The notes below the pieces were generated by a model that was not told the origin of the DNA, searched no databases, and was given only the letters and a program-made list of their open reading frames with translations. Positions 1-64,000 of a stretch of DNA of 64,000 bases are shown one piece after another. Origin of the DNA: Auanema rhodensis (taxonomy: Eukaryota; Animalia; Nematoda); assembly GCA_964057225.1 (NCBI GenBank), contig OZ059894.1, positions 18,476,001 to 18,540,000 of the forward strand. The letters are read 5' to 3'. A program made the translations under genes and the position numbers. Every line of letters starts with the position of its first letter. Position 1 is the stretch's first letter.

Positions 1-3000
1 TCTTCAGGGTGAAAATCGAGGATATAAGTGTGAACTTATATCAGTTGATATCTCGGTGCCTTTTTAAGCTAGCGCAAATCTGATAACACAGATCGACGCA
101 GCTTAAAAATTCGCATCGAATGCACTATACTACATTGAGAAACGCTTAATACAAAAATTAGTTATGATCGTTTGAAAAATGATGCATTAGTGTATGTTGA
201 GTTTCCATGTACACTCAACATTGCTTCCAAAAACATTTTGACAAAAATTTTTTCGAAAAATTTCAAAATAATTTAGCAAAAAGTAGATGTTTTTAGATTC
301 CTTTTTTCAAGGCAAAAACGATGGACAATGTTATTCAACGAAAAATTTAATTCTTCAGGGTGAAAATTGAGGATATAAGTGTGAACTTATATCAGTTGAT
401 ATCTCGGTGCATTTTTAAGCTAGCGCAAATCTGTTAACACAGATCAACGCAGCTTAAAAATCCGCATCGAATGCACTATACTACATTGAGAAACGCTTAA
501 TACAAAAATTAGTTATGATCGTTTGAAAAATGATGCATTAGTGTATGTTGAGTTTCCATGTACACTCAACATTGCTTCCAAAAACATTTTGACAAAAATT
601 TTTTCGAAAAATTTCAAAATAATTTAGCAAAAAGTAGATGTTTTTAGATTCCTTTTTTCAAGACAAAGACGATGGACAATGTTATTCAACGAAAAAATTA
701 ATTCTTCAGGGTGAAAATCGAGGATATAAGTGTGAACTTATATCAGTTGATATCTCGGTGCATTTTTAAGCTAGCGCAAATCTGTTAACACAGATCAACG
801 CAGCTTAAAAATCCGCATCGAATGCACTATACTACATTGAGAAACGCTTAATACAAAAATTAGTTATGATCGTTTGAAAAATGATGCATTAGTGTATGTT
901 GAGTTTCCATGTACACTCAACATTGCTTCCAAAAACATTTTGACAAAAATTTTTTCGAAAAATTTCAAAATAATTTAGCAAAAAGTAGATGTTTTTAGAT
1001 TCCTTTTTTCAAGGCAAAGACGATGGACAATGTTATTCAACGAAAAAATTAATTCTTCAGGGTGAAAATCGAGGATATAAGTGTGAACTTATATCAGTTG
1101 ATATCTCGGTGCATTTTTAAGCTAGCGCAAATCTAATAACACAGATCGACGCAGCTTAAAAATCCGCATCGAATGCACTATACTACATTGAGAAACGCTT
1201 AATACAAAAATTAGTTATGATCGTTTGAAAAATGATGCATTAGTGTATGTTGAGTTTCCATGTACACTCAACATTGCTTCCAAAAACATTTTGACAAAAA
1301 TTTTTTCGAAAAATTTCAAAATAATTTAGCAAAAAGTAGATGTTTTTAGATTCCTTTTTTCAAGGCAAAGACGATGGACAATGTTATTCAACGACAAAAA
1401 TAATTCTTCAGGGTGAAAATCGAGGATATAAGTGTGAACTTATATCAGTTGATATCTCGGTGCATTTTTAAGCTAGCGCAAATCTGATAACACAGATCGA
1501 CGCAGCTTAAAAATCCGCATCGAATGCACTATACTACATTGAGAAACGCTTAATACAAAAATTAGTTATGATCGTTTGAAAAATGATGCATTAGTGTATG
1601 TTGAGTTTCCATGTACACTCAACATTGCTTCCAAAAACATTTTGACAAAAATTTTTTCGAAAAATTTCAAAATAATTTAGCAAAAAGTAGATGTTTTTAG
1701 ATTCCTTTTTTCAAGGCAAAGACGATGGACAATGTTATTCAACGACAAAAATAATTCTTCAGGGTGAAAATCGAGGATATAAGTGTGAACTCATGTACAC
1801 TCAACATTGCTTCCAAAAACATTTTGACAAAAATTTTTTCGAAAAATTTCAAAATAATTTAGCAAAAAGTAGATGTTTTTAGATTCCTTTTTTCAAATCA
1901 AAGACGATGGACAATGTTATTCAACGAAAAAAATAATTCTTCAGGGTGAAAATCGAGGATATAAGTGTGAACATATATCAGTTGATATCTCGGTGCATTT
2001 TTAAGCTAGCGCAAATCTGATAACACAGATCGACGCAGCTTAAAAATCCGCATCGAATACTCTATACTACATTGAGAAACGCTTAATACAAAAATTAGTT
2101 ATGATCGTTTGAAAAATGATGCATTAGTGTATGTTGAGTTTCCATGTACACTCAACATTGCTTCCAAAAACATTTTGACAAAAATTTTTTCGAAAAATTT
2201 CAAAATAATTTAGCAAAAAGTAGATGTTTTTAGATTCCTTTTTTCAAGGCAAAGACGATGGACAATGTTATTCAACGAAAAAAATAATTCTTCAAGGGTG
2301 AAAATCGAGGATATAAGTGTGAACTTATATCAGTTGATATCTCGGTGCATTTTTAAGCTAGCGCAAATCTGATAACACAGATCGACGCAGCTTAAAAATT
2401 CGCATCGAATGCACTATACTACATTGAGAAACGCTTAATACAAAAATTAGTTATGATCGTTTGAAAAATGATGCATTAGTGTATGTTGAGTTTCCATGTA
2501 CACTCAACATTGCTTCCAAAAACATTTTGACAAAAATTTTTTCGAAAAATTTCAAAATAATTTAGCAAAAAGTAGATGTTTTTAGATTCCTTTTTTCAAA
2601 TCAAAGACGATGGACAATGTTATTCAACGAAAAAAATAATTCTTCAGGGTGAAAATCGAGGATATAAGTGTGAACATATATCAGTTGATATCTCGGTGCA
2701 TTTTTAAGCTAGCGCAAATCTGATAACACAGATCGACGCAGCTTAAAAATCCGCATCGAATACTCTATACTACATTGAGAAACGCTTAATACAAAAATTA
2801 GTTATGATCGTTTGAAAAATGATGCATTAGTGTATGTTGAGTTTCCATGTACACTCAACATTGCTTCCAAAAACATTTTGACAAAAATTTTTTCGAAAAA
2901 TTTCAAAATAATTTAGCAAAAAGTAGATGTTTTTAGATTCCTTTTTTCAAGGCAAAGACGATGGACAATGTTATTCAACGAAAAAAATAATTCTTCAAGG

Positions 3001-6000
3001 GTGAAAATCGAGGATATAAGTGTGAACTTATATCAGTTGATATCTCGGTGCATTTTTAAGCTAGCGCAAATCTGATAACACAGATCGACGCAGCTTAAAA
3101 ATCCGCATCGAATGCACTATACTACATTGAGAAACGCTTAATACAAAAATTAGTTATGATCGTTTGAAAAATGATGCATTAGTGTATGTTGAGTTTCCAT
3201 GTACACTCAACATTGCTTCCAAAAACATTTTGACAAAAATTTTTTCGAAAAATTTCAAAATAATTTAGCAAAAAGTAGATGTTTTTAGATTCCTTTTTTT
3301 AAGGCAAAGACGATGGACAATGTTATTCAACGAAAAAATTAATTCTTCAGGGTGAAAATCGAGGATATAAGTGTGAACTTATATCAGTTGATATCTCGGT
3401 TCATTTTTAAGCTAGCGCAAATCTGATAACACAGATCGACGCAGCTTAAAAATCCGCATCGAATGCACTATACTACATTGAGAAACGCTTAATACAAAAA
3501 TTAGTTATGATCGTTTGAAAAATGATGCATTAGTGTATGTTGAGTTTCCATGTACACTCAACATTGCTTCCAAAAACATTTTGACAAAAATTTTTTCGAA
3601 AAATTTCAAAATAATTTAGCAAAAAGTAGATGTTTTTAGATTCCTTTTTTCAAGGCAAAGACGATAGACAATGTTATTCAACAAAAAAATTAATTCTTCA
3701 GGGTGAAAATCGACGATATAAGTGTGAACTTATATCAGTTGATATCTCGGTGCATTTTTAAGCTAGCGCAAATCTGATAACACAGATCGACGCAGCTTAA
3801 AAATTCGCATCGAATGCACTATACTACATTGAGAAACGCTTAATACAAAAATTAGTTATGATCGTTTGAAAAATGATGCATTAGTGTATGTTGAGTTTCC
3901 ATGTACACTCAACATTGCTTCCAAAAACATTTTGACAAAAATTTTTTCGAAAAATTTCAAAATAATTTAGCAAAAAGTAGATGTTTTTAGATTCCTTTTT
4001 TCAAGGCAAAGACGATGGACAATGTTATTCAACGAAAAAATTAATTCTTCAGGGTGAAAATCGAGGATATAAGTGTGAACTTATATCAGTTGATATCTCG
4101 GTGCATTTTTAAGCTAGCGCAAATCTGATAACACAGATCGACGCAGCTTAAAAATTCGCATCGAATGCACTATACTACATTGAGAAACGCTTAATACAAA
4201 AATTAGTTATGATCGTTTGAAAAATGATGCATTAGTGTATGTTGAGTTTCCATGTACACTCAACATTGCTTCCAAAAACATTTTGACAAAAATTTTTTCG
4301 AAAAATTTCAAAATAATTTAGCAAAAAGTAGATGTTTTTAGATTCCTTTTTTCAAGGCAAAGACGATGGACAATGTTATTCAACGAAAAAATTAATTCTT
4401 CAGGGTGAAAATCGAGGATATAAGTGTGAACTTATATCAGTTGATATCTCGGTGCCTTTTTAAGCTAGCGCAAATCTGATAACACAGATCGACGCAGCTT
4501 AAAAATTCGCATCGAATGCACTATACTACATTGAGAAACGCTTAATACAAAAATTAGTTATGATCGTTTGAAAAATGATGCATTAGTGTATGTTGAGTTT
4601 CCATGTACACTCAACATTGCTTCCAAAAACATTTTGACAAAAATTTTTTCGAAAAATTTCAAAATAATTTAGCAAAAAGTAGATGTTTTTAGATTCCTTT
4701 TTTCAAGGCAAAAACGATGGACAATGTTATTCAACGAAAAATTTAATTCTTCAGGGTGAAAATTGAGGATATAAGTGTGAACTTATATCAGTTGATATCT
4801 CGGTGCATTTTTAAGCTAGCGCAAATCTGTTAACACAGATCAACGCAGCTTAAAAATCCGCATCGAATGCACTATACTACATTGAGAAACGCTTAATACA
4901 AAAATTAGTTATGATCGTTTGAAAAATGATGCATTAGTGTATGTTGAGTTTCCATGTACACTCAACATTGCTTCCAAAAACATTTTGACAAAAATTTTTT
5001 CGAAAAATTTCAAAATAATTTAGCAAAAAGTAGATGTTTTTAGATTCCTTTTTTCAAGACAAAGACGATGGACAATGTTATTCAACGAAAAAATTAATTC
5101 TTCAGGGTGAAAATCGAGGATATAAGTGTGAACTTATATCAGTTGATATCTCGGTGCATTTTTAAGCTAGCGCAAATCTGTTAACACAGATCAACGCAGC
5201 TTAAAAATCCGCATCGAATGCACTATACTACATTGAGAAACGCTTAATACAAAAATTAGTTATGATCGTTTGAAAAATGATGCATTAGTGTATGTTGAGT
5301 TTCCATGTACACTCAACATTGCTTCCAAAAACATTTTGACAAAAATTTTTTCGAAAAATTTCAAAATAATTTAGCAAAAAGTAGATGTTTTTAGATTCCT
5401 TTTTTCAAGGCAAAGACGATGGACAATGTTATTCAACGAAAAAATTAATTCTTCAGGGTGAAAATCGAGGATATAAGTGTGAACTTATATCAGTTGATAT
5501 CTCGGTGCATTTTTAAGCTAGCGCAATTCTGATAACACAGATCGACGCAGCTTAAAAATCCGCATCGAATGCACTATACTACATTGAGAAACGCTTAATA
5601 CAAAAATTAGTTATGATCGTTTGAAAAATGATGCATTAGTGTATGTTGAGTTTCCATGTACACTCAACATTGCTTCCAAAAACATTTTGACAAAAATTTT
5701 TTCGAAAAATTTCAAAATAATTTAGCAAAAAGTAGATGTTTTTAGATTCCTTTTTTCAAGGCAAAGACGATGGACAATGTTATTCAACGAAAAAATTAAT
5801 CCTTCAGGGTGAAAATCGAGGATATAAGTGTGAACTTATATCAGTTGATATCTCGGTGCATTTTTAAGCTAGCGCAAATCTGATAACACAGATCGACGCA
5901 GCTTAAAAATCCGCATCGAATGCACTATACTACATTGAGAAACGCTTAATACAAAAATTAGTTATGATCGTTTGAAAAATGATGCATTAGTGTATGTTGA

Positions 6001-7251
6001 GTTTCCATGTACACTCAACATTGCTTCCAAAAACATTTTGACAAAAATTTTTTCGAAAAATTTCAAAATAATTTAGCAAAAAGTAGATGTTTTTAGATTC
6101 CTTTTTTCAAGGCAAAGACGATGGACAATGTTATTCAACGAAAAAAATAATTCTTCAGGGTGAAAATCGAGGATATAAGTGTGAACTTATATCAGTTGAT
6201 ATCTCGGTGCATTTTTAAGCTAGCGCAAATCTGATAACACAGATCGACGCAGCTTAAAAATCCGCATCGAATGCACTATACTACATTGAGAAACGCTTAA
6301 TACAAAAATTAGTTATGATCGTTTGAAAAATGATGCATTAGTGTATGTTGAGTTTCCATGTACACTCAACATTGCTTCCAAAAACATTTTGACAAAAATT
6401 TTTTCGAAAAATTTCAAAATAATTTAGCAAAAAGTAGATGTTTTTAGATTCCTTTTTTCAAGGCAAAGACGATGGACAATGTTATTCAACGAAAAAATTA
6501 ATTCTTCAGGGTGAAAATCGAGGATATAAGTGTGAACTTATATCAGTTGATATCTCGGTGCATTTTTAAGCTAGCGCAAATCTGATAACACAGATCGACG
6601 CAGCTTAAAAATCCGCATCGAATGCACTATACTACATTGAGAAACGCTTAATACAAAAATTAGTTATGATCGTTTGAAAAATGATGCATTAGTGTATGTT
6701 GAGTTTCCATGTACACTCAACATTGCTTCCAAAAACATTTTGACAAAAATTTTTTCGAAAAATTTCAAAATAATTTAGCAAAAAGTAGATGTTTTTAGAT
6801 TCCTTTTTTCAAGGCAAAGACGATGGACAATGTTATTCAACGAAAAAATTAATTCTTCAGGGTGAAAATCGAGGATATAAGTGTGAACTTATATCAGTTG
6901 ATATCTCGGTGCATTTTTAAGCTAGCGCAAATCTGATAACACAGATCGACGCAGCTTAAAAATCCGCATCGAATGCACTATACTACATTGAGAAACGCTT
7001 AATACAAAAATTAGTTATGATCGTTTGAAAAATGATGCATTAGTGTATGTTGAGTTTCCATGTACACTCAACATTGCTTCCAAAAACATTTTGACAAAAA
7101 TTTTTTCGAAAAATTTCAAAATAATTTAGCAAAAAGTAGATGTTTTTAGATTCCTTTTTTCAAGGCAAAGACGATGGACAATGTTATTCAACGAAAAAAA
7201 TAATTCTTCAGGGTGAAAATCGAGGATATAAGTGTGAACTTATATCAGTTG
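1..7251. repeat. 351-bp tandem satellite array, left part (~21 monomers, runs off the window start)
   Basis: TCTTCAGGGTGAAAAT recurs at 1, 352, 703 and onward (period 351). Copies differ by only a few substitutions. One monomer is internally deleted near 1791. Confidence 0.99.
7246..7251 (+). repeat. Target-site duplication, left copy (CAGTTG)
   Basis: Left junction ...TTATAT-CAGTTG|AGTAG and right junction CTACT|CAGTTG-ATATCTC. The uninterrupted monomer has a single CAGTTG. 6 bp is the known Polinton TSD length. Confidence 0.97.
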
Positions 7252-7291
7252 AGTAGAGAGCCGTGCAAAATTTACTAACCACGCCCCCAAA

Positions 7292-7405
7292 CAGCTGTCA
7301 AAAACATACTTTTGGGGGCGTCAGCTGCTAAAAACATACTTTTGGGGCGCGTCAGCTGTCAAAAACATATTTTTGAGCGTCAGCTGTTAAAATCATATTT
7401 TGGGA
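7292..7405 (+). repeat. Subterminal ~28-31 bp tandem repeats (4 copies), each starting with CAGCTG
   Basis: CAGCTG at 7292, 7322, 7353 and 7381, each followed by AAAA(A/T)CATA(C/T)TTT. Mirrored at ~22761-22874. Confidence 0.9.
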
Positions 7406-7842
7406 TCATGGTTCATGGATTTTCCTTTTTTAAATATAAAAGTCATGATTTAAAGCATGATTTTTTTTTAAAATCAAATTTAAATATGCTTTTTCAAATG
7501 TATATATATAATTGTATATTTTGAATTAATTTTTAAATATATTAAGTGAAAAAAAAAATCTAAATTTTAAATATTTAAATTATATTTAAATTTTATATTT
7601 ATAAATTATATTTAAATTATATTTAACCTTTATATATATAAATTATATTTAAATTTTAAATATATTAATTTGTTTTAAAATTTTATTACTTTATTCATTT
7701 ATTATATTTATTAATTATGTTTGTTTACTTATTTTGTTTATTATGTTATAATATTGTGTTTTTTTACTGTTTTTATTTTTAAAGATTAATAAAATTTTTG
7801 CATGTTGATAATTTTGTTCACCGTACTTGTTATGGGTAATTC

Positions 7843-7992
7843 AATGGAACACATATCGAAGGTTAATTCGATAAGAACGATATGAAATACCAAAATTTAA
7901 TGGAACACATATCGAAGGTTAATTCGATAAGAACGATATAAAATACCAAAATTTAATGGAACACATATCGAAAGTTAATTCGATAAGAACGA
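7843..7992 (+). repeat. 56-bp tandem repeat (~2.7 copies) within the TIR
   Basis: AATGGAACACATATCGAA recurs at 7843, 7899 and 7955. Mirrored at ~22109-22258. Confidence 0.92.
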
Positions 7993-8388
7993 CATTAAAT
8001 TATTAATTTTTGAAATTACAAATTGTTATTAATTATATTTATTCTAACAAGTAAAGGTTTCAAATTATAATAAAAGATTAGTTTTAAACTTTATTTTACT
8101 AATATAACAATACAATAACTAAATAGAGCACACATTGAAGGTAAATACAATAAGATTAACAAACAGTTGCGCTGACCTCAATGAAACGCATAAAGTTAAT
8201 TTAATAAGAACTAATAACAAAAATTAATCCGACGGGGACAATAAAAACAGATGTATTCAATAAGCTTATTTATTTTAAAGTTTATCGCAACTGCTAGTTT
8301 TGACAGCTGTACCCAAATCCATGTTACATAACAAATTACAATGCCAACAGCAATGTGTAGACTGATATATTCATTATATCAAGGTACA

Positions 8389-11300
8389 ATGGCTGCTAAT
8401 AGGTTGTGTCTTTTTGATTATTTGTTTGTAAACTTTTTCTTTTTTCAGTTATAAACGTTTATGTGAAGAGCTAGGATTTGATTATGAAGAGATTAATCAG
8501 CTCAGGTAATTTAACAATATTTTGAATCTTTATATATATTTTGTTTTTTAGTAAACGTATAAAGTTTACCGAGGCTGGTGGGATCGAGCTCTGTGAGCCC
8601 ACATCACCCACTTTTAACAGTGGGCCCTCATCATCAAGGGTTATTGAAGTAATAACCTTGGATGACAGTGATGAGTAAGCGATATTAAAAATTATAACAA
8701 TTAGTTTTTTCTTTTTAAGAGAATGGGATCCCGCTACCCCATCAACCAGTGGAGGGCAAGTCGGATATGGAGCGGCTTTCAACGATGTCTGTAAAATAGA
8801 GGTGCGATCTTTTATTTACATATCATTTCATAATATATCTTTTGAAACATGAAATTTTCTCTTGCTCCAGTTGCATATTTTGAAAACATTTTGAAATTTA
8901 TTCCTCTTTTTCAATTGCATTCATAAAATTCTCTCTCTCTCATCTTTACATTTCATCTCAATCTATATCTTTTATCAAACAAATTGCAAGTATTTTGAAA
9001 TTTACATATTCATTCTTTTGAACAGCATTCATTTTAAAATCTTTACATTTCATCTCACTATCTATCTATCTTTCCTCATCTATCTTTCTTTCAACCAATT
9101 TTGAATTCTTACAAATTATAAATATTTCAAACATTTTGAACTAGTAAAATAATAAAACACAATCTTGACCTTTTCATTTATTTTTTAACATTAACAAATG
9201 TTTATAAAAGTTTTTTCAAAGTTGAAAAAAAAACAACTTTATATTTAAAAATCAAATGCCATTTATTTTTAAACATTAATAAAAATAATTTAAAGAAAAG
9301 TAAATTTATTAAAAGTTATAAACAAAAATTATTTATATTTAAACTAAAAGCGTATAACCATTATAAAAAGTGTGTATTATAGTGGTCACACCGACGCATA
9401 AAACGCACTGGTCGGTTTACCAACGTGGTCGTTAGATCGCTCACGTTCCCACATTTGGAAGCCATTAATGAGCCAATGCATGTTGTCATGCCGCGGCTAT
9501 TTAATGAGTTTCTTGATCGGTGCCTTGCTGAAAGTGGTGTGCCAGATAAACAAAAAGCGCTATTTTGTCTATCAATAGAGCACCCATCCTTTGAAAAGGG
9601 ATCCATATTTATGGATTTCCGTAGAAGGGAGCATTTGGATGGCGTTGCCATCATGAATGCCATCAGCAAGGTGCAGCAATCAAAGCGAGAGGCTGTAATT
9701 AGCCAGGCAATGAATATTGAAATGTATGTGTTTGATGAGAGACCAGTGCAGCCAAGCCTGATGCCTGGTGAAGGTAGAGTTGGTTTCTATTTTGATGCCG
9801 AACTCAAAATACCTGGCACAATTGAGAACACTGATACACATTGCCTGGCTAGAGCAGCAGTTGTGGGAATGTGGAGAGCCGATGAAGAGGCAGCAGAAGA
9901 TGTTGTTGAGAAGCGGAGGATTCAAAATCTTCGTCGCAACTACATCTTGTTGCCAAATCAACCACATCATACCAATTTACTGAATAGGTGTGGTATTTCT
10001 GTACATTTACCAAATTATAATTTGAACCATTTAAATATTATTGCAAGTTGTAATACAGACTATAAGTTTGTAGTATACGCTAGGCCACCTGGACAGCGTA
10101 TGTACGCTATTCAGCGTATCTTTAATGAAACGGCTAGCAAAGTGGTAACACTAGGCTACCGAAATAATCATTATGACTGTATTACAACTTGTAGTAGATC
10201 ACAGATTTTTGATGGTATTATATGCCAACACTGTAAATTATCTTACAAAACAGTGTTGCATAGATGTAAAGCCAAGTGTAAGAAATGCCACACCTTAAAA
10301 TGTAATTCGATGGAAAATGTGGTTGAGAGTAGCATAAGATGTGATAGTTGTAGAGTTTTGTTCAAAACTCGTCAATGCTTTGACAGGCATATTAGAAAAA
10401 CATGTCGAATGTTTAAGGTAATTTAAAAAAATATATATAAAATTGAACATGACTAAATTCAGACATGTGAAAACTGTGATCATTATCACAGAGTACGTGC
10501 TGATAGACCGCACAATTGCAATGAGAAATTTTGCAAAAAGTGTGGGCAAACAAAGCCTGAAGATCATTCTTGTTGTTGGGTACCACCTAACGACAAGAAG
10601 AAGGATCAGTTAAAAAAGAGGCAAGAGAAATACAAGGTTTGTATTTTACATCTTTACAAGTGTAATGCTTACTTGTTTAAGATTATTTTCTATGACTTTG
10701 AAACGGTTGTGTTAAAAAGCGGTACAAATGTTCATGAATATGCAGATGAACAATGGCCCAATATGGTTGTGTATAACAAATTTTGTGAAAGTTGTATAGA
10801 CGCCAATTCATGCGAAAAATGCACAACCAAGGAGGGCCATTTTGGGTACCAACAAGGTGATAGTGAATGGTCTGTAACAGATCGTTTCCTTGATTGGTTA
10901 CTCAACTCTGTTGAGAATGATAATGCAATTTTGATTGCGCATAATGGTTCACGCTTTGACATACATTTTTTGGTGTCTAGGCTGATAAACCGTGGAATAT
11001 ATCCTGATCCAATTTTAAATGGGACCAAGATTATAAGCATGGTTGTCAAGCCTTTAAGAGGTCAAAAATTTAATCATTTATATTTTAAAGATAGTTATTT
11101 ATTAGTGCCTTTACCCCTATCAGCGTTACCCAAGGCATTTGGTGTACCTGATATGAGTAAAGGACAGTTTCCTTACCTCTATAATCACCCAATAAATTAT
11201 GGCAAAGTGTTGCCATCTTTACCACCAAAACAGTACTATTGTACTGCTAGAATGAAAGCAGAAGACCTAGCTTCATTCGATATTTGGTATGAAGAGCGTA

Positions 11301-13609
11301 ATCAAAGAGCGTTTGATTTTGATGAAGAGCTTTTGGAATATTGTAGGACAGATGTCCGTATTTTAACCAACTGTATGAAAGTTTACATGAAGTTGGCAAC
11401 CGCCACCACTGGCTGGAACCCTGTCATACAATGTATGACATTTGCCAGTTTCTCTTTATTCCAGGCAAGTTTTTTAAAATACAAGCATTTTCAAAACTAT
11501 TATATTACAGTTGAAAATGAACCACATTAAAGAGAACCAAGTGGGTATTCTGCCCGAGACTGGTTATTATGCCGGTCAAAAGCAGAGTATAATAGCCATA
11601 AAGTATATAAAATGGCTAGAACAAGGATTGGGCCGCCCATTAATGCATAAGCTTAATGGTGGCGAATTTGCAGTGAGAGTAGATGGCCATCGCTATCTAC
11701 TCGATGCTTATGACCCCGTTGCCAATCATGGCTATGAGGTGAGTAATTTGTAATAAATGTAAAAAATGCAAATTTTTGTAGATTAATGGTTGCATTTACC
11801 ATGGTTGCCCCCAGTGCACCAACAAGAGCGCTATAGCACCAGGCAGAAATGGTGAAACAATGGAAGAGGTAATTGTGACTTTTTTAATCATTTTAATTTG
11901 AAAAATTTAGGTTTATGATAAAACCATGAAAAGGCTTGAAGCAATTCAAAGCCAAGGCATTAGTGTTACCACAGTGTGGGAGCACGAAATTAATGCTCAA
12001 ATTTCGGCCAATGAAGAAATGGCGAAATTTATGCGTGAAACAAATGTTGTTACACGCTTGGCACCTAGAGATGCCTTTACCGGTGGCCGCACCCAGACAT
12101 ATAAGCTTTTGGCACAAGCTTCGGATAGATACTCGCTCGAGTATGTGGACTTTTGTTCACTATATCCATATGTCACCGCTTTTGATGCCTATTACCCTGT
12201 AGGTAATCCCAAAGTTATTACTGAGGGTTTCAAAAGCTTTGAGACATGTTGCCCATACAAGGGGCTAGTAAAATGTGACGTGCTTGCACCCACAAATTTG
12301 CTGTACCCTGTATTAGGCACACGTATTGGCGGTAAACTAATTTTTACAAACTGCCGCACTTGTGCAGTCAAAAGTAAAAATGTAGCATGTGAGCACCAGA
12401 ATGATGTAAATGCTAGAAAGCTGCATCTAACTGTGACACATGTTGAGCTCGAGTGTGCCATACAACGTGGCTATAAAGTGCTTAATGTGCATGAGGTGTG
12501 GCACTGGGAAGAATGGCAACAAGGCGGCCTGTTTAAAGAATTTGTACAAAAGTACATCAAAATTAAACAAGAGGCGTCGGGCTGGCCAAAGCCAAACATG
12601 ACAGAGGAAGAAAAGGTATGTTTTAACAAAAGTATCACATTAAATAGAATTTTACAGGTGATTTATCTCCAAGAGCACGAGGAGAACACTGGTGTTGCTC
12701 TGGAGAGCAATAAAATTGAGAAGAATGCTGCCATGCGTAGCATTGCCAAACTGCAGCTAAATAGGTTTGTAAACTTTTTAAAACAATACATTACAAATTT
12801 GCTTATAGTGTCTGGGGTAAAATGGGTCAAAGACCTGATAAAGCCCAAACCAAGATTATTGGTGTTGAGGACCCAGAAATTGGTAGGATCATTACTGATC
12901 CTGCAAGGGAACTCACTGGGTTCAAAATTGTGGATAATGTTGCGTACTGCACAACAGTACCAGAGGATTCACATTTGGCACCACCGCCTTTTACAAATGT
13001 AGCTATTGCGGCCTATACAACCGCTCATGCAAGGCTACTATTGTATAAGGCAATGGAGAAAATTGGAAAGAATTTGGTGTATACAGGTAATGTTATACTT
13101 GTATTCAATTTAAACTTACATTATTTAGACACGGATTCTCTAATTTATCAAAGATGCCTAGATGAGCCAGATCCAATTGAGGATATGAAGGGTGAATGGT
13201 TAGGTAAACTAACCTCTGAAATACCCGATGGCTGGTCAATGACCAAGTTTGTGTCACCAGCGGCAAAAGTTTATAGTTATAAACTTGTAAATGCAGCTGG
13301 TGATGTAAAATATGTAACAAAGGCAAAGGGAGTGGTAAGTACGAGCTTTGACTTTTCAAATAATTTTATAATTTTCAGACGTTGGACCACACGGCAGCGT
13401 CAGTGGTAAACTTTGAAAGTATGGAGCGACTGGTTCGCGGACTCGTTATGGATGGAGAGAAATTGGTTTTAAAAACCAATACGACATTGTTAAAGAGGCA
13501 ACTCGGTGCCATATCCACAATGGATATGACAAAAAGTACTAGAGTTGTAATGGATAAACTTTGTTATCTACAAGATTATAGTACTTTACCCTACGGTTAT
13601 TGTGAATAA
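8389..13609 (+). CDS. pPolB: Protein-primed family B DNA polymerase (pPolB), spliced, ~1369 aa. Exons 8389-8402, 8449-8505, 8552-8674, 8720-8801, 9383-10417, 10463-10636, 10682-11464, 11511-11738, 11782-11868, 11911-12615, 12658-12764, 12809-13086, 13129-13334, 13379-13609
   Basis: Removing 42-46 nt introns (plus one of 581 nt) gives a single 4110-nt frame. Motifs: ExoI FYDFET, ExoII HNGSRFD, ExoIII YCRTDV, motif A DFCSLYP, motif B KLQLNSVWGK and motif C YTDTDS (B and C form only after splicing), KAKG, C-terminal LPYGY. The four 5' exons and the 581-nt intron are less certain than 9383-13609. Confidence 0.93.
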
Positions 13610-13745
13610 TATATTTGAATTTATAAATTTTTATCTTGTATATATTTGTATTTATAAAATTTTATCATTGTACATGTATATTTTTAAAAATAGTTGTATT
13701 AATAAATTTTATTCTTAAATCTTTTAAAGAATTTTATTACATACA
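13610..13745. terminator. AT-rich convergent 3' region of pPolB and MCP with poly(A) signals on both strands
   Basis: AATAAA at 13701 (+) and TTTATT at ~13708 and ~13733 (AATAAA on the - strand). Confidence 0.5.
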
Positions 13746-15080
13746 TTACAAACTGGTATCAATATATGGAGCACGATTGTTGTCAATGGAAAGAATAGAG
13801 TCATACTCTGCATAAACAATTGCATATAAGCCCTCTTGCGGCGTTTGTTGACCAAATTCCAATTTCAAGGCTACATTACCTTGTCGTATAACATCAAATA
13901 ACTCTGACGAATGCACAGTAGGAGAAATATCAAATACAAAAAATGTGAAACCAGCTTTATACATTGCTGGTGTAATACCATTGGATGAATCTGTACGACC
14001 AAGTCCCAAACCTTCCAGCATGTCAATATATGCTGTGGCATAGGAAGATCGCCATTCTAAATTATAAGGACGGGTAGGTATTACCCTATTGTTGAGCGTC
14101 AAGTATATATTTTTCAAATCAAACGGTTTAAAGTTGAATGGCGAATGTTTAAAAGTACCATTATAGGCGTGTGCGCCAACAAGACCTACTACAACACGTT
14201 TTGGTGTGTGAGACGTGAATAATATATTATTAGGTGAATCCAAGCGGCCTCCTTCTATGAAATAAGAGCGCATTTTCACTGATGTCATGGGGTAGTGTAT
14301 TCGATCCTTTGCGAGTTTATCTTCTATAGCCATAGCTAATCCAGCGTTTAGATCAAACTCTTGAATGAGCAAATGTACATCGCTGATATCTACTTTCAAA
14401 TTTGGAAACTCCTCCTTTAATGTAGTATCCTTGTTTTCATTATTCCAGCCTAGAGTGTCAATTAAAAAGTTATCACGGTTTGGATATGCAGTTAGCTCCA
14501 TTTTTGAATAGTTTACAAACAGTCGCTCTTGATTAAATAGGTCGATACTGACGGGAGCAGCCATCTCACACAATATGCCATTTTTTACAAGTGCTTGACG
14601 CGTTCTAAATCCAGCACTGGATGCATTATCTATATATCTATCAGCATAATAGCCTGATATGGCAAGTTTGCTCTCTTTAACATCGTTGCTATACATTAAA
14701 ATATTCTCGATATATGTTTTATAGGCATGATTCACGGTAGAGTCATACACGCTAACATCACCAATTTTCAAATGATACGAATGTATTAAACTGGCAGCAA
14801 ATTGTTGACATGGTGCAAAAACAAGGTTGTCTGGTACTGGATCACCGTTTGTGGTTACAATTTTAAATTTTACATTCAACCAACATCTTCTCAGATTGAG
14901 GAATGATTTGGAATTTTGAGCTATAACAAATTCCCATGGTCCTTGAGGAAGAAAAGTATTTTTCAAAGGGACTTGTACAGTACGAGTGGATTCAACACCT
15001 AATGCCGACGCTGGTATATCACCATAGTTGATATTAGGTAAAAGGGCTTGTGCTGATTTTGAATCTATCAATTTAGCCAT
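13746..15080 (-). CDS. Major capsid protein (double jelly-roll; Polinton PY-type), 444 aa
   Basis: Intact, beta-rich ORF of typical size. Polinton MCP-like segments include PKRVVVGLV, YNGTFKHSPFNFKPF, GFTFFVFDISP and IVYAEYD. Recognised by recollection of the family and by gene context. Confidence 0.88.
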   Translation of the reverse strand: MAKLIDSKSAQALLPNINYGDIPASALGVESTRTVQVPLKNTFLPQGPWEFVIAQNSKSFLNLRRCWLNVKFKIVTTNGDPVPDNLVFAPCQQFAASLIHSYHLKIGDVSVYDSTVNHAYKTYIENILMYSNDVKESKLAISGYYADRYIDNASSAGFRTRQALVKNGILCEMAAPVSIDLFNQERLFVNYSKMELTAYPNRDNFLIDTLGWNNENKDTTLKEEFPNLKVDISDVHLLIQEFDLNAGLAMAIEDKLAKDRIHYPMTSVKMRSYFIEGGRLDSPNNILFTSHTPKRVVVGLVGAHAYNGTFKHSPFNFKPFDLKNIYLTLNNRVIPTRPYNLEWRSSYATAYIDMLEGLGLGRTDSSNGITPAMYKAGFTFFVFDISPTVHSSELFDVIRQGNVALKLEFGQQTPQEGLYAIVYAEYDSILSIDNNRAPYIDTSL

Positions 15081-15533
15081 TTAAATGTGAAACGACCGCT
15101 CACGAGTGATGCACAACCGCTTATGAGGTTTTGTGGTTTTGCGTCGTCGCCGTTTGCCCAAGCCGGTAAGATCTCGTATAGCTTGCCGGCCGGCTGTTTT
15201 AAGAGTTTCCTTGATATTATCGCCTTTCAGCACCCCATTAACAATTTCATTACCAGTTTTCAGCAACTGTCCGCCAAGAGGTGAATTTACAACTGGACTA
15301 TTGCTTACAGCATTGGATAAGGCGTTTCTTCCGGCATTGATGAGATTTTGGGCTATAGGTGATTGAATGATGCGTGGTAGAAATGATGCCAAAGTTGCCA
15401 AAATACCACCCAAACCATGACCCCTCTGCATTCCACGTTGAAACATCATTCCGCTAAATGGGGCGCCACCCATTTGTTGATTTAAAAGTGTTGTCCATTG
15501 AATAGAGTTGACATCCAAAAGGAGGTGCGGCAT
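15081..15533 (-). CDS. Putative virion core / membrane-active protein, 150 aa
   Basis: First ATG at 15533; its stop codon abuts the MCP start. Contains QRGHGLGGILATLASFLPRII, a Polinton-type QxGxG followed by an amphipathic helix, and a basic tail LTGLG-KRRRRK. Confidence 0.78.
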   Translation of the reverse strand: MPHLLLDVNSIQWTTLLNQQMGGAPFSGMMFQRGMQRGHGLGGILATLASFLPRIIQSPIAQNLINAGRNALSNAVSNSPVVNSPLGGQLLKTGNEIVNGVLKGDNIKETLKTAGRQAIRDLTGLGKRRRRKTTKPHKRLCITRERSFHI

Positions 15534-15584
15534 ATCGAACCGCACGCGCGCAATACAAAAGTTACACTAGATCATTCTACTAAA

Positions 15585-16040
15585 ATGTATTCGTCTGAAA
15601 TAGTATCACTATTGCAATCTGTCCCCAGCACTCGGAAACTATTCCTCGGTGTATATAGCGCTGATACTCTACCCAAAACGCGTCGTAAAAACTTTGCACT
15701 TGTCGTAAATACTGACACACATGATAAACCAGGCACACATTGGCAGGTCATCTTTGTCCGTAACAAGCAAGCCTATTTTTTCTGTAGCTTGGGATATAAA
15801 ATGAACAAGTACATTCAAAATTATCTGGCCAAATATAAAAAGGTAAAAATTAATACTTGCAAACCACAACGTTTAATTGAATACACTTGTGGTGGCTATG
15901 TGGTATTTGTAATACTAATGTTGTCGGCTGGTAATTCATTTGAAAGCATTTGTTCATTTTTTAAACTATTGAAAAATGATGATGTCTTTATTAAAGCGTT
16001 TATGCATAAAGTATTCGACTATAAATTGACTACTATATAA
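15585..16040 (+). CDS. Adenain-like (clan CE) cysteine protease for virion maturation, 151 aa
   Basis: FLGVYSAD, VNTD..PGTHW (catalytic His) and PQ.....TCGGY (oxyanion Gln and catalytic Cys). First ATG at 15585. Confidence 0.9.
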   Translation: MYSSEIVSLLQSVPSTRKLFLGVYSADTLPKTRRKNFALVVNTDTHDKPGTHWQVIFVRNKQAYFFCSLGYKMNKYIQNYLAKYKKVKINTCKPQRLIEYTCGGYVVFVILMLSAGNSFESICSFFKLLKNDDVFIKAFMHKVFDYKLTTI

Positions 16041-16245
16041 GAAATTTGTCATTAATAACCTGCTACATTACGTGATCAGTTATGAATATTCCTTGTCACT
16101 GTGAATTATGTGTCAAATACACGTTGGAGCAATCTAAACCAGCGCCTTTATACAGGAGAATGTTGAAATGTATTTCAGTGCCATTTATTAAAGGTATAGC
16201 ATTGGGATTGGGCTTTTGTACAACACTAGTCATATTATTGCTCAT

Positions 16246-16254
16246 TATATAAAA
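16246..16254 (+). promoter_or_regulatory. Candidate TATA box for the zinc-finger gene
   Basis: TATATAAAAG 40-48 bp upstream of the ATG at 16294. The AT-rich background limits certainty. Confidence 0.45.
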
Positions 16255-16293
16255 GTGGGTTGATTGCGTGTGGTCGTTTTTCATTTTCCTCTA

Positions 16294-16758
16294 ATGGAAC
16301 TTTTATGTAACAAATATTGTGGTACATGCAAGGAAATATTTTCTTCAACCAAGCATTTTAGTGATCACGTTTTGAAAAGACATGCAGGGATTCAACCCAT
16401 ATGTAACAATTATATCAGCAATGCTGACTTTATTCAAAAATATGGACATTTGGATGGTGTTCGTAGACGTTTGTGCCCTCATTGTAGTGAAACTTTTGGA
16501 ACAAGATTCAATTGTGAGCGTCATATTCGGCGTATTCATAATAATAATGGAACGAATGGTGAAGATGGTGATGGAAATGATACCAGCAAACCCTTTGAAA
16601 AAGCTGAGGAGTTTGTACATTCAACCCAATCAAAAAGATGCCGCAGCAATAGTGACGGAGAACATTCACAACACGAGCCGAGCGACAAACAAAACTGCCC
16701 TAAACTATCTTTTAAACCTTCGAAAATAAAAATGTGGTATTGTATAACTGTTGAATAA
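16294..16758 (+). CDS. Two-finger C2H2 zinc-finger protein, 154 aa
   Basis: Fingers CGTCKEIFSSTKHFSDHVLKRH and CPHCSETFGTRFNCERHIRRIH, then a low-complexity tail. TATATAAAA lies ~45 bp upstream and AATAAA overlaps the stop. Confidence 0.82.
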   Translation: MELLCNKYCGTCKEIFSSTKHFSDHVLKRHAGIQPICNNYISNADFIQKYGHLDGVRRRLCPHCSETFGTRFNCERHIRRIHNNNGTNGEDGDGNDTSKPFEKAEEFVHSTQSKRCRSNSDGEHSQHEPSDKQNCPKLSFKPSKIKMWYCITVE

Positions 16759-16763
16759 AACGT

Positions 16764-17621
16764 TTATTTCATATTTTTAACATGTAATGTAACAACTGTA
16801 GAACCATAATTAAATTGCATAGGACGACCAAATTCATCTAAAATTTCAATACGTATGGTATCGAGTGTTTGTCTAGTGATTGGTACATAACGAATAGGAT
16901 TAAATGTTTTGGCAATCATTTTACCAAATTCAGTAGGAGGTGGTACAGGTAAACATGCAAGTAAATTAGCTTTCACATTACCAAGAATGGAATATTCTAC
17001 AATATCACAATATATATACATTGTATTAATGTTATTTGAAAAATCAATGGGACGCCTGGCTATTATTGTATCGTTGATGTTTTTATTTTCAAAACCAAGA
17101 AAATATGCAAAATCATCACCAAGCGTTGCATTCATTAATAGTCGCTTGCTTGTTACAAACTCTATGCGCTGCAATGTTTTGTTAAACTGAAATGTGGCAT
17201 CTGCGAGCATTTCTTCCACTAGCTTAGCCTCAGCCTGGCGATTATTATACCATTTTTTTACATCTTCATCTTTATCTATTAAACTTTTTATACGTGCTTC
17301 TTCCTCAGCTCCAAGAGGCTTTGTATTGTTGGCGATAAATGATTCTCTTCCAGCATTGATTCCGCGTATTATTTCATCACCATTTGCATAGTTGCCTTTA
17401 GGCAAGTGTAGAATAAATTTTCTATTGGAAAAACGTAGTGTATAAGATAAATCTTTTTGAACATTTAATATAGAACAAGGAAAAATGATGTCTGTCAGCC
17501 CAATGCAATATCTATTATTGCGTAGCCTTAGTGTTTCAGGTAATCTGGTAAGAAACACTGATGATGTATTACTTTTTTCAGAGTCAACTGATGATGGAAG
17601 AGTAATGTAAAAATCATCCAT
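16764..17621 (-). CDS. Minor capsid protein / penton (single jelly-roll; Polinton PX-type), 285 aa
   Basis: N-terminal FYITLPS and C-terminal YIYCDIVE..ILG...LL, RYVPI, IRIEILDEFGRP..F..G...VTLH are typical of Polinton pentons. Confidence 0.87.
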   Translation of the reverse strand: MDDFYITLPSSVDSEKSNTSSVFLTRLPETLRLRNNRYCIGLTDIIFPCSILNVQKDLSYTLRFSNRKFILHLPKGNYANGDEIIRGINAGRESFIANNTKPLGAEEEARIKSLIDKDEDVKKWYNNRQAEAKLVEEMLADATFQFNKTLQRIEFVTSKRLLMNATLGDDFAYFLGFENKNINDTIIARRPIDFSNNINTMYIYCDIVEYSILGNVKANLLACLPVPPPTEFGKMIAKTFNPIRYVPITRQTLDTIRIEILDEFGRPMQFNYGSTVVTLHVKNMK

Positions 17622-17652
17622 GACAAACCACCACTTGATACGTGTACACTAT

Positions 17653-17672
17653 TGCAAATGAAATCATTTGCA
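17653..17672. promoter_or_regulatory. Palindrome at the centre of the divergent penton/ATPase intergenic region
   Basis: TGCAAATGA-AA-TCATTTGCA has perfect 9-bp arms and sits at the midpoint of the 79-bp gap. Confidence 0.5.
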
Positions 17673-17700
17673 TTTTAGGTACATTTACGAGTGGTTGATT

Positions 17701-18348
17701 ATGGTTTTCAGCTTCAAACTACCCAGTCAGACAACTGTAATAGGTGCTACCCAATGCGGTAAAACAACCCTCATAAAGCACATATGTGAAAATACTGAAA
17801 AGTTTTTCAACGTCCCCATTGATAGAATATTCTGGTTTAGTCAATGTGGGTCATCGTCAGGTGTACCAATAAATGATGAGCGTTTAATAATTATTCAAGG
17901 GCCTCCTGATCCTGATTTGATAAAAGAACAAAAGGGAGTAAATACTATACTAGTGCTGGATGATTTGATGAACTTTTTTTCATCGAATAAAGCAGCAAAG
18001 GAATTACTCAACAACATTTTTACAGTATGGGCTCATCACTGGAATTTGGCAGTGTTTAATCTTGTGCAAGCGGCATTTCAACTGGACAGGACCAGTCGAA
18101 TCAATAGTACATATATAATACTGATGAAAAGTCATTCAGATATATTACAAATACGTAATTGTCTGCAGCAATTATTTGGGCCACGTTTCAAAAATGCTCT
18201 AGAGGCGTATGATGATGCAATGTCTACTCCCTATAGTCATTTACTGATTGACAATCATCCTTTAACAAGTGAGAAGCAGCGTATACTATCTGATATAACA
18301 GCGGAGAACCCTATTGTTTATGTTGCCAGAAATGTGTTTAGTGTTTAA
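17701..18348 (+). CDS. Genome-packaging ATPase (A32/FtsK-HerA-like), 215 aa
   Basis: Walker A GATQCGKT, Walker B ILVLDD, then AHH, LVQ and SRINSTY segments as in Polinton ATPases. First ATG at 17701. Confidence 0.92.
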   Translation: MVFSFKLPSQTTVIGATQCGKTTLIKHICENTEKFFNVPIDRIFWFSQCGSSSGVPINDERLIIIQGPPDPDLIKEQKGVNTILVLDDLMNFFSSNKAAKELLNNIFTVWAHHWNLAVFNLVQAAFQLDRTSRINSTYIILMKSHSDILQIRNCLQQLFGPRFKNALEAYDDAMSTPYSHLLIDNHPLTSEKQRILSDITAENPIVYVARNVFSV

Positions 18349-18360
18349 AGTGCTTGTTCA

Positions 18361-18669
18361 ATGAGTGGTCGTATTTTGTCAAATTTTAACTTTTTGTCTT
18401 CTTGCGCCAAAACTCCTTGTTCTGTTTACTCATTTTCTTTTGCACAAATTGAAATTATTGTTGAAATTGTATTTAATATTGTGAAAAATAATAATTTTCT
18501 TTTAACTAACAAGGAATATAAAACCCTCTTGCCCATATCTTCATTATTACGTCAAATAGCTTTGATACGCACACCGGAAAAGGCTAAATCATTATTGGCA
18601 ACGATTTCACACAAACAATTGAAAACAATAGTTACATGTGGTATTGCCTATTTTGGTTTTAAATCATGA
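18361..18669 (+). CDS. Small Polinton conserved-type hypothetical protein, 102 aa
   Basis: Tightly packed: 12 bp after the ATPase stop, with an ATGA overlap into the next ORF. The IEIIVEIVFNIV segment resembles a small Polinton protein family (recollection only). Confidence 0.68.
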   Translation: MSGRILSNFNFLSSCAKTPCSVYSFSFAQIEIIVEIVFNIVKNNNFLLTNKEYKTLLPISSLLRQIALIRTPEKAKSLLATISHKQLKTIVTCGIAYFGFKS

Positions 18670-19382
18670 AGCTCAACCATAAATATCGACTAATTCCTGT
18701 CGACGAGGAAACAATTAATATAGACAAGTTTGATGCAGAGCTCAAGCTTTTACGAGAAAATAAAGCTATACCCGACTATAAAAAGGCTGAACTATACGAA
18801 GACTTGATTGCTCGTCTCAAAAACTATAGAGAAAGTATAGATGCGCCCATATCAGTACAAGTGGAAAATGCTGATCCACCTCTATTGCCAGAATACAAGT
18901 TGCCAAGAAAGTATAACAATTTGTGGGAGAAATTTCCAGAGGTGCGCACAAACAAGAGTAATCAACTTGTGATTAATAATGAGGCTGTACCAAACACGAA
19001 TATTACAAAAATTTTAGATTTTGTATTGGATAAAACAAAAACGGAGCCCAATGGATTTTCAGTCTTGTCAAAGTTTTTAGCCAGTAAAGGCGTACCTAGT
19101 TCTAACAAGAAACAAACTAGAAGAGAGTCGGCTGACAATGATTCAGTTGACGTTGTAACTAGAGCTGAACCGGCTGTTACAGACTTGGACTCTACTATAT
19201 TACCTAGAACGCCTCGTCATCGTAAAGCTGTTATTAGATATTCACCATCACCGGTTCGTACACTCAAAAGTAAAAGGTCAAAGACTTTTGATACTGCCGC
19301 CGAATCATATTACACACCACAAGAAGGAAACTCACAGAATGGCCAAGGTCGTAAAAGGTTCTACATTAGATTATGGAAATGA
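18666..19382 (+). CDS. Hypothetical putative core protein, 238 aa
   Basis: Intact ORF between the ATPase cluster and the integrase. Begins KYRLIP, has a basic S/T-P-rich C-terminal half, and ends QNGQG-RKRFYIRLWK. Confidence 0.75.
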   Translation: MKLNHKYRLIPVDEETINIDKFDAELKLLRENKAIPDYKKAELYEDLIARLKNYRESIDAPISVQVENADPPLLPEYKLPRKYNNLWEKFPEVRTNKSNQLVINNEAVPNTNITKILDFVLDKTKTEPNGFSVLSKFLASKGVPSSNKKQTRRESADNDSVDVVTRAEPAVTDLDSTILPRTPRHRKAVIRYSPSPVRTLKSKRSKTFDTAAESYYTPQEGNSQNGQGRKRFYIRLWK

Positions 19383-20406
19383 TATTTTGGCGAGCATTTA
19401 TTACGATATAAAACATCCAGCTTCATATACATCAGCCAAGAATTTATTATCGCAAGCACGAAAACATGGCATTTCAAAGGTACAAGTTGATGATTTTTTG
19501 CAAGATTCTGAAACTTTTACACGGCATAAACCAACCAGAATGCGTATGCAAACTAGAAAGACTAGAGGATGTGGTCGATTTCTAACAGTGCAAGCAGATT
19601 TGGTTGATATGCAAAAATATAAAAAATTAAACGACGGCTATGCTTACATGTTGACCATGATTGATGTTTATACACGCATGTTATATGTTAGGCCTTTGAA
19701 AACTAAAGGTGGTATAGAGGTTGCTAGTGCATTTGAAAATTTATTCAAGAATTTTATACCAATTCAGTTGATTACTGATAATGGCACAGAGTTTTATAAT
19801 AGTCATTGTGAAAAACTATTCAAAAAGTTTGCCATACTGCACGGATCTACAAGTTCACCACAAAAGGCTGCAATGGTGGAGCGAGCAAATAGAACTTTAA
19901 AAACACGCATGATGAAATATCTCTATTACAAGAATAATCATCGATGGATTGATATCCTAGATGACTTGGTTGAAGGAATAAATAAATCTTATAATCGGTC
20001 AATTAAAATGCGGCCCATTGATGTTAAAGCAAATATATTCATTGAAGAATATGCACCAGCTGTTAAAAGCCGCTTTAAAATTGGTGATACTGTTCGCATA
20101 AGCAAAAATAGGCGTACTTTTGAAAAAAGCTACGAGTCTGGATATACAATGGAGCTGTTCACAATTGATGAGGTTGTAACCGGAAACCCAACCGTGTATA
20201 AACTTGTAGATTATAATGGTGAACGTATAAAGGGAATATTCTACGAACCTGAACTTGTCTTGGCTACTAATAAAAGCAACAAGTACTATATAGAAAAAGT
20301 TTTAAAAGAGCGTACTCGAAGCGGTAAACGTCAAGTATTTGTAAAATGGAGTGGATATCCCGACAACTTTAATGAATGGATAGATGCAGAAAATTTAAAT
20401 GTATAA
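19339..20406 (+). CDS. Retroviral-like (RVE, DDE) integrase with C-terminal chromodomain, ~355 aa
   Basis: D in QADLVD, D in ITDNGTEF, E in VERANRTLK. SH3-like FKIGDTVRIS. Chromodomain YYIEKVL...VFVKWSGYP...NEWI. First ATG at 19339. Confidence 0.95.
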   Translation: MAKVVKGSTLDYGNDILASIYYDIKHPASYTSAKNLLSQARKHGISKVQVDDFLQDSETFTRHKPTRMRMQTRKTRGCGRFLTVQADLVDMQKYKKLNDGYAYMLTMIDVYTRMLYVRPLKTKGGIEVASAFENLFKNFIPIQLITDNGTEFYNSHCEKLFKKFAILHGSTSSPQKAAMVERANRTLKTRMMKYLYYKNNHRWIDILDDLVEGINKSYNRSIKMRPIDVKANIFIEEYAPAVKSRFKIGDTVRISKNRRTFEKSYESGYTMELFTIDEVVTGNPTVYKLVDYNGERIKGIFYEPELVLATNKSNKYYIEKVLKERTRSGKRQVFVKWSGYPDNFNEWIDAENLNV

Positions 20407-20700
20407 TTTTTCAATGTTATAAACAATTGTAATTATAATAAATGATTTATTTGATATATCGCATAATGTAACAATAAAAAACCAGCAAAATACAAACAAC
20501 AATTCAACCTGGAAAAAAAAATGTAGACTATTCAAATTTTCAAATTCTTACCAGTTGGTTGATCATTCGTCCTCAATTGATGAGCCATTGATGGATATTC
20601 GCAAGAGCTGGAAAAAAAAAATGTTACGGCTGAGAATATAAAAATGCCACATAACAAAACAAGAATAAAACGCCAATTGTACTATTTGTGCTTGTTGTAG

Positions 20701-21285
20701 TCAAAATGAAGGATCAAAGCGGATAAACATGTTCAGGTTGAGTGCTTCTGGACTTAGTTTAAAGTAGAATACATTCTGCTTATAACCAAAAGTCTTTACA
20801 GTAGCCTCATCTGCATATATAACAATATAGCCCATATTGTTCAACAATTGCTTGCACGTCATGGTGTTATAAGAGCGCATCTAAAAAATGATAAAATTGA
20901 AAATAAATAAATATGCAAGCTTACATTAATAGAGAACTTTTCGGGCTTATAGTGACGAAACTCCTTCAAAAGACCCAACGCATCATTCCTTCCTCTACAC
21001 TTTATACAGAGGCTGAAACAGTGATACTCGTCTATAACCTGCAATGATTCCCTACAAGTTTTGCAGAGACAAATTGGTCTCATTAATACACTCCTTGGTG
21101 GAGTGCTCTCTCTCAGAATCTCCATCTGCTTTATTGGTGAATCTAAATTAAAGATTTAAAAAATACAAGTTAAGGTTCATACCAAAACTTGTAAAATTTG
21201 GAGCTGGTGTGGGTGGTCGTGGTACTTCAGGTTCAGGCGATTTGCGCACCACATTTGTCACATCAGCAAGTACAGCACGCTTCAT
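20701..21285 (-). CDS. Spliced orphan gene, ~166 aa, with N-terminal D-box and Cys/His cluster. Exons 21285-21183, 21142-20925, 20880-20701
   Basis: GTATGA...TTTAG 40-nt and GTAAGC...TTTTAG 44-nt introns join three exons in frame (501 nt): MKRAVLADVTNVVRKSPEPEVPRPPTPAPNFTSFDSPIKQMEILRESTPPR...CLCKTC...HCFSLCIKC...FSIN-MRSYNTMTCKQLL...FIRFDPSF*. Confidence 0.75.
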
Positions 21286-21919
21286 TTCCGCTAAAGATCC
21301 AACTTTCTAAAATATAAGGCAAACTTGCAGAGAGGAGCAGTCTATGGCGATTGGCAAAGAGTGGCAGGAGATGGTGAAACGTCGGATCCTCGGATAGTTG
21401 GCAGAGCTGAAATGTAAATGTAGCAAAATTGTCAACCTTTTATACAAAGATTTTTGTAAAGTACAACCCATTGTGTTACAATCAAGTTTGCTGATGAAAT
21501 TCTCTTATTAATTAGATTTTACAGCATATTTATGCAGATATACTCATCTTATCGACAGTTGCCAGCAGTTGGCGCACTCTGAACCTGTAAACAATCTGCA
21601 TATTAATTAGTTTTTACATCTCTTTAAACATTATTGTTTACCGTTTGTGCCATAAACAACAGCCATCTCTGTAAAACATTTAGGCTTTTTAAACTTTGCT
21701 TAATAGCTCATATATTATTCATAGTATACTTTTACACCCATATTGTAGCACAAAACATATGACTGCCAACGTTTTATATGTGAAAAATATTTCATTCTTT
21801 AATATTTAATAATGATTATATTACGAAACTAAAACTTTTGAAATGTTAAAATGATTATACTATATTTAAACCCCCACAGTGCAGTTATTACTGTTTATTA
21901 ACCATCGATATGCGTGGCG

Positions 21920-22914
21920 TTGAGGTCAGCGCAACTGTTTGTTAATCTTATTGTATTTACCTTCAATGTGTGCTCTATAGAGTTATTGTATTGTTATATT
22001 AGTAAAATAAAGTTTAAAACTAATCTTTTATTATAATTTGAAACCTTTACTTGTTAGAATAAATATAATTAATAACAATTCGCAATTTCAAAAATTAATA
22101 ATTTAATGTCGTTCTTATCGAATTAACCTTCGATATGTGTTCCATTAAATTTTGGTATTTCATATCGTTCTTATCGAATTAACCTTCGATATGTGTTCCA
22201 TTAAATTTTGGTATTTCATATCGTTCTTATCGAATTAACTTTCGATATGTGTTCCATTGAATTACCCATAACAAGTACGGTGAACAAAATTATCTACATG
22301 CAAAAATTTTATTGATCTTTAAAATAAAAACAATACAAACACAATACAATAAAAAATAAACAAAATAAGTAAACAAACATTATTAATAAATATAATAAAG
22401 AAATAAATAAAATTTAAGAACAAATTTATATATTTAAAATTTAAATATAATTTATATATAAAATTTAAAGTTTAAATATAATTTATATATATAAAATTTA
22501 AATATAATTTAAATAATTAAAGTTTAAATAAAATTTATATATATATAAAATTTAAATATAATTTAAATATTTAAAATTAAGATTTTTATTTTTACTTAAT
22601 ATATTTAAAAATAATTGAAAATATATACATACATTTGAAAAAGCATATTTAAATTTGATTTAAAAAAAAAAAAAAATTAAAAAAAAAAATCAAAAAAAAA
22701 AAAAATCATGCTTTAAATCATGACTTTTATATTTAAAAAAGGAAAATCCATGAACCATGATCCTAAAATATGATTTTAACAGCTGACGCTCAAAAATATG
22801 TTTTTGACAGCTGACGCGCCCCAAAAGTATGTTTTTAGCAGCTGACGCCCCCAAAAGTATGTTTTTGACAGCTGTTTGGGGGCGTGGTTAGTAAATTTTG
22901 CACGGCTCTCTACT
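21920..22914 (-). repeat. Right terminal inverted repeat (~995 bp)
   Basis: Mirror of 7252-8181. It is longer because of a poly-A expansion at ~22662-22705 and extra AT-rich copies. Confidence 0.93.
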
Positions 22915-22920
22915 CAGTTG
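22915..22920 (+). repeat. Target-site duplication, right copy (CAGTTG)
   Basis: Identical to 7246-7251. Confidence 0.97.
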
Positions 22921-25900
22921 ATATCTCGGTGCATTTTTAAGCTAGCGCAAATCTGATAACACAGATCGACGCAGCTTAAAAATCCGCATCGAATGCACTA
23001 TACTACATTGAGAAACGCTTAATACAAAAATTAGTTATGATCGTTTGAAAAATGATGCATTAGTGTATGTTGAGTTTCCATGTACACTCAACATTGCTTC
23101 CAAAAACATTTTGACAAAAATTTTTTCGAAAAATTTCAAAATAATTTAGCAAAAAGTAGATGTTTTTAGATTCCTTTTTTCAAGGCAAAGACGATGGACA
23201 ATGTTATTCAACGAAAAAATTAATTCTTCAGGGTGAAAATCGAGGATATAAGTGTGAACTTATATCAGTTGATATCTCGGTGCATTTTTAAGCTAGCGCA
23301 AATCTGATAACACAGATCGACGCAGCTTAAAAATTCGCATCGAATGCACTATACTACATTGAGAAACGCTTAATACAAAAATTAGTTATGATCGTTTGAA
23401 AAATGATGCATTAGTGTATGTTGAGTTTCCATGTACACTCAACATTGCTTCCAAAAACATTTTGACAAAAATTTTTTCGAAAAATTTCAAAATAATTTAG
23501 CAAAAAGTAGATGTTTTTAGATTCCTTTTTTCAAGGCAAAGACGATGGACAATGTTATTCAACGAAAAAATTAATTCTTCAGGGTGAAAATCGAGGATAT
23601 AAGTGTGAACTTATATCAGTTGATATCTCGGTGCCTTTTTAAGCTAGCGCAAATCTGATAACACAGATCGACGCAGCTTAAAAATTCGCATCGAATGCAC
23701 TATACTACATTGAGAAACGCTTAATACAAAAATTAGTTATGATCGTTTGAAAAATGATGCATTAGTGTATGTTGAGTTTCCATGTACACTCAACATTGCT
23801 TCCAAAAACATTTTGACAAAAATTTTTTCGAAAAATTTCAAAATAATTTAGCAAAAAGTAGATGTTTTTAGATTCCTTTTTTCAAGGCAAAAACGATGGA
23901 CAATGTTATTCAACGAAAAATTTAATTCTTCAGGGTGAAAATTGAGGATATAAGTGTGAACTTATATCAGTTGATATCTCGGTGCATTTTTAAGCTAGCG
24001 CAAATCTGTTAACACAGATCAACGCAGCTTAAAAATCCGCATCGAATGCACTATACTACATTGAGAAACGCTTAATACAAAAATTAGTTATGATCGTTTG
24101 AAAAATGATGCATTAGTGTATGTTGAGTTTCCATGTACACTCAACATTGCTTCCAAAAACATTTTGACAAAAATTTTTTCGAAAAATTTCAAAATAATTT
24201 AGCAAAAAGTAGATGTTTTTAGATTCCTTTTTTCAAGGCAAAGACGATGGACAATGTTATTCAACGAAAAAAATAATTCTTCAGGGTGAAAATCGAGGAT
24301 ATAAGTGTGAACTTATATCAGTTGATATCTCGGTGCATTTTTAAGCTAGCGCAAATCTGATAACACAGATCGACGCAGCTTAAAAATCCGCATCGAATGC
24401 ACTATACTACATTGAGAAACGCTTAATACAAAAATTAGTTATGATCGTTTGAAAAATGATGCATTAGTGTATGTTGAGTTTCCATGTACACTCAACATTG
24501 CTTCCAAAAACATTTTGACAAAAATTTTTTCGAAAAATTTCAAAATAATTTAGCAAAAAGTAGATGTTTTTAGATTCCTTTTTTCAAGGCAAAGACGATG
24601 GACAATGTTATTCAACGAAAAATTTAATTCTTCAGGGTGAAAATTGAGGATATAAGTGTGAACTTATATCAGTTGATATCTCGGTGCATTTTTAAGCTAG
24701 CACAAATCTGATAACACAGATCGACGCAGCTTAAAAATCCGCATCGAATGCACTATACTACATTGAGAAACGCTTAATACAAAAATTAGTTATGATCGTT
24801 TGAAAAATGATGCATTAGTGTATGTTGAGTTTCCATGTACACTCAACATTGCTTCCAAAAACATTTTGACAAAAATTTTTTCGAAAAATTTCAAAATAAT
24901 TTAGCAAAAAGTAGATGTTTTTAGATTCCTTTTTTCAAGGCAAAGACGATGGACAATGTTATTCAACGAAAAATTTAATTCTTCAGGGTGAAAATTGAGG
25001 ATATAAGTGTGAACTTATATCAGTTGATATCTCGGTGCATTTTTAAGCTAGCGCAAATCTGTTAACACAGATCAACGCAGCTTAAAAATCCGCATCGAAT
25101 GCACTATACTACATTGAGAAACGCTTAATACAAAAATTAGTTATGATCGTTTGAAAAATGATGCATTAGTGTATGTTGAGTTTCCATGTACACTCAACAT
25201 TGCTTCCAAAAACATTTTGACAAAAATTTTTTCGAAAAATTTCAAAATAATTTAGCAAAAAGTAGATGTTTTTAGATTCCTTTTTTCAAGGCAAAGACGA
25301 TGGACAATGTTATTCAACGAAAAAATTAATTCTTCAGGGTGAAAATCGAGGATATAAGTGTGAACTCATATCAGTTGATATCTCGGTGCATTTTTAAGCT
25401 AGCACAAATCTGATAACACAGATCGACGCAGCTTAAAAATCCGCATCGAATGCACTATACTACATTGAGAAACGCTTAATAAAAAAATTAGTTATGATCG
25501 TTTGAAAAATGATGCATTAGTGTATGTTGAGTTTCCATGTACACTCAACATTGCTTCCAAAAACATTTTGACAAAAATTTTTTCGAAAAATTTCAAAATA
25601 ATTTAGCAAAAAGTAGATGTTTTTAGATTCCTTTTTTCAAGGCAAAGACGATGGACAATGTTATTCAACGAAAAAAATAATTCTTCAGGGTGAAAATCGA
25701 GGATATAAGTGTGAACTTATATCAGTTGATATCTCGGTGCATTTTTAAGCTAGCGCAAATCTGATAACACAGATCGACGCAGCTTAAAAATCCGCATCGA
25801 ATGCACTATACTACATTGAGAAACGCTTAATAAAAAAATTAGTTATGATCGTTTGAAAAATGATGCATTAGTGTATGTTGAGTTTCCATGTACACTCAAC

Positions 25901-28900
25901 ATTGCTTCCAAAAACATTTTGACAAAAATTTTTTCGAAAAATTTCAAAATAATTTAGCAAAAAGTAGATGTTTTTAGATTCCTTTTTTCAAGGCAAAGAC
26001 GATGGACAATGTTATTCAACGAAAAAAATAATTCTTCAGGGTGAAAATCGAGGATATAAGTGTGAACTTATATCAGTTGATATCTCGGTGCATTTTTAAG
26101 CTAGCGCAAATCTGATAACACAGATCGACGCAGCTTAAAAATCCGCATCGAATGCACTATACTACATTGAGAAACGCTTAATACAAAAATTAGTTATGAT
26201 CGTTTGAAAAATGATGCATTAGTGTATGTTGAGTTTCCATGTACACTCAACATTGCTTCCAAAAACATTTTGACAAAAATTTTTTCGAAAAATTTCAAAA
26301 TAATTTAGCAAAAAGTAGATGTTTTTAGATTCCTTTTTTCAAGGCAAAGACGATGGACAATGTTATTCAACGAAAAAAATAATTCTTCAGGGTGAAAATC
26401 GAGGATATAAGTGTGAACTTATATCAGTTGATATCTCGGTGCATTTTTAAGCTAGCGCAAATCTGATAACACAGATCGACGCAGCTTAAAAATCCGCATC
26501 GAATGCACTATACTACATTGAGAAACGCTTAATAAAAAAATTAGTTATGATCGTTTGAAAAATGATGCATTAGTGTATGTTGAGTTTCCATGTACACTCA
26601 ACATTGCTTCCAAAAACATTTTGACAAAAATTTTTTCGAAAAATTTCAAAATAATTTAGCAAAAAGTAGATGTTTTTAGATTCCTTTTTTCAAGGCAAAG
26701 ACGATGGACAATGTTATTCAACGAAAAAAATAATTCTTCAGGGTGAAAATCGAGGATATAAGTGTGAACTTATATCAGTTGATATCTCGGTGCATTTTTA
26801 AGCTAGCGCAAATCTGATAACACAGATCGACGCAGCTTAAAAATCCGCATCGAATGCACTATACTACATTGAGAAACGCTTAATACAAAAATTAGTTATG
26901 ATCGTTTGAAAAATGATGCATTAGTGTATGTTGAGTTTCCATGTACACTCAACATTGCTTCCAAAAACATTTTGACAAAAATTTTTTCGAAAAATTTCAA
27001 AATAATTTAGCAAAAAGTAGATGTTTTTAGATTCCTTTTTTCAAGGCAAAGACGATGGACAATGTTATTCAACGAAAAAAATAATTCTTCAGGGTGAAAA
27101 TCGAGGATATAAGTGTGAACTTATATCAGTTGATATCTCGGTGCATTTTTAAGCTAGCGCAAATCTGATAACACAGATCGACGCAGCTTAAAAATCCGCA
27201 TCGAATGCACTATACTACATTGAGAAACGCTTAATACAAAAATTAGTTATGATCGTTTGAAAAATGATGCATTAGTGTATGTTGAGTTTCCATGTACACT
27301 CAACATTGCTTCCAAAAACATTTTGACAAAAATTTTTTCGAAAAATTTCAAAATAATTTAGCAAAAAGTAGATGTTTTTAGATTCCTTTTTTCAAGGCAA
27401 AGACGATGGACAATGTTATTCAACGAAAAATTTAATTCTTCAGGGTGAAAATTGAGGATATAAGTGTGAACTTATATCAGTTGATATCTCGGTGCATTTT
27501 TAAGCTAGCGCAAATCTGTTAACACAGATCAACGCAGCTTAAAAATCCGCATCGAATGCACTATACTACATTGAGAAACGCTTAATACAAAAATTAGTTA
27601 TGATCGTTTGAAAAATGATGCATTAGTGTATGTTGAGTTTCCATGTACACTCAACATTGCTTCTAAAAACATTTTGACAAAAATTTTTTCGAAAAATTTC
27701 AAAATAATTTAGCAAAAAGTAGATGTTTTTAGATTCCTTTTTTCAAGGCAAAGACGATGGACAATGTTATTCAACGAAAAAAATAATTCTTCAGGGTGAA
27801 AATCGAGGATATAAGTGTAAACTTATATCAGTTGATATCTCGGTGCATTTTTAAGCTAGCGCAAATCTGATAACACAGATCGACGCAGCTTAAAAATCCG
27901 CATCGAATGCACTATACTACATTGAGAAACGCTTAATACAAAAATTAGTTATGATCGTTTGAAAAATGATGCATTAGTGTATGTTGAGTTTCCATGTACA
28001 CTCAACATTGCTTCCAAAAACATTTTGACAAAAATTTTTTCGAAAAATTTCAAAATAATTTAGCAAAAAGTAGATGTTTTTAGATTCCTTTTTTCAAGGC
28101 AAAGACGATGGACAATGTTATTCAACGAAAAATTTAATTCTTCAGGGTGAAAATCGAGGATATAAGTGTGAACTTATATCAGTTGATATCTCGGTGCATT
28201 TTTAAGCTAGCGCAAATCTGATAACACAGATCGACGCAGCTTAAAAATCCGCATCGAATGCACTATACTTCATTGAGAAACGCTTAATACAAAAATTAGT
28301 TATGATCGTTTGAAAAATGATGCATTAGTGTATGTTGAGTTTCCATGTACACTCAACATTGCTTCCAAAAACATTTTGACAAAAATTTTTTCGAAAAATT
28401 TCAAAATAATTTAGCAAAAAGTAGATGTTTTTAGATTCCTTTTTTCAAGGCAAAGACGATGGACAATGTTATTCAACGAAAAAATTAATTCTTCAGGGTG
28501 AAAATCGAGGATATAAGTGTGAACTTATATCAGTTGATATCTCGGTGCATTTTTAAGCTAGCACAAATCTGATAACACAGATCGACGCAGCTTAAAAATC
28601 CGCATCGAATGCACTATACTACATTGAGAAACGCTTAATACAAAAATTAGTTATGATCGTTTGAAAAATGATGCATTAGTGTATGTTGAGTTTCCATGTA
28701 CACTCAACATTGCTTCCAAAAACATTTTGACAAAAATTTTTTCGAAAAATTTCAAAATAATTTAGCAAAAAGTAGATGTTTTTAGATTCCTTTTTTCAAG
28801 GCAAAGACGATGGACAATGTTATTCAACGAAAAAAATAATTCTTCAGGGTGAAAATCGAGGATATAAGTGTGAACTTATATCAGTTGATATCTCGGTGCA

Positions 28901-31900
28901 TTTTTAAGCTAGCGCAAATCTGATAACACAGATCGACGCAGCTTAAAAATCCGCATCGAATGCACTATACTACATTGAGAAACGCTTAATACAAAAATTA
29001 GTTATGATCGTTTGAAAAATGATGCATTAGTGTATGTTGAGTTTCCATGTACACTCAACATTGCTTCCAAAAACATTTTGACAAAAATTTTTTCGAAAAA
29101 TTTCAAAATAATTTAGCAAAAAGTAGATGTTTTTAGATTCCTTTTTTCAAGGCAAAGACGATGGACAATGTTATTCAACGAAAAAATTAATTCTTCAGGG
29201 TGAAAATCGAGGATATAAGTGTGAACTTATATCAGTTGATATCTCGGTGCATTTTTAAGCTAGCACAAATCTGATAACACAGATCGACGCAGCTTAAAAA
29301 TACGCATCGAATGCACTATACTACATTGAGAAACGCTTAATACAAAAATTAGTTATGATCGTTTGAAAAATGATGCATTAGTGTATGTTGAGTTTCCATG
29401 TACACTCAACATTGCTTCCAAAAACATTTTGACAAAAATTTTTTCGAAAAATTTCAAAATAATTTAGCAAAAAGTAGATGTTTTTAGATTCCTTTTTTCA
29501 AGGCAAAGACGATGGACAATGTTATTCAACGAAAAAAATAATTCTTCAGGGTGAAAATCGAGGATATAAGTGTGAACTTATATCAGTTGATATCTCGGTG
29601 CATTTTTAAGCTAGCGCAAATCTGATAACACAGATCGACGCAGCTTAAAAATCCGCATCGAATGCACTATACTACATTGAGAAACGCTTAAAACAAAAAT
29701 TAGTTATGATCGTTTGAAAAATGATGCATTAGTGTATGTTGAGTTTCCATGTACACTCAACATTGCTTCCAAAAACATTTTGACAAAAATTTTTTCGAAA
29801 AATTTCAAAATAATTTAGCAAAAAGTAGATGTTTTTAGATTCCTTTTTTCAAGGCAAAGACGATGGACAATGTTATTCAACGAAAAATTTAATTCTTCAG
29901 GGTGAAAATCGAGGATATAAGTGTGAAGTTATATCAGTTGATATCTCGGTGCATTTTTAAGCTAGCGCAAATCTGTTAACACAGATCAACGCAGCTTAAA
30001 AATCCGCATCGAATGCACTATACTACATTGAGAAACGCTTAATACAAAAATTAGTTATGATCGTTTGAAAAATGATGCATTAGTGTATGTTGAGTTTCCA
30101 TGTACACTCAACATTGCTTCCAAAAACATTTTGACAAAAATTTTTTCGAAAAATTTCAAAATAATTTAGCAAAAAGTAGATGTTTTTAGATTCCTTTTTT
30201 CAAGGCAAAGACGATGGACAATGTTATTCAACGAAAAAAATAATTCTTCAGGGTGAAAATCGAGGATATAAGTGTGAACTTATATCAGTTGATATCTCGG
30301 TGCATTTTTAAGCTAGCGCAAATCTGATAACACAGATCGACGCAGCTTAAAAATCCGCATCGAATGCACTATACTACATTGAGAAACGCTTAAAACAAAA
30401 ATTAGTTATGATCGTTTGAAAAATGATGCATTAGTGTATGTTGAGTTTCCATGTACACTCAACATTGCTTCCAAAAACATTTTGACAAAAATTTTTTCGA
30501 AAAATTTCAAAATAATTTAGCAAAAAGTAGATGTTTTTAGATTCCTTTTTTCAAGGCAAAGACGATGGACAATGTTATTCAACGAAAAATTTAATTCTTC
30601 AGGGTGAAAATCGAGGATATAAGTGTGAAGTTATATCAGTTGATATCTCGGTGCATTTTTAAGCTAGCGCAAATCTGTTAACACAGATCAACGCAGCTTA
30701 AAAATCCGCATCGAATGCACTATACTACATTGAGAAACGCTTAATACAAAAATTAGTTATGATCGTTTGAAAAATGATGCATTAGTGTATGTTGAGTTTC
30801 CATGTACACTCAACATTGCTTCCAAAAACATTTTGACAAAAATTTTTTCGAAAAATTTCAAAATAATTTAGCAAAAAGTAGATGTTTTTAGATTCCTTTT
30901 TTCAAGGCAAAGACGATGGACAATGTTATTCAACGAAAAATTTAATTCTTCAGGGTGAAAATCGAGGATATAAGTGTGAAGTTATATCAGTTGATATCTC
31001 GGTGCATTTTTAAGCTAGCGCAAATCTGTTAACACAGATCAACGCAGCTTAAAAATCCGCATCGAATGCACTATACTACATTGAGAAACGCTTAATACAA
31101 AAATTAGTTATGATCGTTTGAAAAATGATGCATTAGTGTATGTTGAGTTTCCATGTACACTCAACATTGCTTCCAAAAACATTTTGACAAAAATTTTTTC
31201 GAAAAATTTCAAAATAATTTAGCAAAAAGTAGATGTTTTTAGATTCCTTTTTTCAAGGCAAAGACGATGGACAATGTTATTCAACGAAAAAATTAATTCT
31301 TCAGGGTGAAAATCGAGGATATAAGTGTGAACTTATATCAGTTGATATCTCGGTGCATTTTTAAGCTAGCGCAAATCTGTTAACACAGATCAACGCAGCT
31401 TAAAAATCCGCATCGAATGCACTATACTACATTGAGAAACGCTTAATACAAAAATTAGTTATGATCGTTTGAAAAATGATGCATTAGTGTATGTTGAGTT
31501 TCCATGTACACTCAACATTGCTTCCAAAAACATTTTGACAAAAATTTTTTCGAAAAATTTCAAAATAATTTAGCAAAAAGTAGATGTTTTTAGATTCCTT
31601 TTTTCAAGGCAAAGACGATGGACAATGTTATTCAACGAAAAATTTAATTCTTCAGGGTGAAAATCGAGGATATAAGTGTGAACTTATATCAGTTGATATC
31701 TCGGTGCATTTTTAAGCTAGCGCAAATCTGATAACAGAGATCGACGCAGCTTAAAAATCCGCATCGAATGCACTATACTTCATTGAGAAACGCTTAATAC
31801 AAAAATTAGTTATGATCGTTTGAAAAATGATGCATTAGTGTATGTTGAGTTTCCATGTACACTCAACATTGCTTCCAAAAACATTTTGACAAAAATTTTT

Positions 31901-34900
31901 TCGAAAAATTTCAAAATAATTTAGCAAAAAGTAGATGTTTTTAGATTCCTTTTTTCAAGGCAAAGACGATGGACAATGTTATTCAACGAAAAAATTAATT
32001 CTTCAGGGTGAAAATCGAGGATATAAGTGTGAACTTATATCAGTTGATATCTCGGTGCATTTTTAAGCTAGCGCAAATCTGTTAACACAGATCAACGCAG
32101 CTTAAAAATCCGCATCGAATGCACTATACTACATTGAGAGACGCTTAAAACAAAAATTAGTTATGATCGTTTGAAAAATGATGCATTAGTGTATGTTGAG
32201 TTTCCATGTACACTCAACATTGCTTCCAAAAACATTTTGACAAAAATTTTTTCGAAAAATTTCAAAATAATTTAGCAAAAAGTAGATGTTTTTAGATTCC
32301 ATTTTTCAAGGCAAAGACGATGGACAATGTTATTCAACGAAAAAAATAATTCTTCAGGGTGAAAATCGAGGATATAAGTGTGAACTTATATCAGTTGATA
32401 TCTCGGTGCATTTTTAAGCTAGCGCAAATCTGATAACACAGATCGACGCAGCTTAAAAATCCGCATCGAATACACTATACTACATTGAGAAACGCTTAAT
32501 ACAAAAATTAGTTATGATCGTTTGAAAAATGATGCATTAGTGTATGTTGAGTTTCCATGTACACTCAACATTGCTTCCAAAAACATTTTGACAAAAATTT
32601 TTTCGAAAAATTTCAAAATAATTTAGCAAAAAGTAGATGTTTTTAGATTCCTTTTTTCAAGGCAAAGACGATGGACAATGTTATTCAACGAAAAAATTAA
32701 TTCTTCAGGGTGAAAATCGAGGATATAAGTGTGAACTTATATCAGTTGATATCTCGGTGCATTTTTAAGCTAGCGCAAATCTGATAACACAGATCGACGC
32801 AGCTTAAAAATCCGCATCGAATGCACTATACTACATTGAGAAACGCTTAATACAAAAATTAGTTATGATCGTTTGAAAAATGATGCATTAGTGTATGTTG
32901 AGTTTCCATGTACACTCAACATTGCTTCCAAAAACATTTTGACAAAAATTTTTTCGAAAAATTTCAAAATAATTTAGCAAAAAGTAGATGTTTTTAGATT
33001 CCTTTTTTCAAGGCAAAGACGATGGACAATGTTATTCAACGAAAAAAATAATTCTTCAGGGTGAAAATCGAGGATATAAGTGTGAACTTATATCAGTTGA
33101 TATCTCGGTGCATTTTTAAGCTAGCGCAAATCTGATAACACAGATCGACGCAGCTTAAAAATCCGCATCGAATGCACTATACTACATTGAGAAACGCTTA
33201 ATACAAAAATTAGTTATGATCGTTTGAAAAATGATGCATTAGTGTATGTTGAGTTTCCATGTACACTCAACATTGCTTCCAAAAACATTTTGACAAAAAT
33301 TTTTTCGAAAAATTTCAAAATAATTTAGCAAAAAGTAGATGTTTTTAGATTCCTTTTTTCAAGGCAAAGACGATGGACAATGTTATTCAACGAAAAAATT
33401 AATTCTTCAGGGTGAAAATCGAGGATATAAGTGTGAACTTATATCAGTTGATATCTCGGTGCATTTTTAAGCTAGCGCAAATCTGATAACACAGATCGAC
33501 GCAGCTTAAAAATCCGTATCGAATGCACTATACTACATTGAGAAACGCTTAATACAAAAATTAGTTATGATCGTTTGAAAAATGATGCATTAGTGTATGT
33601 TGAGTTTCCATGTACACTCAACATTGCTTCCAAAAACATTTTGACAAAAATTTTTTCGAAAAATTTCAAAATAATTTAGCAAAAAGTAGATGTTTTTAGA
33701 TTCCTTTTTTCAAGGCAAAGACGATGGACAATGTTATTCAACGAAAAAATTAATTCTTCAGGGTGAAAATCGAGGATATAAGTGTGAACTTATATCAGTT
33801 GATATCTCGGTGCATTTTTAAGCTAGCGCAAATCTGATAACACAGATCGACGCAGCTTAAAAATCCGCATCGAATGCACTATACTACATTGAGAAACGCT
33901 TAAAACAAAAATTAGTTATGATCGTTTGAAAAATGATGCATTAGTGTATGTTGAGTTTCCATGTACACTCAACATTGCTTCCAAAAATATTTTGACAAAA
34001 ATTTTTTCGAAAAATTTCAAAATAATTTAGCAAAAAGTAGATGTTTTTAGATTCCATTTTTCAAGGCAAAGACGATGGACAATGTTATTCAACGAAAAAA
34101 ATAATTCTTCAGGGTGAAAATCGAGGATATAAGTGTGAACTTATATCAGTTGATATCTCGGTGCATTTTTAAGCTAGCGCAAATCTGATAACACAGATCG
34201 ACGCAGCTTAACAATCCGCACCGAATGCACTATACTACATTGAGAAACGCTTAAAACAAAAATTAGTTATGATCGTTTGAAAAATGATGCATTAGTGTAT
34301 GTTGAGTTTCCATGTACACTCAACATTGCTTCCAAAAACATTTTGACAAAAATTTTTTCGAAAAATTTCAAAATAATTTAGCAAAAAGTAGATGTTTTTA
34401 GATTCCTTTTTTCAAGGCAAAGACGATGGACAATGTTATTCAACGAAAAAATTAATTCTTCAGGGTGAAAATCGAGGATATAAGTGTGAAGTTATATCAG
34501 TTGATATCTCGGTGCATTTTTAAGCTAGCGCAAATCTGTTAACACAGATCAACGCAGCTTAAAAATCCGCATCGAATGCACTATACTACATTGAGAAACG
34601 CTTAATACAAAAATTAGTTATGATCGTTTGAAAAATGATGCATTAGTGTATGTTGAGTTTCCATGTACACTCAACATTGCTTCCAAAAACATTTTGACAA
34701 AAATTTTTTCGAAAAATTTCAAAATAATTTAGCAAAAAGTAGATGTTTTTAGATTCCTTTTTTCAAGGCAAAGACGATGGACAATGTTATTCAACGAAAA
34801 AATTAATTCTTCAGGGTGAAAATCGAGGATATAAGTGTGAACTTATATCAGTTGATATCTCGGTGCATTTTTAAGCTAGCGCAAATCTGTTAACACAGAT

Positions 34901-37900
34901 CAACGCAGCTTAAAAATCCGCATCGAATGCACTATACTACATTGAGAAACGCTTAATACAAAAATTAGTTATGATCGTTTGAAAAATGATGCATTAGTGT
35001 ATGTTGAGTTTCCATGTACACTCAACATTGCTTCCAAAAACATTTTGACAAAAATTTTTTCGAAAAATTTCAAAATAATTTAGCAAAAAGTAGATGTTTT
35101 TAGATTCCTTTTTTCAAGGCAAAGACGATGGACAATGTTATTCAACGAAAAAATTAATTCTTCAGGGTGAAAATCGAGGATATAAGTGTGAACTTATATC
35201 AGTTGATATCTCGGTGCATTTTTAAGCTAGCGCAAATCTGTTAACACAGATCAACGCAGCTTAAAAATCCGCATCGAATGCACTATACTACATTGAGAAA
35301 CGCTTAATACAAAAATTAGTTATGATCGTTTGAAAAATGATGCATTAGTGTATGTTGAGTTTCCATGTACACTCAACATTGCTTCCAAAAACATTTTGAC
35401 AAAAATTTTTTCGAAAAATTTCAAAATAATTTAGCAAAAAGTAGATGTTTTTAGATTCCTTTTTTCAAGGCAAAGACGATGGACAATGATATTCAACGAA
35501 AAAATTAATTCTTCAGGGTGAAAATCGAGGATATAAGTGTGAACTTATATCAGTTGATATCTCGGTGCATTTTTAAGCTAGCGCAAATCTGATAACACAG
35601 ATCGACGCAGCTTAAAAATCCGCACCGAATGCACTATACTACATTGAGAAACGCTTAAAACAAAAATTAGTTATGATCGTTTGAAAAATGATGCATTAGT
35701 GTATGTTGAGTTTCCATGTACACTCAACATTGCTTCCAAAAACATTTTGACAAAAATTTTTTCGAAAAATTTCAAAATAATTTAGCAAAAAGTAGATGTT
35801 TTTAGATTCCTTTTTTCAAGGCAAAGACGATGGACAATGTTATTCAACGAAAAAATTAATTCTTCAGGGTGAAAATCGAGGATATAAGTGTGAACTTATA
35901 TCAGTTGATATCTCGGTGCATTTTTAAGCTAGCGCAAATCTGTTAACACAGATCAACGCAGCTTAAAAATCCGCATCGAATGCACTATACTACATTGAGA
36001 GACGCTTAAAACAAAAATTAGTTATGATCGTTTGAAAAATGATGCATTAGTGTATGTTGAGTTTCCATGTACACTCAACATTGCTTCCAAAAACATTTTG
36101 ACAAAAATTTTTTCGAAAAATTTCAAAATAATTTAGCAAAAAGTAGATGTTTTTAGATTCCTTTTTTCAAGGCAAAGACGATGGACAATGTTATTCAACG
36201 AAAAAATTAATTCTTCAGGGTGAAAATCGAGGATATAAGTGTGAACTTATATCAGTTGATATCTCGGTGCATTTTTAAGCTAGCGCAAATCTGATAACAC
36301 AGATCGACGCAGCTTAACAATCCGCACCGAATGCACTATACTACATTGAGAAACGCTTAAAACAAAAATTAGTTATGATCGTTTGAAAAATGATGCATTA
36401 GTGTATGTTGAGTTTCCATGTACACTCAACATTGCTTCCAAAAACATTTTGACAAAAATTTTTTCGAAAAATTTCATAATAATTTAGCAAAAAGTAGATG
36501 TTTTTAGATTTCTTTTTTCAAGGCAAAGACGATGGACAATGTTATTCAATGAAAAAATTAATTCTTCAGGGTGAAAATCGAGGATATATGTGTGAACTTA
36601 TATCAGTTGATATCTCGGTGTATTTTTAAGCTAGCGCAAATCTGTTAACACAGATCAACGCAGCTTAAAAATCCGCATCGAATGCACTATACTACATTGA
36701 GAAACGCTTAATACAAAAATTAGTTATGATCGTTTGAAAAATGATGCATTAGTGTATGTTGAGTTTCCATGTACACTCAACATTGCTTCCAAAAACATTT
36801 TGACAAAAATTTTTTCGAAAAATTTCAAAATAATTTAGCAAAAAGTAGATGTTTTTAGATTCCTTTTTTCAAGGCAAAGACGATGGACAATGTTATTCAA
36901 CGAAAAAATTAATTCTTCAGGGTGAAAATCGAGGATATAAGTGTGAACTTATATCAGTTGATATCTCGGTGCATTTTTAAGCTAGCGCAAATCTGTTAAC
37001 ACAGATCAACGCAGCTTAAAAATCCGCATCGAATGCACTATACTACATTGAGAAACGCTTAATACAAAAATTAGTTATGATCGTTTGAAAAATGATGCAT
37101 TAGTGTATGTTGAGTTTCCATGTACACTCAACATTGCTTCCAAAAACATTTTGACAAAAATTTTTTCGAAAAATTTCAAAATAATTTAGCAAAAAGTAGA
37201 TGTTTTTAGATTCCTTTTTTCAAGGCAAAGACGATGGACAATGTTATTCAACGAAAAAATTAATTCTTCAGGGTGAAAATCGAGGATATAAGTGTGAACT
37301 TATATCAGTTGATATCTCGGTGCATTTTTAAGCTAGCGCAAATCTGATAACACAGATCGACGCAGCTTAACAATCCGCACCGAATGCACTATACTACATT
37401 GAGAAACGCTTAAAACAAAAATTAGTTATGATCGTTTGAAAAATGATGCATTAGTGTATGTTGAGTTTCCATGTACACTCAACATTGCTTCCAAAAACAT
37501 TTTGACAAAAATTTTTTCGAAAAATTTCATAATAATTTAGCAAAAAGTAGATGTTTTTAGATTTCTTTTTTCAAGGCAAAGACGATGGACAATGTTATTC
37601 AATGAAAAAATTAATTCTTCAGGGTGAAAATCGAGGATATATGTGTGAACTTATATCAGTTGATATCTCGGTGTATTTTTAAGCTAGCGCAAATCTGTTA
37701 ACACAGATCAACGCAGCTTAAAAATCCGCATCGAATGCACTATACTACATTGAGAAACGCTTAATACAAAAATTAGTTATGATCGTTTGAAAAATGATGC
37801 ATTAGTGTATGTTGAGTTTCCATGTACACTCAACATTGCTTCCAAAAACATTTTGACAAAAATTTTTTCGAAAAATTTCAAAATAATTTAGCAAAAAGTA

Positions 37901-40900
37901 GATGTTTTTAGATTCCTTTTTTCAAGGCAAAGACGATGGACAATGTTATTCAACGAAAAAATTAATTCTTCAGGGTGAAAATCGAGGATATAAGTGTGAA
38001 CTTATATCAGTTGATATCTCGGTGCATTTTTAAGCTAGCGCAAATCTGATAACACAGATCGACGCAGCTTAACAATCCGCACCGAATGCACTATACTACA
38101 TTGAGAAACGCTTAAAACAAAAATTAGTTATGATCGTTTGAAAAATGATGCATTAGTGTATGTTGAGTTTCCATGTACACTCAACATTGCTTCCAAAAAC
38201 ATTTTGACAAAAATTTTTTCGAAAAATTTCAAAATAATTTAGCAAAAAGTAGATGTTTTTAGATTCCTTTTTTCAAGGCAAAGACGATGGACAATGTTAT
38301 TCAACGAAAAAATTAATTCTTCAGGGTGAAAATCGAGGATATAAGTGTGAAGTTATATCAGTTGATATCTCGGTGCATTTTTAAGCTAGCGCAAATCTGT
38401 TAACACAGATCAACGCAGCTTAAAAATCCGCATCGAATGCACTATACTACATTGAGAAACGCTTAATACAAAAATTAGTTATGATCGTTTGAAAAATGAT
38501 GCATTAGTGTATGTTGAGTTTCCATGTACACTCAACATTGCTTCCAAAAACATTTTGACAAAAATTTTTTCGAAAAATTTCAAAATAATTTAGCAAAAAG
38601 TAGATGTTTTTAGATTCCTTTTTTCAAGGCAAAGACGATGGACAATGTTATTCAACGAAAAAATTAATTCTTCAGGGTGAAAATCGAGGATATAAGTGTG
38701 AACTTATATCAGTTGATATCTCGGTGCATTTTTAAGCTAGCGCAAATCTGTTAACACAGATCAACGCAGCTTAAAAATCCGCATCGAATGCACTATACTA
38801 CATTGAGAAACGCTTAATACAAAAATTAGTTATGATCGTTTGAAAAATGATGCATTAGTGTATGTTGAGTTTCCATGTACACTCAACATTGCTTCCAAAA
38901 ACATTTTGACAAAAATTTTTTCGAAAAATTTCAAAATAATTTAGCAAAAAGTAGATGTTTTTAGATTCCTTTTTTCAAGGCAAAGACGATGGACAATGTT
39001 ATTCAACGAAAAAATTAATTCTTCAGGGTGAAAATCGAGGATATAAGTGTGAACTTATATCAGTTGATATCTCGGTGCATTTTTAAGCTAGCGCAAATCT
39101 GTTAACACAGATCAACGCAGCTTAAAAATCCGCATCGAATGCACTATACTACATTGAGAAACGCTTAATACAAAAATTAGTTATGATCGTTTGAAAAATG
39201 ATGCATTAGTGTATGTTGAGTTTCCATGTACACTCAACATTGCTTCCAAAAACATTTTGACAAAAATTTTTTCGAAAAATTTCAAAATAATTTAGCAAAA
39301 AGTAGATGTTTTTAGATTCCTTTTTTCAAGGCAAAGACGATGGACAATGTTATTCAACGAAAAAATTAATTCTTCAGGGTGAAAATCGAGGATATAAGTG
39401 TGAACTTATATCAGTTGATATCTCGGTGCATTTTTAAGCTAGCGCAAATCTGTTAACACAGATCAACGCAGCTTAAAAATCCGCATCGAATGCACTATAC
39501 TACATTGAGAGACGCTTAAAACAAAAATTAGTTATGATCGTTTGAAAAATGATGCATTAGTGTATGTTGAGTTTCCATGTACACTCAACATTGCTTCCAA
39601 AAACATTTTGACAAAAATTTTTTCGAAAAATTTCAAAATAATTTAGCAAAAAGTAGATGTTTTTAGATTCCTTTTTTCAAGGCAAAGACGATGGACAATG
39701 TTATTCAACGAAAAAATTAATTCTTCAGGGTGAAAATCGAGGATATAAGTGTGAACTTATATCAGTTGATATCTCGGTGCATTTTTAAGCTAGCGCAAAT
39801 CTGATAACACAGATCGACGCAGCTTAACAATCCGCACCGAATGCACTATACTACATTGAGAAACGCTTAATACAAAAATTAGTTATGATCGTTTGAAAAA
39901 TGATGCATTAGTGTATGTTGAGTTTCCATGTACACTCAACATTGCTTCCAAAAACATTTTGACAAAAATTTTTTCGAAAAATTTCAAAATAATTTAGCAA
40001 AAAGTAGATGTTTTTAGATTCCTTTTTTCAAGGCAAAGACGATGGACAATGTTATTCAACGAAAAAATTAATTCTTCAGGGTGAAAATCGAGGATATAAG
40101 TGTGAACTTATATCAGTTGATATCTCGGTGCATTTTTAAGCTAGCGCAAATCTGATAACACAGATCGACGCAGCTTAACAATCCGCACCGAATGCACTAT
40201 ACTACATTGAGAAACGCTTAAAACAAAAATTAGTTATGATCGTTTGAAAAATGATGCATTAGTGTATGTTGAGTTTCCATGTACACTCAACATTGCTTCC
40301 AAAAACATTTTGACAAAAATTTTTTCGAAAAATTTCAAAATAATTTAGCAAAAAGTAGATGTTTTTAGATTCCTTTTTTCAAGGCAAAGACGATGGACAA
40401 TGTTATTCAACGAAAAAATTAATTCTTCAGGGTGAAAATCGAGGATATAAGTGTGAAGTTATATCAGTTGATATCTCGGTGCATTTTTAAGCTAGCGCAA
40501 ATCTGTTAACACAGATCAACGCAGCTTAAAAATCCGCATCGAATGCACTATACTACATTGAGAAACGCTTAATACAAAAATTAGTTATGATCGTTTGAAA
40601 AATGATGCATTAGTGTATGTTGAGTTTCCATGTACACTCAACATTGCTTCCAAAAACATTTTGACAAAAATTTTTTCGAAAAATTTCAAAATAATTTAGC
40701 AAAAAGTAGATGTTTTTAGATTCCTTTTTTCAAGGCAAAGACGATGGACAATGTTATTCAACGAAAAAATTAATTCTTCAGGGTGAAAATCGAGGATATA
40801 AGTGTGAACTTATATCAGTTGATATCTCGGTGCATTTTTAAGCTAGCGCAAATCTGTTAACACAGATCAACGCAGCTTAAAAATCCGCATCGAATGCACT

Positions 40901-43900
40901 ATACTACATTGAGAAACGCTTAATACAAAAATTAGTTATGATCGTTTGAAAAATGATGCATTAGTGTATGTTGAGTTTCCATGTACACTCAACATTGCTT
41001 CCAAAAACATTTTGACAAAAATTTTTTCGAAAAATTTCAAAATAATTTAGCAAAAAGTAGATGTTTTTAGATTCCTTTTTTCAAGGCAAAGACGATGGAC
41101 AATGTTATTCAACGAAAAAATTAATTCTTCAGGGTGAAAATCGAGGATATAAGTGTGAACTTATATCAGTTGATATCTCGGTGCATTTTTAAGCTAGCGC
41201 AAATCTGTTAACACAGATCAACGCAGCTTAAAAATCCGCATCGAATGCACTATACTACATTGAGAGACGCTTAAAACAAAAATTAGTTATGATCGTTTGA
41301 AAAATGATGCATTAGTGTATGTTGAGTTTCCATGTACACTCAACATTGCTTCCAAAAACATTTTGACAAAAATTTTTTCGAAAAATTTCAAAATAATTTA
41401 GCAAAAAGTAGATGTTTTTAGATTCCTTTTTTCAAGGCAAAGACGATGGACAATGTTATTCAACGAAAAAATTAATTCTTCAGGGTGAAAATCGAGGATA
41501 TAAGTGTGAACTTATATCAGTTGATATCTCGGTGCATTTTTAAGCTAGCGCAAATCTGATAACACAGATCGACGCAGCTTAACAATCCGCACCGAATGCA
41601 CTATACTACATTGAGAAACGCTTAATACAAAAATTAGTTATGATCGTTTGAAAAATGATGCATTAGTGTATGTTGAGTTTCCATGTACACTCAACATTGC
41701 TTCCAAAAACATTTTGACAAAAATTTTTTCGAAAAATTTCAAAATAATTTAGCAAAAAGTAGATGTTTTTAGATTCCTTTTTTCAAGGCAAAGACGATGG
41801 ACAATGTTATTCAACGAAAAAATTAATTCTTCAGGGTGAAAATCGAGGATATAAGTGTGAACTTATATCAGTTGATATCTCGGTGCATTTTTAAGCTAGC
41901 GCAAATCTGATAACACAGATCGACGCAGCTTAACAATCCGCACCGAATGCACTATACTACATTGAGAAACGCTTAAAACAAAAATTAGTTATGATCGTTT
42001 GAAAAATGATGCATTAGTGTATGTTGAGTTTCCATGTACACTCAACATTGCTTCCAAAAACATTTTGACAAAAATTTTTTCGAAAAATTTCAAAATAATT
42101 TAGCAAAAAGTAGATGTTTTTAGATTCCTTTTTTCAAGGCAAAGACGATGGACAATGTTATTCAACGAAAAAATTAATTCTTCAGGGTGAAAATCGAGGA
42201 TATAAGTGTGAAGTTATATCAGTTGATATCTCGGTGCATTTTTAAGCTAGCGCAAATCTGTTAACACAGATCAACGCAGCTTAAAAATCCGCATCGAATG
42301 CACTATACTACATTGAGAAACGCTTAATACAAAAATTAGTTATGATCGTTTGAAAAATGATGCATTAGTGTATGTTGAGTTTCCATGTACACTCAACATT
42401 GCTTCCAAAAACATTTTGACAAAAATTTTTTCGAAAAATTTCAAAATAATTTAGCAAAAAGTAGATGTTTTTAGATTCCTTTTTTCAAGGCAAAGACGAT
42501 GGACAATGTTATTCAACGAAAAAATTAATTCTTCAGGGTGAAAATCGAGGATATAAGTGTGAACTTATATCAGTTGATATCTCGGTGCATTTTTAAGCTA
42601 GCGCAAATCTGTTAACACAGATCAACGCAGCTTAAAAATCCGCATCGAATGCACTATACTACATTGAGAAACGCTTAATACAAAAATTAGTTATGATCGT
42701 TTGAAAAATGATGCATTAGTGTATGTTGAGTTTCCATGTACACTCAACATTGCTTCCAAAAACATTTTGACAAAAATTTTTTCGAAAAATTTCAAAATAA
42801 TTTAGCAAAAAGTAGATGTTTTTAGATTCCTTTTTTCAAGGCAAAGACGATGAACAATGTTATTCAACGAAAAAATTAATTCTTCAGGGTGAAAATCGAG
42901 GATATAAGTGTGAACTTATATCAGTTGATATCTCGGTGCATTTTTAAGCTAGCGCAAATCTGTTAACACAGATCAACGCAGCTTAAAAATCCGCATCGAA
43001 TGCACTATACTACATTGAGAAACGCTTAATACAAAAATTAGTTATGATCGTTTGAAAAATGATGCATTAGTGTATGTTGAGTTTCCATGTACACTCAACA
43101 TTGCTTCCAAAAACATTTTGACAAAAATTTTTTCGAAAAATTTCAAAATAATTTAGCAAAAAGTAGATGTTTTTAGATTCCTTTTTTCAAGGCAAAGACG
43201 ATGGACAATGTTATTCAACGAAAAAATTAATTCTTCAGGGTGAAAATCGAGGATATAAGTGTGAACTTATATCAGTTGATATCTCGGTGCATTTTTAAGC
43301 TAGCGCAAATCTGTTAACACAGATCAACGCAGCTTAAAAATCCGCATCGAATGCACTATACTACATTGAGAGACGCTTAAAACAAAAATTAGTTATGATC
43401 GTTTGAAAAATGATGCATTAGTGTATGTTGAGTTTCCATGTACACTCAACATTGCTTCCAAAAACATTTTGACAAAAATTTTTTCGAAAAATTTCAAAAT
43501 AATTTAGCAAAAAGTAGATGTTTTTAGATTCCTTTTTTCAAGGCAAAGACGATGGACAATGTTATTCAACGAAAAAATTAATTCTTCAGGGTGAAAATCG
43601 AGGATATAAGTGTGAACTTATATCAGTTGATATCTCGGTGCATTTTTAAGCTAGCGCAAATCTGATAACACAGATCGACGCAGCTTAACAATCCGCACCG
43701 AATGCACTATACTACATTGAAAAACGCTTAAAACAAAAATTAGTTATGATCGTTTGAAAAATGATGCATTAGTGTATGTTGAGTTTCCATGTACACTCAA
43801 CATTGCTTCCAAAAACATTTTGACAAAAATTTTTTCGAAAAATTTCATAATAATTTAGCAAAAAGTAGATGTTTTTAGATTTCTTTTTTCAAGGCAAAGA

Positions 43901-46900
43901 CGATGGACAATGTTATTCAATGAAAAAATTAATTCTTCAGGGTGAAAATCGAGGATATATGTGTGAACTTATATCAGTTGATATCTCGGTGTATTTTTAA
44001 GCTAGCGCAAATCTGTTAACACAGATCAACGCAGCTTAAAAATCCGCATCGAATGCACTATACTACATTGAGAAACGCTTAATACAAAAATTAGTTATGA
44101 TCGTTTGAAAAATGATGCATTAGTGTATGTTGAGTTTCCATGTACACTCAACATTGCTTCCAAAAACATTTTGACAAAAATTTTTTCGAAAAATTTCAAA
44201 ATAATTTAGCAAAAAGTAGATGTTTTTAGATTCCTTTTTTCAAGGCAAAGACGATGGACAATGTTATTCAACGAAAAAATTAATTCTTCAGGGTGAAAAT
44301 CGAGGATATAAGTGTGAACTTATATCAGTTGATATCTCGGTGCATTTTTAAGCTAGCGCAAATCTGATAACACAGATCGACGCAGCTTAACAATCCGCAC
44401 CGAATGCACTATACTACATTGAGAAACGCTTAAAACAAAAATTAGTTATGATCGTTTGAAAAATGATGCATTAGTGTATGTTGAGTTTCCATGTACACTC
44501 AACATTGCTTCCAAAAACATTTTGACAAAAATTTTTTCGAAAAATTTCAAAATAATTTAGCAAAAAGTAGATGTTTTTAGATTCCTTTTTTCAAGGCAAA
44601 GACGATGGACAATGTTATTCAACGAAAAAATTAATTCTTCAGGGTGAAAATCGAGGATATAAGTGTGAAGTTATATCAGTTGATATCTCGGTGCATTTTT
44701 AAGCTAGCGCAAATCTGTTAACACAGATCAACGCAGCTTAAAAATCCGCATCGAATGCACTATACTACATTGAGAAACGCTTAATACAAAAATTAGTTAT
44801 GATCGTTTGAAAAATGATGCATTAGTGTATGTTGAGTTTCCATGTACACTCAACATTGCTTCCAAAAACATTTTGACAAAAATTTTTTCGAAAAATTTCA
44901 AAATAATTTAGCAAAAAGTAGATGTTTTTAGATTCCTTTTTTCAAGGCAAAGACGATGGACAATGTTATTCAACGAAAAAATTAATTCTTCAGGGTGAAA
45001 ATCGAGGATATAAGTGTGAACTTATATCAGTTGATATCTCGGTGCATTTTTAAGCTAGCGCAAATCTGTTAACACAGATCAACGCAGCTTAAAAATCCGC
45101 ATCGAATGCACTATACTACATTGAGAAACGCTTAATACAAAAATTAGTTATGATCGTTTGAAAAATGATGCATTAGTGTATGTTGAGTTTCCATGTACAC
45201 TCAACATTGCTTCCAAAAACATTTTGACAAAAATTTTTTCGAAAAATTTCAAAATAATTTAGCAAAAAGTAGATGTTTTTAGATTCCTTTTTTCAAGGCA
45301 AAGACGATGGACAATGTTATTCAACGAAAAAATTAATTCTTCAGGGTGAAAATCGAGGATATAAGTGTGAACTTATATCAGTTGATATCTCGGTGCATTT
45401 TTAAGCTAGCGCAAATCTGTTAACACAGATCAACGCAGCTTAAAAATCCGCATCGAATGCACTATACTACATTGAGAAACGCTTAATACAAAAATTAGTT
45501 ATGATCGTTTGAAAAATGATGCATTAGTGTATGTTGAGTTTCCATGTACACTCAACATTGCTTCCAAAAACATTTTGACAAAAAGTTTTTCGAAAAATTT
45601 CAAAATAATTTAGCAAAAAGTAGATGTTTTTAGATTCCTTTTTTCAAGGCAAAGACGATGGACAATGATATTCAACGAAAAAATTAATTCTTCAGGGTGA
45701 AAATCGAGGATATAAGTGTGAACTTATATCAGTTGATATCTCGGTGCATTTTTAAGCTAGCGCAAATCTGATAACACAGATCGACGCAGCTTAAAAATCC
45801 GCACCGAATGCACTATACTACATTGAGAAACGCTTAAAACAAAAATTAGTTATGATCGTTTGAAAAATGATGCATTAGTGTATGTTGAGTTTCCATGTAC
45901 ACTCAACATTGCTTCCAAAAACATTTTGACAAAAATTTTTTCGAAAAATTTCAAAATAATTTAGCAAAAAGTAGATGTTTTTAGATTCCTTTTTTCAAGG
46001 CAAAGACGATGGACAATGTTATTCAACGAAAAAATTAATTCTTCAGGGTGAAAATCGAGGATATAAGTGTGAACTTATATCAGTTGATATCTCGGTGCAT
46101 TTTTAAGCTAGCGCAAATCTGTTAACACAGATCAACGCAGCTTAAAAATCCGCATCGAATGCACTATACTACATTGAGAGACGCTTAAAACAAAAATTAG
46201 TTATGATCGTTTGAAAAATGATGCATTAGTGTATGTTGAGTTTCCATGTACACTCAACATTGCTTCCAAAAACATTTTGACAAAAATTTTTTCGAAAAAT
46301 TTCAAAATAATTTAGCAAAAAGTAGATGTTTTTAGATTCCTTTTTTCAAGGCAAAGACGATGGACAATGTTATTCAACGAAAAAATTAATTCTTCAGGGT
46401 GAAAATCGAGGATATAAGTGTGAACTTATATCAGTTGATATCTCGGTGCATTTTTAAGCTAGCGCAAATCTGATAACACAGATCGACGCAGCTTAACAAT
46501 CCGCACCGAATGCATTATACTACATTGAGAAACGCTTAAAACAAAAATTAGTTATGATCGTTTGAAAAATGATGCATTAGTGTATGTTGAGTTTCCATGT
46601 ACACTCAACATTGCTTCCAAAAACATTTTGACAAAAATTTTCTCGAAAAATTTCATAATAATTTAGCAAAAAGTAGATGTTTTTAGATTTCTTTTTTCAA
46701 GGCAAAGACGATGGACAATGTTATTCAATGAAAAAATTAATTCTTCAGGGTGAAAATCGAGGATATATGTGTGAACTTATATCAGTTGATATCTCGGTGT
46801 ATTTTTAAGCTAGCGCAAATCTGTTAACACAGATCAACGCAGCTTAAAAATCCGCATCGAATGCACTATACTACATTGAGAAACGCTTAATACAAAAATT

Positions 46901-49900
46901 AGTTATGATCGTTTGAAAAATGATGCATTAGTGTATGTTGAGTTTCCATGTACACTCAACATTGCTTCCAAAAACATTTTGACAAAAATTTTTTCGAAAA
47001 ATTTCAAAATAATTTAGCAAAAAGTAGATGTTTTTAGATTCCTTTTTTCAAGGCAAAGACGATGGACAATGTTATTCAACGAAAAAATTAATTCTTCAGG
47101 GTGAAAATCGAGGATATAAGTGTGAACTTATATCAGTTGATATCTCGGTGCATTTTTAAGCTAGCGCAAATCTGATAACACAGATCGACGCAGCTTAACA
47201 ATCCGCACCGAATGCACTATACTACATTGAGAAACGCTTAAAACAAAAATTAGTTATGATCGTTTGAAAAATGATGCATTAGTGTATGTTGAGTTTCCAT
47301 GTACACTCAACATTGCTTCCAAAAACATTTTGACAAAAATTTTTTCGAAAAATTTCATAATAATTTAGCAAAAAGTAGATGTTTTTAGATTTCTTTTTTC
47401 AAGGCAAAGACGATGGACAATGTTATTCAACGAAAAAATTAATTCTTCAGGGTGAAAATCGAGGATATATGTGTGAACTTATATCAGTTGATATCTCGGT
47501 GTATTTTTAAGCTAGCGCAAATCTGTTAACACAGATCAACGCAGCTTAAAAATCCGCATCGAATGCACTATACTACATTGAGAAACGCTTAATACAAAAA
47601 TTAGTTATGATCGTTTGAAAAATGATGCATTAGTGTATGTTGAGTTTCCATGTACACTCAACATTGCTTCCAAAAACATTTTGACAAAAATTTTTTCGAA
47701 AAATTTCAAAATAATTTAGCAAAAAGTAGATGTTTTTAGATTCCTTTTTTCAAGGCAAAGACGATGGACAATGTTATTCAACGAAAAAATTAATTCTTCA
47801 GGGTGAAAATCGAGGATATAAGTGTGAACTTATATCAGTTGATATCTCGGTGCATTTTTAAGCTAGCGCAAATCTGTTAACACAGATCAACGCAGCTTAA
47901 AAATCCGCATCGAATGCACTATACTACATTGAGAAACGCTTAATACAAAAATTAGTTATGATCGTTTGAAAAATGATGCATTAGTGTATGTTGAGTTTCC
48001 ATGTACACTCAACATTGCTTCCAAAAACATTTTGACAAAAATTTTTTCGAAAAATTTCAAAATAATTTAGCAGAAAGTAGATGTTTTTAGATTCCTTTTT
48101 TCAAGGCAAAGACGATGGACAATGTTATTCAACGAAAAAATTAATTCTTCAGGGTGAAAATCGAGGATATAAGTGTGAACTTATATCAGTTGATATCTCG
48201 GTGCATTTTTAAGCTAGCGCAAATCTGTTAACACAGATCAACGCAGCTTAAAAATCCGCATCGAATGCACTATACTACATTGAGAAACGCTTAATACAAA
48301 AATTAGTTATGATCGTTTGAAAAATGATGCATTAGTGTATGTTGAGTTTCCATGTACACTCAACATTGCTTCCAAAAACATTTTGACAAAAATTTTTTCG
48401 AAAAATTTCAAAATAATTTAGCAAAAAGTAGATGTTTTTAGATTCCTTTTTTCAAGGCAAAGACGATGGACAATGTTATTCAACGAAAAAATTAATTCTT
48501 CAGGGTGAAAATCGAGGATATAAGTGTGAAGTTATATCAGTTGATATCTCGGTGCATTTTTAAGCTAGCGCAAATCTGTTAACACAGATCAACGCAGCTT
48601 AAAAATCCGCATCGAATGCACTATACTACATTGAGAAACGCTTAATACAAAAATTAGTTATGATCGTTTGAAAAATGATGCATTAGTGTATGTTGAGTTT
48701 CCATGTACACTCAACATTGCTTCCAAAAACATTTTGACAAAAATTTTTTCGAAAAATTTCAAAATAATTTAGCAAAAAGTAGATGTTTTTAGATTCCTTT
48801 TTTCAAGGCAAAGACGATGGACAATGTTATTCAACGAAAAAATTAATTCTTCAGGGTGAAAATCGAGGATATAAGTGTGAACTTATATCAGTTGATATCT
48901 CGGTGCATTTTTAAGCTAGCGCAAATCTGTTAACACAGATCAACGCAGCTTAAAAATCCGCATCGAATGCACTATACTACATTGAGAAACGCTTAATACA
49001 AAAATTAGTTATGATCGTTTGAAAAATGATGCATTAGTGTATGTTGAGTTTCCATGTACACTCAACATTGCTTCCAAAAACATTTTGACAAAAATTTTTT
49101 CGAAAAATTTCAAAATAATTTAGCAAAAAGTAGATGTTTTTAGATTCCTTTTTTCAAGGCAAAGACGATGGACAATGTTATTCAACGAAAAAATTAATTC
49201 TTCAGGGTGAAAATCGAGGATATAAGTGTGAACTTATATCAGTTGATATCTCGGTGCATTTTTAAGCTAGCGCAAATCTGTTAACACAGATCAACGCAGC
49301 TTAAAAATCCGCATCGAATGCACTATACTACATTGAGAAACGCTTAATACAAAAATTAGTTATGATCGTTTGAAAAATGATGCATTAGTGTATGTTGAGT
49401 TTCCATGTACACTCAACATTGCTTCCAAAAACATTTTGACAAAAATTTTTTCGAAAAATTTCAAAATAATTTAGCAGAAAGTAGATGTTTTTAGATTCCT
49501 TTTTTCAAGGCAAAGACGATGGACAATGTTATTCAACGAAAAAATTAATTCTTCAGGGTGAAAATCGAGGATATAAGTGTGAACTTATATCAGTTGATAT
49601 CTCGGTGCATTTTTAAGCTAGCGCAAATCTGTTAACACAGATCAACGCAGCTTAAAAATCCGCATCGAATGCACTATACTACATTGAGAAACGCTTAATA
49701 CAAAAATTAGTTATGATCGTTTGAAAAATGATGCATTAGTGTATGTTGAGTTTCCATGTACACTCAACATTGCTTCCAAAAACATTTTGACAAAAATTTT
49801 TTCGAAAAATTTCATAATAATTTAGCAAAAAGTAGATGTTTTTAGATTTCTTTTTTCAAGGCAAAGACGATGGACAATGTTATTCAACGAAAAAATTAAT

Positions 49901-52900
49901 TCTTCAGGGTGAAAATCGAGGATATATGTGTGAACTTATATCAGTTGATATCTCGGTGTATTTTTAAGCTAGCGCAAATCTGTTAACACAGATCAACGCA
50001 GCTTAAAAATCCGCATCGAATGCACTATACTACATTGAGAAACGCTTAATACAAAAATTAGTTATGATCGTTTGAAAAATGATGCATTAGTGTATGTTGA
50101 GTTTCCATGTACACTCAACATTGCTTCCAAAAACATTTTGACAAAAATTTTTCGAAAAATTTCAAAATAATTTAGCAAAAAGTAGATGTTTTTAGATTCC
50201 TTTTTTCAAGGCAAAGACGATGGACAATGTTATTCAACGAAAAAATTAATTCTTCAGGGTGAAAATCGAGGATATAAGTGTGAACTTATATCAGTTGATA
50301 TCTCGGTGCATTTTTAAGCTAGCGCAAATCTGATAACACAGATCGACGCAGCTTAAAAATCCGCATCGAATGCACTATACTACATTGAGAAACGCTTAAT
50401 ACAAAAATTAGTTATGATCGTTTGAAAAATGATGCATTAGTGTATGTTGAGTTTCCATGTACACTCAACATTGCTTCCAAAAACATTTTGACAAAAATTT
50501 TTTCGAAAAATTTCGAAATAATTTAGCAAAATGTAGATGTTTTTAGATTCCTTTTTTCAAGGCAAAGACGATGGACAATGTTATTCAACGAAAAAATTAA
50601 TTCTTCAGGGTGAAAATCGAGGATATAAGTGTGAACTTATATCAGTTGATATCTCGGTGCATTTTTAAGCTAGCGCAAATCTGTTAACACAGATCAACGC
50701 AGCTTAAAAATCCGCATCGAATGCACTATACTACATTGAGAAACGCTTAATACAAAAATTAGTTATGATCGTTTGAAAAATGATGCATTAGTGTATGTTG
50801 AGTTTCCATGTACACTCAACATTGCTTCCAAAAACATTTTGACAAAAATTTTTTCGAAAAATTTCAAAATAATTTAGCAAAAAGTAGATGTTTTTAGATT
50901 CCTTTTTTCAAGGCAAAGACGATGGACAATGTTATTCAACGAAAAAATTAATTCTTCAGGGTGAAAATCGAGGATATAAGTGTGAACTTATATCAGTTGA
51001 TATCTCTCGGTGCATTTTTAAGCTAGCGCAAATCTGTTAACACAGATCAACGCAGCTTAAAAATCCGCATCGAATGCACTATACTACATTGAGAAACGCT
51101 TAAAACAAAAATTAGTTATGATCGTTTGAAAAATGATGCATTAGTGTATGTTGAGTTTCCATGTACACTCAACATTGCTTCCAAAAACATTTTGACAAAA
51201 ATTTTTTCGAAAAATTTCAAAATAATTTAGCAAAAAGTAGATGTTTTTAGATTCCTTTTTTCAAGGCAAAGACGATGGACAATGTTATTCAACGAAAAAA
51301 TTAATTCTTCAGGGTGAAAATCGAGGATATAAGTGTGAACTTATATCAGTTGATATCTCGGTGTATTTTTAAGCTAGCGCAAATCTGTTAACACAGATCA
51401 ACGCAGCTTAAAAATCCGCATCGAATGCACTATACTACATTGAGAAACGCTTAATACAAAATTTAGTTATGATCGTTTGAAAAATGATGCATTAGTGTAT
51501 GTTGAGTTTCCATGTACACTCAACATTGCTTCCAAAAACATTTTGACAAAAATTTTTTCGAAAAATTTCAAAATAATTTAGCAAAAAGTAGATGTTTTTA
51601 GATTCCTTTTTTTCAAGGCAAAGACGATGGACAATGTTACTCAACGAAAAAATTAATTCTTCAGGGTGAAAATCGAGGATATAAGTGTGAACTTATATCA
51701 GTTGATATCTCGGTGCATTTTTAAGCTAGCGCAAATCTGATAACACAGATCAACGCAGCTTAAAAATCCGCATCGAATGCACTATACTACATTGAGAAAC
51801 GCTTAAAACAAAAATTAGTTATGATCGTTTGAAAAATGATGCATTAGTGTATGTTGAGTTTCCATGTACACTCAACATTGCTTCCAAAAACATTTTGACA
51901 AAAATTTTTTCGAAAAATTTCAAAATAATTTAGCAAAAAGTAGATGTTTTTAGATTCCTTTTTTCAAGGCAAAGACGATGGACAATGTTATTCAACGAAA
52001 AAATTAATTCTTCAGGGTGAAAATCGAGGATATAAGTGTGAACTTATATCAGTTGATATCTCGGTGCATTTTTAAGCTAGCGCAAATCTGATAACACAGA
52101 TCGACGCAGCTTAAAAATCCGCACCGAATGCACTATACTACATTGAGAAACGCTTAATACAAAAATTAGTTATGATCGTTTGAAAAATGATGCATTAGTG
52201 TATGTTGAGTTTCCATTTACACTCAACATTGCTTCCAAAAACATTTTGACAAAAATTTTTTCGAAAAATTTCAAAATAATTTAGCAAAAAGTAGATGTTT
52301 TTAGATTCCTTTTTTCAAGGCAAAGACGAGGGACAATGTTATTCAACGAAAAAATTAATTCTTCAGGGTGAAAATCGAGGATATAAGTGTGAACTTATAT
52401 CAGTTGATATCTCTCGGTGCATTTTTAAGCTAGCGCAAATCTGATAACACAGATCAACGCAGCTTAAAAATCCGCATCGAATGCACTATACTACATTGAG
52501 AAACGCTTAAAACAAAAATTAGTTATGATCGTTTGAAAAATGATGCATTAGTGTATGTTGAGTTTCCATGTACACTCAACATTGCTTCCAAAAACATTTT
52601 GACAAAAATTTTTTCGAAAAATTTCAAAATAATTTAGCAAAAAGTAGATGTTTTTAGATTCCTTTTTTCAAGGCAAAGACGATGGACAATGTTATTCAAC
52701 GAAAAAATTAATTCTTCAGGGTGAAAATCGAGGATATAAGTGTGAACTTATATCAGTTGATATCTCGGTGCATTTTTAAGCTAGCGCAAATCTGATAACA
52801 CAGATCGACGCAGCTTAAAAATCCGCACCGAATGCACTATACTACATTGAGAAACGCTTAAAACAAAAATTAGTTATGATCGTTTGAAAAATGATGCATT

Positions 52901-55900
52901 AGTGTATGTTGAGTTTCCATGTACACTCAACATTGCTTCCAAAAACATTTTGACAAAAATTTTTTCGAAAAATTTCAAAATAATTTAGCAAAAAGTAGAT
53001 GTTTTTAGATTCCTTTTTTCAAGGCAAAGACGATGGACAATGTTATTCAACGAAAAAATTAATTCTTCAGGGTGAAAATCGAGGATATAAGTGTGAACTT
53101 ATATCAGTTGATATCTCTCGGTGCATTTTTAAGCTAGCGCAAATCTGATAACACAGATCAACGCAGCTTAAAAATCCGCATCGAATGCACTATACTACAT
53201 TGAGAAACGCTTAAAACAAAAATTAGTTATGATCGTTTGAAAAATGATGCATTAGTGTATGTTGAGTTTCCATGTACACTCAACATTGCTTCCAAAAACA
53301 TTTTGACAAAAATTTTTTCGAAAAATTTCAAAATAATTTAGCAAAAAGTAGATGTTTTTAGATTCCTTTTTTCAAGGCAAAGACGATGGACAATGTTATT
53401 CAACGAAAAAATTAATTCTTCAGGGTGAAAATCGAGGATATAAGTGTGAACTTATATCAGTTGATATCTCGGTGCATTTTTAAGCTAGCGCAAATCTGAT
53501 AACACAGATCGACGCAGCTTAAAAATCCGCACCGAATGCACTATACTACATTGAGAAACGCTTAAAACAAAAATTAGTTATGATCGTTTGAAAAATGATG
53601 CATTAGTGTATGTTGAGTTTCCATGTACACTCAACATTGCTTCCAAAAACATTTTGACAAAAATTTTTTCGAAAAATTTCAAAATAATTTAGCAAAAAGT
53701 AGATGTTTTTAGATTCCTTTTTTCAAGGCAAAGACGATGGACAATGTTATTCAACGAAAAAATTAATTCTTCAGGGTGAAAATCGAGGATATAAGTGTGA
53801 ACTTATATCAGTTGATATCTCTCGGTGCATTTTTAAGCTAGCGCAAATCTGATAACACAGATCAACGCAGCTTAAAAATCCGCATCGAATGCACTATACT
53901 ACATTGAGAAACGCTTAAAACAAAAATTAGTTATGATCGTTTGAAAAATGATGCATTAGTGTATGTTGAGTTTCCATGTACACTCAACATTGCTTCCAAA
54001 AACATTTTGACAAAAATTTTTTCGAAAAATTTCAAAATAATTTAGCAAAAAGTAGATGTTTTTAGATTCCTTTTTTCAAGGCAAAGACGATGGACAATGT
54101 TATTCAACGAAAAAATTAATTCTTCAGGGTGAAAATCGAGGATATAAGTGTGAACTTATATCAGTTGATATCTCGGTGCATTTTTAAGCTAGCGCAAATC
54201 TGATAACACAGATCGACGCAGCTTAAAAATCCGCACCGAATGCACTATACTACATTGAGAAACGCTTAATACAAAAATTAGTTATGATCGTTTGAAAAAT
54301 GATGCATTAGTGTATGTTGAGTTTCCATGTACACTCAACATTGCTTCCAAAAACATTTTGACAAAAATTTTTTCGAAAAATTTCAAAATAATTTAGCAAA
54401 AAGTAGATGTTTTTAGATTCCTTTTTTCAAGGCAAAGACGATGGACAATGTTATTCAACGAAAAAATTAATTCTTCAGGGTGAAAATCGAGGATATAAGT
54501 GTGAACTTATATCAGTTGATATCTCTCGGTGCATTTTTAAGCTAGCGCAAATCTGATAACACAGATCAACGCAGCTTAAAAATCCGCATCGAATTCACTA
54601 TACTACATTGAGAAACGCTTAAAACAAAAATTAGTTATGATCGTTTGAAAAATGATGCATTAGTGTATGTTGAGTTTCCATGTACACTCAACATTGCTTC
54701 CAAAAACATTTTGACAAAAATTTTTTCGAAAAATTTCAAAATAATTTAGCAAAAAGTAGATGTTTTTAGATTCCTTTTTTCAAGGCAAAGACGATGGACA
54801 ATGTTATTCAACGAAAAAATTAATTCTTCAGGGTGAAAATCGAGGATATAAGTGTGAACTTATATCAGTTGATATCTCGGTGCATTTTTAAGCTAGCGCA
54901 AATCTGATAACACAGATCGACGCAGCTTAAAAATCCGCACCGAATGCACTATACTACATTGAGAAACGCTTAAAACAAAAATTAGTTATGATCGTTTGAA
55001 AAATGATGCATTAGTGTATGTTGAGTTTCCATGTACACTCAACATTGCTTCCAAAAACATTTTGACAAAAATTTTTTCGAAAAATTTCAAAATAATTTAG
55101 CAAAAAGTAGATGTTTTTAGATTCCTTTTTTCAAGGCAAAGACGATGGACAATGTTATTCAACGAAAAAATTAATTCTTCAGGGTGAAAATCGAGGATAT
55201 AAGTGTGAACTTATATCAGTTGATATCTCGGTGCATTTTTAAGCTAGCGCAAATCTGATAACACAGATCGACGCAGCTTAAAAATCCGCACCGAATGCAC
55301 TATACTACATTGAGAAACGCTTAAAACAAAAATTAGTTATGATCGTTTGAAAAATGATGCATTAGTGTATGTTGAGTTTCCATGTACACTCAACATTGCT
55401 TCCAAAAACATTTTGACAAAAATTTTTTCGAAAAATTTCAAAATAATTTAGCAAAAAGTAGATGTTTTTAGATTCCTTTTTTCAAGGCAAAGACGATGGA
55501 CAATGTTATTCAACGAAAAAATTAATTCTTCAGGGTGAAAATCGAGGATATAAGTGTGAACTTATATCAGTTGATATCTCGGTGCATTTTTAAGCTAGCG
55601 CAAATCTGTTAACACAGATCAACGCAGCTTAAAAATCCGCATCGAATGCACTATACTACATTGAGAAACGCTTAATACAAAAATTAGTTATGATCGTTTG
55701 AAAAATGATGCATTAGTGTATGTTGAGTTTCCATGTACACTCAACATTGCTTCCAAAAACATTTGACAAAAATTTTTTCGAAAAATTTCAAAATAATTTA
55801 GCAAAAAGTAGATGTTTTTAGATTCCTTTTTTCAAGGCAAAGACGATGGACAATGTTATTCAACGAAAAAATTAATTCTTCAGGGTGAAAATCGAGGATA

Positions 55901-58900
55901 TAAGTGTGAACTTATATCAGTTGATATCTCTCGGTGCATTTTTAAGCTAGCGCAAATCTGTTAACACAGATCAACGCAGCTTAAAAATCCGCATCGAATG
56001 CACTATACTACATTGAGAAACGCTTAAAACAAAAATTAGTTATGATCGTTTGAAAAATGATGCATTAGTGTATGTTGAGTTTCCATGTACACTCAACATT
56101 GCTTCCAAAAACATTTTGACAAAAATTTTTTCGAAAAATTTCAAAATAATTTAGCAAAAAGTAGATGTTTTTAGATTCCTTTTTTCAAGGCAAAGACGAT
56201 GGACAATGTTATTCAACGAAAAATTAATTCTTCAGGGTGAAAATCGAGGATATAAGTGTGAACTTATATCAATTGATATCTCGGTGTATTTTTAAGCTAG
56301 CGCAAATCTGTTAACACAGATCAACGCAGCTTAAAAATCCGCATCGAATGCACTATACTACATTGAGAAACGCTTAATACAAAATTTAGTTATGATCGTT
56401 TGAAAAATGATGCATTAGTGTATGTTGAGTTTCCATGTACACTCAACATTGCTTCCAAAAACATTTTGACAAAAATTTTTTCGAAAAATTTCAAAATAAT
56501 TTAGCAAAAAGTAGATGTTTTTAGATTCCTTTTTTTCAAGGCAAAGACGATGGACAATGTTATTCAACGAAAAAATTAATTCTTCAGGGTGAAAATCGAG
56601 GATATAAGTGTGAACTTATATCAGTTGATATCTCGGTGCATTTTTAAGCTAGCGCAAATCTGATAACACAGATCAACGCAGCTTAAAAATCCGCATCGAA
56701 TGCACTATACTACATTGAGAAACGCTTAAAACAAAAATTAGTTATGATCGTTTGAAAAATGATGCATTAGTGTATGTTGAGTTTCCATGTACACTCAACA
56801 TTGCTTCCAAAAACATTTTGACAAAAATTTTTTCGAAAAATTTCAAAATAATTTAGCAAAAAGTAGATGTTTTTAGATTCCTTTTTTCAAGGCAAAGACG
56901 ATGGACAATGTTATTCAACGAAAAAATTAATTCTTCAGGGTGAAAATCGAGGATATAAGTGTGAACTTATATCAGTTGATATCTCTCGGTGCATTTTTAA
57001 GCTAGCGCAAATCTGTTAACACAGATCAACGCAGCTTAAAAATCCGCATCGAATGCACTATACTACATTGAGAAACGCTTAAAACAAAAATTAGTTATGA
57101 TCGTTTGAAAAATGATGCATTAGTGTATGTTGAGTTTCCATGTACACTCAACATTGCTTCCAAAAACATTTTGACAAAAATTTTTTCGAAAAATTTCAAA
57201 ATAATTTAGCAAAAAGTAGATGTTTTTAGATTCCTTTTTTCAAGGCAAAGACGATGGACAATGTTATTCAACGAAAAAATTAATTCTTCAGGGTGAAAAT
57301 CGAGGATATAAGTGTGAACATATATCAGTTGATATCTCGGTGCATTTTTAAGCTAGCGCAAATCTGTTAACACAGATCAACGCAGCTTAAAAATCCGCAT
57401 CGAATGCACTATACTACATTGAGAAACGCTTAATACAAAAATTAGTTATGATCGTTTGAAAAATGATGCATTAGTGTATGTTGAGTTTCCATGTACACTC
57501 AACATTGCTTCCAAAAACATTTTGACAAAAATTTTTTCGAAAAATTTCAAAATAATTTAGCAAAAAGTAGAAGTTTTTAGATTCCTTTTTTCAAGGCAAA
57601 GACGATGGACAATGTTATTCAACGAAAAAATTAATTCTTCAGGGTGAAAATCGAGGATATAAGTGTGAACTTATATCAGTTGATATCTCGGTGCATTTTT
57701 AAGCTAGCGCAAATCTGTTAACACAGATCAACGCAGCTTAAAAATCCGCATCGAATGCACTATACTACATTGAGAAACGCTTAATACAAAAATTAGTTAT
57801 GATCGTTTGAAAAATGATGCATTAGTGTATGTTGAGTTTCCATGTACACTCAACATTGCTTCCAAAAACATTTTGACAAAAATTTTTTCGAAAAATTTCA
57901 AAATAATTTAGCAAAAAGTAGATGTTTTTAGATTCCTTTTTTCAAGGCAAAAACGATGGACAATGTTATTCAACGAAAAAATTAATTCTTCAGGGTGAAA
58001 ATCGAGGATATAAGTGTGAACTTATATCAGTTGATATCTCGGTGCATTTTTAAGCTAGCGCAAATCTGTTAACACAGATCAACGCAGCTTAAAAATCCGC
58101 ATCGAATGCACTATACTACATTGAGAAACGCTTAATACAAAAATTAGTTATGATCGTTTGAAAAATGATGCATTAGTGTATGTTGAGTTTCCATGTACAC
58201 TCAACATTGCTTCCAAAAACATTTTGACAAAAATTTTTTCGAAAAATTTCAAAATAATTTAGCAAAAAGTAGATGTTTTTAGATTCCTTTTTTCAAGGCA
58301 AAGACGATGGACAATGTTATTCAACGAAAAAATTAATTCTTCAGGGTGAAAATCGAGGATATAAGTGTGAACTTATATCAGTTGATATCTCGGTGCATTT
58401 TTAAGCTAGCGCAAATCTGTTAACACAGATCAACGCAGCTTAAAAATCCGCATCGAATGCACTATACTACATTGAGAAACGCTTAATACAAAAATTAGTT
58501 ATGATCGTTTGAAAAATGATGCATTAGTGTATGTTGAGTTTCCATGTACACTCAACATTGCTTCCAAAAACATTTTGACAAAAATTTTTTCGAAAAATTT
58601 CAAAATAATTTAGCAAAAAGTAGATGTTTTTAGATTCCTTTTTTCAAGGCAAAGACGATGGACAATGATATTCAACGAAAAAATTAATTCTTCAGGGTGA
58701 AAATCGAGGATATAAGTGTGAACTTATATCAGTTGATATCTCGGTGCATTTTTAAGCTAGCGCAAATCTGATAACACAGATCGACGCAGCTTAAAAATCC
58801 GCACCGAATGCACTATACTACATTGAGAAACGCTTAAAACAAAAATTAGTTATGATCGTTTGAAAAATGATGCATTAGTGTATGTTGAGTTTCCATGTAC

Positions 58901-61900
58901 ACTCAACATTGCTTCCAAAAACATTTTGACAAAAATTTTTTCGAAAAATTTCAAAATAATTTAGCAAAAAGTAGATGTTTTTAGATTCCTTTTTTCAAGG
59001 CAAAGACGATGGACAATGTTATTCAACGAAAAAATTAATTCTTCAGGGTGAAAATCGAGGATATAAGTGTGAACTTATATCAGTTGATATCTCGGTGCAT
59101 TTTTAAGCTAGCGCAAATCTGTTAACACAGATCAACGCAGCTTAAAAATCCGCATCGAATGCACTATACTACATTGAGAAACGCTTAATACAAAAATTAG
59201 TTATGATTGTTTGAAAAATGATGCATTAGTGTATGTTGAGTTTCCATGTACACTCAACATTGCTTCCAAAAACATTTTGACAAAAATTTTTTCGAAAAAT
59301 TTCAAAATAATTTAGCAAAAAGTAGATGTTTTTAGATTCCTTTTTTCAAGGCAAAGACGATGGACAATGTTATTCAACGAAAAAATTAATTCTTCAGGGT
59401 GAAAATCGAGGATATAAGTGTGAACTTATATCAGTTGATATCTCTCGGTGCATTTTTAAGCTAGCGCAAATCTGTTAACACAGATCAACGCAGCTTAAAA
59501 ATCCGCATCGAATGCACTATACTACATTGAGAAACGCTTAATACAAAAATTAGTTATGATCGTTTGAAAAATGATGCATTAGTGTATGTTGAGTTTCCAT
59601 GTACACTCAACATTGCTTCCAAAAACATTTTGACAAAAATTTTTTCGAAAAATTTCAAAATAATTTAGCAAAAAGTAGATGTTTTTAGATTCCTTTTTTC
59701 AAGGCAAAGACGATGGACAATGTTATTCAACGAAAAAATTAATTCTTCAGGGTGAAAATCGAGGATATAAGTGTGAACTTATATCAGTTGATATCTCTCG
59801 GTGCATTTTTAAGCTAGCGCAAATCTGTTAACACAGATCAACGCAGCTTAAAAATCCGCATCGAATGCACTATACTACATTGAGAAACGCTTAATACAAA
59901 AATTAGTTATGATCGTTTGAAAAATGATGCATTAGTGTATGTTGAGTTTCCATGTACACTCAACATTGCTTCCAAAAACATTTTGACAAAAATTTTTTCG
60001 AAAAATTTCAAAATAATTTAGCAAAAAGTAGATGTTTTTAGATTCCTTTTTTCAAGGCAAAGACGATGGACAATGTTATTCAACGAAAAAATTAATTCTT
60101 CAGGGTGAAAATCGAGGATATAAGTGTGAACTTATATCAGTTGATATCTCTCGGTGCATTTTTAAGCTAGCGCAAATCTGTTAACACAGATCAACGCAGC
60201 TTAAAAATCCGCATCGAATGCACTATACTACATTGAGAAACGCTTAATACAAAAATTAGTTATGATCGTTTGAAAAATGATGCATTAGTGTATGTTGAGT
60301 TTCCATGTACACTCAACATTGCTTCCAAAAACATTTTGACAAAAATTTTTTCGAAAAATTTCAAAATAATTTAGCAAAAAGTAGATGTTTTTAGATTCCT
60401 TTTTTCAAGGCAAAGACGATGGACAATGTTATTCAACGAAAAAATTAATTCTTCAGGGTGAAAATCGAGGATATAAGTGTGAACTTATATCAGTTGATAT
60501 CTCTCGGTGCATTTTTAAGCTAGCGCAAATCTGTTAACACAGATCAACGCAGCTTAAAAATCCGCATCGAATGCACTATACTACATTGAGAAACGCTTAA
60601 AACAAAAATTAGTTATGATCGTTTGAAAAATGATGCATTAGTGTATGTTGAGTTTCCATGTACACTCAACATTGCTTCCAAAAACATTTTGACAAAAATT
60701 TTTTCGAAAAATTTCAAAATAATTTAGCAAAAAGTAGATGTTTTTAGATTCCTTTTTTCAAGGCAAAGACGATGGACAATGTTATTCAACGAAAAAATTA
60801 ATTCTTCAGGGTGAAAATCGAGGATATAAGTGTGAACTTATATCAGTTGATATCTCGGTGCATTTTTAAGCTAGCGCAAATCTGTTAACACAGATCAACG
60901 CAGCTTAAAAATCCGCATCGAATGCACTATACTACATTGAGAAACGCTTAATACAAAATTTAGTTATGATCGTTTGAAAAATGATGCATTAGTGTATGTT
61001 CAGTTTCCATGTACACTCAACATTGCTTCCAAAAACATTTTGACAAAAATTTTTTCGAAAAATTTCAAAATAATTTAGCAAAAAGTAGATGTTTTTAGAT
61101 TCCTTTTTTCAAGGCAAAGACGATGGACAATGTTATTCAACGAAAAAATTAATTCTTCAGGGTGAAAATCGAGGATATAAGTGTGAACTTATATCAGTTG
61201 ATATCTCTCGGTGCATTTTTAAGCTAGCGCAAATCTGTTAACACAGATCAACGCAGCTTAAAAATCCGCATCGAATGCACTATACTACATTGAGAAACGC
61301 TTAATACAAAAATTAGTTATGATCGTTTGAAAAATGATGCATTAGTGTATGTTGAGTTTCCATGTACACTCAACATTGCTTCCAAAAACATTTTGACAAA
61401 AATTTTTTCGAAAAATTTCAAAATAATTTAGCAAAAAGTAGATGTTTTTAGATTCCTTTTTTCAAGGCAAAGACGATGGACAATGTTATTCAACGAAAAA
61501 ATTAATTCTTCAGGGTGAAAATCGAGGATATAAGTGTGAACTTATATCAGTTGATATCTCTCGGTGCATTTTTAAGCTAGCGCAAATCTGTTAACACAGA
61601 TCAACGCAGCTTAAAAATCCGCATCGAATGCACTATACTACATTGAGAAACGCTTAAAACAAAATTTAGTTATGATCGTTTGAAAAATGATGCATTAGTG
61701 TATGTTGAGTTTCCATGTACACTCAACATTGCTTCCAAAAACATTTTGACAAAAATTTTTTCGAAAAATTTCAAAATAATTTAGCAAAAAGTAGATGTTT
61801 TTAGATTCCTTTTTTCAAGGCAAAGACGATGGACAATGTTATTCAACGAAAAAATTAATTCTTCAGGGTGAAAATCGAGGATATAAGTGTGAACTTATAT

Positions 61901-64000
61901 CAGTTGATATCTCGGTGCATTTTTAAGCTAGCGCAAATCTGTTAACACAGATCAACGCAGCTTAAAAATCCGCATCGAATGCACTATACTACATTGAGAA
62001 ACGCTTAATACAAAAATTAGTTATGATCGTTTGAAAAATGATGCATTAGTGTATGTTGAGTTTCCATGTACACTCAACATTGCTTCCAAAAACATTTTGA
62101 CAAAAATTTTTTCGAAAAATTTCAAAATAATTTAGCAAAAAGTAGATGTTTTTAGATTCCTTTTTTCAAGGCAAAGACGATGGACAATGTTATTCAACGA
62201 AAAAATTAATTCTTCAGGGTGAAAATCGAGGATATAAGTGTGAACTTATATCAGTTGATATCTCTCGGTGCATTTTTAAGCTAGCGCAAATCTGTTAACA
62301 CAGATCAACGCAGCTTAAAAATCCGCATCGAATGCACTATACTACATTGAGAAACGCTTAATACAAAAATTAGTTATGATCGTTTGAAAAATGATGCATT
62401 AGTGTATGTTGAGTTTCCATGTACACTCAACATTGCTTCCAAAAACATTTTGACAAAAATTTTTTCGAAAAATTTCAAAATAATTTAGCAAAAAGTAGAT
62501 GTTTTTAGATTCCTTTTTTCAAGGCAAAGACGATGGACAATGTTATTCAACGAAAAAATTAATTCTTCAGGGTGAAAATCGAGGATATAAGTGTGAACTT
62601 ATATCAGTTGATATCTCTCGGTGCATTTTTAAGCTAGCGCAAATCTGTTAACACAGATCAACGCAGCTTAAAAATCCGCATCGAATGCACTATACTACAT
62701 TGAGAAACGCTTAATACAAAAATTAGTTATGATCGTTTGAAAAATGATGCATTAGTGTATGTTGAGTTTCCATGTACACTCAACATTGCTTCCAAAAACA
62801 TTTTGACAAAAATTTTTTCGAAAAATTTCAAAATAATTTAGCAAAAAGTAGATGTTTTTAGATTCCTTTTTTCAAGGCAAAGACGATGGACAATGTTATT
62901 CAACGAAAAAATTAATTCTTCAGGGTGAAAATCGAGGATATAAGTGTGAACTTATATCAGTTGATATCTCTCGGTGCATTTTTAAGCTAGCGCAAATCTG
63001 TTAACACAGATCAACGCAGCTTAAAAATCCGCATCGAATGCACTATACTACATTGAGAAACGCTTAATACAAAAATTAGTTATGATCGTTTGAAAAATGA
63101 TGCATTAGTGTATGTTGAGTTTCCATGTACACTCAACATTGCTTCCAAAAACATTTTGACAAAAATTTTTTCGAAAAATTTCAAAATAATTTAGCAAAAA
63201 GTAGATGTTTTTAGATTCCTTTTTTCAAGGCAAAGACGATGGACAATGTTATTCAACGAAAAAATTAATTCTTCAGGGTGAAAATCGAGGATATAAGTGT
63301 GAACTTATATCAGTTGATATCTCTCGGTGCATTTTTAAGCTAGCGCAAATCTGTTAACACAGATCAACGCAGCTTAAAAATCCGCATCGAATGCACTATA
63401 CTACATTGAGAAACGCTTAAAACAAAAATTAGTTATGATCGTTTGAAAAATGATGCATTAGTGTATGTTGAGTTTCCATGTACACTCAACATTGCTTCCA
63501 AAAACATTTTGACAAAAATTTTTTCGAAAAATTTCAAAATAATTTAGCAAAAAGTAGATGTTTTTAGATTCCTTTTTTCAAGGCAAAGACGATGGACAAT
63601 GTTATTCAACGAAAAAATTAATTCTTCAGGGTGAAAATCGAGGATATAAGTGTGAACTTATATCAGTTGATATCTCGGTGCATTTTTAAGCTAGCGCAAA
63701 TCTGTTAACACAGATCAACGCAGCTTAAAAATCCGCATCGAATGCACTATACTACATTGAGAAACGCTTAATACAAAATTTAGTTATGATCGTTTGAAAA
63801 ATGATGCATTAGTGTATGTTCAGTTTCCATGTACACTCAACATTGCTTCCAAAAACATTTTGACAAAAATTTTTTCGAAAAATTTCAAAATAATTTAGCA
63901 AAAAGTAGATGTTTTTAGATTCCTTTTTTCAAGGCAAAGACGATGGACAATGTTATTCAACGAAAAAATTAATTCTTCAGGGTGAAAATCGAGGATATAA
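22915..64000. repeat. 351-bp tandem satellite array, right part (~117 monomers, runs off the window end)
   Basis: Same monomer and orientation as the left array. It resumes exactly at the duplicated CAGTTG where the left array was interrupted. 353-bp (+TC) variants appear beyond ~51 kb. Confidence 0.99.

What the first reader, a model, noticed from the sequence alone, without database searches (positions are those of the whole stretch)
20701..21285. Hidden spliced cargo gene with an APC/C destruction box, CDK-type sites and a zinc-binding cluster
Seen: only the middle exon is in the ORF track. The reconstructed protein starts MK-RAVLADVTN, an excellent RxxLxD(I/V)xN D-box match. It is followed by several S/T-P sites (KSPE, PTPA, SPIK, TPPR) and CxCxxC-x10-HCxxxCxxC. 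Known: D-boxes are recognised by APC/C-Cdc20/Cdh1, and the APC/C inhibitor Emi1 combines a D-box with a zinc-binding region. Inference: a cell-cycle-regulated early protein or APC/C pseudosubstrate that couples element replication to the host cell cycle. I know of no such description for Mavericks, but I cannot search the literature.
Basis: partly seen in the sequence, partly recalled or inferred. Interest (0 to 1): 0.82.

Follow-up and report, generated by a model that had tools for sequence, protein, structure and literature searches.

The report
Maverick D-box gene with splicing switch
A virus-like jumping element, likely of a roundworm, carries a small spliced gene whose protein starts with a close match to the tag that marks proteins for destruction at cell division, and an extra splice seen in transcripts would cut the protein from 166 to 66 amino acids, so the element likely times this protein to the host cell cycle.

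Summary
The gene is real and spliced. It lies in a 15.7-kb Maverick/Polinton, in the known cargo slot between integrase and right TIR. Transcript contigs confirm both predicted introns.

It removes part of the Cys/His cluster and shifts the frame, giving 66 aa instead of 166. Its exon-like GC, one contig entering it, and coding constraint on the last exon suggest an exitron, with the retained form as the working protein.

The D-box (aa 3-11) fits the published consensus at P1, P4, P6, P7 and P9 (shuffle rate 0.001). Two full CDK sites follow. No homologue was found, so conservation is untested, and no fold or APC/C binding could be shown. The LRRL tail, KEN, true ABBA and LxCxE motifs are absent, so it is neither an Emi1 nor an Oncoid member.

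Best reading (0.4): an APC/C substrate confined to S/G2, with an exitron off-switch. Emi1-like inhibitor: 0.2. Chance motif or passenger: 0.4. I found no such Maverick cargo in my literature searches.

The parts
7252..22914 (.). Maverick/Polinton element, 15,663 bp, AGTAGA ends, 6-bp target duplication CAGTTG, inserted in a 351-bp satellite
   Evidence: pPolB, integrase-chromo, protease and ATPase-like hits
21286..21485 (-). 5' region covered by transcript contigs; TATA-like word at 21444, TTTCAG at 21412, no ATG between 21470 and the start
21183..21285 (-). Coding exon 1 (34 codons plus 1 nt), proline-rich, S/T-P at aa 16 and 26
21253..21279 (-). D-box match, aa 3-11 (R-A-V-L-A-D-V-T-N)
   Evidence: consensus
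21143..21182 (-). Intron 1, 40 nt, GT-AG, 20% GC
   Evidence: joint in X1 and X4, loose end in X2
20925..21142 (-). Middle exon when unsplit; full CDK sites at aa 36 and 48; Cys/His cluster aa 59-83 (21071-20997)
21013..21055 (-). 43-nt exitron-like intron (aa 64-78), 42% GC, weak donor GTAGGG and TTTCAG acceptor; removal shifts the frame to a stop at 21004-21002 (66-aa product)
   Evidence: skipped in X1 and X2, entered for 29 nt in X4
20881..20924 (-).
   Evidence: joint in X1, X2, X3
20701..20880 (-). Last coding exon, 59 aa, starts with ATG; predicted small alpha/beta unit; under coding constraint
20509..20551 (-). 3' UTR intron, 43 nt, GT-AG; transcript contig continues to 20463, AATAAA at 20451
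   Evidence: joint in X1 only
19159..20406 (+). Neighbouring integrase-chromodomain gene, convergent with the cargo gene

Best explanation
This is a spliced, transcribed cargo gene of a Maverick element whose 166-aa product is likely a substrate of the host APC/C through its N-terminal D-box, and whose 43-nt internal segment, spliced out in some transcripts, likely works as an off-switch that leaves a 66-aa stub. Shown: gene structure, the three coding-region splices, the motifs, and coding constraint on the last exon. Inferred: (1) Cdc20/Cdh1 plus Apc10 bind the D-box and nearby lysines (K2, K15, K39) are ubiquitinated, so the protein is cleared from mitotic exit through G1 and accumulates in S/G2; (2) the CDK sites at aa 36 and 48 tune this; (3) the Cys/His cluster binds zinc and, with the C-terminal alpha/beta part, is the effector, probably an early regulator or adaptor that acts when host nucleotides and replication factors are available; (4) removing the exitron yields a message that is degraded or encodes only the degron arm.
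For: Splices seen in transcript contigs. The D-box fits RxxLx[D/E][hydrophobic]xN of PMC5717348 and shares 6 of 9 positions with the Hsl1-derived peptide that binds Cdc20 at 18.6 uM in PMC12401543. The strict pattern occurs in 0.11% of protein shuffles and 0.03% within the first 50 aa; RxxLxxxxN occurs in 0 of the element's 13 other ORFs (3,516 aa). Two full CDK sites in the first 55 aa, shuffle P=0.019. Exitron GC 18/43 versus 26/127 in the three other introns (Fisher P=0.008) and like its flanking exon (P=0.86). A diverged copy in X4 differs from the last exon at 17 listed sites: 11 silent and 6 replacing in this frame, versus 3 and 1 silent in the other two frames; 1 of 17 at codon position 2 (P=0.0096). 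The 2 SNPs listed inside the coding exons of the near-identical expressed copy (21250, 20961) are both silent in the retained frame. Lysines beside the degron and the lack of LRRL, KEN or ABBA motifs favour substrate over inhibitor. Many viruses engage APC/C (PMC13524340).
Against: No homologue of exon 1, so D-box conservation is untested. The strict motif occurs once in the six frames of 96 related Polinton-type loci (546,530 nt), so it is not a common Polinton feature. P3 is Val (small unbranched is preferred), P7 Val bound weakest of the three aliphatics, and P10 is not N/S. Predicted D-boxes are common in viral proteins: KSHV has several, and its lytic cycle is APC/C-independent (PMC7307157). 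The truncating form is the one assembled in X1 and X2; the retained form rests on one contig entering by 29 nt, which could be a splicing intermediate. The last exon has its own ATG, so its constraint does not strictly require retention. A stop-free 43-nt intron arises by chance 42% of the time. X1-X4 come from one study, at depths of about 3-7, and the diverged copy is one contig at depth 3.6 with 7 of its 24 differences not shown.
Confidence: 0.4

Rival explanations
1. Emi1-like pseudosubstrate inhibitor: the D-box occupies the coactivator site and the Cys/His region blocks the catalytic module, pushing the host cell into an S-like state with raised nucleotide pools for the element's own polymerase; the exitron disarms it.
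For: Same order as Emi1: D-box, linker, zinc-type region. Viral APC/C inhibition raises nucleotide pools in CAV (PMC13524340, abstract and discussion passages). A frameshifting exitron would suit a harmful protein.
Against: No LRRL or IR tail, KEN box or C-box. The ABBA-like word at aa 126 lacks the Phe of the published consensus and has a shuffle rate of 0.11. No Pfam match for any exon at E<=10. Four lysines lie in the first 62 aa.
Confidence: 0.2
2. The D-box is a chance match in a disordered N-terminus, and the protein is an orphan zinc-binding accessory factor unrelated to APC/C.
For: The pattern was picked after the fact in a very large scan; 0.07 strict matches are expected per shuffled 13.7 kb of this element. 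Three positions are suboptimal. No conservation data.
Against: All five key positions match directly after the start codon of a proven gene, with full CDK sites nearby.
Confidence: 0.25
3. A captured host cell-cycle gene or fragment that rides as a passenger; the D-box is inherited and may work, but does nothing for the element, and the 43-nt splice is cryptic host splicing of a foreign or decaying message.
For: Nematode Mavericks take up intron-bearing host genes in this slot (bioRxiv 10.1101/2022.07.12.499685). The exitron has a perfect TTTCAG acceptor and a weak donor.
Against: No cellular homologue among 1.84 billion representatives for the middle exon (the single hit is a repetitive protein). 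A copy about 85% identical keeps the frame under constraint.
Confidence: 0.15
4. A rival on gene structure only: the 43-nt segment is an ordinary intron, and the working long protein uses the other frame of 21142-21056 through a 5' arrangement not seen here, so it may lack the CxCxxC motif or even the D-box.
For: After removal, a second frame is stop-free across both halves of the middle exon and joins the last exon in frame. The segment is removed in 2 of the 3 runs that reach it.
Against: That frame has no ATG and meets a stop at the observed intron-1 junction. All observed intron-1 joints use 21143/21182. The segment has exon-like GC and holds three of the seven Cys/His.
Confidence: 0.1

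Closest known systems
Intron-bearing cargo genes of nematode Mavericks (wasp proteases, krma kinases; bioRxiv 10.1101/2022.07.12.499685, passages seen)
   Same: Same slot between a TIR and the integrase, introns, no conservation with other elements.
   Different: Much smaller (166 aa against 430 aa for Cwal-KRMA-1), no ubiquitin-like, protease or kinase domain detected; carries a D-box match and a frameshifting exitron.
Emi1/FBXO5 (and Acm1, Mes1) APC/C pseudosubstrate inhibitors (PMC5717348, PMC3690534, passages and one section seen)
   Same: D-box, then linker, then a Cys/His-rich region; CDK-type sites near the degron.
   Different: No LRRL tail, KEN or consensus ABBA; no family match for the Cys/His cluster; the zinc region can be spliced away.
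Adintovirus 'Oncoid' proteins (PMC8502044, passages seen)
   Same: Small Polinton accessory protein with paired CxxC and a cell-cycle-type short motif.
   Different: No LxCxE; lies at the integrase end rather than upstream of PolB; the motif points to APC/C, not Rb.
Viral APC/C modulators: Orf virus PACR, adenovirus E4orf4, HPV E2, CAV Vp3/apoptin, HCMV pUL21a, HIV Vpr (PMC13524340, discussion passages seen)
   Same: A small viral protein aimed at APC/C, if the inference holds.
   Different: In the passages seen these act by APC11 mimicry, PP2A recruitment, coactivator sequestration or APC1 binding; that paper has no occurrence of 'D-box' or 'pseudosubstrate'. No sequence similarity was found.
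Frameshifting or inactivating exitrons, e.g. Drosophila Or88a (PMC10990081, abstract seen)
   Same: A segment spliced from within a coding exon in some transcripts, leaving no full product.
   Different: Here it is in a mobile element; conservation and regulation are not shown.

Membership tests
Maverick/Polinton (host element) | Long TIRs, AG..CT ends, 6-bp target duplication | tested here: met
Maverick/Polinton (host element) | pPolB, retroviral-like integrase, adenovirus-like protease, ATPase | tested here: met
   PF03175 (1.6e-22), PF00665+PF00385, PF00770 (1.5e-3, under the curated cut-off), ATPase families (2.8e-4, under cut-off); protease in 35 and ATPase in 25 of 97 loci
Maverick/Polinton (host element) | Major and minor capsid proteins | tested here: inconclusive
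   444-aa and 294-aa ORFs have relatives in 31 and 41 of 97 loci, but no call named them; the capsid labels are inferred
Nematode Maverick cargo gene | Intron-bearing gene between TIR and integrase, poorly conserved | tested here: met
wasp/krma cargo families | N-terminal ubiquitin-like fold plus protease or kinase domain | tested here: not met
   No Pfam hit at E<=10 for any exon; 166 aa leaves no room for both; definition
APC/C D-box degron | RxxLx[D/E][hydrophobic]xN[N/S] | tested here: met
   P1, P4, P6, P7, P9 match; P10 does not; P3 is branched
APC/C D-box degron | Lies in a disordered region with accessible lysines | tested here: inconclusive
   10 Pro in the first 55 aa, K2, K15, K39; aa 36-53 have pLDDT <50 in a single-sequence model; exon 1 was not modelled
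APC/C D-box degron | Conserved in homologues | tested here: inconclusive
   No homologue of exon 1 found; no whole genome held
APC/C D-box degron | D-box-dependent binding and ubiquitination | not testable with these tools
   No eukaryotic Cdc20/Cdh1 sequence was available to the complex tool; needs an assay
Emi1/Emi2/Rca1 | D-box followed by linker and zinc-binding region | tested here: inconclusive
   Order present in the retained form only; no family or fold match for the cluster
Emi1/Emi2/Rca1 | C-terminal LRRL tail | tested here: not met
   definition
Acm1/Mad3-type inhibitors | KEN box and ABBA motif Fx[ILV][FY]x[DE] | tested here: not met
   No KEN; Ile in place of Phe at aa 126
Adintovirus Oncoid | LxCxE Rb-binding motif | tested here: not met
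   definition
Adintovirus Oncoid | Paired CxxC | tested here: met
   aa 61-64 and 80-83, retained form only
Exitron | Stop-free segment inside a coding exon, removed from only some transcripts | tested here: inconclusive
   Stop-free and exon-like in GC; removed in X1 and X2; kept for 29 nt in one X4 contig, under the 31-nt rule

The most novel reading that the evidence does not exclude
A Maverick encodes its own Emi1-like APC/C pseudosubstrate inhibitor (D-box plus a new zinc-binding fold) to hold host cells in a replication-permissive state, and a frameshifting exitron toggles it between the full inhibitor and a degron-only stub. With a second small spliced gene bearing a SUMO-interaction-like motif at the other end, the element would have adenovirus-like early regions at both termini.
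Probability: 0.2. Interest if true: 0.85.

Novelty: new variant of a known kind. Interest (0 to 1): 0.55.

Why it matters
When and how Mavericks replicate in their hosts is unknown. A cargo protein that is read by, or blocks, the host APC/C would be a direct handle on cell-cycle timing of these elements, and the D-box can be tested with a short reporter. The exitron offers a splice-level switch of a kind I did not find described for Mavericks. If the motif is chance, the gene is still a confirmed, constrained orphan cargo with two splice forms.

Tried and rejected
Homologue searches, all without a true hit. Middle exon: longer proteins; 1.84 billion representatives, 1 hit at 4.8e-5, a six-fold repetitive protein, rejected; viral and metagenome contigs. 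Last exon: longer proteins; viral contigs; GTDB genomes, 1 hit that falls in a 382-aa bacterial ORF sharing one short word, rejected. Proteins of similar length to the single exons were not searched with the word-index tool, and the last exon and exon 1 were not run against the representatives. tblastn of the three exons on 96 integrase-anchored loci: best E 0.02, a proline-rich match. ESM Atlas: only unnamed short clusters at 0.91-0.92 with low recognition, or none. Pfam, PHROGs and PDB sequence scans gave nothing usable.

Single-sequence models: middle exon pLDDT 58; last exon 81.6 for the best model, 55-66 for the other four. Fold searches had no match at E<=0.001 or Z>=5. A two-chain job of the Cys/His part with the last exon plus zinc returned 'no answer'.

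Recalled resemblances to Spt4/RpoE'', polyomavirus small t (CxCxxC) and adenovirus E1A CR3 got no support from these scans and remain unproven leads. The ABBA-like word was rejected. Parts of the element without contig cover say nothing about expression, and genes cannot be ranked by these depths. Run X5 (share 0.08) covers only 20598-20747. No whole genome was held, so other copies could not be collected. Scan-note look-ups for a similar gene found nothing.

Full report
Setting. The finding lies in a 15,663-bp element (7252-22914) with AGTAGA ends, long inverted repeats and a CAGTTG target duplication, inserted in a 351-bp satellite. It encodes pPolB, an integrase with chromodomain, and weaker protease and ATPase matches, so it is a Maverick/Polinton. 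The host is likely a nematode: the nearest named integrase relatives are from Caenorhabditis remanei at 46% and 43%, and the introns are 40-44 nt with TTTCAG-type acceptors. The gene reads leftward from the right TIR towards the integrase. Passages of bioRxiv 10.1101/2022.07.12.499685 describe the region between a TIR and the integrase as a poorly conserved slot with intron-bearing cargo, so a spliced gene here is expected. Its identity is the open question.

Gene structure. Five public runs hold part of the stretch. I laid X1, X2, X3, X5 and X1-X4. All are contigs, X1-X4 come from one study and are RNA only by the tool's guess, but their GT-AG skips show splicing. Intron 21182-21143 is skipped in X1 and X4, and X2 has a 15-nt loose end that reads as the start of the next exon. 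Intron 20924-20881 is skipped in X1, X2 and X3. A 3' UTR intron is skipped in X1. The expressed copy differs from the window at a few sites, so it is another allele or copy.

The missed splice. X1 and X2 also skip 21055-21013 (43 nt). This removes aa 64-78 and shifts the frame, ending the protein at 66 aa. The short product keeps the D-box and four S/T-P sites and loses most of the Cys/His cluster and the whole C-terminal part. Four observations suggest the segment is an exitron and the retained form is the working protein. Its GC (18/43) is unlike the other three introns (26/127; P=0.008) and like its exon (P=0.86). One X4 contig is spliced at intron 1 and runs 29 nt into the segment. A copy about 85% identical in X4 shows coding constraint on the last exon: of 24 differences, 17 were listed and used; 11 are silent in this frame against 3 and 1 in the other two, and 1 of 17 is at codon position 2 (P=0.0096). 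The two SNPs listed inside the coding exons of the near-identical copy are silent. Against this: 29 nt is under the tool's 31-nt rule and may be an intermediate; the last exon starts with its own ATG; being stop-free is not significant (42% by chance); and a second open frame crosses the spliced middle exon, although without ATG and with a stop at the observed junction.

Motifs. Residues 3-11 match the D-box consensus of PMC5717348 at P1, P4, P6, P7 and P9 (section 5 read whole) and share 6 of 9 positions with a Cdc20-binding Hsl1-derived peptide (PMC12401543, passages). P3 Val, P7 Val and P10 Val are suboptimal by the same sources. The strict pattern arises in 0.11% of shuffles of the protein, once in the element's six frames against 0.07 expected per shuffled 13.7 kb, and once in 96 related loci. 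RxxLxxxxN is found in 0 of 13 other ORFs. The pattern was chosen after the fact and the scan is large, so I put a working degron at about 0.6-0.7. Of five S/T-P sites, aa 36 and 48 are full CDK consensus (P=0.019); four S/T-P in the first 55 aa alone give P=0.053. KEN, LxCxE, LRRL or IR tails and a C-box are absent, and an ABBA-like word fails the published consensus. Zinc binding is inferred from seven Cys/His with two CxxC pairs; no call showed it.

Relatives and fold. No homologue was found in any collection searched, and no fold match either (details under Tried and rejected). Only the last exon has a known diverged copy.

Mechanism. I commit to an APC/C substrate (0.4): the D-box and adjacent lysines would clear the protein from mitotic exit through G1, so that its zinc and alpha/beta part acts in S/G2, and exitron removal would switch it off. 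Inactivating exitrons are known elsewhere (Or88a, PMC10990081, abstract and opening text). The Emi1-like inhibitor reading (0.2) fits the order of parts and the benefit of APC/C inhibition to viruses (PMC13524340, passages; Emi1) but lacks every second inhibitory motif. A chance motif (0.25) or a passenger host fragment (0.15) remain; KSHV shows that predicted viral D-boxes need not matter (PMC7307157, passages). The gene-structure rival (0.1) is a separate axis.

Literature. Ten searches were run. 'Maverick + cargo + nematode + cell cycle' from 2022 gave 0 papers. In one search, 40 of 722 papers were listed, and only one fungal genome paper held both a Polinton term and an APC/C term (listing only). 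PMC10748475 (abstract, section 5, term search, supplement search) has no 'D-box' or 'anaphase' in its supplement. PMC8502044 (passages) has no 'anaphase' and defines Oncoids by LxCxE. The cargo lists in the supplements of the bioRxiv Maverick paper were not seen and could hold a relative. Subscription journals are not covered. The adenovirus E1A/E4 layout, small t, Spt4 and SUMO-interaction comparisons are recalled and come from no call.

Verdict. Observation partly confirmed, with a correction that changes the protein. Interpretation plausible but untested. New variant of a known kind (Maverick cargo); interest 0.55.

Noticed in passing
window 8389-8850 (+): A second small gene just inside the left TIR, upstream of pPolB, with predicted AT-rich short introns (8406-8448, 8506-8551, donor at 8675) and a SUMO-interaction-like word (V-I-E-V-I-T-L plus an acidic run, label recalled) at about 8640. 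No relative in 97 loci and no true transcript cover. It sits where adintovirus Oncoid genes lie.
   Followed up: partly
window 9383-13609 (+): pPolB is spread over several ORFs with predicted short AT-rich introns near 10418, 11852-11869, 13077-13087 and 13335; core genes were called intronless in a Caenorhabditis Maverick. No RNA joint was seen, so introns versus breaks is open.
   Followed up: partly
window 7252-22914: No ORF large enough for the fusogen reported in Caenorhabditis Mavericks is left unassigned in the ORF list; not searched for directly.
   Followed up: no
window 16264-16758 (+): C2H2 zinc-finger ORF inside the element, covered by contigs in X1, X2 and X4, no relative in 97 loci.
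   Followed up: partly
window 1-7251 and 22915-64000: The element interrupts a homogeneous 351-bp satellite (137 copies, the 30 shown at 99-100% identity), and the two TIRs differ in their AT-rich middle and share a 56-bp triple repeat.
   Followed up: no
window 21104-21090 (-): T-P-P-x-S at aa 48-52 resembles an Fbw7/SEL-10 phosphodegron (recalled consensus; pattern found); it is kept in both splice forms.
   Followed up: no
window 11650-11880, 16163-16289, 17866-18030, 20685-20850: Transcript contigs with many differences from the window show that diverged sister elements are also transcribed in these samples.
   Followed up: partly
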